This document shows positions 1-64,000 of a DNA stretch of 64,000 bases, one piece after another (the first letter of the stretch is position 1; each line of letters opens with the position of its first letter). The notes beneath the pieces are model-generated. The model was not told the DNA's origin and searched no databases. It saw only the letters and a program-made list of their open reading frames with translations. The position numbers and the translations under genes were made by a program. The DNA comes from Paraspadella gotoi. Lineage: Eukaryota; Animalia; Chaetognatha. The stretch is from positions 23,304,776 through 23,368,775 of the forward strand of contig CM119265.1 of assembly GCA_051294375.1 (NCBI GenBank), read 5' to 3'.

Positions 1-38
<38 letters not shown>
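1..38. repeat. (TC)n microsatellite
   Basis: Perfect dinucleotide run at window start. Confidence 0.97.
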
Positions 39-41
<3 letters not shown>

Positions 42-379
42 TCGGAGCCCTACTCCTTCACAGTTAACTTCTCAATCAACGATCATTCAAATCAACTCGT
101 CTTTCCGTCTAATATTTGCTAATAATTGTTCATCCCCACGAAACTGTGTATTCTTGTCATATTCATAATCGATTTTTAATCATGTCGTATTTTCTCATAC
201 TTTCTCTATGATATTAATTTCTCCGCCAACCGCTAGGCGTCCCCGTCGAATCCACTGCTCAGGAGGCGAGAAGGAAGCGGAGGCGAAGCTCGGATCACGG
301 GGCCGAACCGGAGCATTGGCTCTGTCTCGCTAGACTCTCCTTTGTCATCGGCCTCATGGGACTCTTTCTGCCGCGTAGG

Positions 380-486
380 AAGTTGTTGTTGGTTGTTGTT
401 GTTGTTGTTGCTGTTGTTGTTGTTTTGTGTGTTTTTTTTGGGGGGGGGTTTGGTTTGTTGTTTTTTTTTTCGTTGATAATGATGAC

Positions 487-549
<63 letters not shown>

Positions 550-550
550 A
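380..550. repeat. (GTT)n and (GAT)n microsatellites
   Basis: Trinucleotide runs; they explain the poly-V/M/I ORFs. Confidence 0.95.
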
Positions 551-790
551 AGTGATGAGTGATGATCAGTGAGCTCGGTAACCCTTAACCGACCTTGACT
601 TGACACCTAATGATTCTCTTTGATTTGTTTATCGCCACGAAGACAAATCACGAAATTCCAATTAGCTTTTCCGCTCATCTGTCAGTCGGATGGGTGCTTG
701 GTATCGCCGCTTGGTGCAAAGCTTGTCAGTCGCAGAGGCAGTGGAAGAATTACGAGAACGACAAGTCCAGTCAATCAGGGAAGTGCGCGA

Positions 791-890
<100 letters not shown>

Positions 891-2597
891 AAGAGCGAGC
901 GAGCGATAGCGAGAGAACCGCTATATCTATATTATAGTATTTCGAAATTCTCTCATAATTGGGAATCTCATTAAAATCGTAACTCGATCGTCATTTCAGA
1001 TCTCTGGCGATTTCCGCGATTTTCTTCGGTTTTGTTTGCCTTCTCGGAGCAATCGCCGTCATAATCTTTATCCTTTACGACAGGGTAAGAAAGAAATTTG
1101 GTTCATTTATTTGTTATTACGTATTTGTTATCAAATAATAACTGTAAGAGTTTTCTTGTAATTTCACTGACAGGAAGACGCAGAATATATTGGCCATTCT
1201 ATTTCGGACAGTTTGGGCCGATAAAGGAAGAGTTAGCGGTTGACCTTTTGTCACTTTTGTCTAGTTCCAAAGTTCAACGTCAGAGGTAGGAAGGTTCGAC
1301 TCGAGGCAGTGAAGAAAAATAACAAAAAAGAACAGTCTTGAATTAAACTTTGTATGGATTCTTTCAGAAATGTTGTGTCACAAAGAAAAGTCTATGGTTT
1401 AATTGATTTTATATTAACTACTTATAGTTAAAGGGGAGCAACAAAAGCTAACAGCTTTGATTTCAAATAAAACGTTAGTCTACGTAATAACGACGTATTT
1501 GCATTAATTCAAAACAATTATATAACGAGTTAATAAAAGAAGAGACAAATTATATAACGAGTTAATAAAAGAAAAGACAAATCGATGTTATAATGTGTAC
1601 GTATAATAACTGGAGTTACTTCTTTGCTTATTTTTTTTTAATTATAGTTTTTCTGAGAATATGAAAAGAGAGAGGGGGGGGGGACAGTTGACGACTGAGG
1701 CTTCACAGCTTTCCGTGAAAATGATCTTTATGACTTAGGTCATATTTATGACTAAGGTCTATTCGAGTCGCCAGAAAACAATATCCATTACCCTAAAGCT
1801 ACATTTTCGCGCTTCTCTTCCATTTTTGGTAAAGGATAAAATAGGAAAAAGGATTGAAAAAAATGTGATCCTCTGTGAACGGTTTGGAGGCTTCAATACG
1901 ATTTGTCTCACGTGACTTAGGAAAAGAAGGAAGGAAATCGTTGATCAGTGAGGACCGAGGTTCTCAGCTCCTGGCTTATCTTTTGTTTCATGGGTCAGTT
2001 TACAATTTTCACAAGTAGTTTATTGAAGTTTAAAACAGGTAGCATTAACATTAACAATAATTTTAACATAAGACTTTCTGTAACAAGTTAACAACTACTG
2101 AGATTGCGGTCCCCTTTTTATATTTTCTGGCCTTCAGGGGGTCTTTCAATAATTTTCTTTCACTCTTTCTTTCTCGAGTTATTACGACCGAAACATTTTT
2201 TTCTTTCTCTGCCTTTTCTCAAACCGCAGTTGTCAGTCGTAAATGTCTCTCTCTCCAGTCGAGATTTTAAGTTCCCCCTTTCCCGCTCTGTTCCCTTTTC
2301 AGGAAACGGAATGCATTGCCTTTTTTTTCAGACGATGCTGGAGTCTTTTCAGAGAATTGTTTTTGACTGATGATTTGTAACATTTTGCCAATTTTTTTTT
2401 TATCTTCTTTTAATGATGTAATCCATAATATGGTAATTGTTATTTCTCCGTGCTAATCGTAATTTTTAACTTACCGACTTACATTTAGATCGTATTATAT
2501 TAAGTATTCAATTATTTTTCGTTAAAAGATTTCCCCGCTCGTCTGTTAAAATGTCAACCGATCCACAGGCCCATCATTTTCGCCCAAGATTTTGTTA

Positions 2598-2644
<47 letters not shown>

Positions 2645-2684
2645 CTCTCTCTCTCTCTCTCACACGTCTCTCTTTCTCTGCCCA

Positions 2685-3475
2685 GTTTTTAGTCCGAACT
2701 CCTTATTACATATCCCGACTCTATAATCCACTTTGTCGGTCCGTCGGTCCGCCCAATCAATCTTGTCGGGCATTAACTTATATCATGTCAAAACATCGAA
2801 TTATGATAAATTATGCAAAAAAAAATTATTATGTCTGTCTTTCTGTCTGTCTGTCTTTCCGTCCGTCCCTCTTGTCGTCCGTCCCCCTTAGCAAAAAACT
2901 CAAATTACTCGTGAATGGATGATTGGAATGATATTTTTGGTGTGGGTCGGGAAGTGTGTTTATTGAGTTGGATATAAAGTTTCGATGGAATCGTCTGAGT
3001 GGAAATGAGTTTAAATGGAAAAAAAAAAAATTATATATCACTATTTGAACCCCATGTACTCATGAGATGGGGCGATTGACTTAAATTTTTTTATCTAGGT
3101 AGGAAAGTGTGTGATTAAGCTGGAAATTATGTTTTGTTGGAATCGTTTGAGTGGAAATAAGTTTAAATGGGAAAAAAAAACTAATTGATTATGCTTCTTT
3201 TTCCTTTTATATTAAATGTAAATGCAAGATGTATTAATTAATCAAATAATTAATCAGATAATTAATCAATTATTCAATTAATTAATTAATCAATAATTAA
3301 TCAGTCATTTAATAAATCAATTTATTATTTAATAAATCGTTTTTTTATCTATTGATTAATCAATCAATCAATTTATTTCGGCTCAAATTAATTACTTAAT
3401 TAATTGAATTAATTAATAAATTCATTAATTACCGCTAATGACCGTGGGCAGATCCGACATTGTTTGCTCAAATTG
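2685..3475 (-). mobile_element. Non-autonomous Helentron/DINE-1-like (HINE) element
   Basis: Inverted homolog of the ends of 41004-43637; GTCC/GTCT microsatellite; sub-terminal motif GCAGATCCGAC at ~3448; no ORF. Confidence 0.6.
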
Positions 3476-4399
3476 GTTCCCCTTGTTCTAGTTTCTTCTA
3501 AAAGAAAGTCCGAGTCGGTTTCATTCAAGCTCCAAGACCATGTGCACAGTGTGACTGCGAATAAATTATTTATCAGTTTCCTTATGTAATGTGGATTAAA
3601 AATTACGAAATAAAAAAAACTGTTGATTAAAAATAAATCTAAATGTGAATTTTCTACCATTTATTTTTCTTACGTTCTAATTTTCGAACTTTGAACGAGT
3701 AAAAAAGTAAAAGGATCAAAACTTTGCTACAATCGTGTTAAACGAACTCAAGTGAAAACTGAAAAAAAAAATGATGATAAAAAATAAATAACGACGAACT
3801 ATCGTAAGTACGAAACCTCGAAAACAGATTTCAAGAAATCGGGAAAAAAAGGATTAAATGTGAGCAAATCGTCAAGCGGTAAGATCAATTGTGTTGCTCG
3901 TGGATTCGGGGTAAGTTCATTCACATTCATTGTCATCTCAAAAATTTCGACAAATGTACCGAAATTAGCAATGAATTAGCCAATAGCCATATTATAAATC
4001 TTAGTTCCGTTATATAGTATAATCGCAGTTGAAAACTATTAACTAACGAAATTCAGTTCGTTATTGCAAGCGCGCGAGATATTTTTTTCATTCTTATAAT
4101 CGAATGCTTTGCACCAGTTGTGATTACACGTTTATTGTATAATGTGTAATGTACTTTGTCGGCCTTTCGGTCCCTTTTTTTTAACTGATTTTCGGAGCGT
4201 TAAGATTCACTTTAATGAATTTGTATTATATTTTAACTTGACGATAAAACTGTAAACACGGACAAAACTGACAATCCGTCACCGCTTTACCGGGCTTTGT
4301 CAGTCCTGCAGCAGATTCAGGCCGGAGATCAGTTCTGGTCTGGAGGCCGGGCAAAGTGGGTGGTAGGGGGTCGGGCAAAGTTGCAGATGGTCGGGGGTG

Positions 4400-4430
<31 letters not shown>

Positions 4431-4633
4431 TATGAATTAGGGAGTGAGCGATAGAGAGCAGGGGGCTAAGAATAGAGAGAGATAGAAGGCGTTGGATGTA
4501 GAAAGCGAGAGAAAAAAGAGAAAAGAAGAGAAAAGAAGAGAAAAGAAAAGAAGAGAAAAGAAGAGAAAAGGCGGGAAAAATTGTGAAATCGTAGAGTCGA
4601 TGAGAGGCAAAAAAAAGGGTAGCAGGGTATGAT

Positions 4634-5027
4634 TGTAACAGATTGAGAGAGGGAGGGAGTTCCAAAAGGAGGAACGGAGATGGAAAGAGGAAAAGGCGGG
4701 ACGCCAGCCGCGTCGCGCGAGAGTCGCTCGCCGCTTTTCGGACGAAAAAGGAGAAGGAGATAGAGACAGGGAAATAGAAGGAGGAGAAGATATAAAAGGT
4801 GAAGGAAAAAGGAGAGCGACAGTAAAAAGTAAGAGGAAGTAAGCAGTAAAAGAGAGAAAAGTCGTAGACCACCATGCTGTAAAAATATTCTTTTTTGTAT
4901 TATCTACTTGAAATAAAAGAATAAACAAATAAACTCAAAACTACCTTCTTTCTTCTAAAAACTTTTCACGTTGGAACCAAACGGTTCACTTCGAGCTAGC
5001 GAGTTGTTTGTAGCGTTAGATGCTACA
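4634..5027 (+). mobile_element. Solo LTR of the main Ty3/Gypsy family
   Basis: Starts TGTAACAG, ends GATGCTACA; flanked by 4-bp TSD TGAT (4630-4633 and 5028-5031); internal TATAAAA and AATAAA. Confidence 0.92.
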
Positions 5028-5899
5028 TGATAGAATCGGGGGGTAAGAGGAAAAGAGAGGAACTTCTTCAGGCAACCGTAATCAAACAGACGTTTGGCGC
5101 CGGCGTGACGAGATGCACACCAAGAATGAAGAGTAGGAACTGAATCCAACCGGAACGGCCACCACTTGTAGCCTAATAGCAGTTATAAGCCTTTCGGTAG
5201 CGGCTTGCGAGTCACTTTCTATCTTCCTTTTGCCAAGATTCTTTTAAATTTTTTCAGTTTTCAATTTGAGTTTCTTTAGTTTATGAGTTCACAGACAGAA
5301 ATTAGACGATTTTAGATTTAAATTTTAACTACGGATCATAAATTTCAGAAAACGCCGGTTGTGAATGGACCGTGAAAGGCTCTTTTTTTTTGAGAGGGTG
5401 GGGAACATCCTAAAGAGTCGAAAACATCACGTGACCACAGGATGGGAGAAGATGAGAGAGAAGTAAGCGGCAAGACGAAGAGTAGGAAAGGACGAAAGGG
5501 GAAAATTTCACATTACTATTAGAATAATTTACTACATTTATTCATTGTCATTGTTTGTTAGTTTTTTTTTTCAATATCAAAGAGAAAGCTATAACTATAA
5601 CGAGAAGGAATGTAATAATATTCAAAATCTCAAGGGAAATTGTTGACCCCTGGGAGCTCGGGGCTGCCATCCGCCTTCCGCCCCTCCCGCCGCTTCCCCT
5701 TGGTCTCTCTCGTGTTCGCGCCCGTCCACTTTGTCTGGAAAAGGTTGGGAGCGTGGGTTAGAGTGGACAGAGGCCGGGTTAGTGTGGTCAAGGGGGAGAT
5801 CGAGATCGGAATCAGGTGAGCGAGATCTGAGGTCTCTTTCAGAGGAGAGGGAGGCCTCGCTGGATCGTTTAGTAATCTTCTAAGAACCGAGGCCTCCAA

Positions 5900-6560
5900 T
5901 TCAATCTCTTCTTCCTTCTGAACGAGCTGAGCATTCTCTTGAACGGTTTCTGTGTCGAAAGTTATTAAAAACGGTTGCTTATAAAACACCTTGTAACATT
6001 CAAACCATTTAATTGTGCCCGGTTTGGGCATGACCACCGTCTGAGGAGAGACCAGATTGTAACAAGCGACTTCATGGTTTCTTAATTGATCTTTAAACCT
6101 GTAAGGGGTTAGATAATTTCGATAATAAAATAATCTTGAGTTATTGGCGCTATTAGTGGAACCAAACAATTGAGAAATGTCTCTGATCAAAACAAAATGT
6201 TGCGAATTGCCGTTTCTTAATAGTAAAAGATCGACGGTACGAATTCCATCCTCGAACCACCTGCTCTTAGAAACTCTAAGAGGGTAAAACCATTTTCGCT
6301 TCCTAATCAACCTTAGTTTCTCTTTCCTTGCTCGAATCGAACGTCTTGGGTGGGTTCGTCGTCGTCTTCATCTCCATCCGCGTTTTGGGCAGGAAAATAA
6401 TTTCGTTCTCGGCGACATCGTCGTTCTCTTCCTCGTCAATAGCGAAAACATTGACAGCCAAAGAAGGATTCAGATTTTCCAACTTGTTCAAGTCTCTCAC
6501 CCAGAGTATTTATTCCGTCTAAATATTTATAATAGGCCGAAGGTCGGTTGGGATTACTAC
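5900..6560 (-). pseudogene. Maverick/Polinton-type protein-primed DNA polymerase B, N-terminal fragment (frameshifted)
   Basis: Motif series LENLNPSLAVNVF...FYPLRVS...VDLLLL...HFVLIRDISQLF...LRNHEVAC...MPKP...QPFLITFDTE, typical of the region before the pPolB exonuclease; split over ORFs 6303-6500 and 5630-6310. Confidence 0.75.
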
Positions 6561-6562
6561 AA

Positions 6563-6880
6563 ACTGGAACTTGTCCGCGCCTTACCAGGCTTTCACTGTT
6601 GGTCGGAGACTGAGTTACACGGCAGGAGATATTCGGCAGCTGATGGGGGCGGTGATGGAAGAACTCAACATTCAACAACCGATCAGAGGCAAGTGATGTG
6701 GCATTGGTGGAGGAGCTGGTCGATGAGGTGGCAAGCAAGCCGGCTGGGGCTTCCGCAGAGAGCGAGGAGGAGGGAGCAGCAGGAGGAGTGCCGGCAGCTC
6801 AGGGTACATCAGGGCACCCGGTGGCTGCGGTGGAGGTTCCGGTCGCCGCTGGAGGGAGCAGCACAACGCTCGTCCCCTTT
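6563..6880 (+). mobile_element. Fragment of the Gypsy post-PBS/gag 5' region
   Basis: Aligns by eye with ~16525-16850 (TTACCAGGCTTTCACTGTT, GTCGCCGCTGGAGGGAGCAG). Confidence 0.7.
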
Positions 6881-6944
6881 TCCCTTACCACTAAATCGAG
6901 CTAACTCTTTAAGTAACTGAGACTAAACAAAATAAGGAGACGAG

Positions 6945-7240
6945 ATTTTTAAGCTGAAAATTAATTTTTTATATTAAATATAGTTTTTTAAATTTTTAAC
7001 CCACTTAATGAAAGAATTTTTAAAATGATTTATATTTTTTTTTATCAACTTTTGACAAGGAATTCAAATCTGCAATCAAAATTAAGAAAAGCCTATTTTG
7101 AAATTTTTCGATTTTATAAGAATAGTACTATATATAAATATAGCCTACTGCGAAAATTAAAAAATATAAAATTAATTTTTTTTACAAATTAATGTTCACT
7201 GATGGTATGTTGTTCATAATTGACTTTTAGAATTTTATGA
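6945..7240. repeat. AT-rich dispersed repeat (MITE-like arm)
   Basis: Direct homolog of 43645-43942 and inverted homolog of ~40760-41000. Confidence 0.65.
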
Positions 7241-8407
7241 NNNNNNNNNNNNNNNNNNNNNNNNNNNNNNNNNNNNNNNNNNNNNNNNNNNNNNNNNNNN
7301 NNNNNNNNNNNNNNNNNNNNNNNNNNNNNNNNNNNNNNNNNNNNNNNNNNNNNNNNNNNNNNNNNNNNNNNNNNNNNNNNNNNNNNNNNNNNNNNNNNNN
7401 NNNNNNNNNNNNNNNNNNNNNNNNNNNNNNNNNNNNNNNNNNNNNNNNNNNNNNNNNNNNNNNNNNNNNNNNNNNNNNTACCTAGAAAGCAGATAATAAT
7501 TCGACATTTTTTTCTCAAAAAAAACCTCTACGTCAATGTTTATTATGGCGTAGATATGAAGAATTATTAAACACAGGAAACAGTCAATGACATAATCGAA
7601 ATAACATAATCAAAATCAATAATCAATAACAATCAAAAAGTAACAATGTCAAACAATACATGGTGACAATTTTACAAGCGCCGGTAGAAATACGCTGTCA
7701 TTTGCAAACAAGTGGTTATTTCATTGATTTTAAAAATTAATTGAGTAGAACATATTAAAGTCATTTGTGTTAAAATTTTATAGTGGTCAGTTAAGATATG
7801 CCTGGGCAATGAGTGGAGAAAGTTGGCTTGTAAAATCGGGTTTCATTTTCTAACTCACTTTTTTAGATTCAATTTTTTTTCTTACTTTCAGTAAGTTTTC
7901 TGAAGAAATTTAAAATAATAATAATAATATTATCTTGAAAGCCTTTCAAATCTAAAGAGAATGACATACTTGCAAATACCGTAGTATAAAATTTAACCGG
8001 CCCAGCTTTAATTTAAGTAGGATACTCAAAAACAAGACATCTTTCCAAAAATCAATAGCTGGAGGGTAAATTTAAGATTTTTATCAAATTGTGATGGCTA
8101 TCTTAAATCTCCTTTTTTCAGGCTTTTCATGATACTTATATAAATAATAATATTTTATGTTATATAATTTAATCAGTCATATATTTTAAAAAAAGATTTG
8201 AAGTTTTAGATAATTAACTTTTAACTCTCTTAATTGAACCAAGGCTGGGCAGCTTAATTTTTATGTTAAAGCTTTCGTAAGTATATCATTCTCTTCATTT
8301 TTTAAGGGCTTTCTGAGGATATTAATATTGTTAATATCTTAATAAATACTTGTTTAAAAAAGAGCTAACCTTACTCAGGAGAAATATAAAGCTGTATCTA
8401 GAGGAGA

Positions 8408-8838
8408 ATGGGATTGGGAAAAACTCATTTGGTAGAGCATCACATTGAAATGGACAAGACCAAACCAGGTCATGAGGCTATTGTCGACCCTCCTTGACGT
8501 TATCCTCTAGAAAAACAAAAGGCTATCAGAGAACATATTGAAAAACTTAGAGAGAACAATATAATTGAGGCCTGTAAAAGTAGCCATCGCGCTTTTCCCG
8601 TCTTGGCGAGCAAGCGGAAAAAGGATGGGACTTTGGAAAAAAATGCCCGTATGGCTATAGATTACAGAAAATTAAATAGTTATACGATTCCAGTGTCCGC
8701 TTTAATACCAAATATGGCGGATGTTTATCATGAGTGTTTCAGGAATGGAAACCGTTGTTTTCATCTATCGACCTCACAAGTGCATTTTTCAATGTGGTTT
8801 TGGATTTAGAATTTTCATATGTAACTTTCACTACGCCT
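8408..8838 (+). pseudogene. pol: Ty3/Gypsy reverse transcriptase N-terminal fragment
   Basis: GLGKTHLVEHHIE...RYP...NIIEAC...RMAIDYRKLNSYT...FSSIDLTSAFFNV...FTTP, with a stop and a frameshift. Confidence 0.88.
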
Positions 8839-9168
8839 TACTATACATATATACATTTAAGAGAAAGAGCCGCGGCCGTGCCCGCGCGGCCAACTCGACC
8901 CGCCGTGGCCGCCATTTCCGCGACCATGCCCCCGCGTGTCACCGCGCGCCCCACCTCCACCGAGGCGGTGCACGCATGTCGGGTTATTAACATCCCCGGC
9001 GATGCCGCACGGAGTTGGATAGAGGTGGGCGTCGGCGCATGGAGACGGCCGTGGCCGCCATCTGGGCACCATTGTAGCCATAGGGCGGCGCGTGATGCTG
9101 CTCTTCCAGCTGATCGCGGCTATGACCCTGCCCCCGCGGCGCAGCGTGATGATGGCGCCCCCCTTTAC

Positions 9169-9432
9169 TTACACTGGACGTTGGAGAGGTAGACGCCCGT
9201 CGCCTGCCCACACGGTGCCGGGTGCGGGCAGGTCGCCGACGTAAATTCGGGAGGGCGTGGCCGCCCCAACAACTGCCTCGGGGACAATCTCAGAGGCGCC
9301 ACCTCCGGCGACGACGAGGACCTGCTCGCCGGGATTAACAATCCGGTAGTAGCGCAGGTCTCCCGCCGCCGCTGCTCCGTCTGAGACCGCCGAGGCGGGC
9401 CCAGTATAAGTGGAGCTGCCGACGGACTCCAT
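9169..9432 (-). CDS. Orphan antisense ORF/exon inside the retroelement
   Basis: GC-rich ORF MESVGSS...RIYVGD...DGRLPLQRP; peptide resembles 37402-37560 (RIYAG...DGLHPSQRP). Confidence 0.45.
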   Translation of the reverse strand: MESVGSSTYTGPASAVSDGAAAAGDLRYYRIVNPGEQVLVVAGGGASEIVPEAVVGAATPSRIYVGDLPAPGTVWAGDGRLPLQRPV

Positions 9433-10404
9433 GGTGCTAAAATAAAGAAATTTTTTTTGATAACAAAAAAGGCGAAAATTGGTTAAAAAAAAATCATATA
9501 TAACTTTGGTCACCCCTCAAAAAATTATCCATTCCCACCCCTTTCTGTTCAGCCTCTTAGATATTATGATTTTTCATTAATGACTTTCTAACAGAAATGA
9601 TGTGTGATATCTATTAGAAAACTAGGACAGATAGTAATCTAACCTTGTGTTGTATAGATGCTCCCTCTATTTCCAGAAGACAACACTGACTTCCCCTTCC
9701 CAAATTGAATTATTAGATAAATAAAACATTTTTAAGAAAGAAAGCAATATATATTTGATTAAATAATAAGATTAAATACTAAATCCTTCATAAAATATAA
9801 AAATAGAAAATAGTGAAACAAGTAATTTGCAAATTTTCATAAACAAAAGTCAAAAGATTTTTGAAACCGAAAAAAAAAAGAAAAAAGAAAAAAATATACA
9901 ATTGTTATTACAATTACAAAAAAACACTTAAGCAAAATGATAGTGATAATTAACATATCAAAATAAACAAATAAAACTGATAACAATAGAAACTTGAGCA
10001 AAATAAAAGGGGGAAAGAAGAAGATGAAGGAAATATAAAAATGATCACACACCTGGAGATCAGGGCCTGCACCATCCGGCACAAGTCCGGGTAGGTGAGG
10101 CCCGATACAGACTGCGACGCCAGGGTCGCAGACCGGATGAGGGCCCAGACGCCGCGGGTAAGATAAGGCAGGCCCGCGTCGGTTATCCGGCCGAGCAACT
10201 CGGCGTGGATGATCTCCCGAAGGAGATCAAAGTTTCCTGGGGCACCCCCGGCGGATGGAGCCAATGCCCTGCAGTTCCCGATTGCAGGGGGACGGGCACT
10301 GCCCGTGCGGCGCCGGTGCAATGCCTTTCGGCGCCGTGTCCCTTGTTGGGATTCTCATTCTCATATAAATTATAAATATACAAAGAATTGTTCCAGGCTC
10401 TTAC

Positions 10405-10896
10405 CGAAAGAAACTCGGAGCGTGTCGGTGGGGACGGTTGCGGACCCTGACGTGCGGCCGCGGTGATCGGGAGAGCAGAGAGGGCATGGCTCCCGACGCC
10501 CTCCGTCGTTTCAAAGGTGTTGAGAGGAGGCGGGGGGTGGTTCGTCGTCATCGTCGGCGCCTCGGTCCGCGTTGTTTCCATCATCGGCGTCTCCACCCGT
10601 TTTACCTCCGTCTTCGTCGCCTCCGTCGTCGTCGAGATGGTCGTCGTCATCGAGATGTTCGTCGTCGTCGTCGAGTAGGTCGTTGTCAGCAAGACAGTCG
10701 TCCCCGTCGAAGCGGTCGTCGGAGTAGTGAGGGGATCGACGAGGATGATGTGTAAGTCATATTCCCATCCCCTCACTGGACAAAAAAATGAAAGAGAAAA
10801 ACAAAAAATAATAAAAAATCGATGAAATAAAGTAGGCCATGGTAATAGGTTTGCAGATGACTAAGAACAAATTCTACCTCTTCTGTTTGTTGTCAT
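10405..10896 (-). CDS. Antisense ORF2 (Thr-rich, spliced): exons 10896-10878 and 10775-10405
   Basis: ATG overlaps the ORF1 stop (ATGA); a GT-AG intron joins MTTNRR to V-RGWEYDLHIILVDP plus a Thr-rich tract in frame; GTAAGA donor at 10404; similar layout at ~26, ~46 and ~48 kb. Confidence 0.55.
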
Positions 10897-13675
10897 GGGA
10901 GAGACGAATCCTCCGGAGCCCCGTCGAGTAGTTGCAAAACTATCGTCGAGATCCCCGGGGGAAGAGGTTGTTTCCCTTCCAAGAAAAATGGGAAATCCGT
11001 CACCAGAGTCTCGACTTCCCGAAAGGTGGGAGAAGGTGGCATGATTGGATGGAGGGGAGCTAATATGGAAGCAGGTGGAGAAGGACCAGGTTGAGAAAGG
11101 CCCTCCACCATCTCTTCGATCCAGGAGTCGGCCTCGGACGACGAGCATGGAGCTGGTTTCGTATCGTCGACCCAGTGAACGAGGGGGGTGGCCAGAGGAG
11201 CGCTCATGGTGGAGGGAGGAGGCGGGTCCTGAGGAAAAAGACAATCGGGGAAGATGCCCTCCGCAGGGGGGAGACTTTCTGGCGGACGAGGGGCCGGGAA
11301 GGTGATTTCCGGAATGGAAGTCTCCGGAACCGGAGTGGTCAAGGAAGACGTTTCCCGAAGGATGAGGTAGATTCGGGGGGGGAGGCGTCCCGAGTGGTGG
11401 AGGACGGAACCGCCACCTCTGAACGAAAGGGTAAGGAAGGTTCTGGGAGAGCAGGAGAGGGAGTGGTCTCACTCTCCTGCCAAACGATCTCTGGCGCGGC
11501 ACGACGTCGTTTCGGGGGACGCAGCTCGGCGGCGACAACTCCGCCCACTGGAGCCCGAGGAGGCGGGTGAAGAGGAGTCTGAATTGAGGTCTGAGTCGGG
11601 AGAGTCGGACCTCAGATCCCTTTCAATTGGGGGTTGATGGAGGTAAGGTCGAGGACAGACCAGGGGGTGGGTAGCGGGCATTTCCATCCCCGGTCCGAAG
11701 AAAATCCCCGGGAGGAAATTGGGAATAATGGTCTCAGCCACCCAGCTCCTGTTTTCCACCAAAGTCCGGGTTGCTGGGGCACATGAGGCGCCACGATGAC
11801 GGAGAAATTGGCGCCGGTTGATTAATGGGGGCGTGGGAGGGCGCGAGACCGGGTCCGGGATGGCGTGAGGCGGTGGTTGGTACCTAGGAGTAAAAGGAAA
11901 GAAATATAAAGATAAAGAAATGGGTAAATTAGAAATAAAACATAAATGAGAGTTCTAAAATAACATACGGGTAAGGAGGATCCTCCGAGTGGAAGATAGT
12001 GCTGGGCTCCACTATCTCGAAGGTGCCACAGAGGAAAGGCGGAGCGTTGAGAGGCCGAGGGGAGCGGGGAGTCATCATGGCGGTACCCCGAGATCCAAGG
12101 GGAACCGCCGAAGATCCACTGTTCCCACCGGACTTGACGCTCGGCCTCCGCCAGAAACTGACGATGAGGGTGAAGGAGCCGAACGACCAAGGCTCCGCAC
12201 CATGAATGTTGGGAGCGCCGGGGAAGCACTCCCACGTAGTTCCCCGGGACTCAGATGCAACCCCGCAGATCCTCTGTGGCCCCGACAGGGGGATCACGGT
12301 CGACTCGCCACCCCATGTGGGGAAAACAAGGGCAGCTGCGTCAACGGCCGGGTAGCTGAACAAGAAGGAAGGAAATCGAAATGAAAGAGTTGAGTCCAAA
12401 ACAAAATATAATTTTAATTTGAGACCAAAATAAAATATAATTTTAATTTGAGTCCAGAACAAAATATTAGTTTAATTCGAGTTCAAAGTGGAATATAAGT
12501 TTAATTAGTTATTTTATTGTTTTGTCGAATGTTGTGTTTTAAACAAAATATTAAGAGAAGCTTACCACAGTTCCAAAACAGTGTCGTGCGGAGGTATATA
12601 GAACCCTGGGGGGATCCCCGCACTCCGAGGTGTGCATTTCCTCTATGACAAATAGAGGAGGATCGGCGCACTGGCAGGTTCGTCTTTCTCGGCCGGCGAA
12701 GACGAAGACGCCGCCGCCTAGGGTCAGGCGGCGCGTGAGACGCAGCTCGAGAGTCAGGACCTCCGTGTGAAGCCGAGGAGTGTAGGGAGCCAGGAGAGCG
12801 ATGGGTGTGGGCCGGACGAAACTCGAGAAAATGAGAGACAGGACCCAGCGGAGTTGGTTGGAGTCTTGAATCTCGACGGGCGTTGCTGAGAGGCCGTTGG
12901 GAAGGAGTGCCGGCGGCCGAGGGGACAAAACCTCTGGAACAGCCAGAGGAGCCCCATCCTCGTCGAAGGCTTGGATAGCCAAGCCACCGACGAAAATGTA
13001 CTCCGTGGGCCCCGCACGACGAACTAAGAAAGCAGAAGAAAAATTGGGAACATTTAAAAGAAAGGAAAAAACCAAAAGAACATCAAAAAGAAAATCAGAA
13101 ATAAAATAAGCACCGAAGTAACCCAGTATTGTATAAATACAAGTAAAAAAGGCTATAAACAGGACCGAATTCCTCAAAATAAATGTATGTACAATTATAA
13201 CCCGAATGGATAATGGATATTCCTATTTTTAGACGTAAAACATATTATCAAATAGTTATTTTTATGTGACATAATAATCTCTTTGTTTAGAATAATAGTT
13301 AATAAAGGAGAGTTTTCTCCAAAAAGGATTTCTCGAGCATTTCGTCTTTTAATCAATTTGTCTTAATTAATTATTAGTTATTAATTATTAATTATTGATT
13401 AATCATTTCGTCTTTTAATCAATTTTAACCTAAATGTTGTACCGTTCTTATTATTATGGTAGTTATCCAAACCTTGCCAAGTTTCTAAACTGGTATGGAA
13501 ATTATTATTAGAATTACTGTTGTCACAACAAACTTAATAGCCCACGATATCCTAATCCTTATGTTATATTTGTTAACACGCCCTTACTACATTTATTGTA
13601 ATACTGTAGTTGACACCTATAAATGTACTGTACTTACATGAGTAGGATCCCAAAAAAGGCAAGGAGCAAAGCCAT
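10893..13675 (-). pseudogene. Antisense 4-exon accessory gene ORF1, copy 1 (13675-13638, 13023-12566, 12355-11969, 11883-10893), with frameshifts
   Basis: ACCATGG start; GTAAGT/GTAAGC/GTATGT donors; pyrimidine-tract YAG acceptors; boundaries conserved in other copies. Confidence 0.8.
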
Positions 13676-13751
13676 GGTTGAGGGTAGGGTATCGAGAGAA
13701 AATAATTGAAAAAAACTTATGGGTAAAAGATTTGGCGTCGAGAAAAAATTG

Positions 13752-13786
13752 AAATGAGTGAGAGTGATCTTACCGTCCTTTAAATA
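13752..13786 (-). promoter_or_regulatory. TATA box + Inr core promoter of the antisense gene
   Basis: TATTTAAA (13786-13779) begins 31 nt upstream of the A in TCATTT (13755); identical spacing at 19329/19298 and 51188/51157. Confidence 0.7.
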
Positions 13787-13938
13787 GGTGGCATCTCCCC
13801 CGATCGATCTTTCAATAAAGCTAACTTGGGTGGCCAGGTTGAAACAAATGAGGTGAGATACGTCAATTTGACGACGTCGTAATGAGGCGATGAAATCGGG
13901 AACCCTTTCTCAGCTGAGGAACAGCAGTTTTTCTTTGT

Positions 13939-13947
13939 GGGGGAGGG
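13939..13947 (+). other. Polypurine tract (PPT)
   Basis: GGGGGAGGG directly before the LTR TGTAAC; also before 17532 and 51350. Confidence 0.88.
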
Positions 13948-14377
13948 TGTAACGGATTGAGAGAGAGAGGGAGTTTCCATACAAGGGGGATGGAGATAAA
14001 AGGAGGAAGGCGGAACGCCAACCGTGCGGCGATTCTCCGAGAATCGCTCGCTGCTTTTTCCGAGAATCGCCTTTCTCCGAAAACTGTAAAGTTCGGAGAA
14101 AGGAGAGGGAGATAAGAGAGCACAAGGGAAATAGAAAGAGGAGAAGATATAAAAGTCAAGGAAAGGAAGCGACACACACAGAGAGAGAGGAAAGACGTAA
14201 AAGAGACGTGAGAAATAGACCACCGTGCTCTACAAAATTTTTTAATGTTTTTATCTACTTGTAATAAAAGAATAAACAAATAAACTCAAAACTACCTTCT
14301 TCTTTCTAAAAACTTTCACGTTAAAGCCAAACGGTTCACGCCGAGCTAGCGAGTTGTTTGTAGCGTTAGATGCTACA
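13948..14377 (+). mobile_element. 3' LTR of Gypsy copy 1
   Basis: PPT-preceded TGTAACGG...GATGCTACA; homologous to the other LTRs. Confidence 0.92.
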
Positions 14378-16157
14378 GTAAAGACGAATTGTACCTATGT
14401 TAGGATTACGACGTCGGATTTTCGTGTGGCCCGTGGGAGTCGGATGGGGCCACGTTGAGGGGGTGGCCAACGGAGCGCTCATGGTGGAGGGAGGAGGCGG
14501 GAGATCTTGAGGAAAAAGAAAATCGGGGAAAATGCCCTCTGCAGGGGGGAGACTTTCCGGTGGACGAGGGGCTGGGAAGGTGATTTCCGGAATGGAAGTC
14601 TCTGGAACCGGAGGGGTCGAGGATGACGTGTCCCTAAGGATGAGGTAGATTCGGGGGGAGGCGTCCTGAGTAGTGGAAGAGGAAGGAGCCGCCACCTCCA
14701 GATGAGAGGGTAAGGGGGGTTCTGGGAGAGCAGGAGAGGGAGTGATCTCACTCTCCTGCCAAACGATCTCGGGCGCGACACGTCGTTTCGGGGGGTTTTG
14801 GAAGAATGTTTCTTTGGGGGACGAAACTCGGCGGCGACAGCCCCGCCCGCTGGAGTCCGTGGAGGCGGGGGAAGAGGAGTCCGAGTTGAGGTCCGAATCG
14901 GGAGAGTTGGACCTCAGATCCCTTTCCATTAAAGGTTGATGAAGATAAGGTCGAGGACAGACCAGGGGATGGGTAGCGGGCATCTCCATCCCTGGTCCAA
15001 AGAAAATCCCCGGGAGGAAATTGGGGTTAATGGTCTCAGCCACCCAGCTCCTATTCTCAACCAAAGTCCGGGTAGCCGGGGCACATGCGGCGCCACGGTG
15101 AAGGAGGAATTGGCGCCGGTTGTCTAGTGGGGGCGTGGGAGGGCGTGAGACCGGGTCTGGGACGGCGTTAGAAGGTGGTTGGTACCTAGGAGTAAAAGAA
15201 AAGAAATATAAAGAAAAAGAAATGGGTAAATTATAAACAAAACATAAATGATGAGAATTCTGAAGTAACATACGGGTAAGGGGGGTCCTCCGAGTGGAAG
15301 ATAGTGCTTGGCTCCACTATCTCGAAGGTGCCACGTCGAGGAAAGGGGGAGCGTTGAGAGGCCGAGGGGAGTGGGGAATCATCATGGCGGTACCCCGAGA
15401 TCCAGGGGGAGCCACCGAAGATCCACTGCTCCCACCGGACTTGACGCTCGGCCTCCGCCGGAAACTGACGGCGAGGGTGAAGGAGCCGAACGACCAGGGC
15501 TCCGCACCATGAATGCTGGGAGCGCCGGGGAAGCAATCCCACGTAGTTTCCGGGAACTCCGATGCAGCCCCGCAGATCCTCGGTAGCCCCGACGGGGGGA
15601 TCCCGGTCGACGCGCCACCCCATGTGGGGAAAACAAGGGCAGCTGCGTCGACGCCCGGGTAGCTGAACAAGTAGGAAGGAAATCAAAATGGAAAAGTAGA
15701 GTATAGGACAAAATATAATTTTATGTAACAGATTGAGAGAGAGAGGGAGTTCCAAAAGGNNNNNNNNNNNNNNNNNNNNNNNNNTAGCGAACGGAGATGG
15801 AAAGAAGGAAAAGGCGGGACGCCAGCCGCGTCGCGCGAGAGTCGCTCGTCCCCGCTTTTCGGACGAAAAAGGAGAAGGAGATAGAGACAGGGAAATAGAA
15901 GGAGGAGAAGATATAAAAGGTGAAGAAAAAGGAGAGCGGCAGAAAGTAGAGTAAGAGGAAGTAAGCAGTAAAGAGAAGAAAAGTCGTATACCACCCTGCT
16001 GTAAAAATCTTCATTTTTTTGTATTATCTACTTGAAATAAAAGAATAAACAAATAAACTCAAAACTACCTTCTTTCTTCTAAAAAACTTTTCACGTTGGA
16101 ACAAACGGTTCACTTCGAGCTAGCGAGTTGTTTTGTAGCGTTAGATGCTACAAAAAT

Positions 16158-16175
16158 TGGCGACCTTGCCAGGAT
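16158..16175 (+). other. Primer binding site, tRNA-Arg-like
   Basis: TGGCGACCTTGCCAGGAT 5 nt after the LTR end; resembles the tRNA-Arg PBS (TGGCGACC...) of 412/mdg1-type elements. Confidence 0.8.
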
Positions 16176-16859
16176 CGTGGCGAACGCAACTCGCACTCTG
16201 GCTCCTGAGGAGACCGGCCTTACTCTACGCTTCCATCATTAAACTCCATCCTCGTTCTTTTGGAGATCTTTCTGGCGGGTCTGCTAATTCCGATATGCAG
16301 AAGAATCGCCAGAACCCCCAGTTTCCTGGGAATTCGCCTTTGTTGAGACACCGACATTGGAACCCACACCAGTCCCCGGCCGCCGGGAATCCATCAGCTC
16401 CTGCCGACCCCGCCACACCCACAGGAGCGGATCGTGAGAGAGAGGAGCCATCATCCTGGCTTCTCCACTCCCCGACGTCGTTCCCCTCACCCGTGCGCTC
16501 CTACCTCACCATCCGGAGACCAAGGGGAACTGTCTGTCCGCGGCCTATTACCAGGCTTTCACTGTTAGTCGGAGACTTGGTTACGCGACAGGAGAGCTTC
16601 AGCCAACAAATGGGAGTGGTGATGGAGGAACTCAACAACAACAATCATTCTGAGGTGAGCGAGAGAGGTGTTGGATGGAGGAGTTGGTTGATGAAGTGAC
16701 ATGCCTGCGCCGGCGAGCAACCCGACTGGAGCCGCGCGAGAGTGAGGAGGACGGAGCGGTGTTGGAGGAGCGTCGGCAGCCAAGGTTGCTCAGGACAGCC
16801 AGTGACCGCTGTGCAGGTTCAGTCGCCGCTGGAGGGAGCAGTACAAACCCTTCGTCTCA

Positions 16860-17340
16860 CTGCGCCGCGTAAAACCCTGACTTTCCTCGTTATACTGATG
16901 GAGATTCCATTCGCTGCCTTCTCAGCAGCGTTTGAGGGTGAGGCACAGGCTTGTGAGGTTCCACGGAAAAACTGGAGAGCAAAGTTCGTCGCTCTCTTGA
17001 AGGGATCGGCCTCGACCCTGCCGCTAAACTTCGTTATCAGAGGAACCGTCATCAACGTACGAGGACGTGCGCGACCATCTTGTCAGACTTTGGAGCGAGA
17101 GCAGGATGTGCGCACGCTATCGACTGTTGGAACGCCTCCAAGGAGGAAGGTGAGGGCCTTACAGCTTTTCGCTGTCAGGCTGAGAAACTTGACCGTTTTA
17201 AAGCGTACGGTCAGGAATACACCAGCCGACAGATAGAGGACAAGGCCCTGGAGATTTTTCTTGAACAAATCTCAAAGGGGAGCTTGCGACAAATGCGGTT
17301 GAGATTTCCCAAACAGCTGGGACGAGGCTGTAAGATTGCA
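16860..17340 (+). pseudogene. gag: gag capsid-like remnant
   Basis: FAAFSAAFEGEAQACEVPRKNWRAKFVALLKG...AYGQEY aligns with the gag-like ORF at 20126-21239; lies downstream of the PBS. Confidence 0.75.
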
Positions 17341-20125
17341 ATTAAAGTGATCTTACCGTCCTTTAAATAGGTGGCATCTCCCCTGATCGATCTTTCAATA
17401 AAGTTAACTTGGGTGGCCAGGTTGAAACAAATGAGGTGAGATGCGTCAATTTGACGACGTCATAATGAAGCGATGAAATCGGGAACCCTTTCTCGGCTGA
17501 GGAACAGCTGTTTTTTCTTTGTGGGGGAGGGTGTAACGGATTGAGAGAGAGAGGGAGTTCCACAAGGGGGGACGGAGATAAAAGGAGGAAGGCGGGACGC
17601 CAACCGCGCGGCGATTCTCCAAGAATCGCTCGCCGCATTTTCCGAGAATCGCCTTTCTCCGCGAACTGCAATTCTCGGAGAAAGGAGAAGGAGATAAAGA
17701 CAGGGAAATAGAAAGAGGAGAAGATATAAAAGTCAAGGAGGAAAGGAAGCGACACAGTGAGAGGAAAAAGACGTAAGAGAGGCATGAAAAATAGACCATC
17801 ATGCTGTACAAAATTTTTTAATGTTTTATCTACTTGTAACCAAAGAATAAATAAATAAACTCAAAACTACCTTCTTTCTTCTAAAAACTTTTCACGTTGG
17901 AACCAAACGGTTCACTTCGAGCTAGCGAGTTGTTTGTAGCGTTAGATGCTACATTTAATTTGAGTCCAGGACAGAATATAATTTTAATCCAGGACAAAAT
18001 ATAATTTTAATTTGAGTCCAGAACAAAATATTGGTTTAAATCGAGTTCAAAATGAAATATAAGTTTAACGAGTTATTTTATTGTTAATCGAATGTTGTGT
18101 TTTAAACAAAATATTAAGAAAAGCTTACCACAGTTCCGAAGCGGTGTCGTGCGGAAGTGTATAACACCCTGGGGGGATCCCCGCACTCCGAGGTGTGCAT
18201 CTCCTCTATAACGAATAGAGGAGGATCGGCGCACCGGCAGGTTCGTCTCTCGAGCGGCGAAGACCCCGCCGCCTAGAGTCAAGCGGCGCGTGAGATGTAG
18301 CTCGAGAGTCAGGACCTCCGTGTGAAGCCAAAAAGTGTAGGGAGCCAGGAGAGCGGCGGGTGTAGGCCGGACGAAGTTCGAAAAAATGAGGGACAGGACC
18401 CAGCGGAGTTGGTTGGGGTCCTGGATCTCGATGGGCATTGCCGAGAGGCCATTGGGAAGGAGTGCCGGCGGCCGAGGTGACAAAACCTCTGGAATGGCCA
18501 GAGGAGCCCCATTCTCGTCGAAGGCTCGGATGGCCAGGCCCCCGACGAAAATGTACTCTCTATGAGCCCCGCACGACGAACTAAGGAAGCAGAAGGAAAA
18601 TGGGGGAACATTTAAAAGAAAGGAAAAAACCAAAAGAACATCGAAGAGAAAATTAGAAATAAAATAAGCACCGAGGTAACCCAGTATTGTATAAATACAA
18701 ATAAAAAGGCTATAAAAAAAAAAAAACCGAATTCCTTAAAAATAAATGTTGTATGTACAATTATAACCCGAATGAATAATCAAAATTATTCCTAATTTTA
18801 GACGTAAAACATATTATTCAATAGTTATTTGTTATGTGACATAATAATCTCTTTGTTTAGAAAAATAGTTTTCTCCAGAAAAGGATTTCTCGAGCATTCC
18901 GTCTGTTGATCAATTTGTCTTGATTAATTGTTAATTATTAATTATTGATTATTGATTGATCATTTCGTCTCTTAATCAATTTCAACCTAAATGTTGTACC
19001 GTCATTATTATTATATTAGTTATCTAAACCTTGCCAAGTTTTTAAACTGGTACGGAAATTATTATTACTGTTGTCACAACAAACTTAATAGCCCACAATA
19101 TCCAAATTCTTATGTTATATTTGTTAACACGCCCTTACTACATTTATTGTAATACTGTAATTGACACCTATGAATGTACTGTACTTACATGAGTAAGATT
19201 CCGAGAAGGGCCAGGAGCAAAGCCATGGTAGGGTACCGAGAGGAAAATAATTGATAAATTTGTGAGTAGAAAATTTGGTGTCGAGAAAAAATGGAAATGA
19301 GTGAAAGTGATCTTACCGTCCTTTAAATAGGTGGNNNNNNNNNNNNNNNNNNNNNNNNNNNNNNNNNNNNNNNNNNNNNNNNNNNNNNNNNNNNNNNNNN
19401 NNNNNNNNNNNNNNNNNNNNNNNNNNNNNNNNNNNNNNNNNNNNNNNNNNNNNNNNNNNNNNNNNNNNNNNNNNNNNNNNNNNNNNNNNNNNNNNNNNNN
19501 NNNNNNNNNNNNNNNNNNNNNNNNNNNNNNNNNNNNNNNNNNNNNNNNNNNNNNNNNNNNNNNNNNNNNNNNNNNNNNNNNNNNNNNNNNNNNNNNNNNN
19601 NNNNNNNNNNNNNNNNNNNNNNNNNNNNNNNNNNNNNNNNNNNNNNNNNNNNNNNNNNNNNNNNNNNNNNNNNNNNNNNNNNNNNNNNNNNNNNNNNNNN
19701 NNNNNNNNNNNNNNNNNNNNNNNNNNNNNNNNNNNNNNNNNNNNNNNNNNNNNNNNNNNNNNNNNNNNNNNNNNNNNNNNNNNNNNNNNNNNNNNNNNNN
19801 NNNNNNNNNNNNNNNNNNNNNNNNNNNNNNNNNNNNNNNNNNNNNNNNNNNNNNNNNNNNNNNNNNNNNNNNNNNNNNNNNNNNNNNNNNNNNNNNNNNN
19901 NNNNNNNNNNNNNNNNNNNNNNNNNNNNNNNNNNNNNNNNNNNNNNNNNNNNNNNNNNNNNNNNNNNNNNNNNNNNNNNNNNNNNNNNNNNNNNNNNNNN
20001 NNNNNNNNNNNNNNNNNNNNNNNNNNNNNNNNNNNNNNNNNNNNNNNNNNNNNNNNNNNNNNNNNNNNNNNNNNNNNNNNNNNNNNNNNNNNNNNNNNNN
20101 NNNNNNNNNNNNNNNNNNNNNNNNN

Positions 20126-21239
20126 TTTGCGAATTGTCGTACTCACGTCCATAGGCGCGAACGGCAAGTGTTTGGAGACGGGCGGCATACATGAGCATAG
20201 TTTCTTCCTTCTTCTTAACCGCGCTCTCCAGCTCATGACGAGCTGCTTCATCTAGCGAAGTTTCCAACCAGTCGAAGAGATGGTCACGCACCTCGTTGTA
20301 TGTAGCGTCCATTCCCGCGGCCTTCCTCGCTTGGATGAAGTTGGTAGCCATTGTGCGCAGAACTCCTTTTAGTAGTGCTACAAACTTCCCCCGCCAAACT
20401 TTGCGTGGCATCTCACTAGTCATCACCTCCTCTTCAAAGGCAAAGGCGAAGCTCCTCAAGGAATCGCCATCCTCGTACTTTGGAAAAGTTGGTCGGAGCG
20501 GCGCTCGTATGGTGAAGCGGCCCAGACGACTCCCCACAGGAACGACGACGGACTCCACATCGTCGGCTGCGGCGGCGGCGGCTGCCGTCGCTATTGGTGT
20601 ACGCACGGAAGTGATCGTAGTCGTAGCGGCCGTACTCGTCGTGGGCGTCGTTGTGGTGGGCGCGTCGATCTCGTCGTGACCGACGGCGTCGGCCTCGTCG
20701 TAGCCGGATTCGTCGGATCCGGAAACAAGCGCGGAAGAGGGAGGAGAGAGCTTAACGGCCACAATCGGCGGAACTGAGGCCGGTGGACGCGGAAATGGCG
20801 GCGCGGGCGGCATAACGGTCGCCGCCGGCGACGCCGGAAATGATGCTGAAAACGTCGACGAGACGGACGGTGCTCGCTCGGGCGGCGAAAAGGTGACCGT
20901 CGGAACCGAAATATGAGGCGGAGCGAGATTCTCCTCTTTAGACAAAAGTACCTGCATCGTAGCGGCAACTTGCGCCTGTTGTTGTTGCATCTGTATCATC
21001 TGGCTCATCATTTGCCCGAGAAGAGTCATCATCGTCTCTGCGGTCGCTGGCGGCAATTGAGTCGGAGGCGGTGGCGGGGACGGCGAATCCGTCGACGACG
21101 GAGTTTCCGCCCCTGGTGGTTTCGGTTCCGGTTCCATGTCGTCGATGACGTCGGCGTGCACGAAAAACGATAATGGCGATGACGAAGGCGATTTGCGCCA
21201 CAAGGGTGAGGGCGCTGAAGCTTGTAGAAGTCGGGTCAA
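20126..21239 (-). CDS. gag: Retrotransposon Gag-like protein (runs into gap)
   Basis: Open ~370 codons: Pro/Ser/Thr-rich N-terminus, then a helical capsid-like domain FPKYEDGDSLRSF...FVALLKG...YNEVRDHL...ETMLMYAARLQTLA. Confidence 0.78.
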
Positions 21240-21269
21240 TATGATGGCAGAAATAGTTTATTTCATTAC

Positions 21270-21828
21270 AAGTGTTAAAGAACACTTCACAAAATTATAT
21301 GAAGGCAAAAATAGTGGAGACTAGAAATAATTATTATAAGGTTCTCTCTGATGCTTCAGAGTTATTGCTTTTATATCTTTGCTCATGTGGAGGGGGTCGA
21401 GAATCGCCCAAGTCTCCCGATTGGCGGACGGTCGCGTCAGAGACGCGGCCGTCCCCCAATCAGCTCCTTACATGTTGTCCGACGCGCGGCAACGCCTCTC
21501 TCAAAGTCCACATTTTTGTACGTCATCGACAACAACGACAACAAGAATCCTGCCGCCTTTCTTACTTTCAATTTTATGGTCTTAAACGTCAAGATGCTAA
21601 GAGAGAGAGAGAGAGAGACAGAAAATAGTAAATGGAGAGATATTTTTAGAGAGAGTGGTTATATCCGGGATGTACGTGAGCGACTGAGAATTTCGAAGAC
21701 GAGGGAGAAGAAAGCGAGAAGACGAAGGGGAGGACGGAGACGAGACAGAGGCCTATTCCTTATATTTGACTTTAGAACCAAACGGTTCACGCCGAGCTAG
21801 CGAGTTGTTTGTAGCGTTAGATGCTACA
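21270..21828 (+). mobile_element. Second LTR-like repeat sharing the U5 terminus of the main family
   Basis: Ends AAACGGTTCACGCCGAGCTAGCGAGTTGTTTGTAGCGTTAGATGCTACA; body differs and matches 61130-61660 and 29870-30048; left boundary uncertain. Confidence 0.6.
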
Positions 21829-23041
21829 GTTGTTGCTCTTGTGATTCCTGTGATTGCGTTCCTGTTCAAATAAACTCATCACCAAGATTCGTGATTGTCA
21901 CTAAACACTCTGCTAGTCACTAAAAGAGAGGAGTTCCAGCTAGAATATCCGGACCTCTACAGTTGACTCGGATTTTTTCCTACACTGAGGGAAAAAAAGA
22001 GGCAAAGATTAAGCTCTTAACGCAACGGGTAACTCATGGATTACTGGAAGAGTTTCTCTTGAGAAAAACCGAAGCTAAAAACTAATAAGGTAAATTAGCG
22101 AGAAAATAAAAATATTTATTGTAATTCATAAAAATTTTTTTTCATTTATTCATTTATTTACGGATTCTTCATTTAGTTTAAATATTCATTTATTCATTTC
22201 TACTTCATATAGTCAAATACTCAATTGACCAAAAAAATGTTAATAATCCCAATTCAATTGCTCGGTTGATGCCTGGACCAAATTCGAAATCGTAAGAATT
22301 TTTATTTTGAATAATATTAGTATAACATATTTTTAAAGTATGAGATTCAAAGCGATTCAAAGGAATTTTTGACGTCTCGAATCACGCAACATTTGGTCCG
22401 GAATCGGTGGCGATCGGGACACGGTTTCTAGTTCGCGACGGCGTCCACGACGCGCTGGGATAATTTACGTTTTCAAATTATAGATTAACAAACAATTGAT
22501 AAATTAAGACTTCTGACTTCATAATCAGAACATTGAGGGGGCGTGTCACTTTGTAAAGTAAATGATTAGTATTTTTAACTCTTATGTTGACGAAATAATA
22601 AAAAAAAATATGTATTACTGAAAAGCTTTTCCTCATTTATTCATTAAAAAATTTGAATACAAATTGGAAGATACCACTGGCCAATCGATCGTTGTGGTTT
22701 CTTCTACAATGTAGTTATTCATTTATTCATTTACGCAATTTAATCATTTAACTCCTGGTGAGACGAATGGATAATTGTAAATACCGTTGTCACTTGACCT
22801 AAAGTAATCGCCTGTTCTATTGTTTGATTGATAGAATTAGATGACCAATCAAATCATGAATGGATCATAGAGATGGTTTCGCTCGGCATCGTGGTCCCTT
22901 ACAAAAATTCTTTTTGTTCGGGTTTTGCCAAAACTTTTATTAAAATATATGTTTTAATTTTTCAAGGCGCTTTTGCTTTTTTTTTTTCCTTTTTTTTTAC
23001 ACGCTATACCCGCTCATTCCCGGGCGACACCTGCCGTTCAG

Positions 23042-23181
23042 ATGGGGAAGACGCGGACGATGATCGTGAGGCAGACGCCCTACACTTTGGACGGCGTCGA
23101 CGATCGACTGGTTCGCCCGTGGCGGGAAGTCAGGCCCAAGCTGGAGAAGTGGCTGGAGAGACAGCTCAGTGAGGAGAGGGA
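23042..23181 (+). CDS. Putative host coding exon (duplicate at ~31296-31435)
   Basis: MGKTRTMIVRQTPY...WLERQLSEER ending near a GTACGG donor; GC-rich island in AT-rich context. Confidence 0.4.
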
Positions 23182-23189
23182 TGTACGGC

Positions 23190-24152
23190 GTTGAATGGGC
23201 TGGAGAAAGAGGTGGAATGAAAGGGCTGGAGAAAGAGGTGGTGAATGAATGGCTGGAGAAAGAGGTGGAATGAATTGGCTGGAGAAAGAGGTGGATGAAT
23301 GGACTGGAGAAAGAGGTGGAAAATGAATGGCCTGGAAAAAGAGTGGAATAATGGGCTGGAGAAAAGAGGTGGAATGAATGGCTGGAAGAAAGAGTGGAAT
23401 GAATGGCCTGGAGAAAGAGGTGGAATGAATGGGCTGGAAGAAAGAGGTGGAATGAATGGACGGAGAAAGAGGTGGAAATGAATGGTTGGAGAAAGAGGTG
23501 GAATGAATGGGCTGGAGAAAGAGGTGGAATGAATGGCTGGAGAAAAAGGTGGAATGAATGGCTGGAGAAGAGGTGAATGAAATGGGCTGGAAAAGAGGTG
23601 GAATGAATGGCTGGAGAAAGAGGTGGAATGAATGGGCTGGAAAAAGAGGGTGGAATGAATGGGCTGGAGAAAGAGGTGGATTGAAATGGGCTGAAGAAAG
23701 AGGTGGGAATGAATTGGGCTGGGAGAGAGGTGGAATGAATGGGCTGGAGAAAGAGGGTGGAAATGAATTGGCTGGAGAAAAGAGGTGGAATGAAATGGGC
23801 TGGAAGAAAGAGTGTGGAAAATGAATGGGGCTTGAAGAAAGAGGTGGAATGAATGGGCTTGGAGAAAAGAAAGTGGGAATGAAATTGGGCTGGAGAAAGA
23901 GGTGGAAATGAAATGGCTGAGAAAGAGGTGGAATGAATGGGCTGGAGAAAGAGGTGGAATGAATGCTTGAGGTGAAGACTGGAGAAAGAGGTGGAATGAA
24001 TGGCTGGAAGAAAGAGGTGGAATGAATGGCCTGGAGAAAGAGGTGCGAATGAATGGGCGGAGAAAGAGGTGGAATGAATGGGCGCTGAGAAAGAGGTGGA
24101 ATGATTGTCTGGAGAAAGAGGTGGAATGAATGGGCTGGAGAAAGAGGTGGAA
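23190..24152. repeat. ~26-bp minisatellite (GAATGAATGGGCTGGAGAAAGAGGTG)n
   Basis: Dozens of noisy tandem units; shorter version at 31445-31760. Confidence 0.95.
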
Positions 24153-24659
24153 TTGAAAATAAAAGTGAAGAAGTGATAAAAGTTATCTGGGGAAAGATTT
24201 AAATGAAAATGGGCTGAGGAGAGAGCTTGAAGGATTGTTTCGGCTAGCGTGGGGAACGGTCAGGGGAGAGTGAAAAGACGAATGAAAGGAAATATGAAAT
24301 GAAATGACAAATGATGAATTGGGAGAAGATGAGAGCGAGAACTCCGTCCACCCAACTCAAACCCTCCAACGCTCCGTCGCCAAGGAACCCCGGAGCAAAT
24401 CAACGACGCCATAGACGCGATCCGCGGCAAGAAGGACGTGGAGGCGTTGACGAAGAAGTTGAAGTATTTCTACGGACCCAAGACCGTCTATTACGGCGTG
24501 AGGGAGTCGACGAACATGCGGACCGACGCCGCTAAAGTCGCCATCAAGTGTTTCTGTTATGAGAAGCGAGGCTTGGGTGAGAGAGCACAGTGATCGAAAT
24601 GAGGTTTTTTCTCGGAAAAACTATNNNNNNNNNNNNNNNNNNNNNNNNNAAAGAGAGAG

Positions 24660-27600
24660 ATTTTAGACAGTCACAGTATGCAAAAAGATGGTTGCAAAGC
24701 TTCCTGACGTCGAGTTATTCGACAAATGGGCTTACTACGATTTGGAGCTAGTACTCCCACTTTCAAAGAAGGAGATCGAGTCTCTATCGAAAATACTAAC
24801 TTACAGCCCACTGAGTCCGATATTTTTTTTTTTGTTAGCGCCCAGTTCTACAAGGACCATTTGTCATCACTAGGAAACTGAGTGACTGTAAACTATGTAT
24901 CTGCCCAGATGGTAAGAGTGACGGATCGGCAGAACTGGCCGCAAGAATGCCGAGTGGTCTCCATGCAATATCAAAACTGATTGCGGATTCCGTCGAATTC
25001 TACCCGAAAGAGGTGAAAAGCGGGAATGAAAACAGAACCTTCCGGTGAGAGAAAAATCCCGTTCAATTTACAAGACTAAGATCTAATAAATGAACGAAAT
25101 GAGCGGGATTTAGCATGAAAATAATTTCTAACTGCCGATAGATAAAGTACGGTAAGAAGTTTGGAATGTAAAATTAATATAAAAAACGGGGGCAAAAAAA
25201 TCACAACAGTAAAAGACAATGGGAAAAAGTAAATTGGTCTAAAACTAACATAGTAAAACTGCTAACAATAACAATTAAACGTTTTAATATAAAGTGAAAT
25301 AGTAAACAAAAAGGAAAATATTAAAGAGATGAATAGCGTTCCGGCGGGACTTCCGGCGCACGCCTCAGAGAACCGACGAGGAGTGCGGAGGTGGTGGTGG
25401 CGCCGGGGCGGGCGGTCGCGCGGCGATGGGCTGGAGATCAACCAGACCTCAATCTGCGCCCGCCCCTCCGAGATTCGTCCTCAGTGAACCGCAGTCGATG
25501 GCCGCTGGGATCATGGAATCTCGGCGACCAGACGCTGAAATGGCACGAGAAAGTGGCGTCGAGCTGCAAAGCGTCTCGATGCCGCTACGCTCGGCCCGAC
25601 CACGCGAGAGGATGACGAGGAGGACGATGACGCTCATGAGATCGCCAGCGGTGGAAAACAAATGCCTCCTCTCTGAGAAAAGCGAAAAAATCAGTTTAAT
25701 ATAAAATAAATAAAAAAGGAGAATTGAACATATATGTAAAGATAATAAAATTTTAAAACTGAACAGTAGAAAGATTGCCAAGAATGTTCCAGTCTTACCG
25801 AGAAATTCAGGCGCGCGTCGTGGGGACGGTGGCGGACCCTGGCGGGGCCGCGTAAAACGGGAGAGCAAGCAGAAGCCGGGCGTGCCTGCCGTCTCAGAAC
25901 GCGTCCCACCGGCGCTCGTCGTCGTCGAAGTCGCTCGCTCGCGTCCCGTCCGTCTCCGTCGTTCCTCGCCCTTCGCGCGATGCCCGTCGTCGTCGTCGCT
26001 TCGTCGACATCGGTCTCAGCCGTTCGTCGTTCCGCAACCAGTCGTGTCGCCATCGTTGTTCGTTAAGAGGAGCAGGGGTCGACTAAGATGATTTGAAGGT
26101 CGTACCCCATCCCTTCACTGGATGAAAAAACAAAAGCAAAGAAAGAACATAAAAAATAATAAAAAGTCGGCGAAAACAATAACATTGGTAATAGGTTGAT
26201 AGACACTAAGAACGAATTTTACCTCTTCTAGCTTGTAGTCATGGGGCAGAGGTCCTCCGGCCGCCCCGTCCAGAAGTTGTAAACAATGCCGTCGAGATCC
26301 CGGTTGAGGAGGGTGAGTCACCCTTCAAGAGAGAAAGGCAAGTCAGTCACAGGGTTCGATTCCGAGGTGGGAGACGGGGGCCATTGCACGATGCGAGCGG
26401 AGCGTGATGGAAGCGCCGGATGGCCGAGAGAGGCCGGATGAAGTACAGGCCCTCCACATCTGCGTCGATCCAGGATCGGACGCGACGGCCCGGAGGGCCG
26501 ACTCCGCGTCAGTCAATCCAGTGGATGAGGGGAGTTAGCCAGTAGTTGGATCGCTCCATGTGCGGGGGCGGAAGAGGAAAGATACCTGACATGGAAAAGA
26601 CTACAGAACGAAATGCCCTCGCGGCGGGGGAGACTCTCTGGGGACGATGGGAACCGCCGAAAGGTGATCTCCGGAACAGAGGTCTCGGAACGGAGGGCTT
26701 CGTAGGATGAGATCGTCTCCTGAGCGATAAGATATTACAATGACGAGGAGGACGTCAGGAGTCATGCGAAAAGAGCGAGAGCATGACGCCTCCATACGAA
26801 GAGATAGAGAGGCGTCGGCAGAGCAGCGAAGGCGGAGTGACCTCACTTCACTGCAAACATTCGCAGGCGGTCGACGGCGTTTTGGGCGGGAATTCTGCAA
26901 AGAATAGTTTCTGGCGGGATGCGAGCTCGCGCGCCGATTGGAGTCTGATGGAGGCGGGCGAAGAGATCCGAGTTTGAGGTCCGAGTCCGGAGAGTTGGAC
27001 GCTCAGATCCCTCTCCCTGAAAGAAGTTGATAGGGAGTTCGCGGGATGCGATCAGGGGATGGGTGTGAGGCATTCAACTCAACCCCCCCTGGTCCCGAAG
27101 AATATCCCCGAGGAGAAAGTTGGTATTCACCAGGTCTCAGGCCACCCACTCCTATTTCCCCGAAGGTGGAGTAACGGGGGAGCAGGGTGGCGCCACGGTG
27201 AATCGAGAAACTGGCGCCGAGTCAGAAGTGGGGGCGTGGAAGGCGCGCAGACCGGGTCCGGGATGGCATTGGAAGGTGTTGGTACCTAAGAGTAAAGAGA
27301 AAAGAAACTTAATGAAAAAAAGAAATGGATAAATTGTAAACAAAGCATAAACAATGATGAGAATTCTGAAATAAACATACGGGAAAGGGGGGTCCTCCGA
27401 GTGGAAGATACGTGCTTGGTTCCTATCTCGAAAGGTGCCAGCGTGGGAAAAGGCGGAGCGTTGAGAGCCGAGGGGAGCGAACGGAGTCATCATGGGGTAC
27501 CCGAGATCCAAGGGAACCGCCGAAAATCCACTGATCCCACTACGGAATTGACGCCGGCGTCCTCCGGAAATGACGGGCGCGGTGTAGGAGCCGAACGAAC

Positions 27601-29860
27601 CACGGCTCCACACCAAGAATGCTGGGAGCGCGGGAAGGATACCCACATAGTTTCCCGCGGAGCCGATGCGAGCCCCGCAGATCCTCGGTGCACCCGGACG
27701 GGCGGATCCCTGTCGACGCGCCACCCGATGTGGGGAAGAACAGGGGAAACGGCGTCGACGCCCGGTAGCTGAATAAGTAGAAAGGAAATCGAAATAGAAA
27801 AGTTGAGAGGATGACAGAAGATACAATTATTTTAACTTGAGAGTCAAAGTTAAAAGTCAAGTTAAGGATAAATATAATTTTAAATCGATTTCAAATTGAA
27901 ACAAAGTTTAAGAGAGTGAGGTCGAATGAATGTGTTTTAAACAAAATATCAAGAAAAGCTTCACCACAGTCCCGAAACGAAGCCGCGCCGAGGTATACGG
28001 ATCCTGGGGGGATCCCCGCACCCGACGTTGCATCTCCTCTATAACGAATAGAGGAGGATGGCGCAGTGGCAGGTCTGGCGTTCTCGAGCGACGAAGACCC
28101 CCGCGCCTAGGGCATGCGGCGGGTGAGACGCAGCTCGAGGGTCAGAACCTCCGTATGGAGCGAGGAGTGTAGGAGCCCAGAAGTACCCAGGCGCGGGCCG
28201 AATATGGATCAGACATAAGAAGTTTGAGAAAATGAGGGAGACAGACCCAACGCGAGTTGTTTGCGGTCCTGGACCTCGACAGGGCGTTGCCGAGAGGCGT
28301 GGGGGAGAAGTGCCGGCCGGCGCGAGGGGCGTAACAACTCTGGAATGTCCAGAGGAGCACCATTTCAATCGTCGAGGGCCGGATGGCCAGACACGAGCGA
28401 AGAATACTACTACCCTGTGAGCCGCCGCCATGAACTGGAAAAAGCAGAACGGAAAGTGGGGACTCTTTAAAAGAGAGGAATAAAACAAAAGGACATCGAA
28501 AAAAATTAGAAATACAAATGAAGCACGAAGTAACCAGTATTGTAATAACATACCAAATAAAAAAGGCTTAAAAATAAAAAACGAATTCTTAAAAAAAAAA
28601 TGTCGTATGTCGAATTGTAATCAATATGAATAATCAGGATTATTCCTGTTATTGGACATACCATATTATCCAATATTATTGTCACGTGATTTAATAATCT
28701 CTTTGTTTAGAGTGAGCGTAGTTAACAAAGGAGAGCTCTCTTCTCCAAAAAAAGGATTTCTCGAACATTCCGTTTCGGATCGAATCTTGTCTCTTAATTA
28801 ATTATTACTATTAATTTTGATTAATCGATTGAATCATTTTCATCTTTTAATCATTTCAACATAAATGTTCGTGTTGTCATTATTATCAATAGTAGCTATC
28901 AAACATCTTTCAAGTTTTTGACTAGCATGGAACTTATTTATTGTTATCCATAACAACCTTATTATACAAACTTAACTAGCGCCCACAAATATCAAAATTA
29001 ATGTTATATTTGTTTTAACAATGCCTAACTAATTTGTTTAATACTGTTAACTTGACCCTTAACGAATGTATTGAACTTACATGAGCAGGCGAAGCCAGCG
29101 AGCAAGGCCCAAAACGAATGAGCCGAAAGGTGAGAAATGAGGCATGATGAGGTAGCCGGGAGAAAAATAAATGATAATCTACGTGAGGGGAAAGTTTGTT
29201 GCGAGGCGAAAATGAAAACTGCAGTGAAAGTGATCTTACCGCCATTTAAATCAGCCGTTGGCATCTCCCTCAACCGATACTTTCATAGAGTTACTTGGGT
29301 GGACAGGTTGAAACCAATGAGGTGAATACGCCATTTTGACGCCATCCGTAATAAACGATGAGATCGGGAAACTCCGTTTCCTTCGCTGAGGAACACTGTT
29401 TTTTCTGCCGGCGGAGGGTGTAAAGATTCGAGAAGAGAGAGGGAGGTTCAAAGAGAGGAACGGAGATGGAAAGAGGAAAGGCGGACGCCCAGCGCGAGTC
29501 GCGCGAGAGTCGCTCGCACGCTTTTTCGGACGGAAAAAGAAAGGAGATAGAGACAGGAAATAGAAGGATGGAGAAATATAAAAGGTGAAGGAAAAAGGAG
29601 AGCGGCAAGAGCAGAAAGTAGAGTAAGAGGGAAGACTTAGAGACAGTAAACCAAGAGAGAATAAAAGTCACGTATTAAGCCCCACGCTGGCTGTATTAAA
29701 ATTTCATCTTTTTGTATTATCTACATTGATAGAATTAAAATAAAACAACATAACCACTGCAAAACTACCTTCTTCCTTTCTAATAATATTCACGTTGGAA
29801 CCAAACGCGTTCCTTCGAGCTCAAGCGAGCTTTGGTTATCTGAAGCGTTAGAATGCTACA
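24660..29860 (+). mobile_element. Gypsy 3' half, copy 3: integrase tail, full antisense cassette, PPT, 3' LTR (29419-29860); indel-noisy
   Basis: Collinear with 44430-51753 minus its internal duplication. Confidence 0.85.
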
Positions 29861-29869
29861 CGATCTGGA

Positions 29870-32220
29870 GTGAGGGTGTAGACGTGAGGCGAGACTCGAG
29901 AATTCTGGAAGACGAAGAGGAGAAGAAAGCGAGAAGACGAGAGCTGGGAGGACGGAGAGAGACAGAGGCCTATTCCTTAATTTGACTTTAGACCAAAACG
30001 GTTCACCCCGAATGCTAGCGAGTTGTTTAGTAGCGTTAGAGTGCTACAGTTGTTGCTCTTGTGATTCCTGTGAATTGCGTTCCTGTCAAAATAACTGCAT
30101 CACCAAGATTCGTGATTGTCATAAACACTCTGCTAGTCACGTAAAATAGAGAGGAGTTCCAGCTAGAATATTCCGGACCTCTACAGGTTGACTCGGATTT
30201 GTTTCCCTAACCTAGAGGGAAAAAAAGAGAGAGCAAAGTAGTGAAGGCTCTTAACAGCTACGGGTACATCATGGATTACCTGGGAGAGTTTCTCTCTAGA
30301 AGAAAAACCGAAAGACCTAAAAATATCACAGGTGGTAAATTAGCGAGAAATAAAAATATTTATTGTAATTTCATAAAAATTTTTTTCAATTTATTCATTT
30401 ATTTACAGGATTCTTCTTTCAGTTTAATATATTCATATTATTCATTTCTACTTACTCATTTAGTTCAAATACTCAATTGAACAAAAAAATGTTAATAATC
30501 CAATTCAATTTGCTCGGTTGATGGCCTGGACCAAATTCGAAATCGTAAGAATTTTTATTTTGAATAATATTAGTATAACAAATTTTTAAAGTAATGAGAT
30601 TCAAAAGCGATTCAAAGGAATTTTTGACGTCTCGAATCACGCAAACTTTGGTCCGGATCGGTGGCGATCGGACCGGTATTCTAAGTTCGCGACGGCGTCC
30701 ACGACGCGCTGGGATAATTTACGTTTTCAAATTATAGATTAACAAACAATTGATAAATTAAGACTTCTGACTTCATAATCAGAACATTGAGGGGGGGTGT
30801 CACTTTGTAAAGTAAATGATAGTATTTTTAACATCTTATGTTGACGAAATAATAAAAAAAAATATGTATTACTGAAAAGCTTTTCCTCATTTATTCATTA
30901 AAAAATTTGAATACAAATTGGAAGATACCACTGGCCAATCGATCGTTGTGGTTTCTTCTACAATGCTAGTTATTATTTATTCATTTACGCAATTTAATCA
31001 TTTAACTCCTTGAGACGAATGGATAATTGTAAATACCGTTGTCACTTGACCTAAAAGTAATCGCCTGTTCTTTGTTTGATTGATAGAATTAGATGACCAA
31101 TCAAATCATGAATGGATCATAGAGATGGTTTCGCTCGGCATCGTGGTCCCTTACAAAAATTCTTTTTGTTCGGGTTTTGCAAAACTTTTATTAAATATAT
31201 GTTTTAAATTTTTCAAGGCGCTTTTGCTTTTTTTTTTTCCTTTTTTTTTTTAACACGCTATACCCGCTCATTCCCGGGCGACACCTGCCGTTCAGATGGG
31301 GAAGACGCGGACGATGATCGTGAGGCAGACGCCCTACAACTTTGGTACGCGTGTACGATCGACTCGGTTCGCCGTGGGGGAAGTCAGCCCAAGCTGGAGA
31401 AGTGGCTGGAGAGACAGTTCAGTGAGGAGAGGGATGTACGGCGTTAATGGGCTTGGAAGAAAGAGGTGGAATGAAGGCTGGAGAAAGAGGTGAATGAAGG
31501 GCTGAGAAAGAGGTGGAATGAATGGCTGAGAAAGAGGTGGAATGAATGGGCTGGAGAAAGAGGTGGAATGAATGGCTGGAGAAAGAGGTGGAATGAATTG
31601 GGCTGGAGAAAATGGTGGAATGAATATGGCTGGAGAAAGAGGTGGAAATGAATGCTGTAGAAAGAGGTGGAATGAATGGGCTGAGAAAGAGGTGGAATCT
31701 GGAGAGAGTGGAAGCTGCGAGAAGAGGTGTCCGAATGAATGGGCTGGAGAAAGAGGTGAGAATGGGGTGAGAAAAATGAAGAAATAAAAGTGAAGAATGA
31801 TAAAAGTTAATCTGGGGAAAGATTTAATGAAATGGGCTGAGAGAGAGCTTGAAAGGATTGTTTCGTCTAGCGTGGGGAACGGTCAGTGGGAGAGTGAAAA
31901 GACGAATGAAGGATTATGAAATGAAAATGATGAATGGGAGAAATGAGAGCGAGAATCGTCCCATAAACTCACGCTCGTCGCCAAGAACGCGGACAAATCA
32001 TATCGACGCCATAGACGCGATCGCGGGTCAGAAGGACGTGGAGGCGTTGACGAAGAAGTTGAAGTATTTCTACGGACCCAAGACGTCTATTACGGCGTGA
32101 GGAGTCGACGAACATGGCGGACCGACGCCGCTAAGTCGCCCATCAAGTGTTTCTGTTATGAGAAGCGAGGCTTGGTGAGAGAGCACAGTGATGAAATAGA
32201 GTTTTTTTCGGAAAACTATG
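29870..32220. repeat. Near-identical duplicate of 21670-24624 (probable alternative haplotype)
   Basis: Continuous similarity including LTR-like end, AT-rich spacer, exons and minisatellite. Confidence 0.85.
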
Positions 32221-33815
32221 CCAATAGTGCATTTAGTTGATTTTTAGTAGGCTGTTATATTGTAAGTAGTTATTATTTAAAAAACTTATATCGTTACCTT
32301 AATTTAATGGTAAATATTTTGTATGATTTTTTAATTTTGGTAAAGAGAAAATATTTCTATCATGTGTTTCTTTGATCATTTTCTGAATTTTTTTTAGTTA
32401 AAAACAGTAAGAGACAATTCTAAACACTAAATTTCCTATTGATTAATCATTATCTAAATGTTTTTTTAGTTTCCATCAACAGCTTTCCAGTTAATATTAT
32501 TTTAAATTTCCTTCACAAAAATTTTCATGGCCTTTATAATTAGGCAGTCATCATAAAACATGCCAATAAAGGGATTATGGAATTGATGATTAAGAAATAT
32601 GTATAGAGTGATTTCAGAAGCAGTAAGATTTCGTCGAACTGTCGATCGCGCGATCTCTCTCGAGATTTGTAGCGCGATCTCTCTCGAGTTTGTCGCGCGA
32701 TTCCGAGCGTGAGAATTAAAGTTCGATATGAAAAAGTAGTAATATCGAAGGAAAGTCCCGATAATAATCGAATAAAGGCTAAAATAAGCAAAAGCGACTG
32801 ATCACATTCAGCGCGAAAAAATAAGTGACGCGTCCCCCGGCAGCAGCAGTGTCGTCGCAGCGTTAATGATAATTGGATTCAATTATGTTTCTTTCTTCAT
32901 TTATCATTTTTTTGCTTTTTTTTTCTCCATGTTATAATTGTCCTAGTTAAGAACTAAGGTTTTTCTTTTTTTAAATTAAAAATTTCTTTAAAAGAAATAT
33001 TGTACAAAATAAATTAGTTGTATCGATTTTGGTAAAAAAATTATTTCAAAAGTCATTTGGTTATAACTAACCATGCGGACACGGCGGACAAAAAGTCAAA
33101 TATGGGGAGCTTCTGATATGATGAATCATTAAATGCAGTGGAAATGGCCGTGTTCCGCGTGCTTCCATATAGACTTTAGGCTAGTATTTGAAAACTTATA
33201 TACAGTAAAATGGCTGTTCAAGCAATTTATAATTCAGCTCCATGGCAAACTATCCAGTTATTGACAATGAGTAAAAAAAATTAGTTTTATATGTTAAAAT
33301 GTCTTACAAATAACAAAACAAAGTGAGCTCCAAAAAAAGAAAAGCCTAATATCTTCCGATATGAATAATTTTTACAACCCGATAACACAAGACAGTGTTC
33401 TTGTGATTCACCTGGACGGATTAAACATTAAATTATTAACATATGATGTACACCCTTTTCCGAGTAAAAAAAATTATTCGATGACTGTGGAGAGGGAGAG
33501 AGAGATTCAGATTCAGACAATTTGTAGGATTAAATATACAGAATAATACTTTGGTGTTACAACCGAAAGGTTGTGAATAGAAGGCTTCTAGTTGCGGCGA
33601 CATGCTGAGCCTGCTTGCTGTTGGACACTTTCCCTTACTATTGTAACTATTATTTCTCTTTATACTCTCTCTCTCTTTCTCTCTTTCTCTCCTCTCTCTC
33701 TTCTCTCTCACTCTCTTCTCAATCTCTTTCACTCTCTTCTTCTTCTCTCTCTCTCTCTCTCTTTCACTCTCTCTCTCTCTCTCCCTCTCTCCCTCTCTCT
33801 CTCTCCACAAAACAG

Positions 33816-33970
33816 AGATCATCTTCGTTATCCACGGTGTTGCCAAGGGCGGCATCCGCGTCATGAGCCTCTCGACTCTGCAGCCGATCGAGGACACCGT
33901 CGATCACCGGATCGTCCCGGGTCACGAGGGCGAGATCGAGTATGGGCTCAACCTCATGATTTGCTCCAAG
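33816..33970 (+). CDS. Putative host exon (WD40 gene)
   Basis: Long CT tract + CAG acceptor, then IIFVIHGVAKGGIRVMSLSTLQPIEDTVDHRIVPGHEGEI...; 3' end uncertain. Confidence 0.5.
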
Positions 33971-33984
33971 TAAATCGAAGGCCC

Positions 33985-35519
33985 TGAAATAAGTCTCTGG
34001 CTAAAGTAAAACTCAAGAAATAGTGGTGAAGCGTATATATTGAAGCGTATATATTGTCGGCCTCCTCGTCCGTCCGGCCCGCTCCTTGTCGGTCTCCTCT
34101 TCTGTCCGGATCGTTCCTGGACGGCCTCCTCGTCTGTCCGGCTCGTTCCTTGTCGGCCTCCTCTTCTGTCCGGATCGTTCCTGGACGGCCTCCTCGTTTG
34201 TCCGGCTCGTTCCTTGTCGGCCTCCTCTTCTGTCCGGCTCGCTCCTTGTCGGCCTCCTCGTCTGCACTCCGGTATGTTCGTCTCCGAAAGAAGAGTCCTC
34301 TCTTCTTTGTCGCCGAGGTTTCTGGCACTCAGGAAGGAAGGTTTCAGTTAGGGTTCCTCTACCTAACGGCTGCCCGCTTTCTTTTCTTTCGTTTTTTATT
34401 GGGATAGGAGGCGTAGAGGGGAGGAGAAAGAGGAAGGGAAGAGAGAAGAGAAAAATTTGGAAGTCAAAGGGAAGGGGAGGGAGAGAGAGAAAAAAATTCG
34501 AAGGTCGATGGAGAAAAAAAAAGAGGAAAAGAAGTTTTGAAAAATATTGAAATTTGGAAATTTGGAAAGCGACGGGGAAAGGAAAGAGAGAAAAGGTGAA
34601 AAGGTCGAAGGGGAAAGGAGAAAAAAAGTTTTGAAGTCGAAGTAGAAGTGAAAAAAAACTACGAAGTAGAAATTTCGAGGAAAAAAAATGATTTTAGTTG
34701 AAATTAGGAAATAAAGAGATCCAGGGCGGATCGTGGTTGGAGAACAAGTCTCCACATTGGGCGCCACCCTGAAATAAGTCTCTGGCTAAAGTAAACACTC
34801 AAGAAATAGTGGTGAAGCGTATATATTGAAAAAAAACGATCACGAAAAATAATAAATATAGCCACCTTCCGCACCCACCCCTCGCCTCCTTCACCACAAA
34901 TAAAGGCAAGCGGGGTTCATCCTGGGCTACAGCAAAATGGAGAAGTCGCTCTTCTTCCATCTCTTTGAAAAGTGCGACACCAACATCGTCTCCTACAAGA
35001 TGGAGCAGAACGTCTTCTCCATGAAGTATTCCGTCGATTTCGGTCATTTGTTCGTCGGTAACTGATTCGTTTGGTGGGAAAAATTGCGATCGGTTAGCCG
35101 GGGGGGGGGGTTTAAGTTTGTTTTTTTTTATATTAAAACTTGATTTTAATTTAGTTTTTTTCAGAGTTATCCTTCTGACAAGATATGATTTATTGGTGTA
35201 GTTTTTATTTGTTATCTTTACTTGAAGACAGAGGGCGCTAATTAAATAAAACCACGTTATTTTTTTACTAATCTTTTTGTGTTGGGAAGTAAAGACCAAG
35301 AAAATAAAAAACTACTCCAATAAAACCAGATTCTAAACCATAAATACCGTAATCTCACTCGCTCCCCAGCCGTCCGTGGCATCATTAAGCGTTACATGCT
35401 GAGCACTAGCAAGAGCGGCGGCTTCACCATCAGCCTCGTACCATTGGCGGATTTGTTCGTCCCCATGGCGCCGACTGACGCCTGCTACGCGATCGTCTTG
35501 GACGAACTCGCCTGTCACA
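33985..35519 (-). mobile_element. Degenerate LTR element with tRNA-Lys-like PBS
   Basis: ~60-bp direct repeat ending ...TTATTTCA on minus (33985 and 34770); second copy is followed by TGGCGCCCAATGTGG (34766-34752); outer boundary guessed at TGTGACA; no TSD found. Confidence 0.5.
34055..34262. repeat. ~33-bp GC-rich tandem repeat
   Basis: Repeated TCCTTGTCGGCCTCCTCTTCTGTCCGG-type units. Confidence 0.9.
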
Positions 35520-35715
35520 TCACGGTCCGGGGTTGTGGAGGGGCGTTGGAGAGGGGTGGGGTGTGAAAGATGTGAAAGGATTCAGGAAGAAATGGTAATG
35601 GGTCACCTATATTTCCTTTTTTTCTTTCTTCAAGGACGAGAAATTGTATAATTTTATCAAAACTTTAAAACTTTAAATCTGGTGATATTCTGTTTTTCTT
35701 CGGTAAAACGCGCAG

Positions 35716-35808
35716 TTATTTTGCGAGCGGGACGTTTACAACGCTGACTTCGAGGAGAATAAACCGCTGAGTCGCTACAGCTGCATGCATGACAACATGC
35801 AGGCCAAA
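35716..35808 (+). CDS. Host WD40-repeat gene exon
   Basis: CAG acceptor, 93 nt open (LFCERDV...HDNMQAK), GTAAGA donor; phase 0 joins the next exon. Confidence 0.65.
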
Positions 35809-36336
35809 GTAAGACTAAAATAGAGTTTAATAAGTTTTTACTTCATGAAGTTTGGATAAAATTGATGATACGCATGATGTTGACCGATTTAGTGCAGCAT
35901 TCATATAGTAAGAAACCCCGAACACGAACTCGTAGTGAGACGACCCCTTTTTTTTTATTAGTCTTTTTATAAAGAAAGATAACAAGGACTAACTAAAAAT
36001 CTTGATAACAAATTGGCACTAAGAGGCTATAAAGGATACACACTACGGCCTCGCTCCCCCCTCGTTCCCCCCCTACCCTGCTGTTCAATGTTCAGTGTTC
36101 ACTGTTCATAGACAGTTAGACACATACGGGATTATTCACGTCGCCAGCGATTTACAGGGTGTTATTTTTGTTTTAATTTTCTTTGGTTTGTGTTTTATTT
36201 CGCGATTGATCTGACTTAATCAAAGGTAAAAAAGAAAATGCTATATTCATATCATTAATACAATATGAGACTCTGTCTCCGGTACGCTTTTAAACATACA
36301 ATTCACGCAATAAAGAGTAAGGCCGTCCCCCGATAG

Positions 36337-36460
36337 GTGACTTGCATGGTGAAACTTCACAAACACAACTACCTCATCACCGGCGCCACCGATGGCTCCG
36401 TCAAAGTATGGAACTTCGAAAAACTCACCGAAGTTTCAAATTTGGATCACGACGAAGTTC
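36337..36460 (+). CDS. Host WD40-repeat gene exon
   Basis: TAG acceptor then VTCMVKLHKHNYLITGATDGSVKVWNF, a canonical WD40 signature; 3' end uncertain. Confidence 0.8.
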
Positions 36461-36591
36461 ACGGTTATCATTTGGTTTCGTCACATTCTATCATCATTTA
36501 ATCATTTATTCAAGCACGTTTTTTTTTTTAATGCGTTTTAAGTTTTCTTCACTATTTTTTTCATTTATTCATATTATTGGATTATTTTACA

Positions 36592-36755
36592 CGCGGTCCC
36601 CCCTCGGCAGCTGTCAACTGCGTCGCGGTGACGCAGACCCGCGCGGTGACGCTGCTGCTGATCGGCTTCACCAACTGCGTCGCGCTGTTGTGGCGACTCG
36701 ATTACCTCAAGATCGCTCAAAGGATCGAAATGCCATCGCCCATTATCGGGCTGGG
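36592..36755 (+). CDS. Host WD40-repeat gene exon
   Basis: AAVNCVAV...LLLIGFTNCVALLWRL, WD40-like; GTAAGG donor; acceptor unclear. Confidence 0.6.
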
Positions 36756-36878
36756 GTAAGGGATGGAGAAAAATGTGGGGGATGCTGGGGTGAGGGATGA
36801 AGAAAAGGATGATGGATTACGAGGTCAGGGATGAATCCGTTTTACTCTATGAACCGCTCAAGTCCGCTCATGGTTTAG

Positions 36879-36956
36879 ATTCGTATCCAACAACGATTTT
36901 TACGTCATCTGCACGTGCGGCATCTTCGTGTACGACGTGAGAGGAATTTACATCAT
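36879..36956 (+). CDS. Putative host exon
   Basis: TTTAG acceptor, FVSNNDFYVICTCGIFVYDV, GTGAG donor. Confidence 0.5.
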
Positions 36957-37401
36957 GTGAGATAATTAGAAAATAATTAATGAGTCTCTTTATTTCTCAT
37001 TTTCTCTAAAATTTTTTTTGTCTTTTTATTACTATCTTCTTCTCTCTCCACTTGTACGCGTTTGTTTTTGTTTACCTTTGGCTCTCATTCACTCTCTCTC
37101 TCAATCTTTCACGTATTTTTACTCTTTTTCTTTTAAATTATTTGTTTCTCTCATTCCGTTTCACCCTCTCATTTATGAAAACATATTAAAAGGTATTCTT
37201 ACACAACCGGTCGATTTCCTCTCATCCGACGAGTGGAAAATCACGGAGGTTTTATTCCCGAAATTTTGGCGCTCAATCGTCACGGAGAAATCTTCACGCT
37301 GTCTTGCATTCGCGGCGTTGTCACGTCAGAGGTGTGAATTCGGTGAAAAAAGGTGATCAGTTAATCGCAGTGTATATTTTACATTTCTACCGATAGATTT
37401 G

Positions 37402-37565
37402 TTACATCGGTCTTTGTGAAGGGTGTAGGCCGTCCGCAGTGTCCGCCGTGCAGGCCGCCGTGTAGGTCCCAGCGTAAATCCGATTCGCCGTCGCTCCGCC
37501 CTGTGCCGCTTCGACAATGATCTGCACCGGTTGACCGCCCTGCATGATGACGATGTACTCGCCGA
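37402..37565 (-). pseudogene. Homolog of the orphan ORF at 9169-9432
   Basis: VIMQGGQPVQIIVEAAQGGATANRIYAG...DGLHPSQRP versus VVAGGGASEIVPEAVVGAATPSRIYVG...DGRLPLQRP. Confidence 0.5.
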
Positions 37566-38531
37566 AAAGTAGTTTAGCACACAAAATAATACTATGAAAA
37601 ATTGCAAGATTACTTGTTTTACTAAATTAGACTAAATCAATGTAAGAATTTAATAAATTTTAATAAATTTTATATTAAGATTTTAAAATAAATGTAAGAA
37701 TTTAATAAATTTAACTATATAGTAAATTTAATTATATTCTTTATTTAGAGTATATATAATGTTATGTTATTTACAACAGTGTGTCCCAATGGTACTATCT
37801 GTTAACTTACTGCTCCTATACTAGATCGAAAAACTTTAATTCATTTTAATGAATATGCACACAAGTATGGACCTGTTGGTGGGCGGATTCGCACGAGTTT
37901 CGCTCCTACAGACCATTTTATAGGATACCTAAATTTTTAAAATTGAACAAAGCAAACTCCTGTAGTTATTACATAAAGCAATTGATAAAAACATTTTTTC
38001 AGTGATTTTTTTTTTAATTTAAATTATATATTTTTTAATATTTATCAAATAGTTTTTATGATATTGATTAAATAATGTTTTAAATCTTTTCTTTAGATGC
38101 AGGACAGTAAGAAGCTTCAGAGCTTCTATAATGCATTAATCATTATTTTTAATACTATCTACTGAGGCAACTTACCACTAAATCATTAATAAGAGCCACA
38201 AGATGACGGTCTTCCAGACAATTCCCATCTCTACATTTTTTACGCCCTTTCACAAAAACGTAGCTCTTTAGCCCAAAAATCCAATAGCTCCCATTTTTAT
38301 CTGCTACGGTGGCTATATCACCCATTTTGGATCGTAGAAAATTATCTTTTCCAGCAGTCAAGGTAATAAAATTAACAAATTTTAAGGAATCATTTAAAAA
38401 AATCTCTTGTATAACCGCCAACAGGTATGGTTGCCGAAACCCGACCCAACACTGTAACAAGGCTATAATACTTTGCATCTCTAGTTTTAAAGATCTCGTC
38501 CCTTACCAAAAAGCTCGACGCCACCCCTTAC

Positions 38532-39194
38532 TTTAGTTTGTTTTGGTGTTTCCATGTCTCTGCTAAACAGCCGCGAGAAGCAGCCCATGCGTCGCCGCCC
38601 CGACGACGCCGCCAACATCGAAAACTGTCGTGAAGAGGGCGCCGGGGACTCCGTCGGCGCTGCTTTCGTCCCTGCAGCACCGACGTCGCCCCGACTTGTC
38701 GCAACTTCCGGGAGGGACGATCTTCTGAGGAGACGTTTGTTGACACTCACTTGACCTCCATTGACGCAAGGTCCTCTCGCCATGAAACTGCCTGATTCGG
38801 CGCCATCGCCGTGTTCTCCAGCGCGATTGCCGCGTTCAACAGCGCACTCGCCGCATTCTGTGGCGCGCTCGCCGCATTCTGTGGCGCGCTCGCCACCCGA
38901 TGCAGCCTTTTCCAACACCGCCACCTGTTGGTGCAGACGCTCAACAGCGCCACCCACTTGGCGGCCACCGCCTCCGCAAGCTCCTCTCGTCGCGTAACCA
39001 CTCGATTCGGCGCAATCGCCGCGTTGCGCGGCGCGCTCGCTCCTCGATGCAGTTTGACCCGCTTGATTTGTGACATCTTCTTGCTCGATCACGTTTTGGC
39101 TTGCCTGTCCGTCTTTGTGTGAGACCGACGGTGGTGGGGACAGTCGGCCGTCCATTTCCGTTTTGTCTTCAATGCTCCCCCAAGCCAGATCCAT
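38532..39194 (-). CDS. Orphan low-complexity ORF/exon with 21-bp internal repeats (ERATECG)
   Basis: Part of ORF 38487-39314; ATG in ATCATGG; GTAAGG donor-like site at ~38531. Confidence 0.4.
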
Positions 39195-40195
39195 GATGGT
39201 GATGATGGTTTTTGGATTTTCTTTAAATGTCGCGCGCGATTGATTTGATTTGAGTTTTTTGGCGCAGCGAAGGGGATTAAGATTGGAGAAAAAAAGAGAA
39301 CGGTTATGACACACTCACCGCCTCCTCAATCTACAAAATCTATGTTTACATATATTTGTAAATTGATTAATCCATTACGCTGCCACCAGATAGTTTAATG
39401 TAGATATATAGATAGTCTAATTACTAGCAAAGAACATTAGAGTCGTGAATATCTTCTAGCTCATAGATTATTGTAAATAGAGAATGTACGGTTTGTGGTC
39501 ACTTACCGTGTGAGAGGCAGGAGCTTTGAGCAGAGATGAGGGAGAGAGGAGTGAGCAAAGATAGCGCTTGAGGGCCGCTTTTATACTAGTTAATGAAGCT
39601 ACTCCATCCAGCAACCACGCGCAAACCATGAGGCTGCTGGATCGTTAAAGCCTAATCTTTTATAACCAAATTATGTAACAGATTGAGAGAGAGAGGGAGT
39701 TCCAAAAGGAGGAACGGAGATAAAAAGAGAAAAGGCGGACGCCAGCGCGTCGCCGAGAATCGCTCGCCGCTTTTTCGAGAACGCTCGCCGCTTTTTCGGA
39801 GAAAGGAGAAGGAGATAGAGACAGGAGAATAGAAGGAGGAGAAGATATAAAAGGTGAAGGAAAAGGGAGAGCGGAAGGAAGCAGAGAAAAGTAAAGGAGA
39901 GAAAAGTCGTAGTACCACCATGCTGTAAAAAATTTCCTTTTTGTATTATCTACTTGTAATAAAAGATAAACAAATAAACTCAAACTACCTTCTTTCTTCT
40001 AAAAACTCCCACGTATAACTAAACGGTTCACGCAACAAAAAGAAAATCAGTTAGAGAAATCGCGCCGGTAATCACAAGGAGTCGGAAGCTGAGAAGGCTG
40101 ACCCTGCAGCCGTCCTGAACCCTGATCAAGTTCAGGAGCCAGCAAAGTGGACAGATTGGCGAAATTGGCAGGAAACGGATGAAGACCTGCAGGTA

Positions 40196-40730
40196 TTGAA
40201 AAAATGGCTAACGGAGGGAGCTCCAGGAAAAGCCCAAGCCCGACGGTATAGTCCGGCTTTGAGATCATATTATGCATCGTTGCCACAGTTAGTCTGCATG
40301 ACGGAGTCATTGTCAGAAAATGGACTGATGCCATGGACCCAGATAAAGAGCTCAATTTACCAGTGGTGCCAGAGGATCGTGTGGTTGAATTATTATTCAA
40401 TGCTCATGAACTCCAAGGGCATCCAGGGGTCACTAGGATGCGGGATCTAATCAGGATAAGTACTATTGGTACTCACGCGATGTCACCATCAATGAATATG
40501 TGATGACATGCAATATTTGTGCCAGAAGGAGGAAAGCAAACCTCCGGCACCTTGGTCCAGGACAAAGCTTCTTTTTTAACGAACGAGTAGCTATGGACAT
40601 AAAAGTAATGACAAAACCATCGAGACATGGTTTTGTGGCAATCTTACTGATAGTAGATTATTTTACTAGATTTGTGTCACTGACAAATCTAAATCACAAA
40701 CCGCAGAGGAAGTGTGGGCTAAGGCGTAGT
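40196..40730 (+). pseudogene. pol: Gypsy integrase N-terminal part (HHCC zinc finger and first Asp of DDE)
   Basis: AHELQGHPGV...TCNICAR...ERVAMDI...LLIVDYFTRFV, with frameshifts. Confidence 0.88.
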
Positions 40731-41003
40731 AAAATTCCCTAAGTTTCCAACTTATAATTAAAATTCTAAAAAGTGAGGAACGAACAACATTATATCTATG
40801 ACAATTTATGTATAAAAAAAATTTATAATAAATTTTACAATTTACGCAGTAGGCCATATTATACTAGTACTAAACAATAAATGTTAAAATTTCAAAACAG
40901 TTTTTTCTAAGATTTTTTTGCAGATTTGGATTCGTCATAAAGAAGTTGATAAAAAGAATATAACTCTTTTTGAAAAATTCCTTTCATTAAGTTATTTAAC
41001 AAG

Positions 41004-42042
41004 TTTGAGCAAACAATGTCGGATCTGCCTACGATAATTAATTAATTAATTGATTAATTAATTAATAGATTAATTAATTAATTAATAGATTAATTAATTA
41101 TAATTAATGATTAATTATAATTATATTCAGCTTGTCATCATCGATGTCCTTAAAATTGAGTCAGGACAGTTATTAAATGTTTTGTTTACATTTTATCAAA
41201 CAAACAAATATCCTCTATTATCGAGCCAGGCGGGCAAAGCCCGTCCTGTCTAGATTTTTTTGGTTTTAGCTTTCGGTCTCGCTTTTTTGCAATCATGGCT
41301 TCTGAAAGTGTGATATCATAGGGAGTTGAATTTTCATATATGGCTTCTAACATCAAGATCTTTAAAATTCTCATGTTTCATATCATATTTGGTATTTGTT
41401 TATGTTTTATTTACAAAACAAAAACGTTTTAATTATATGTCGCTCTGCTCTCTCTCTCTCTTTTTCTCCGTCACTGCTTCTTCTAAAAACGAGTTCCGGC
41501 TCTGCAGCGTCCTGTCCAGCTTCTTCTCTCTCTCTTCTTCTCTCTTTTTTTTTTTTTTTTTTTTTACAAAAAATTTTTAGATATAATGTGGGTCACTAAT
41601 GTAAAAACGATGCCGCGAACAGGGCGCGAACCCGGGTCCTTTGGTAGAGAATAGCTCACGATACGTGCGGCGCCATAAGTACTGCTGAATTCTTTAACGA
41701 GTAAAGGGGCTGTAGAGCTTCTCTCTCTCTCTCTCTTTTAATTATTATATATCGCTCTTTCTCTTTCTCTTTTTCTCTGCAGCGGCTGTCTCTCTCTCTC
41801 TCTCTTTTTTCTCTCTCTTCTCTCTGTCTCCTGGTGTGTCTGTCCTATCTGTCCGATTTTGCGTGATCGTTTGTTTTTGAAAAATTCTGATTATTTTTTT
41901 CTAAAACTTTTTATTATTGCCATTTATTCCGCGCTTTTTTTCAATACAAAATCCCATATTTTCATCCGAGATTTTCGTGGATTTATCTCTTCTTTTCTTT
42001 CTCTCTTTTTCTCTCTCTCTCTTTCTTTCTCTCTCTCTTCTT

Positions 42043-42079
<37 letters not shown>

Positions 42080-43637
42080 TACTCATCACGCATTTGTTTG
42101 TTTTATTGACTATCATCATCATCAAATGAATGACACATGCATCACATGCAGTGAATGACTATCATCGCATCAAATAATGATTATCATCGAATCAATTAAT
42201 CAATTCCTATTACATCAATAAATTACTATTACATCAATCAATTAGTATTACCTCAATCAATTACTATTACATCAAAATTCGTATCGCTGATTATCGTTTT
42301 TTCCCGTTTTTTCATTAATTTCTATATAGTGGGCTCTGGCTCGACTTGAGTCTTTTAAGATTTTTATTTTATGTCTCCTTCTCTCTCCTTCTCTCTCTAT
42401 TCTTCACTCCTCTCTTTCTCGCTCACTCTCTCTCTCTCTCACCTCTCTTTCTCTCTCTCCTCTTTTTTATGCATACGACGATCCTCATGCTTTTATAGAT
42501 TTTTTTAACTTGCAATCATTTTTTCAAACTTGCATAATTTTTTCAACTTGCATTCCGTCAAAACTTTATATCTAGCTTCTTCACTCACTTCCTACCGGCT
42601 CACAAAATTTCATCTCAATCTATCATGGGTTAAAATAAATAAAAGATTCAAGTAAATGTGACTCATATTTTTTTCATTTAAACTCATTTCCACTGGTACG
42701 TTTCCACTCGAAACTTATATCAAGCTTCGTCATACGTTTTCCTACCCACACACAAAATTCAACTCAATCTATCCATCCAATTATGATATAATTGAGTATT
42801 TATTGGTTAAAATAAGTAAAAAGATTTTAGTAAATTCGACTTATGTTTTTTCCATTTAAACTAATTTCCACTCACACGATTCCATCGAAATTTTATATCC
42901 AGCTTTATCACACACTTTCCTACCCACCCACAAAATTTAATTCCAATCAACCAGCCAATCACGAGTTATTGGAGCTTGCTAAGATGGGACGATGACGGAT
43001 TGATTGACTAATTAATTAATTATGATTAATTTATTTACTAATTATTAATTAACTGATTAATTATTTGATTTATTAAATACATCCTGCAGATACATTTAAT
43101 ATAAAAGGAAAAAGAAGCATAATCATTAGTAAACAGGTTTTTTTGTTTTTTTCCATATAAACTCATTTCCACTCAACTATTCCATCGAAACTTGATTTCC
43201 TTTCAATCACACACTTCCTACCCACATACAAAATTCCAGGTCAATCAGCCCATCCACTCATGAGCAATTGGTGTTCAAATAGTGAATATATTTTTGTTTT
43301 TTCCATTTAAACTCATTTCCAACTCGGACGATTCCATCGAACTTAATATCCAGCTCAATCACACACTTACCTATCCACACACAAAATTTCATTTAAATCC
43401 ATCCATCCAATCACGAGTAATTGGTGTTTTTTTGCTAAAGTGGGACGGGACGGACGGACGGACAGCAGACGGACGGACGGACATCATTTTTTTTGCATAA
43501 TTTATCATAATTCGATGTCTGACATGATATAAGTGTGCCCGACAATATTGAGGGGGCGGACCGACGGACCGAAAAAGTGAGTTATAAAAAGTGAGTTATA
43601 GATCGGGATCTGCTGATAAGCAGATCCGACTAAAAAA
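41004..43637 (+). mobile_element. Helentron/DINE-1-like non-autonomous element
   Basis: Sub-terminal inverted repeat GTCGGATCTGC (~41018) / GCAGATCCGAC (~43620); 3' hairpin GATCTGCT-GATA-AGCAGATC; GGAC microsatellite; internal sub-repeats. Confidence 0.6.
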
Positions 43638-43968
43638 AGCTATATTTTAAGCTGAAAATCAACTTTTTTATATTAAATATAGTTTTTTTAATTTTTAACC
43701 CAGTTAAATGAAAGAATTTTTAAAAAATGATTCTATATTTTCTTTTATCAACTTTTGACGACGGTATTCAAATCTGCAAATCAAAATTAGAAAAGCCTTT
43801 TTTTAAAATTTTTGATTTTATAAGGATAGTTACTATATATAAATTAGCCTACTGCGAAAATTAAAAAACATAAAATAATTTTTTTTTACAAATTAATGTT
43901 CACTGATGGTATGTTGTTCATAAGATTGGCTTTAGAATTTTCGTATGTAACTTTCACTACGCCTTAGT

Positions 43969-44871
43969 GTGGGCGGCCTACATGGACAACTGGTGTGCGT
44001 ATTTTTGGCGCCAGTTTCGCCATCCACACACGGATTTCGGCGTGCAGTTCGCCGCTCAAAAAGGCTACCCACCTTTTTAAATTATGGAATTCACAAGACC
44101 CATACTGTCTCTTTCCATCCTCAAAGTGATGGTTTGGCAGAAAGACAAATCCGAACCCTAAATAACACCTTGTCTAAAATCCTGATGGAGGTTGAGGTCG
44201 AGCAGGAGAAATTAGGTGTGAAGGAGCAAACTGATTGGGGAGATTTGACCCGGAAAGTTCAGTTTGCTATGAATGCTTTACCATGTAAATTCACAGGGTT
44301 TAGTCCATTTCGAGTCTTAACCGGACAAGACATGAATGTCCCGTTGTCATTGACCTTTCCATTGGAAGACGGACGGCAGGTGCGTGAAGAGTTACCTGGG
44401 GCAATTAGGGGATTGCAAGTTAGACAGTCACAGGTATTCAAAGCTGTTGCAAAGCATTCTGACGTTGAGTTATCTCGACAAAAGGCTTACTACGATTTGC
44501 GGGCTAGTACTCCCACTTTCAAAGAAGGAGATCGGGTCCTCTATCGAAAATACTACCTACAGCCCAATGACGTCCGATCGTTTAGCGCCCAGTTCTACAA
44601 GGAACCCTTTGTCATCACTAGAAAACTGAGTGATGTAAACTATGTCATCTGCCCAGGTGGTAAGAGTGACGGGTCGGCAGAACATGGCCGAAAGGAATGC
44701 CGAGTGGTCCATGCCAATCAGATCAAACTGATTGAGGATTCCGTCGGGGTTCCTACCCGAGAGGTTGAAAAGCGGGATGAAAACAAACGACCATTCCGCG
44801 AGAGAAAAGTCCCTGTTCATTTACAAGACTATGATCTAACTAATGAACGAAATGAACGGGATTTAGTTTGA
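43969..44871 (+). CDS. pol: Gypsy integrase core/C-terminal fragment (homology from ~44075)
   Basis: GIHKTHTVSFHPQSDGLAERQIRTL (catalytic Glu), TGFSPFRVLTG, RQKAYYD, FKEGDRVL, EPFVI (GPY/F-like), VVHANQIK. Confidence 0.92.
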   Translation: MGGLHGQLVCVFLAPVSPSTHGFRRAVRRSKRLPTFLNYGIHKTHTVSFHPQSDGLAERQIRTLNNTLSKILMEVEVEQEKLGVKEQTDWGDLTRKVQFAMNALPCKFTGFSPFRVLTGQDMNVPLSLTFPLEDGRQVREELPGAIRGLQVRQSQVFKAVAKHSDVELSRQKAYYDLRASTPTFKEGDRVLYRKYYLQPNDVRSFSAQFYKEPFVITRKLSDVNYVICPGGKSDGSAEHGRKECRVVHANQIKLIEDSVGVPTREVEKRDENKRPFRERKVPVHLQDYDLTNERNERDLV

Positions 44872-45099
44872 ACAATTTCTGACTGGCCGATAGATAAAGT
44901 AAGGTAAGAAGTGTGGAACAAAGTAAAATAAATATAAAAAACACCGGGGGCAAAAAATAACAAACAGTAAAAGGCAATGGGAAAAAGTTTAAGTTTGCCA
45001 AAAAACTAACATAGTAAAAACTGACTAACAATAACGAGAATAACGAAATAACGTTTTAATGTAAAATTGAAATATTAAACAAAGAAAAATTTAAAGAGA

Positions 45100-48076
45100 T
45101 GTATAACGTTCCGGCGGGACTCCGGCGCCGCGCCTCAGAGACCGACGAGGAGGTCGAGGAGGTGGTGGTGGCGCCGGGGCGGGCGGTGGCGGCGATGGGT
45201 GGAGATCCACCAGGAACTTCAATATCTCCGCCCCCGCCTCCGTATGAGTCGTCCTCACGTGAACCGTTCATCGATGGCCGCCGGATCATCGATATCTCTG
45301 GGCGACACAGAAGACCGGCTAATGAAATGGCGAAAAAAAGGCAATGCGTCGAGTGCAGACGTCTCGATCGCGCTACGCTAACGTCTGGGACGCACGACAG
45401 CAGCGTCGAAAGTAAGAATGACGAGGGGACGATGAACGCCACGTTGATGCGCCCCCGCGGTGAAAACAAATCGCTCTCTGGAGAAAGGAGAAAATCAGTT
45501 TTAACTAAAAAATAAATTAAAAAAGGAGAATGAGATATATGTAAAAGATATAAAAATATAAAACTGAAGAGAAAGATGCCAAGAATTGTTCCAGACTCTT
45601 ACCAGAAGAAATTCAGAGCGCGTCGGTGGGGACGGTGGCGGGCCCTGACGCGCGCCGCAGTAATCGGGAGAGCAAGAGAGGGCGTGGCCCCCGTACGCTC
45701 TCCGTCGTCGTGGTAAGGGGCGTACGTCACCGTCGGCGCCTCCGTCGTCGTCGTCGCCTTCGTCGACATCGCCGTTGTCGTCGTCGCCTTCGTCGCCTTC
45801 GCCGACATCGCCGTCGTCGTCGTCGCCTTCGTCGTCGTCACCACCGTCGTCGTCGCCATCGTTGTCGTCGTTGTTGAGGAGGAGAGGAGGTCGACTAGGA
45901 TTTTGAAGGTCGTACCCCCATCCCTTCACTGGATGAAAAACAAAGAAAAAGAAAGAAAAATAAAAAATAATAAAAAGTCGGCGAAAAAAAATGAACCATG
46001 GTAATAGGTTGATAGACGACTAAGAACGAATTTTACTCTTCTCTTGTAGTCATGGGGGAGGAGAGTCCTCCGGCGCCCGTCAAGAAGTTGTAAACAATGC
46101 CGTCGAGATCCCCGGTGATGGAGGGTGAGTCCCTTCCAAGAGGAAAGGGAAGTCAGTCACCAGGGTCTCGACTTCTCGAAAGGTGGGAGACGGGGCATGA
46201 CCGGATGGAGAGGAGCGATGATGGAAGCCGGTTGGGAAAGACCGGATGAGTAAGGCCCTCCACCATCTCGTCGATCCAGGACTCGGACGACGGGCCCGGA
46301 GCCGACTCCGCGTCATCAATCCAGTGGATGAGGGGAGTGGCCAGTGGATCGCTCATTGGTGCGCGGAGGCGGGAAAGAGGAAGATCCTGGAGATGGAGAT
46401 CGAGAAAATGCCTCTGCGCGGGGGGGAGACTCTCTGGGGGACGAGGGACCGGAAAGGTGATCTCCGGAACAGAGAGAGGTCTCCGGGAACCAAAGGCAGA
46501 AGAGAAAAGATTAGGCAGGTTGTTTTATCTTGAAATCTTGTTTCTCCTGAGTTTTAGGATGAATGATTGTAAATTCTGACGAGGAGTGACGTTCCCTCGT
46601 GGGTGTAGTCAGTGTGGAAATGTCGAAGGAATCTGCGACGGAGGAGCAGCTGGGACGCCCTCCATACGAAGAGGTAGTTGTAGGGGGGTTCCTGGTCCAG
46701 TAAGTGGAGATGCAGGATGAGTGGAGTTATGTGACCTCACTCTCCTGCCAAACAATCTCGGGCGTGACGCGACGGCGTTTTGGGGGATTTTGGAAAAATG
46801 TTTCTCTGGGGGATGGAGCTCGGCGTCTACTGGAATCTGTGGAGGCGGGGGAGGAGGAATCCGAGTTGAGGTCCGAGTCTGGAGAGTTGGACCTCAGATC
46901 CCTCTCCCCTGGAAGGTGATGGTAGGGAGGCCGAGGATTGACCAGGGGATGGGTGGTGGGCATTGCCATCCCTGGTCCGAAGAAGATCCCCGGGAGAAAG
47001 TTGGTGTTAACGGTCTCAGCCACCCAGCGCCTACTTTCCCCCGAAGTCGGAGTAGCGGGGGTGCATGTGGCGCCACGGTGAATGAGGAATTGGCGCCGAG
47101 TCAGTAGTGGGGGCGTGGGAGGGCATGAGACCGGGTCCGGGACGGCGTTGGAAGGTGGTTGGTACCTAGGAGTAAAAAGAAAAGAAATTTAAAGAAAAGG
47201 AAATGGATAAATTATAAACAAAGCATAAATGATGAGAATTCTGAAATAACATACGGGAAAGGGGGGTCCTCCGAGTGGAAGATAGTGCTTGGCTCCACTA
47301 TCTCGAAGGTGCCACGTCGAGGAAAAGGGGAGCGTTGAGAGGCCGAGGGGAGCGGGGAGTCATCATGGCGGTACCCCGAGATCCAAGGGGAGCCGCCGAA
47401 GATCCACTGCTCCCACCGGATTTGACGCTCGGCGTCCTCCGGAAACTGACGGCGCGGGTGTAGGAGCCGAACGACCAGGGCTCCACACCATGAATGCTGG
47501 GAGCGCCGGGGAAGTAGGCCCACATAGTTTCCGGGGACGCCGATGCAGCCCCGCAGATCCTCGGTGGCCCCGACGGGGGGATCCCTGTCGACGCGCCACC
47601 CCATGTGGGGAAAACAAGGGCAGCTGTGTCGACGCCCGGGTAGCTGAAGAAGTAAGAAAGAAATTGAAAAGTTGAGAAAAGAACAAGATATAAATTTTAA
47701 ATCGAGTTTAAAATGAAACAAGTTTAACAAGTTATTTTAGTGTTAAGTCGAATGGGGTGTTTTAAACAAAACATCAAGAAAAGCTTACCACAGTTCCGAA
47801 GCGGTGTCGTGCCGAAGTGTACAAAATCCTGGGGGGATCCCCGCACTCCGATGTATGCATCTCCTCTATAACGAATAGAGGAGGATCGGCGCAGTGGCAG
47901 GTCTGTCGTTCCCGAGTGACGAAGACCCCGCCGCCTAGAGTCATGCGGCGAGTGAGACGTAGCTCGAGAGTCAGAACCTCCGTGTGAAGCCGAGGAGTGT
48001 AGGGAGCCAGGAGACCAGGGGGCGTAGGCCGGATAAAGTTCGAAAAAATGAGGGACAGAACCCAGCGGAGTTGGTT
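45100..48076 (-). pseudogene. Antisense cassette copy 4 (exon 2 to 47789, exon 3 47643-47255, exon 4 from 47165, Thr-rich ORF2 and distal exon)
   Basis: Same splice sites as other copies; exon 3 is an open 389 nt. Confidence 0.78.
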
Positions 48077-48276
48077 NNNNNNNNNNTCGTCGTTGTTGAG
48101 GAGGTGAGGGGGTCGACTAAGATAATCTGGAGGTCGTACCCCCATCCCCTCACTGGATAAAAAAATAAAGGAAGAAAGAAAAATAAAAAATAATAAAAAG
48201 TCAGCGGAAAAGGATGAACCATGGTAATAGGTTTATAGACGACTAAGAACGAATTTTTTACCTCTTCTGTTTGTAG

Positions 48277-51083
48277 TCATGGGGGAGGCGAGTCCTCCGG
48301 CGCCCCGTCAAGAAGTTGTAGGACAATGCCGTCGAGATCCCCGGGGGTGGAGGGTGAGTCCCCTTCCAAGAGGAAAGGGAAATCCGTCACCAGGGTCTCG
48401 ACTTCTCGAAAGGTGGGAGATGGGGGCATGACCGGATGAAGAGGAGCTAGAATGGAGGCCGGATGGGAAAGACCGGATGGAGTGAGGCTCTCCACCATCT
48501 CGTCGATCCAAGACTCGGACGACGGGCATGGAGCCGACTCCTCGTCATCAATCCAGTGGATGAGGGGGGGCGGCCAATGGATCGCTCATGGTGGAGGGCG
48601 GAGGCGGAAAATCCGGAGGCGGAAAATTGGAAAAAATGCCCTCTGCCGGGGGGAGACTCTTGGGGCGACGAGGGACCGGAAAGGTGATCTCCGGAACAGA
48701 GGTCTCCGGAACCGGAGGGGTTGAGGATGAATCGTCTCCGGGATGATATAAATCGAGAGGAGGCGTCGGAGTCTGGAGAAGAGGGAGAGCTGACGCCTCC
48801 ATACGAAGAGGTAGAGGGGGTTCAGGGAGAGCAGGAGAGGGAGTGACCTCACTCTCCTGCCAAACATCTCGCGGCGTCGCGACGCGTTGTGGGGATTCTG
48901 AAAGAATGTTTCTTGGGGATGGAGCCTGGCGCCCCCCGATTGGGTCTGTGGAGGCTGGGGAAGAGGAATCCGAGTTGAGGTCCGAGTCCGGAGAGTTGGA
49001 CCTCAGATCCCTCTCCCCTGAAAGAAGTTGATAGGGAGGTCGGGGATGGATCAGGGATGGGTGTGGGCACCAACATGCCCTGGTTCGCAAGAATATCCCC
49101 GGGGAGGAAATTGAGATTCACGGTCTCCGCCACCCAGCTCCTACTTTCTCCCCGAATTGAAGTGGAGTAGCGGGGAGCAGGTGGCGCCACGTGAGGAAGA
49201 GAATTGGCGCCGAGTCAGAAGTGGGGGCGTGGAAGGGCGCGAGACCGCGTCCGGGATGGGCGTTGGAAGGTGGTTGGTACCTAGAGTAAAGAGAAAAGAA
49301 ATTTAATGAAAAAAGAATGGATAAATTGTAAACAAAGCATAAAATGATGGAATTCTGAAATAACATACGGGAAAGGGGGGTCCTCCGAGTGGAAGATAGT
49401 GCTTGGCTCCACTATCTCGAAGGTGCCGCGTTGAGGAAAAGGGGAGGTTGAGAGGCCGAGGGGAGCAGGAGTCATCATTGCGGGTACCCGAGATCCAAGG
49501 GGAGCCGCCGAAAATCCACTGCTCCCACCGGATTTGACGCTCGGCGTCCTCCGGAAACTGACGGCGCGGGTGTAGGAGCCGAACGACCAGGGCTCCACAC
49601 CACAGAATGCTGGGAGCGCCGGGGAAGTACCCACATAGTTTCCGGGGACGCCGATGCAGCCCCGCAGATCCTCGGTGGCCCCGACGGGCGGATCCCTGTC
49701 GACGCGCCACCCATGTGGGGGAAAACAGAGGGCAACTGCGTCGACGCCCGGGTAGCTGAATAAGTAGAAAGGAAATCGAAATGAAAAGTTGAGAGGAGGA
49801 CAGAATAATTATTTTAACTTGAGAGTCAAAGTTAAAAGTCAAGTTAAGGATAAAATATAAATTTTAAATCGATTTCAAATTGAAACATAAGTTTAACGAG
49901 TTATTAGTGTTAGTCGAATGGTGTGTTTTAAACAAAATATCAAGAAAAGCTTACCACAGAGTCCCGAAGCGAAGCCGCGCCGAGGTGATAACATCCTGGG
50001 GGGATCCCGCACTCCGACGTGTGCATCTCCTCTATAACGAATAGAGGAGATCGCGCAGTGGCAGGTCTGTCGTTCTCGAGCGACGAAGACCCCGCCGCCT
50101 AGGGTCATGGCGGCGGTGAGACGTAGCTCGGAGTCAGAACCTCCGTATGGAGCCGAGGAGTGTAGGGAGCCAGGAGTCCAGGGCGTGGGGCCGAATAAGT
50201 TCGAAAAAATGAGGGACAGGACAGCGGACGCTTATAGTGGGGTCCTGGACCTCGACGGGCGTTGCGGAGAGGCCGTGAGTGAGAAGTGCCGGCGGCCGAG
50301 GTGGTAAAGACTCTGGAATGGCCAGGGGAGCACCATTTTCGTTGAGGGCCCGGATGGCCAGGCCACCGACAAAAATATACTCTCTGTGAGCCCCGCACGA
50401 CGAACTAAAAAAGCAGAAGGAAAATGTGGGAACTTTTAAAAAGAGAGGAATAAACCAAAGGAACATCGAAAAGAAAATTAGAAATAAAAATGAGCACCGA
50501 AGTAACCCGGTATTGTATAAATACAAATAAAAAAGCTAAAAATAAAAACCGAATTCCTTAAAAAATAAATGTCGTATGTACGATTATAACCCAAATGAAT
50601 AATCAAGATTATTCCTGTCATTAGACGTAAAACATATTATTCAATAGTTATTTTTACGTGACTTAATAATCTCTTTGTTTAGAATGATAGTTAACAAAGG
50701 AGAGCTTTCTCCAAAAAAGGATTTATCGAGCATTCCGTTTTCGATCAATTTGTCTTAATTAATTCTTAACTATTGATTATTGATTATTGATTGATCATTT
50801 CGTCTTTTAATCAATTTCAACCTAAATGTTGTACTGTCCTTATTATTATAGTAACTTTCTAAACATGGTCAAGTTTTTGAACTTGTATGGAACTTATTAT
50901 TGTTGTCATAACAAACTTAATAGCCCACAATATCCAAAATTTAATATGTTATATTTGTGAAAACGCCCTACTACATTTGTTGTAATACTGTAATTGACAC
51001 TTGTGAATGTACTGTACTTACATGAGCAGGAGCCAAGAGGCAAGGGCCAGGATGCATGAGCCGAGAGTGAGGAGTGAGGCCAT
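48277..51083 (-). pseudogene. Antisense ORF1 copy 5 (51083-51022, 50404-49955, 49755-49369, 49280-48277)
   Basis: MASLLTLGSCILALASWLLLI-SSCGAHREYIFVGG; conserved GT-AG sites; scattered indels. Confidence 0.8.
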
Positions 51084-51996
51084 GGTGGGGTAACGAGAGA
51101 AAAATAAACGATAAATTTGTGAGGGAAAAAATTTGGTGTCGGGGAAAAAATGAAAATGAGTGAAAGTGATCTTACCGTCCTTTAAATAGGTGGCATCTCC
51201 CCCGGCCGATCTTTCAATAAAGTTAACTTGGGTGGCCAGGTTGAAACAAATGAGGTGAGATACGTCAATTTGACGACATCGTAATGAAACGATGAGATCG
51301 GGAACCCTTTCTTCGCTGAGGAACAGCTGTTTTTCTTTGTGGGGGAGGGTGTAACAGATTGAGAGAGAGAGGGAGTTCCAAAAGGAGGAACGGAGATAAA
51401 AAGAGGAAAAGGCGGGACGCCAGCCGCGTCGCGCGAGAATCGCTCGCCGCTTTTTCCGAGAACCGCTCGCCGCTTTTTCGGAGAAAGGAGAAGGAGATAG
51501 AGACAGGGAAATAGAAGGAGGAGAAGATATAAAAGGTGAAGGAAAAGGGAGAGCGGAAGGAAGCAGTGAAAAGTAAAGGAGAGAAAAGTCGTAGACCACC
51601 ATGCTGTAAAAAATTTCCTTTTTGTATTATCTACTTGTAATAAAAGACTAAACAAATAAACTCAAAACTACCTTCTTTCTTCTAAAAACTCCCACGTTAT
51701 AACTAAACGGTTCACGCCGAGCTAGCGAGTTGTTTGTAGCGTTAGATGCTACATTTAGTCATTTTCCCATTAGATTATCACTTCTTTTCTACTTCTCTTA
51801 CATCGTCAGTTTCGTCACAATTCTTCACCTTCTCCTCACTTTTATTATTATTATTTTCGTCTTCTACACTACTTACCTTTTTCATATTACTTTGTTTTGT
51901 TTGTTTTAATTTGTTTTCTTAAATTTACTTACCAACGAAACGAAAGAAAAACCATCAAATAACATAGCTATAAAATATAAACCTAAAAATGTTCAG

Positions 51997-52082
51997 ATGG
52001 GTGAAACGGCGATGGTCCACGCCATGACGACTCGATCTGAGTGTAATCTCAAATTAGGAGAGACTGTCGTCATCCCTGAAGG
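51997..52082 (+). CDS. Putative host exon
   Basis: TTCAG acceptor, open frame, GTAAGA donor. Confidence 0.4.
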
Positions 52083-52099
52083 GTAAGAGATGATAACTT

Positions 52100-53360
52100 A
52101 CCTAAAACTTACCAAAAGAGGTACCTAGTGATATTCTGGTCTGCTCAGGAACTGAATCGTTGTCATCGGGGGCTCGGTAGGTCTCGTGCGGAGCCGGTGG
52201 CGCCGCGTGGAAACGCGTGAGTGAATCGTCACTCGCTACACTTCCGGTTCTCCTGGAGACGTCGTCGCTGTTTCCCCGAAGCGGATCAGTTCCCTTGAAG
52301 TCGTCGGAGGGGTTGAGCTCGGCCCAGCCTTCGTTTAGGATGAGGCGGGGGACGAGGGTGATGATTGAAACGGTGCGGGGGGAGAGCACGGTCCCTTTCT
52401 TTCTCCCCCCCCTTCCCAGGCTTCTTTCGATCCTTACTTGGTTGAGACGACCGTGGCTTGAAGCGAGATCCGGAGTTCTTTGGGCGTTTCTCCGGATGTA
52501 TCTTCTAACAGTCGTCACGACGGTGTCCGGCGACGCGACAGTCCCAGTACGCTCCGGTGGCACTTTTGGAAGCGGCGCTGCTGGAGGCGCTACTCCCGGA
52601 AGAGCCGACGGCGTGGACTACAGCCTTCGACTCCTCGGATTAGCCTTGTGTCTCCTACGATCCAAGAGGGCCTCTTAGATTTCTCATGAACACCTCTCTC
52701 ACCTTCGTCTCGATCTGGGAGTTGTCATACTCGCGGACGGCGAGCGTTTGAAGGCGAGCTGCGTACATCAACATCGTCTCATCTTTCTTTTTGACTGCAC
52801 TTTCCAACTCGTGGCGTGCAGCTTCATCCAATGACGTCTCGAGACGGTCAAATAGGTGATCACGAACCTCATCTTAAGTGGCGTCCGAGCCTGCTGCTTT
52901 CCGGGCTTGTATATAGTTTGTGGCCATGGTGCCCGGAACTCCGTTCAACAATGCAACAAATTTCCCTCTCCAAACCTTTCGCGCCATCTCACTGGATTCT
53001 GCCTCTTCCTGGATTCATCGGACCCAGAAACCGGCGCTGACGAGGGAGGAGAAAGTTTGGAGCGCAATAAACGTTGGAACGGGAGCGGGCGGACACGCTG
53101 AAGGCGGCGCGGGCGGCACGCCGGTCGGTGCCGGCGACGCCGGAAGTGACGCGGACAACGTCGACGTTACGGACGGCGCTCTCTCGGGCGGCGAGAAAGT
53201 GACAGTAGGAATCGCGACATCGGGCGGAGCAATGACTTCTCCTGTAGACAAGAGTACCTGCATCGTCGATGCGAATTGAGTCGGCTGCTGTTGCATCTGC
53301 AGCATTTGCGCCACCATCTCTCTGAGGAGCGTCACCATCGTCTCCATAGTCGGAACTGGT
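52100..53360 (-). pseudogene. gag: gag remnant
   Basis: Homologous to 20126-21239 (VTFSPPERAPSV, KVWRGKFVALL, ETMLMYAARLQTLAV), with a stop and deletions. Confidence 0.8.
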
Positions 53361-53616
53361 TCAATCTTATTGTCATTCACCTTAGCAAAAATCCTGGATT
53401 GATGCCCCTTACTAGTTTTCCACCCGCCTAAAAAACTAGTAAGGCACCAGAATGGTTGGCGCGAGGGAGGACACCTTTTTGACGTGAGATCCACTCTAAA
53501 AAGAATAATTTTTTATGCATGATTGATATTTATAAATAAATATTAAGGAAGTAGAAAGTAAAATTAACCTGGTGGGATGACGATCGGAGTTGAACTTTTC
53601 CCAACCAAATTTTTTT

Positions 53617-54400
53617 TCATCTTCTTCCCCTCATTGCCCCTAATTGCTCGTTCTCGCCGTGGATCATCGACGACTGTGACGCCGCAGAGGCCAAGTCCTG
53701 CTGCAATTTTTCATTATCCGTCCGCACCACATCGAGCAACTGAAGGCGCTCTCGTACGGATTTTATTTCGTCCTCCTCGGATGAGTCCGAATTGAAGGGG
53801 GGCGGCGTTTGACGCCGGACGGAAAATTGTGGGAGCGACGCCCACGATTCCGAATGGGGCGTTCGATCAGCGCTCGGGTCACGTGATCGGGAACGCGCAC
53901 GTTGCATCGTCTGCCGGCTGTAATCCAGGGAATCTGCACGTGAAAGGCCGCGGCCGCGCGGTCTCGTCTCTTCCTTTTCTCTGTCGCTCTCCGGAATCAC
54001 TTCCGGTGGCGCCGCGATCGCCTTCTGTGGCTTCTCCGGCCGGCACAAAGGGACCTACTCTCTCTCTATACGCTGCTCTTCCGGCGGCGGCTGCGACGGC
54101 GGACACGTGAGGTCCTTCGGCTCAGACAGAGACGTCGGCGGTGAGCTCCCGCACGTCGCAACGCGCACCTCCCCCTTTAGGTTCGAGAACCTGTGAACTA
54201 CCTCCCGACTGCCGTCCGGGAAGACGTCGACACGATAGGCGGCGTTCTGCGTTCTCGGTAAACGATAAGCTGGCGTGCTGCAGCACCTGCGGCGACTCTG
54301 ACGCTACTGGCGGGTGGAGTAGCCAAAACTCGAATATTTCCCGGAGCTGTTGGCGACTTAGCTCGTCAATCATCGCGCCATCCTGCGTCTCTCTTCTCTC
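53617..54400 (-). pseudogene. Probable retroelement gag N-terminal/coiled-coil remnant
   Basis: GC-rich ORF pieces (RARSRSRD..., coiled-coil-like LQQDL) downstream of a tandem-repeat leader. Confidence 0.35.
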
Positions 54401-54407
54401 TCTTTTT

Positions 54408-54655
54408 TCAGCGCGGCCCTTCTCCTGACAGAGAAGTCCAGGGAAGAAAACGCCGTTTCCCTTCTCTTTCACTCTAGCGCGGCCCTTCTCCTGTCAGAGA
54501 AGTCCAGGGAAAACGTCGTTTCCCTTCTCACTTAGCGCGGCCCTTCTCCTGTCAGAGAAGGCCAGGGAAAACGTCGTTTCCCTTCTCTTTCACTCTTCTT
54601 CTGCAGGGCCCTTCTCCTGGCAGAGAAGCCCGGGGAAAAGCGTCGTTTCCCTTTG
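54408..54655. repeat. ~55-65 bp tandem repeat, 4 units
   Basis: GGCCCTTCTCCTG..AGAGAAG.CC.GGGAAAACGTCGTTTCCCTT repeated. Confidence 0.9.
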
Positions 54656-54714
54656 GCGTTCCTGAGGAAAAAATTGGTTAACGCCTTCCTGCCCTGCCTT
54701 CCTTTCTTCTCCGC

Positions 54715-55140
54715 TCTTAGATATTTGACAAGCAATCTCGATAAGTTTGGAATTAATAAATAATGATCCGCACTTCCACTTCCACTAATACCATCTTCAT
54801 AACCTTTTCGTTTTGAAATTCTCAAAGGATAAAAATGCTTTTTCTTTTTCTCAAATTCCGCGAATAATTTGGGTTCGTTTATAATTTTCTCATCGTCAGT
54901 TTCCTCATCCTCGGCGTAATCAGTACCTGAGTACCTCGTAATGGTTCAGACTCATCTTCATCAATTGTGAAAACATTCATTGCTAAATTTTCATTTAACT
55001 TCTCCAAGCATTCAATTTCTCTCAAACTTATAGAAAAAATTAAACCCTTGGTATTTACTTTATCCATGTATTTATAATATTTTGATGCTCGATTAGCATT
55101 GGAAGATTGTGGAAACATCTTGGCCAAAATGCACATTTTG
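54715..55140 (-). pseudogene. Second Maverick/Polinton-type PolB N-terminal fragment
   Basis: YYKYMDKVNTKGL...LEKLNENLAMNVF...KHFYPLRIS...HYLLIPNLSRLL parallels 5900-6560. Confidence 0.72.
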
Positions 55141-55637
55141 ACCGATAGCTTAGGGCGTAATTCCCCGGGAGAAAGCAAGTGAGACAATCACAATGACCAA
55201 GAAAGTGTAGATTGTGAGGTAGGCCATCGTGATCTCGGGCCACATCATTCGGAGTTTGGCCGCCCGGTTCCTGGGGTCGTGGGTTCGAGCCCCACTCTGA
55301 AGGTATATAACAAGCGTCAGTGTGGCCCTATCTAAGCTCTCGACAGGGAGAAGAGGTAAGGTAAGGATAAATATATTGTTAAGAAAGGTAACACAGCAAA
55401 GTATTTAACATAAAGAGTAAGAGGAAAGTTTCGCCGTGAGTCTGTGAAGTTAAGCGCCCATCTACTAAGGGATTTTCTCGAGGCCACGGGGATGAAGAGA
55501 AGGCGACGACGAGGGGAGGAAAAGGAGGGGATGTTGAGAGGGGGAAGAGAAGATCCGGGAAGAGGCGAAGGGTGGCGTGTCTTGCATCCTCTAATGTTTT
55601 TACGCCCTCCATCTCTCGTCCTCCTTCTCATTTTCAG

Positions 55638-57236
55638 ACGACGCCTTTGCTTTATCCTTGGCCGGAGTCGGCGACTTTCGATCTTTACTTGGAGCAAAGT
55701 CACGAGGCCATTTTTCAGCTTTACCCTGACGGATCCATAATTGCATTTAATCGGTTCGAGAGGGACTATTAAGGGTTTAATGACAATCTTAGTAATATGA
55801 ATTTTTAATATAAAAATATTAAAACAAAAAGTGGATTTCTTTTTTTTAAAGTACCCACTTCAAAGGGATGCCGCTGTGTCGGTACAACACCCCCGACATC
55901 GTCGTTTCTCCGGACAAAGAGAAGAGAGAGAAAAAGGGCGACGATGATGACAGCAGCTCCGAATCGGACAGCGATGATTCTGACAGTTCTAACGGTGATG
56001 ACAGCGATGATAGTGGCAGTAACAAAAAGAACAAAGAATCCAACAAACACGTCATTCCAATGAGAGTCAAGGGGTGAGAAAAAATGAATAAAAAGATTTC
56101 CGATGACTGGGTAAAACTTAAGATTCCTAAATTAATTTTATTTAGGTTTGTCTGTGCTGGGATGAATCGTTTGACTGATGGGCACGCTAAAAATGAAAGG
56201 GAAATCATGATGCAATTAAAAAACACGCTACAGGGTGCTAGTGCCATGGAAGACGTTCCATTGGCGGTGAGGCATGTGGTCGTACTTAAGTACTTATTTC
56301 AAACTAGTCTGTTTTATTCTACAAAGCCAATATTGAATTACCTGACTGAAAGGTTCCAGATGCCGATGATCTTGTTATTTTTGCGGGAATGTGCAACGGT
56401 ACCATCGTTTTGGTTGATGCAATAAATTATGTTATGGATGAGCCCGTTCAGGTAAGAATTTTCTGGAAGATTTAAAAAAACATTAAAAAAGAAAGAAAGA
56501 AGAAAAATTCGTTTTTAAGCTTCTGGTTTATTTAACCCTTAGGCTCATAAGCATACTATCAGTAAGATGTTTCTTTCAAAAGCTAACAAAAAACTGGAAG
56601 ACTTTTATTTGTGTCATTTTGAGCACATTGTAACTGTTGGAACAGAAGTTGCAGGTGACTACAACTACGACTACAACTGACTACAACAATTCATAACCGT
56701 GACAATTTAAAATATATAGACGGACCGCGCTATGTTAAGATTTGGACTGTTACCTACAGTTTAGTTAAAGTGGAAGCCCCTCCGCATCTCAAGGGACGGG
56801 CAGCAGAAAGGCAAGGATTTCATTTTTAAACAGATTATTATATGTTTAACAGCTTTTAGCAGCTTTTAATACACTGATTGTTTTTAAAAAGTGGCTCGTT
56901 AACTTTTAAGATATTTTTTCTTGCCAAAATATAGATTTATTTTAAAATAAAAACTTAATTTCATTAATCTCATTAATTTCATTAATTTAAAAATTATTTT
57001 AAAATTACTAGTGATAAATAAAATAGTTTGATTTACCATTGAAAATTGTATAAATCGATGGAACGAACAACCTTTTCCTTTGCTGCAAGGTTTCTACGTC
57101 GTGGCCCCAAGTACTTTCGTCAGATCAACCTTGCAGTCTTGCAAGAATTTAACCTGGGAAACTTAACTCCGAAATTAATAAAGATGATGGGCAATGTATT
57201 GGCCTATACAAGGACAAACACCTTCAACCTTGAGAT
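55638..57236 (+). CDS. Cluster of host WD40-gene exons (approx. 55638-55752, 55852-56073, 56146-56266, 56353-56451, 56543-56654, 56720-56810, 57090-57236)
   Basis: Short AG/GT-bounded open segments; QAHKHTISKM...IVTVGTE and YVKIWTV are WD40-like; boundaries approximate, one apparent frameshift. Confidence 0.55.
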
Positions 57237-58239
57237 GTACTCCATCAAAAGTCCTGGTGGGAATTGAGGGGATGAGATGGAATTAAACGCTTTTTTTAAT
57301 GAAAAAGATCGATACACCAATTTGATTTTTCTAATTAAATTTTTTTTTTCATTTAAAAATACTAAAAAAAGTTCATTAGAATAGTTGCCTTCTGAACATT
57401 TAGGTATTATCATGTCTGAAAGTAAGTAAAGGTAAATGGTTAAAGGACTAAATTATAAGTTTTGGCTAAAATAAATTAAATCCAGCTCTTTCTCAGCTCA
57501 GGTCTCAGCTCTTATTATATTTTTGCATATTTTTTTTTCTTTTGTAGTCTAGTTATACAGTTGGTGAATATCTAAATATCATTATTATTTAAGTATGGAT
57601 GTGTAAGCAAATTTTTCATCCCATTTCTGTTTTTACTTTATTTGTCTCATTCTTGTCATCATGGCATTTTCAAATCGAATCAAAAATTAATAATACCTAT
57701 TTTATGAATTATTCAAATCACAAATCGCAGAAAATTGTTTTGATCATTGATAAAAGTTGGTACTAGTTTGGGATTTCTCTGTCAAAAAATTTTACTTCAA
57801 GCAATAAATTCAGGTCTAGTTTTATTCGCATGTTATATCAACCTGTATATTTCTTTCAGGTATAAAAATGAATTATAAAAGAACTATAGTTAAAAACTCA
57901 CTTGAAAAACGAAAAAAAAACAATTCTTATGGCCAACGGGTCCAACGGGTTTCATGAAAAAACATTCGATCATGTTGGAGGTGAGAATGAGTAATGATCA
58001 CAAGGCGAAGAAATCGATGCATTAGTTTTAATCATGAATTGATAAGTTATTGTTAAATCTAATTCAATCTATTAGGTCCTCATTCCGACTAATTCAAAAT
58101 TCAAGCTTCTACTATTTGGAAATATCTACTGGAGACTCTTCCAAAGTAAAAATTAGAATTTTTTTTCTCACAAAGCAATTCAAATAATTTTCCGAGATTT
58201 AAAATTGATTTACAACGCTTCAGGGACGAAATGGTAGAA

Positions 58240-58500
58240 CTGGGATCGAGTGAGAGATCAAGGATCGGGAATCGAGCGAAGATATCGTCGGGGATCGAGC
58301 GAGAGATCAAGGATCGGGGATCGAGCGGAGATTTCGTCAGAGATCAAGCGAGATTTCATCGGGGATCGAGCGAGAGATCAAGGATCGGGGATTGAGTGAA
58401 GATTTCATCGGGGATCGAGCGAGAGATCGGGAATCGACCCGGGATTTCGTCAGGGACCTAGCGAGAGATCAAGGATCGGGGATCGAGCGGAGATTTCGTC
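58240..58500. repeat. GATC-rich degenerate tandem repeat
   Basis: Recurrent GATCGAGCGAGAGATCAAGGATCGGGG / GATTTCGTC units. Confidence 0.85.
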
Positions 58501-59239
58501 TTCAACCTGCGTCAGATGTAGACGACGATCTGTTCTTCCGAGAGTTCGCGCCCAACGCCTCCTTTGCGAATCATTTGGGGCGATTGAGCAGACTTTTTAA
58601 ACTGCGTCAGATCTAGATGACGATATTTTTTCAGCCGTTTGTGTCCTCCTGCTCATTTCCAAATAAAGTTTGCGGTACGTCGACTTGATGGCATACGAAA
58701 CTGGGAACGTTTTGGACGCGCATTCATTCAACTCATCCTTAAACTATTGTTTTTCGAAACTGTAATTTCAATATTTTGATACCTGTGTTTTGATAAGTGA
58801 ATTCTGAAAATGAAGCTTTTTTATAGGTTGAGAATGAACTTTAACGACTTTAATTAATTTTTTTAAATTTTTTTTTATCTAAAACGAAATGTGCTATGTG
58901 TTGGTAAAAGTTGTATTTTTTTAATGAACGACAAAATTTTTTTTGCATGAAATGAACTTAAATGAAATGAAATGAAATGAACCACAAATTATTCTGCTAC
59001 AATATCATTACGGGTTTGCTTCATTTTGTCTTACAATCAGAAAGAGCTGGATTATACCACGGTTTTAGATTACTATTTATTTCATATTTCATATTTCATA
59101 TTTCATATTGGTTTTCAGAAGGCAACTGTAAAGGGATGGCCATTATGAGAAAAGAAAGCGTTTTTACTTTTTTTTTAAATGTCTTCATTAATAAAAGACA
59201 ATACTGGGTCAAACATAAATGGATATTTTTTTTTTCGGC

Positions 59240-60165
59240 GCGGTTGAAGGTCATGAGGGAGATTTGGTCAGATATCTGGAGCCTCGATATGGAGATGAAC
59301 ATCTCGCCGAACCAACATGTCTGGATTCGAACCCGACTCTAATGCTGTTTTTGTCAACATCGGAAGGAGGTCGTTATTTTGTTAATCTTCGTAAACTTTT
59401 GCCGCTCTTGAATCTTCCTAACATCGACATATGCCGGTTCTATCCTAAAATTGACTTACAATCGAATTTTGTAAATCTTTATCATTAATATTAAGAACAG
59501 TAGTTATGAATAAATGACGTCGACAACCATAATAGTGTGATGGCATAAAGTTTTTTTTAAACTCAAACGAGATTAAGCAAAAACTAACAAATATTTAGTG
59601 ACCGTCCTACTTTACGCCGATCGAAACTTAATTTGAAGAGTGAAAACTTGTAAGTTTCTTTGTTAACCCTCTTATATCAAAATTCCAAAATTCGTTTTAA
59701 CAGGCTTCTTGAAAATATGGAACAGTCAAAATATATTGTTGCGTAACATTTATTTTGAGAAAGATTATCTATATGGAGCCGGATTTATCAACAAGAAAGG
59801 TTCTCAATTTCAAAATATTATAAGCATCTTCGTTAACAGAAAAAAAATATTATTAACATTAACATAAAGGTTTTTTTTCATTTTAACACTGACTAGCATT
59901 TTTGTTAATAAAAAAGTTGATTAGCAACCTTCTTCGAGCTTCGAACTATAAATACATACTAGATAGTGATTTTTGGCTTTTTAATTCATTTCTAATCACA
60001 CTAACTTTGCGCAACCCGAAGGCGACCTCCTAGTCAGTTACGACGGCATTTTCCTCTGCATCCCCGGCGAGGCTTACCACACGCCCTTCGTGGTGGAGGA
60101 CATGCTTCAGGACGATTCTCCCTTTGTGATGGATGACGAAAGCGCGGATCCACTTCCAACTATGG
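59240..60165 (+). CDS. Further putative host exons (~59240-59368 and ~60005-60164)
   Basis: EPTCLDSNPTLMLFLSTS and FAQPEGDLLVSY...AYHTP are beta-propeller-like segments. Confidence 0.4.
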
Positions 60166-61129
60166 TCAGTAGGCCGGAACAGGTTGAAAACTAGAAGTTC
60201 TCTCAAATAAATAATGATAAAGTGACTGTTAGAGAATATGAAAATAAAAATAATTTTAAAAAATTATCTTATTAATAAGCGCACGGAAGCATTTAAAGAT
60301 TATTTTATTACTATATAAAGTTAAAAATTTTTTTGAATTTTTCAATTTTTTTTAATGGATTCTGATAGAGCTTTAAAAGTTAGATGAAGGTTATTAATAC
60401 AAAATTTTAAAATTTTTTTTGTTTTATTGATAAAAATTTTAAAAACTATAAAAATTCAGCCAATGATGATGATGATGATGATTTTTTTAACGTTTTTTCT
60501 GTTTTTTAACCAATTTCTTGTCAAAATTTTTAAAAATTGTAGTACTAACTTTCATTTTAACTTTTAAGCTCTATAGGAATCCGTTCTTAAAAACTAATTT
60601 TTAAAAAAAAAATTTTTGTCATTTGTTATATATTTAATAAATATTTAAAAGCTTCAGTGCAACAACCTAATGAACTAATTCAAAAAGTTACATTGAAAAT
60701 CGATTTAGTAATAGAAGGAAAAAAGGAATTTTTTGAGAGAATTAAAAGTTTATAAAAAGTGTTCAATTTTGACCCGCCTTAATGGTCAGCGGTTGGGCCT
60801 TATTTTTCCAGAATGCCCCATTTTATCTTAAATTCGGAATTAGCTTAATTTTTTTTACTTTAAGATTAAGTTAGAAGTTAGGGTTAAGGATTATGTTAAG
60901 GATAAAGTTAGTGTAGTAGCATTGTAGCACTGAGACAACTGTTGTCTAAGGTTAATTTGACGGGTCCTTTGACTTGATGCTGACTTCACTAGCTCAATCT
61001 ACAAAATCTCAACGCAATCTTTTTTCTTCACTTTAAAAGTTCTTTTACTTTGAGAATTTTTTAAAGTAAGTTAACACAAGTTTTTGGTTGACAAAAATAG
61101 TGACAAATAATTTATTAACTTGGAGCAAA

Positions 61130-61431
61130 AGTGTTAAAGAACATTTACAAAATTATAGAGTCAAAATAAAATTTTAGAAAGTTTAGAAATAATTATTAAG
61201 TTCTCTCCGATGCTATTTTATATTTTAATTTTATATCTTTGCTCAAGGGGAGGGGGTCGAGAATTGATTGGTGGACGGCCTCGTCGGAAAACGCGGCCGT
61301 CCTCCAATCATCACCTGACGTGTTGTCAGACGCGCGGAAACGCCTTTTTCAAAGTCCACATTCTTTAACAACGACAACAACAACTAGAATCCCGACCCCT
61401 TTCTTACGATCGTTTTTACGTGAGATGCGAA

Positions 61432-61501
<70 letters not shown>

Positions 61502-61660
61502 AGAGGAGGAGGGAGAGAGGTTGAAAGGAGAGATATTTTGAGAGAGAGTGGGAAAACATCCGGGACGGACTGGGGCAGCTGTGAAAATTAGGACGAGAGA
61601 GAGGAAAGCGAGAAGACGAATGGGAGGACGACGACGAGACGGAGGCCTTTTCCTTATAGT
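61130..61660 (+). repeat. Diverged copy of the repeat at 21270-21760
   Basis: Shared GTGTTAAAGAACA..., GAGGGGGTCGAGAAT, GACGCGCGG, GA tract, GAAAGCGAGAAGACGAA. Confidence 0.75.
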
Positions 61661-62788
61661 TAGGGTTACGGATTCGCATTTAAGGCTAAAGAAAAGGTTT
61701 AAGGTTTAGGGTTCAGCATTAGCAGAAATGGGCCGTTCTGGGAAAATAGTGCCAGCTTATACTTTATACATTCACAGAAAGGAAAGGCAGCTACGAGGCG
61801 CATAGAAGATCTTCCTTCCGTCGTAGTTTGTTCCGGAGAAAGGAAAAAGATCGAGGCGGGACTGGTGCAAACAGTTAGGTCGATTGTAAAGACGAAGATG
61901 TAATTGCGTAAAGACCTAAACTGGGGGAAAACAAACAATTTACTAACTGGATGTCGTTATATTTAAATTCAGTCTTCTGAAAGGAGGATCGTGAGGAAAG
62001 ATTATGAATCTGGTGAAGCCATGATGCTTCAACTAGAGAAGAAAAAGAAGGTGGAGGAGGAAGAAGAAGAAGTTGATGGATACTATGGGCCCTTTGGATA
62101 TTTTTACAAACGAGTGAGAATGATTAGCTTTAAAATGACTGTTATATAAGTAATTGTGGAGATTTCAAAGTGCAGACACTATGTCTGGAGGTAAAAATAT
62201 GTTGTTTTGTTTTTTAGGTCGTCATTGACGCTGATAAATCATGGTCAGAAGGTTTATGTAAGTGTAAAAAAAAATGTTGTCGATAACTTTTATTGAGGAA
62301 CGATCTACAACTTATGTTTTCTTCTGTAGTTTAATATAATAATTTACTTATAACTAGTGATTGTAATACCGAGAAGTTTATATTTTATTTAAAACTTTCG
62401 TTACAAATTCCTATTTTCTTTTTCTCATACTTAAGCTAAAGTAAGAAGCCACTACGTGGAACTTGTAGAAAAACTCCCGAAAAGAATGACGAAAGATAAT
62501 AGAAGAGCCTACAAACATTATGAGTTTTGTATCATGAAGGTAACAAAAAGGGGCCTATAGTAATATAAAATGTCTGCCATGATGTGAAATAAATAACTAT
62601 CATTTAATTAAATAATCAAAATAAAGCTAAATAAAAAAGAAAAAATAACCTCGAATTAAAGTTTAATTTTCTGTATATAACTTTATATTTTGATTATTTA
62701 TTTTTCTAAGGCTTTAGAATTTTTGGATGAAAAACTGATGTTTCCTCACCACAAAAGTACTGACGAACACTTTTTCGTTCCTATGGCA

Positions 62789-62925
62789 GGTACGATCAGG
62801 AGAATCAGTACGATCAGTAGAATCAGTACGATCAGTAGAATCAGTACGATCAGTAGAATCAGTACGATAAGTAGAATCAGTACGATCAGTAGAATCAGTA
62901 CGATCAGTAGAAACAGCACGATCAG
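62789..62925. repeat. 18-bp tandem repeat (AGTACGATCAGTAGAATC)n
   Basis: About 7 near-perfect units followed by (GA)n. Confidence 0.95.
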
Positions 62926-62927
62926 AG

Positions 62928-62976
<49 letters not shown>

Positions 62977-63235
62977 ATAGACAATAGACAATATTAATTA
63001 CTTGCGGCTTTAGGCACCTTGAGGGCCTTTAAAAGCTACCTATTTCTCTAGAATATTTACAAATTTTAATTGACTTTGAAACAAAAGTGTATCGCACTTC
63101 TAACTACAGTCGGTTGAACAAACTTCATGAAACCTCTCCAATTGAAAATGAACACAGATTCGCTCCTTTCCTAGTATTTCCCAACCCAGAAGTAGTTCTA
63201 TCGGAGATATATTGGTTTGAATGGGATTAAAAGAA

Positions 63236-63283
<48 letters not shown>

Positions 63284-64000
63284 TATCGTTATTATCACCA
63301 TTAGGTATTTCGTCTCACGCACTTGCAATATCAAATCTATTGTCTCAATTTTTTTTTCTCAAAAATAATGTTTTTGTCGCCCCGAATTGCCTCGTTCGGT
63401 TATCCCTTTGCTTTCCTTTCTTTTCCCCTTTCTTCTCCTCAGATTACGAGATCAACCAGAAGATGCTGGACAAACTCCAGAAATTGATCGAGGACGAAGA
63501 GAAGAGATTGACTCGTGAGACGACGATTCCGCAACCTGTGGTCAGTAGTCTCTCGATTCAGTTTGGTTTATCTCACCTCAGAATCGGACTCATTTTCCCT
63601 CTCACTTATTAACTCCTCTATTTGTTTAGACATTGTTTGCGACAATAAATGTATATTTACTAGTCTAGGGTGCGCTGTAAATTTTATTAAGTAATCGAAT
63701 CACTTATACCGGCGCTGTTCTTTTGTCATACAGGAGCAACGAGTGCGCAACCTGCGCGCTTTGGCGTTGGCCCCAGAGGGCGACGAAGCTCTCGAACAAA
63801 AGTCTCGGTACCCGATTTCCGTCATAAGGGCAGAGATGGGTTCGCTTCGATACCCGGCCACCTTCAGGGATCATATTTATGGTGAGTCCAATTAAAGAGA
63901 TCATATTCATATCTCTCCAATTCCATATTTTTAGTTCCACCAATTCTCTCACAGCTCTGCTAGACTTTCATATACTTTTCTACCTTATGAAGTGATACAA

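Follow-up and report, generated by a model that had tools for sequence, protein, structure and literature searches.

An antisense gene whose reading frame is preserved by selection lies between the integrase and the 3′ LTR of an LTR retrotransposon, at the env position, where the initial annotation of this DNA had placed it. Splicing, as predicted from the DNA, would join a 38-nt first exon to a second one and so give the product a hydrophobic start, which we read, with somewhat more confidence than doubt, as a cleaved signal peptide on a secreted, anchorless accessory protein of ~630 residues. We call the host element Ty3/gypsy, an assignment drawn from its LTR features and integrase type.

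The host element

The window, that is, the whole 64,000-nt stretch of DNA that was analysed, is eukaryotic and repeat-rich, has several gaps, and contains one recurrent LTR family. Seven pieces of this LTR were found, six of which have TG…CA ends, the remaining one being cut short, and a polypurine tract precedes four of the seven. A primer-site-like sequence starting with TGG lies 5 nt past the LTR at 16152 and is followed by gag-like pieces. Taken together, the LTR ends, the polypurine tracts and the primer-site-like TGG orient the element on the plus strand. Target-site duplications of 4 bp accompany two of the three LTR-bounded pieces, and that of the third has one mismatch.

The copy at 39674-51753 begins with a truncated 5′ LTR (39674..40033, +), which is 96.5% identical to the 3′ LTR, and closes with a polypurine tract and a TG…CA-bounded 3′ LTR (51338..51753, +; the LTR itself at 51350-51753). 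Its integrase consists of H2C2, rve pieces and the p58 C-terminal domain, followed by a stop and then by the antisense cassette. The N-terminal part of the integrase (40040..40720, +) holds the H2C2 and rve pieces, both below the Pfam cut-off, and the C-terminal half (43959..44871, +; Pfam Integrase_p58_C, E 1.6e-6) is the last pol domain, directly before the cassette. The top PDB match of the integrase is Ty3 Gag-Pol (E 9e-4), and its 16 database matches have identities of 24-40%. Together with the initiator motif of the antisense gene (see below), these matches hint at an invertebrate animal as the host, which is no more than a guess. A decayed reverse transcriptase piece at 8360-8830 (PDB E 0.072) may come from a different family. 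The order of integrase (+), cassette (-), tract and LTR occurs in two copies, the one at 24663-29860 repeating the element order of that at 39674-51753, and in a third the cassette adjoins the tract and the LTR.

Two further observations concern this region. The integrase is split by a 3.2-kb insert (40713-43966) with short inverted ends and an 8-bp duplication, GTGTGGGC, which we take to be hAT-like, judging by the length of the duplication. After the integrase, a sense ORF (45099-45515, +) with an acidic stretch, PPPPY and CxxC overlaps the last antisense block.

Exon-intron structure of the antisense gene

The splicing of the gene was inferred from DNA motifs and from the agreement of phases, and is described here for the copy that starts at 19226. 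Its predicted internal promoter comprises a TATA-like box (TATTTAAAG; 19321..19329, -) and, in three of the four exon-1 copies, the A of a TCAKTY motif, which we take to be the initiator consensus, 31 nt beyond the box. The predicted 5′ UTR (19227..19298, -) is free of ATG, and the ATG of exon 1 is the first one downstream of the TATA-like box in all four copies. Coding exon 1 (19189..19226, -) is 38 nt long, starts in ACCATGG, encodes the predicted signal-peptide core (translation MALLLALLGILL plus 2 nt) and ends at a phase-2 donor, with GTAAGT following. Intron 1 (18581..19188, -) is 608 nt long, GT-AG and AT-rich, with a pyrimidine tract that ends in TTAG at 18581. Exon 2 (18129..18580, -) would supply the cleavage site, C-G-A/H, and then the start of a Cys/His-containing domain, and in the assembled sequence it departs from the selected frame near 18250, having stayed open for 110 codons beyond the junction. 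As the initial annotation had proposed, the 38-nt exon meets exon 2 in frame across a predicted phase-2 junction, reading SSCGAHREYIF.

Intron 2 (15663..18128, -), with its donor GTAAGC at 18128 and its acceptor before 15662, is split by a nested element (15724..17953, +) that belongs to the same family and has lost internal sequence; it is flanked by a 4-bp target duplication, TTTA, and consists of an LTR, a PBS-like site, gag-like pieces, a polypurine tract and a second LTR. Exon 3 (15274..15662, -; 389 nt) is open, carries an SCPC motif and shows the strongest constraint of all exons. It is followed by intron 3 (15186..15273, -; 88 nt) and by exon 4 (14460..15185, -), which is cut short in this copy and contains CRRR and PKRR clusters and a lone donor-like site, GTGAG, at 14751. 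All introns are GT-AG, have 24-28% GC and pyrimidine tracts, and exons 1-4 overlap nothing on the opposite strand. No poly(A) signal was found between the exon-4 stop and exon 5, and the structure of the mature mRNA is therefore uncertain.

One sequencing run yielded 362 contigs over 9400-14400, one of which crosses intron 3 unchanged, and among the 15 contig joints listed over the same region none falls at an intron. As the run may be of DNA, these results are silent on splicing. The repeat at 9488-9840 has very high depth in that run and is apparently another element within the cassette. Just upstream of the antisense TATA-like box, TGACG-type motifs at 51230-51290 (-), presumably CRE-like, are kept between copies. 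We also considered an upstream coding exon ending at a GTAAG beside the TATA box, and rejected it for its stops and its want of an in-frame ATG. No in-frame upstream ATG able to feed exon 2 from another donor-like site was found.

Copies of the cassette

There is no intact gene copy in the window; the 19226 copy is frame-shifted and cut in exon 4, and the others are more broken. The second four-exon copy (10893..13675, -) has its exons at 13675-13638, 13023-12566, 12355-11969 and from 11883 to the stop at 10893. It is broken in exons 2, 3 and 4, the frame being lost ~20 nt past the exon-2 acceptor, and its 38-nt exon 1 reads MALLLAFFGILL. The third copy (48088..51188, -) has many indels and a 62-nt exon 1 (51083-51022), MASLLTLGSCILALASWLLL, which is longer by 24 nt or 8 codons. 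Both of these exon-1 variants had been quoted in the initial annotation and were confirmed. A partly duplicated cassette, extending from the 3′ part of exon 2 through exon 5 into a further GC-rich block, occupies 45060..48076 (-) and ends at ATTAAA at 45060. The fourth copy (25288..29252, -), between an integrase end and an LTR, is indel-ridden, with dozens of 1-nt indels relative to the others, and its exon 1 (29145) is 65 nt long and of phase 2.

Exon 5 (10405..10775, -) is mucin-like and Thr-rich (28% Thr) in a selected frame, and its Pfam match to Mucin (E 0.26) is below the cut-off. The four-exon gene ends in a stop codon that shares bases with an ATG (ATGA; 10893-10896 and 48277-48280, -), a possible case of stop-start coupling, and in two of four copies this ATG is in frame with exon 5 by way of a weak donor 19 nt on. 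Past exon 5, the antisense frames 10282-10049 and 9432-8860 (-) are protein-like, occur in one copy only and are unlike the other copies; perhaps they represent a second cassette variant. One of these frames is preceded by CACCATGG. The two stretches of them that were scanned against Pfam gave no match.

Selection on the reading frame

The antisense gene is real, and its frame is preserved by selection. When substitutions between copies were counted by codon position, with the indel-ridden fourth copy left out, all five stretches tested had an excess at third positions of the proposed minus-strand frame (21/8/37, 25/12/57, 10/6/35 for exon 3, 48/33/93 and 19/8/41; p 7e-5 to 4e-8). The three introns had no codon-position bias (p 0.32 for intron 1, with counts of 24/33/23, and 0.14 and 0.66 for the others), and exon 5 gave 5/2/12 (p 0.016). 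Likewise, dN/dS was 0.06-0.40 in all 11 comparisons of exons 1-5, as against 0.65 and 1.29 in two intron controls. The values were 0.14 for exon 1 (12 codons), 0.12-0.35 for exon 2, 0.06-0.09 for exon 3, 0.17-0.29 for exon 4 past the internal GTGAG donor, and 0.13 for exon 5. At each of the three junctions, the splice phases (2, 0, 2) match the independently selected frames, for which the chance expectation is 1 in 27.

Introns that are antisense to the packaged genomic RNA can survive retrotransposition, and those of the present gene would persist because they lie on the strand opposite to it. Intron 1 diverges by only 7-9% between copies, compared with 21-26% at synonymous sites of the exons, a difference that might be due to CpG or else to an RNA signal under constraint in the genomic strand.

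The hydrophobic first exon

The initial annotation held that hydrophobicity and phase are kept in exon 1 while the sequence changes. Phase 2 is indeed found in every copy, and in three of the four the hydropathy exceeds that of shuffles, but the claim does not extend to the fourth. Mean hydropathy was 3.12, 2.94 and 2.02 in the three cleaner copies, with p values of 0.0001, 0.0034 and 0.0006 against nucleotide shuffles of the same exon, while the error-ridden copy at 29145 was within chance (p 0.55). None of the six differences between the two 38-nt exon-1 copies falls at a second codon position. We also collected the 51 mini-exons of the window, defined as stop-free ATG-to-donor stretches of 30-80 nt on either strand; mean hydropathy reached at least 2 in three of them, and all three are exon-1 copies.

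Three of the four copies have an uninterrupted N-terminal hydrophobic core (by a criterion of 7-15 or more residues), and three of the four, by inspection, have C-G-A before the predicted cleavage point, with small residues (C, A) at -3 and -1. The claim of a hydrophobic core followed by small residues at these positions thus stands, and the signal-like start would comprise 18 residues in the 19226 copy and 26 in the copy with the long exon. No K or R precedes the core; a positively charged n-region, which is common though not obligatory in signal peptides, is absent.

The T-rich stretch between the exon-4 stop and exon 5 reads as hydrophobic while carrying no codon signal (9/8/8, p 0.96), so that composition alone can yield such runs in this DNA, and exon 1 passes the composition control that this stretch illustrates. 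Two other uses of the T-rich stretch were rejected: a second signal peptide, whose ATG reaches the selected frame in two of four copies and which has no codon signal, and read-through of the stop codon into it, again for the lack of a codon signal (9/8/8).

The predicted product

From the exon lengths, the four exons would encode ~630 amino acids. After the signal-like start come ~380 residues, eight of whose cysteines are shared, two CxC motifs among them, and then a C-terminal part with a Pro/Ser-rich linker carrying RRR and PKRR(R), an acidic tail made up of the last 100 residues, and a shared stop. The CxC motifs that had been named as TCHC and SCPC are present, but the 19226 copy reads TCRC at the first of them, the TCHC version being that of the 47789-48076 copy. 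SCPC is an exon-3 motif, located at 15662 and thus beyond the coordinates (18129..19226) given in the initial annotation. Exons 2-4 contain no membrane-spanning stretch, the best 19-residue hydropathy being 0.4-1.6, and no shared N-glycosylation sequon, since NRS in exon 4 of two copies is missing in a third.

Searches for relatives gave no homologue. Pfam returned no family at E up to 1 for any of the five gene stretches, exon 2 had no match at E 0.001 among 1.84 billion representative proteins, and none of 274 candidates for exon 3 among longer proteins held up. In metagenome and viral contigs, pattern matches were confirmed in 0 of 139, 0 of 14 and 0 of 56 cases, and in 0 of 99 for the integrase. 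The best ESM Atlas matches (0.88 and 0.76) are to unnamed clusters and are leads at most. In the PDB, one query gave no match and another gave two, at E 0.15 and 1.7, which were both rejected. AlphaFold models, as suggested in the initial annotation, were built for exons 2 and 3 singly, but with pLDDT values of 35.9 and 32.6 they are uninformative and too poor for a fold search. The blank is partly explained by a poorly sampled lineage, as even the integrase has relatives at only 24-40% identity. By sequence, and with no membrane-spanning stretch in exons 2-4, the product thus appears to be without a relative in the databases searched and unlike F, gB or FAST-like fusogens, in keeping with the earlier view that it differs from F and gB.

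Fate of the product

The secreted accessory protein that we favour would be made as follows. Transcription would start from the internal TATA/initiator promoter ~160 nt inside the 3′ LTR (box at 51188; LTR start at 51350), and removal of three introns would join the 38-nt exon 1 to exon 2. The signal recognition particle (SRP) would capture the 12-20 uninterrupted hydrophobic residues, leading to co-translational entry into the ER and cleavage of the signal peptide after C-G-A. Exons 2-4a would fold into a domain with the eight shared cysteines, and a furin-type protease could trim the protein at its basic clusters. A further pointer to the secretory pathway is the Thr-rich exon of the cassette. 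It is possible, though doubtful, that the protein, once released, acts not as a fusogen but on the cells or defences of the host in the surroundings of the cell that expresses it; a product without an anchor is not a fusogen of known type. Cell-to-cell spread, which had been put forward as a role, is not what an anchorless four-exon product suggests.

The initial annotation missed the resemblance of the C-terminal half to a nuclear regulator (PKRR, SP/TP-rich sequence, acidic tail). The protein might be an intracellular regulator whose hydrophobic start is bypassed or serves as an uncleaved anchor with a cytosolic C-terminus, whose CxC..H..C clusters bind zinc, and whose PKRR and acidic tail act as nuclear import signal and activation domain, respectively. 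We regard this, the main alternative, as unlikely, although it deserves serious weight: PKRR(R) is present in three copies, with RRR ahead of it; exon 4 has 17-22% Pro, 11-12% Ser and phosphorylation-type SP/TP motifs; the last 150 residues contain 14% D/E against 3% K/R; W, F and L are conserved in the tail (W/F/L helices); and CCACCATG stands ahead of the last 104 codons in several copies. Moreover, most antisense proteins of retroelements known so far are nuclear; Grande GENE23, HBZ and APH-2 are so described in passages of PMC7264820 and PMC10186651. The basic clusters would, however, suit furin sites equally well, and secreted proteins also have P/S-rich acidic tails. No ATG intervenes between the promoter-like pair and that of exon 1, an exon whose hydrophobicity is under selection. 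By established topology rules, a stretch of 12 residues would make a short reverse anchor, and the basic residues after it are few.

Alternative splicing from the internal donor of exon 4 to exon 5 might yield a membrane form beside the soluble one, which we consider fairly improbable. Such a form would begin with the signal peptide and the Cys domain, continue through the basic cleavage site and a stalk rich in Thr, and end in a downstream anchor, and would resemble an envelope-like or attachment glycoprotein. GTGAG stands at the same place of exon 4 in all five copies, ~10 codons past the PKRR cluster, and is the exon's only GT(A/G)AG, although protein constraint on Q-E-S-E may preserve it. 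Its phase is 1 in all four readable copies, as exon 5 requires, but such a match arises by chance in one case out of three. Exon 5, rich in Thr and under selection, lacks a start that could be assigned to it with confidence; yet the ATG overlapping the exon-4 stop also leads in frame to exon 5 in two of four copies, and exon 4 past the donor is itself selected (dN/dS 0.17-0.29). Hydrophobic stretches of 1.85 and 2.11 occur in the next block of two copies, but the hydrophobic frame of one of these mismatches the donor phase, and the frame after exon 5 is not fixed. It would take a further step, and is quite improbable, to see in the antisense intron-containing gene a new kind of envelope substitute, unrelated to F, gB or FAST proteins, in which two donor choices in exon 4 give a secreted protein and a surface glycoprotein. 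Were this reading true, a Ty3/gypsy lineage could attach to or act on other cells.

That exon 1 is hydrophobic as a by-product of a pyrimidine-rich strand, with the true start at another place, or that the cassette is a passive fragment of a host gene, is highly improbable: hydrophobic runs do arise in this DNA from the translation of T-rich non-coding tracts (9/8/8, p 0.96), and the exon-1 test rests on 12 codons, but the shuffle test controls for composition, only 3 of 51 mini-exons are hydrophobic, and selection operates between element copies and not on a single host gene.

Comparison with known systems

Env genes are in sense orientation. Envelope proteins of the errantivirus F and HSV/gB types have a signal peptide, an ectodomain that ends in a transmembrane helix, and folds that can be recognised, as passages of PMC13524379 describe them. 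The present gene resembles them in its predicted signal peptide, its cysteines, its basic furin-like sites and its place after pol; unlike them, exons 1-4 lack a C-terminal transmembrane anchor, the stop is in exon 4, and there is no sequence match. The sORF2 or FAST-like proteins of the MDG1 group, in the part of PMC11952523 that deals with them, have 63-107 amino acids, a central transmembrane helix and myristoylation, and are always forward. What is shared with sORF2 is a non-env accessory gene of a Ty3/gypsy element that is aimed at membranes; a product of ~630 amino acids, encoded in antisense and without a central helix, sets the present gene apart. Bdelloid rotifer ORF3 (GDSL, DEDDy), according to passages of PMC5408684, encodes recognisable enzymes at the env position, and is thus also a non-env gene at that place in animal Ty3/gypsy elements, whereas the present gene has no such enzyme domain.

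According to the relevant portions of PMC7264820 and PMC11963269, plant Ty3/gypsy elements commonly carry antisense ORFs between pol and the 3′ LTR, and such ORFs are found also in Boty of Botrytis. There, such additional ORFs are described as nuclear or predicted to bind DNA, often with TRP28, and as of unknown origin; an annelid survey, in its relevant passage, merely repeats this plant view (PMC8220671). Grande gene23 is driven by a promoter of its own, and its product is nuclear (passages of PMC7264820). With Grande gene23, RIRE2, Retand TRP28, PvRetro13 and Boty, the present gene shares position, antisense orientation, a Ty3/gypsy host and unknown origin, and an upstream promoter of its own, shown for Grande, is predicted here. 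It differs from the plant and fungal ORFs as they are described there in having three or more introns, a signal-like start divided between two exons and no Pfam match; TRP28 (PF04195) was absent from all five stretches in the Pfam search at E up to 1. Neither PMC7264820 nor PMC11963269 uses the word 'intron' in its main text.

Two retroviral systems offer partial parallels in the passages of PMC10186651 that treat them. HBZ and APH-2/3/4 of deltaretroviruses (HTLV) are spliced antisense products that are nuclear, with a promoter in the 3′ LTR, and HBZ is a bZIP protein. Like them, the present gene has a predicted spliced antisense transcript from the 3′ end, with a first exon that alters the N-terminus; unlike them, its promoter-like pair stands ~160 nt inside the LTR, and it has no bZIP and no sequence likeness. 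HIV-1 ASP is antisense, overlaps env, is membrane-associated, and has ~190 amino acids with two predicted membrane spans. The two genes are alike in being antisense at the env position and rich in Cys and Pro, and ASP goes to membranes. The present one, in contrast, has introns, a single N-terminal hydrophobic stretch and no overlap on the opposite strand.

Antisense extra genes are thus known already. In the literature searched, outside of which lie Repbase-type annotations and subscription papers, where an earlier mention may exist, we found none in a Ty3/gypsy element that combines several introns with a split signal peptide. Extra genes at the env position determine whether an LTR retrotransposon stays within its cell or acts on others. 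If our reading is true, a selected, multi-intron antisense gene entering the secretory pathway would constitute a new class of accessory product, and the survival of opposite-strand introns through reverse transcription would mean that elements can retain whole host-style genes. With a first exon of 38 nt and others of 390-1000 nt, such genes would be missed by ORF-length scans of consensus elements and may therefore be under-counted. A review of 2020, in the passage on this subject, calls for precisely such a search (PMC7264820).

Other features of the window

Exons of a WD40-repeat host gene at 33780-37350 (+; Pfam WD40, E 0.0004, below the cut-off) have the same style of GC-rich exons and AT-rich introns as the cassette. 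The ORF at 5633-6367 (-) has no Pfam match but bears some resemblance to the N-terminal portion of DNA polymerases of the Maverick/Polinton type. At 20127-21257 (-) and 52680-53500 (-) there are gag-like frames that belong to a related family and run the opposite way.

Follow-up and report, generated by a model that had tools for sequence, protein, structure and literature searches.

A putative intron-containing antisense gene between integrase and the 3' LTR of a Ty3/Gypsy element in Paraspadella gotoi

The window surveyed in this study, a stretch of 64,000 nucleotides from Paraspadella gotoi contig CM119265.1, carries a copy of a Ty3/Gypsy element at 39.67-51.75 kb. Its 5' LTR (39674..40033, plus strand) lacks about the last 36 nt and differs by three substitutions, over 359 aligned bases, from the 3' LTR (51350..51753, plus strand), which is 404 nt long and bounded by TG...CA. 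A pol remnant (40055..40719, plus strand) comprises the linker and the frameshifted N-terminus of integrase, with the H2C2 motif and the start of the core; no gag or RT match was found upstream of it, or elsewhere in this copy, by tblastn with P0001. Integrase is then interrupted by a DNA-transposon-like insertion (40720..43966), whose 8-bp flanking duplication suggests a hAT-like element, and resumes with the end of the core and the C-terminal domain (43967..44871, plus strand; Integrase_p58_C, E 1.6e-6). The stop codon at 44869-44871 agrees with the integrase end at 44871 given in an earlier, sequence-only reading of this DNA. Between this stop and a polypurine tract (PPT; 51336..51349, plus strand) lies the cassette considered here.

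The features of the family are those of Ty3/Gypsy elements. Seven LTR copies occur in the window, a PPT was found in three of the copies described below (A, C and E) and in a nested copy, and 4-bp target duplications were observed as TGAT and TTTA, with a further ATTA/TTTA pair carrying one mismatch. The sequence TGGCGACC following the LTR at 16152 resembles a primer binding site (PBS), a call made on sequence likeness only. Integrase is the last pol domain before the cassette, and its best relative, P0001 (40%), is ordered PR-RT-RH-IN. All 11 of the named integrase matches, among 34 matches in total, are from animals, at only 27-33% identity, while PF02023 was present in 10 of the 34; animal Gypsy matches range from 24 to 40%. 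The family may be Osvaldo/Gmr1-like; the undescribed animal Gypsy lineage suggested in the sequence-only reading is a candidate placement only.

Five copies of the cassette are present in the window at the places where they had been reported, all of them partial or frameshifted, so that none is both complete and free of frameshifts. The element carrying copy A (10374..14377; cassette at 10.37-13.95 kb on the minus strand, LTR on the plus strand) is 5'-truncated and holds exons 1-5, PPT and LTR with few indels. Copy B (14459..19334, minus strand; cassette at 14.46-15.72 and 17.96-19.33 kb) retains exons 1-4 in part, its intron 2 being split by a nested LTR-PBS-gag-PPT-LTR derivative (15724-17953) flanked by the TTTA duplication; this deletion derivative itself lacks the cassette. 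In copy C (24663..29860; cassette at 25.1-29.4 kb on the minus strand, pol and LTR on the plus strand) the end of integrase, the whole six-exon cassette, PPT and LTR are preserved in the noisiest sequence. The element at 39.67-51.75 kb contains two partial cassettes, D (44.87-48.08 kb) and E (48.09-51.35 kb), meeting at a gap of 10 N (48077-48086). The cassette thus adjoins integrase in two copies (C and D) and PPT+LTR in three (A, C and E), and the linkage proposed earlier between the block and pol, PPT and LTR is borne out among the window copies. Indel events number 28-88 per kb in C, D and E (70-88 in C) and 6-13 per kb for A against B. Copies D and E differ by about 8-9% substitutions, some 60% of them transitions, and C resembles E in exons 2-4a and D in exon 4b; a plain assembly duplicate was rejected on these substitutions and affinities, and D and E may come from separate copies wrongly joined across the gap. 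Two other GC-rich stretches (20-21 kb and 52-54 kb) were considered as sister cassettes and rejected, being gag genes on the minus strand.

The antisense cassette spans approximately 4.3 kb and consists of six exon-like blocks and five introns, all read from the minus strand. In copy E, coding exon 1 (51022..51083) opens with an ATG in an ACCATGG context and encodes a hydrophobic, signal-peptide-like stretch, followed by intron 1 (50405..51021, 617 nt), exon 2 (49955..50404), intron 2 (49756..49954), exon 3 (49369..49755), intron 3 (49281..49368), exon 4 (48262..49280), intron 4 (48153..48261) and the start of exon 5 (48087..48152), which is cut by the gap. Copy D, cut by the same gap, supplies the 3' part of exon 2 (47789..48076), exon 3 (47255..47643, with an open frame), intron 3 (47166..47254), exon 4 (46036..47165, with a divergent stretch of about 240 bp at approximately 46490-46730), exon 5 (45603..45928), intron 5 (45478..45602, GTAAGA...CAG) and exon 6 (45090..45477). 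The frame of exons 1-4, referred to here as ORF-A, ends in exon 4 (stop at 48279-48277 in E) and has a length of 624 codons in copy A, 634 in copy E and, in the noisy C, 656. The sequence-only reading had described four exons with phases (2,0,2) and an ORF of roughly 620 aa; exons 1-4, their phases and their length (about 625 codons) hold, and the number of exons has to be revised, to six exon-like blocks with a second coding frame. A TATA-like motif, TATTTAAA (51181..51188, minus strand), lies about 160 nt inside the PPT as a likely antisense promoter; it is found in the three full promoter regions of A, B and E and in the nested copy, and is altered in C. A likely poly(A) signal, ATTAAA, is placed at 45055..45060 on the minus strand, and again at 25288 in C. 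Neither AATAAA nor ATTAAA occurs from the ORF-A stop to the end of the cassette within the sequence of A, D and E, which fits a single transcript.

The splice sites are better conserved than the introns that they bound. Across introns 1-4, only 3 of 84 donor 6-mer positions and 1 of 42 acceptor 3-mer positions differ between copies, whereas inside the introns 426 of 3057 positions do. Single-base deviations occur at donor 2 of C and at donor 4 of D. The three junctions named beforehand (19189/18580, 15274/15185 and 51022/50404) are all GT-AG introns. Composition follows the same boundaries, with a GC content in copy A of 0.60-0.63 in exons 2-5 versus 0.24-0.28 in introns 1-4. In one contig from a public run (X1), intron 3 is absent and the joint falls precisely on its GT-AG ends (exon-3 donor to exon-4 acceptor, CT..AC on the plus strand), the acceptor side being that of copy D and the donor side that of copy E; this joint comes from a single contig of depth 6.3 with 27 letters on its short side, could lie on either strand, and belongs to a run whose RNA origin is a guess. 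Intron 3 was the only splice joint among the 15 of 20 joints listed, with none there for introns 1, 2, 4 and 5; unspliced public-run contigs span introns 1 and 3, and runs X2 and X3 matched low-complexity stretches only. The full-length genomic RNA of a retroelement reads antisense introns backwards, so that they stay unspliced and are copied by reverse transcription. The cassette shows a way for an intron-bearing gene to travel in an RNA-copied element.

Codon comparisons between copies indicate that exons 2-4 are under purifying selection, with dN/dS of 0.13-0.29 and hence not near 1, the value that would have spoken against the earlier claim. The ratio is 0.16 for exon 2 (436 codon pairs), 0.13 for exon 3 (442), 0.29 and 0.20 for exon 4 (698 and 162) and 0.47 for exon 5 (137), these pairs sharing one reference copy and so not being independent; other same-strand frames give 0.81-2.8. 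The values are probably biased low, because synonymous divergence in the exons (0.22-0.45) exceeds intron divergence (0.07-0.23), and pN in exon 4 (0.12-0.13) is close to the intron level. Variable columns fall at the third codon position in 55/91, 35/51, 94/180 and 30/47 cases (p 1e-7 to 2e-5), and each exon has 0-2 stop-codon pairs in the coding frame versus 7-28 in the opposite-strand mirror frame. The same coding signal is given by A and B, the clean pair. Exon 5 shows third-position bias at its non-repetitive ends, with 8 of 10 variable sites at its 3' end (p 0.003), and exon 6, available only in the indel-rich C and D, is a putative coding exon. GC3 is 0.55-0.76 in the cassette, 0.44-0.45 in the family integrase and 0.62-0.85 in host WD40-like exons of the window. 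These comparisons support the view that the element carries an antisense gene which contains introns and is under selection; that core of the accessory-gene reading stands, and as a full account it falls short, having missed exons 5-6, the second frame and the signal-peptide-like exon 1.

By eye and hydropathy, exon 1 reads as a signal peptide, with a cleavable build in three of four copies. Its mean hydropathy is 2.85 in A, 3.02 in B and 2.01 in E, the noisy C not being hydrophobic (0.79), and a 24-nt in-frame indel between subfamilies leaves frame and hydrophobicity intact. The ORF-A product of about 625 aa would comprise a signal peptide, a domain of about 340 aa in which eight cysteines recur, and a tail of Pro, Ser and acidic residues; in copy E, exon 4 encodes a Cys motif, a Ser-rich tract, a basic motif and that tail.

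A second frame has a candidate start at an ATGA in which the ORF-A stop overlaps an ATG of the exon-5 frame, in all four copies that could be compared (46050..46053, 10893-10896, about 26240 and 48277-48280, minus strand). Exon 5 is Thr-rich and mucin-like (28% Thr in A), with a weak Pfam Mucin match in D (E 0.0014) that falls below the cut-off. The candidate frame of exon 6 encodes a hydrophobic stretch (11-mers of 3.45 in C and 2.45 in D), then basic residues in both copies, then a Pro-rich segment; a membrane anchor is likely here, as judged by eye and hydropathy. A conserved phase-1 donor-like GT lies inside exon 4 (48852 in E). Three further candidates were rejected: a signal peptide for exon 5 read from 'intron 4' because of its conserved ACCATGG, which is in frame in two of four copies by different indels and out of frame in A and D; read-through of the ORF-A stop, which meets the next stop at the exon-5 acceptor; and a -1 frameshift at that stop, no slippery heptamer common to the copies being seen by eye.

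No recognisable family had been noted for the protein, and none emerged from protein, Pfam or structure searches, in which exons 2 and 3 were the queries against the large protein libraries. Exon 3 had no homologue among longer proteins (274 candidates) and no match at E 0.001 among 1.84 billion representatives, and the exon-2 alignment likewise had none among longer proteins (7999 candidates). In the ESM Atlas, exon 2 reached 0.88 at best, in unnamed clusters, and exon 3 gave nothing usable. Pfam held no family for the cassette protein, with no zinc-finger, TRP28 or SMC match, and phage tblastn was also blank. No related loci were found in viral contigs with exon 3, integrase and P0001, or in metagenomes with exon 3 and integrase. 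Single-exon structure models had mean pLDDT of 31.7 and 33.9 and were unusable, so the absence of Foldseek matches at E 0.001 for the exon-2 model is meaningless.

The explanation favoured here, somewhat tentatively, is that the selected, intron-split antisense gene encodes extracellular accessory proteins, one secreted and Cys-containing and one mucin-like and membrane-bound, that would aid the exit of particles, their survival between cells or their attachment to cells. A TATA-type promoter just inside the PPT would drive a six-exon antisense mRNA ending at the ATTAAA near the integrase stop, and the exon 5-6 frame would add a stalk rich in Thr, then a membrane anchor and a tail rich in Pro. 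That frame might be reached through the conserved phase-1 donor within exon 4, in which case an ORF-A isoform with an anchor would result, or translation might restart at the ATG that overlaps the ORF-A stop; alternative splicing accounts for the second frame equally well as stop-restart does. Such products would putatively serve cell-to-cell spread, and env takes the same slot in related elements (PMC5408684, available in part). Against this explanation, no homologue or fold in any of the searches links the protein to particle biology.

A nuclear accessory regulator akin to the antisense genes of plants and fungi is less probable, though it deserves consideration; it would have a Cys/His metal-binding domain, a motif for nuclear localisation and an acidic tail rich in Pro and Ser, and would control transcription of the element or counter host silencing. 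A PKRR(R)-type basic motif occurs in A, B, C and D, CxC and His spacing is seen in exons 2-3, ORF-A ends in short acidic amphipathic motifs, and GENE23 of Grande is nuclear (PMC7264820, available in part). However, the basic motif is changed in E, a selected Thr-rich exon fits poorly, and no zinc-finger, TRP28 or SMC family was matched; exon 1 would have to be a membrane tether or be bypassed, yet its signal-peptide build is kept in three of four copies across the in-frame indel. It is rather unlikely that the element took up the cassette from its host as a gene for an extracellular protein, of benefit to the host or mere amplified cargo, with no part in the element cycle. Host-type introns, the core promoter and a GC3 between those of the family integrase and the host WD40-like exons would suit it, but the cassette is multi-copy, and it is under selection in subfamilies that differ from one another by 3-26% in their exon segments. 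Transduced genes, by the available text of PMC7264820, usually number one or a few copies and lie in sense orientation. For exons 2 and 3 the searches gave no cellular homologue, although the libraries may lack the host proteome.

A true fusogenic env turned round, with its origin in an envelope of the paramyxovirus-F type such as bdelloid TelKA carries, is very improbable. Such envelopes are known in invertebrate LTR elements (the accessible part of PMC5408684), and the only matches of exon 2 in the Protein Data Bank (E up to 10) were to two F chains of Newcastle disease virus (E 0.052 and 0.074). These matches are not significant, and their 28-residue Cys-containing stretch and 19-residue stretch stand in reversed order in F, so are not collinear; exons 3 and 4 had no F match, and Fusion_gly in Pfam gave none at E up to 10. 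Inspection and hydropathy found no conserved RXXR, fusion peptide, coiled coil or C-terminal anchor in ORF-A, and the gene lies on the strand opposite gag-pol. The chance is slimmest that the coding signal is a by-product of antisense RNA, for which a regulatory role is possible (PMC7264820, in part), or of assembly noise and base composition. The indel load of C, D and E, the N gap and the want of a complete frameshift-free ORF in any copy are what such a reading would predict, but not the third-position bias, the scarcity of stop-codon pairs relative to the mirror frame, the exact GT-AG joint in independent data (run X1) or the same signal in the clean pair A and B. Doubtful is a broader version of the preferred extracellular reading, in which an animal Gypsy lineage would have swapped env for a self-promoted, backwards, five-intron unit. 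Through alternative splicing or AUGA stop-restart, a single transcript of this unit would yield two glycoproteins, one soluble and the other anchored in the membrane with a mucin stalk; this envelope-like route between cells would use a protein family without known relative, perhaps what is left of a paramyxovirus-F-type fusogen after rearrangement.

The layout of an extra antisense gene is itself already known from plants and fungi (PMC7264820). As far as the accessible portions of the cited texts go, what such genes do in LTR retrotransposons is described as unsettled, and a search for antisense and spliced transcripts has been urged (PMC7264820). Those with data, the plant examples studied among them, point to the nucleus; the extracellular role proposed for the present products is read from sequence features and, if true, this slot can also carry extracellular tools and the line between retrotransposon and virus is blurred by a route other than env capture. 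A literature search, with most subscription papers and supplements outside its reach, turned up no paper describing an animal Gypsy element with a spliced antisense gene for a secreted protein.

The closest parallels in layout are the antisense additional ORFs between pol and the 3' LTR (aORF-3R) of maize Grande (gene23), rice RIRE2, Silene Retand and bean PvRetro13 (PMC7264820; PMC11963269, each in part), which resemble the cassette in lying antisense at this position, in occurring in most copies and in being conserved. An upstream promoter of its own has been shown for Grande and is predicted here. The present cassette differs in having five introns, a word absent from the available text of PMC11963269, in its probable animal host, and in its predicted signal peptide, Thr-rich and anchor exons and two frames, compared with nuclear TRP28 or SMC products; no sequence similarity was found between them. 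Going by the descriptions in PMC7264820, PMC8365987 and PMC4227169, which cite Zhao et al. (2011), the brtn gene of Boty-like Gypsy elements in Botrytis and Sclerotinia is likewise an additional antisense gene at this position, in a Gypsy element from outside the plants; Boty is fungal with a chromodomain and 5-bp duplications (PMC4227169), whereas the present element has 4-bp duplications and animal-like integrase matches. Errantivirus env (PMC3383448), the paramyxovirus-F env of bdelloid TelKA and the TM ORF3s of Vesta (PMC5408684), in the passages available, resemble it as genes downstream of pol with predicted secretory products of about 600 aa bearing cysteines and an anchor. Those typically come from spliced element messages, and the TelKA env is traceable to a viral fusogen (PMC3383448; PMC5408684), in contrast to the present gene, which is antisense, keeps its introns in DNA and has no significant fusogen match. 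The overlap of stop and start after a long ORF also recalls the AUGA coupling of caliciviruses and influenza B and the reinitiation of SART1 (PMC10275272, in part). What appears to set the cassette apart from known antisense genes is its predicted extracellular products in two frames.

The window is a set of nested mobile elements in a noisy assembly of a eukaryote, with five N gaps. Self-comparison recovered all five antisense blocks proposed by the sequence-only reading, as cassette copies A (10.4-13.9 kb), B (14.5-19.3 kb), C (25.1-29.4 kb), D (44.9-48.1 kb) and E (48.1-51.3 kb), and the proposed 4.3 kb for an uninterrupted cassette is the length of the single cassette C. The post-integrase span of the flagged element (39674-51753) holds two partial cassettes joined at a 10-N gap: D extends from exon 6 into the middle of exon 2, and E reaches from the beginning of exon 5 up to exon 1, with 8-9% divergence between them, and C is a mosaic of both. 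Within exon 4 of D, a stretch of about 240 bp (46490-46730) does not resemble the other copies; it opens about 10 nt past a conserved phase-1 donor-like site. The indel rate is 4-13 events per kb when A, B and parts of D are compared with one another, and 28-88 per kb in comparisons involving C, E or the remainder of D; the flagged element's LTR pair shows 3 substitutions and 10 indels over 359 bases. Given these high indel rates and LTR differences that are mostly indels, many frameshifts probably reflect sequencing error, and the element is likely to be young.

GT-AG introns separate the GC-rich blocks on the minus strand (block GC 0.60-0.63 and intron GC 0.24-0.28 in copy A), in the phases originally read, 2, 0 and 2. 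Introns 1-4 of copy A measure 614, 210, about 86 and 102 nt. The anticipated ORF of about 620 aa agrees with exons 1-4 (624 codons in A, 634 in E), here called ORF-A; the four exons hold, and two more follow its stop. Splice sites are better kept than the intron interiors, with differences between copies at 3/84 positions in donor 6-mers and 1/42 in acceptor 3-mers against 426/3057 in the interiors; C at donor 2 and D at donor 4 each depart by one base. Donors 1, 5, 2, 4 and 3 of copy A rank 1, 3, 5, 6 and 19 among 144 GT sites, scored with a donor matrix.

The expected constraint was also found: dN/dS across copies in the proposed frame is 0.16 for exon 2, 0.13 for exon 3 and 0.29 and 0.20 for two parts of exon 4, ratios that are probably biased low because synonymous divergence of the exons exceeds intron divergence. 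Ratios in the two alternative frames of the same strand are 0.81-2.8. The mirror frame of the opposite strand, with common third positions, has 7-28 stop-codon pairs in each segment, compared with 0-2 in the proposed frame. Counted column-wise with copy C left out, third positions account for 55/91, 35/51, 94/180 and 30/47 of the variable columns in the four segments. Exons 2-3 have a non-synonymous divergence (0.03-0.07) under most intron values (0.07-0.23); that of exon 4 is near the intron level.

Three public sequencing runs were compared with 43900-51800, one of which, X1, covers 29 of 30 bins; it is strandless, its RNA status is a guess and it may be related to the source of the window, from which its contigs differ by numerous short indels (at least 12 rows). 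One X1 joint, 47165 to 49369 with CT..AC ends (one of 15 joints listed, of 20), unites the exon-3 donor of E with the exon-4 acceptor of D and removes intron 3 exactly, in one contig of depth 6.3 with a short side of 27 letters. The 15 joints listed of the 20 include none for the other introns. Introns 1 and 3 are also covered unspliced by other X1 contigs, as expected of genomic RNA or DNA. The antisense gene is very probably real and element-borne, spliced and under selection, with a function that can be suggested from sequence.

Seven LTR copies have TG...CA ends or are cut, four of them preceded by a PPT. Duplications of 4 bp flank a solo LTR (4634-5027), a nested derivative (15724-17953) and the flagged element (one mismatch). 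The derivative, non-autonomous and situated in copy B intron 2 with a TTTA duplication, comprises LTR, PBS, gag fragment, the last ~190 nt before the PPT, and LTR; its own LTRs differ by 11%, and the 5' one matches the solo LTR at 98%. The ORF that stops at 44871 encodes a Gypsy integrase (Integrase_p58_C) whose best relative is a 1487-aa PR-RT-RH-IN polyprotein (P0001, 40% identity); 11 of its 34 matches are named, all animal proteins at 27-33%. An animal host and an Osvaldo/Gmr1-like position are both plausible. The flagged copy is without gag and RT, and its integrase is interrupted by 3.2 kb of inserted DNA flanked by an 8-bp duplication. Within this hAT-like non-autonomous element (40720-43966), a tRNA-like stretch lies near 41.6 kb and GGAC repeats are found near 43.45 kb; more end fragments occur at 6947-7236 and ~8800-8850.

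Several neighbours were also recorded. Gag genes of related Gypsy families at 20126-21300 and 52700-54000 (minus strand) have a motif in common with the nested gag (16.9-17.3 kb) and are thus homologous to it. An RT fragment at 8414-8734 (plus strand), 33% similar to P0001, is followed by two GC-rich minus-strand ORFs without a Pfam match (8870-9435, with a 41% relative at 37405-37563, and 10040-10354), which could belong to a sister element as its antisense cargo. A divergent host WD40-repeat gene has exons of very high GC3 (0.62-0.85) at 33815-37300 (plus strand), among microsatellite-rich introns. Segments 21682-24624 and 29893-32219 are 90% identical duplicates, both beginning with a 60-nt LTR end fragment and containing a ~26-bp purine-rich tandem array along with short exon-like stretches of high GC3. 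At 38490-39600 (minus strand), a TATA and a short leader that includes a donor site accompany a repetitive ORF of 200 aa, rich in Gly, Ala and Glu, which has no Pfam match and points away from the 5' LTR.

Exon 1 encodes a hydrophobic stretch of 12-21 codons (mean hydropathy 2.85 in A, 3.02 in B, 2.01 in E and 0.79 in noisy C), with small residues following in exon 2, and this reads as the build of a predicted cleavable signal peptide; a 24-nt in-frame indel in exon 1 distinguishes A/B from C/E. Beyond the ORF-A stop come intron 4, a Thr-rich exon 5, intron 5, exon 6 (C and D only) and ATTAAA. Judged by its substitutions, exon 5 codes for protein in the Thr-rich frame, with a dN/dS of 0.47 and third positions making up 8/10 of the variable columns at the 3' end and 7/12 (p 0.07) at the 5' end; the putative exon 6 frame has a hydrophobic stretch and then basic residues in both copies. 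This second frame would be reachable either by an ATG overlapping the ORF-A stop (4/4 copies) or by the phase-1 donor-like GT within exon 4, kept in 5/5 and matching the exon-5 acceptor in phase. A TATA-like motif lies ~160 nt inside the PPT and ~100 nt before the ATG. Five nucleotides after it is a fully conserved, strong donor-like GTAAGA (13773, 19316, 29239 and 51175, minus strand; rank 2 of 144 GT sites), through which a leader from an upstream start could be spliced, perhaps to an AG conserved in intron 4.

As the sequence-only reading held, no family is recognisable: Pfam, ESM Atlas, protein libraries and phage tblastn gave no relative for exons 2 or 3, and single-exon structure predictions gave no usable fold. 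Exons 2-4 encode eight cysteines that recur across copies; after them come a Ser-rich tract, a basic PKRR(R) motif (4/5 copies) and a Pro/Ser/acidic tail. In the structure bank exon 2 matches only Newcastle disease virus F chains (E 0.052 and 0.074), over two short stretches in reversed order, which may serve as a lead, not as evidence.

Sense introns are spliced out of retroelement genomic RNA, while antisense introns go unrecognised and are copied, so that the cassette could be carried as a self-contained gene. Selection across subfamilies suggests that the element would need, or profit from, it. Extracellular products appear to be the best reading because of the predicted signal peptide, the even cysteine count, the Thr-rich stalk and the anchor-like helix. 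Since the position is equivalent to that of env, we tentatively favour, as the most likely job, an extracellular accessory protein for particle exit, shielding or attachment. That the product is instead a nuclear regulator seems unlikely, and that the cassette is host cargo rather less likely again. A true fusogenic env is improbable, and the cassette departs from env in two respects, lying on the strand opposite to gag-pol and, by inspection and hydropathy, showing no RXXR site, fusion peptide, coiled coil and anchor together in ORF-A. A non-coding or artefactual signal is very improbable.

Grande, RIRE2, Retand, PvRetro13 and fungal Boty are described as carrying extra antisense genes of unknown function between pol and the 3' LTR, the Grande gene having its own promoter and a nuclear product (PMC7264820). 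TRP28 is reported in most Retand antisense ORFs (PMC11963269), and bdelloid LTR elements carry varied ORF3s, one a paramyxovirus-F env (PMC5408684). Relevant to a second frame, viruses are known to restart translation at AUGA downstream of long ORFs, and SART1 to reinitiate (PMC10275272). The cassette resembles the antisense class in position and conservation, and differs from the members described so far by its five introns, its predicted secretory features and its two frames.
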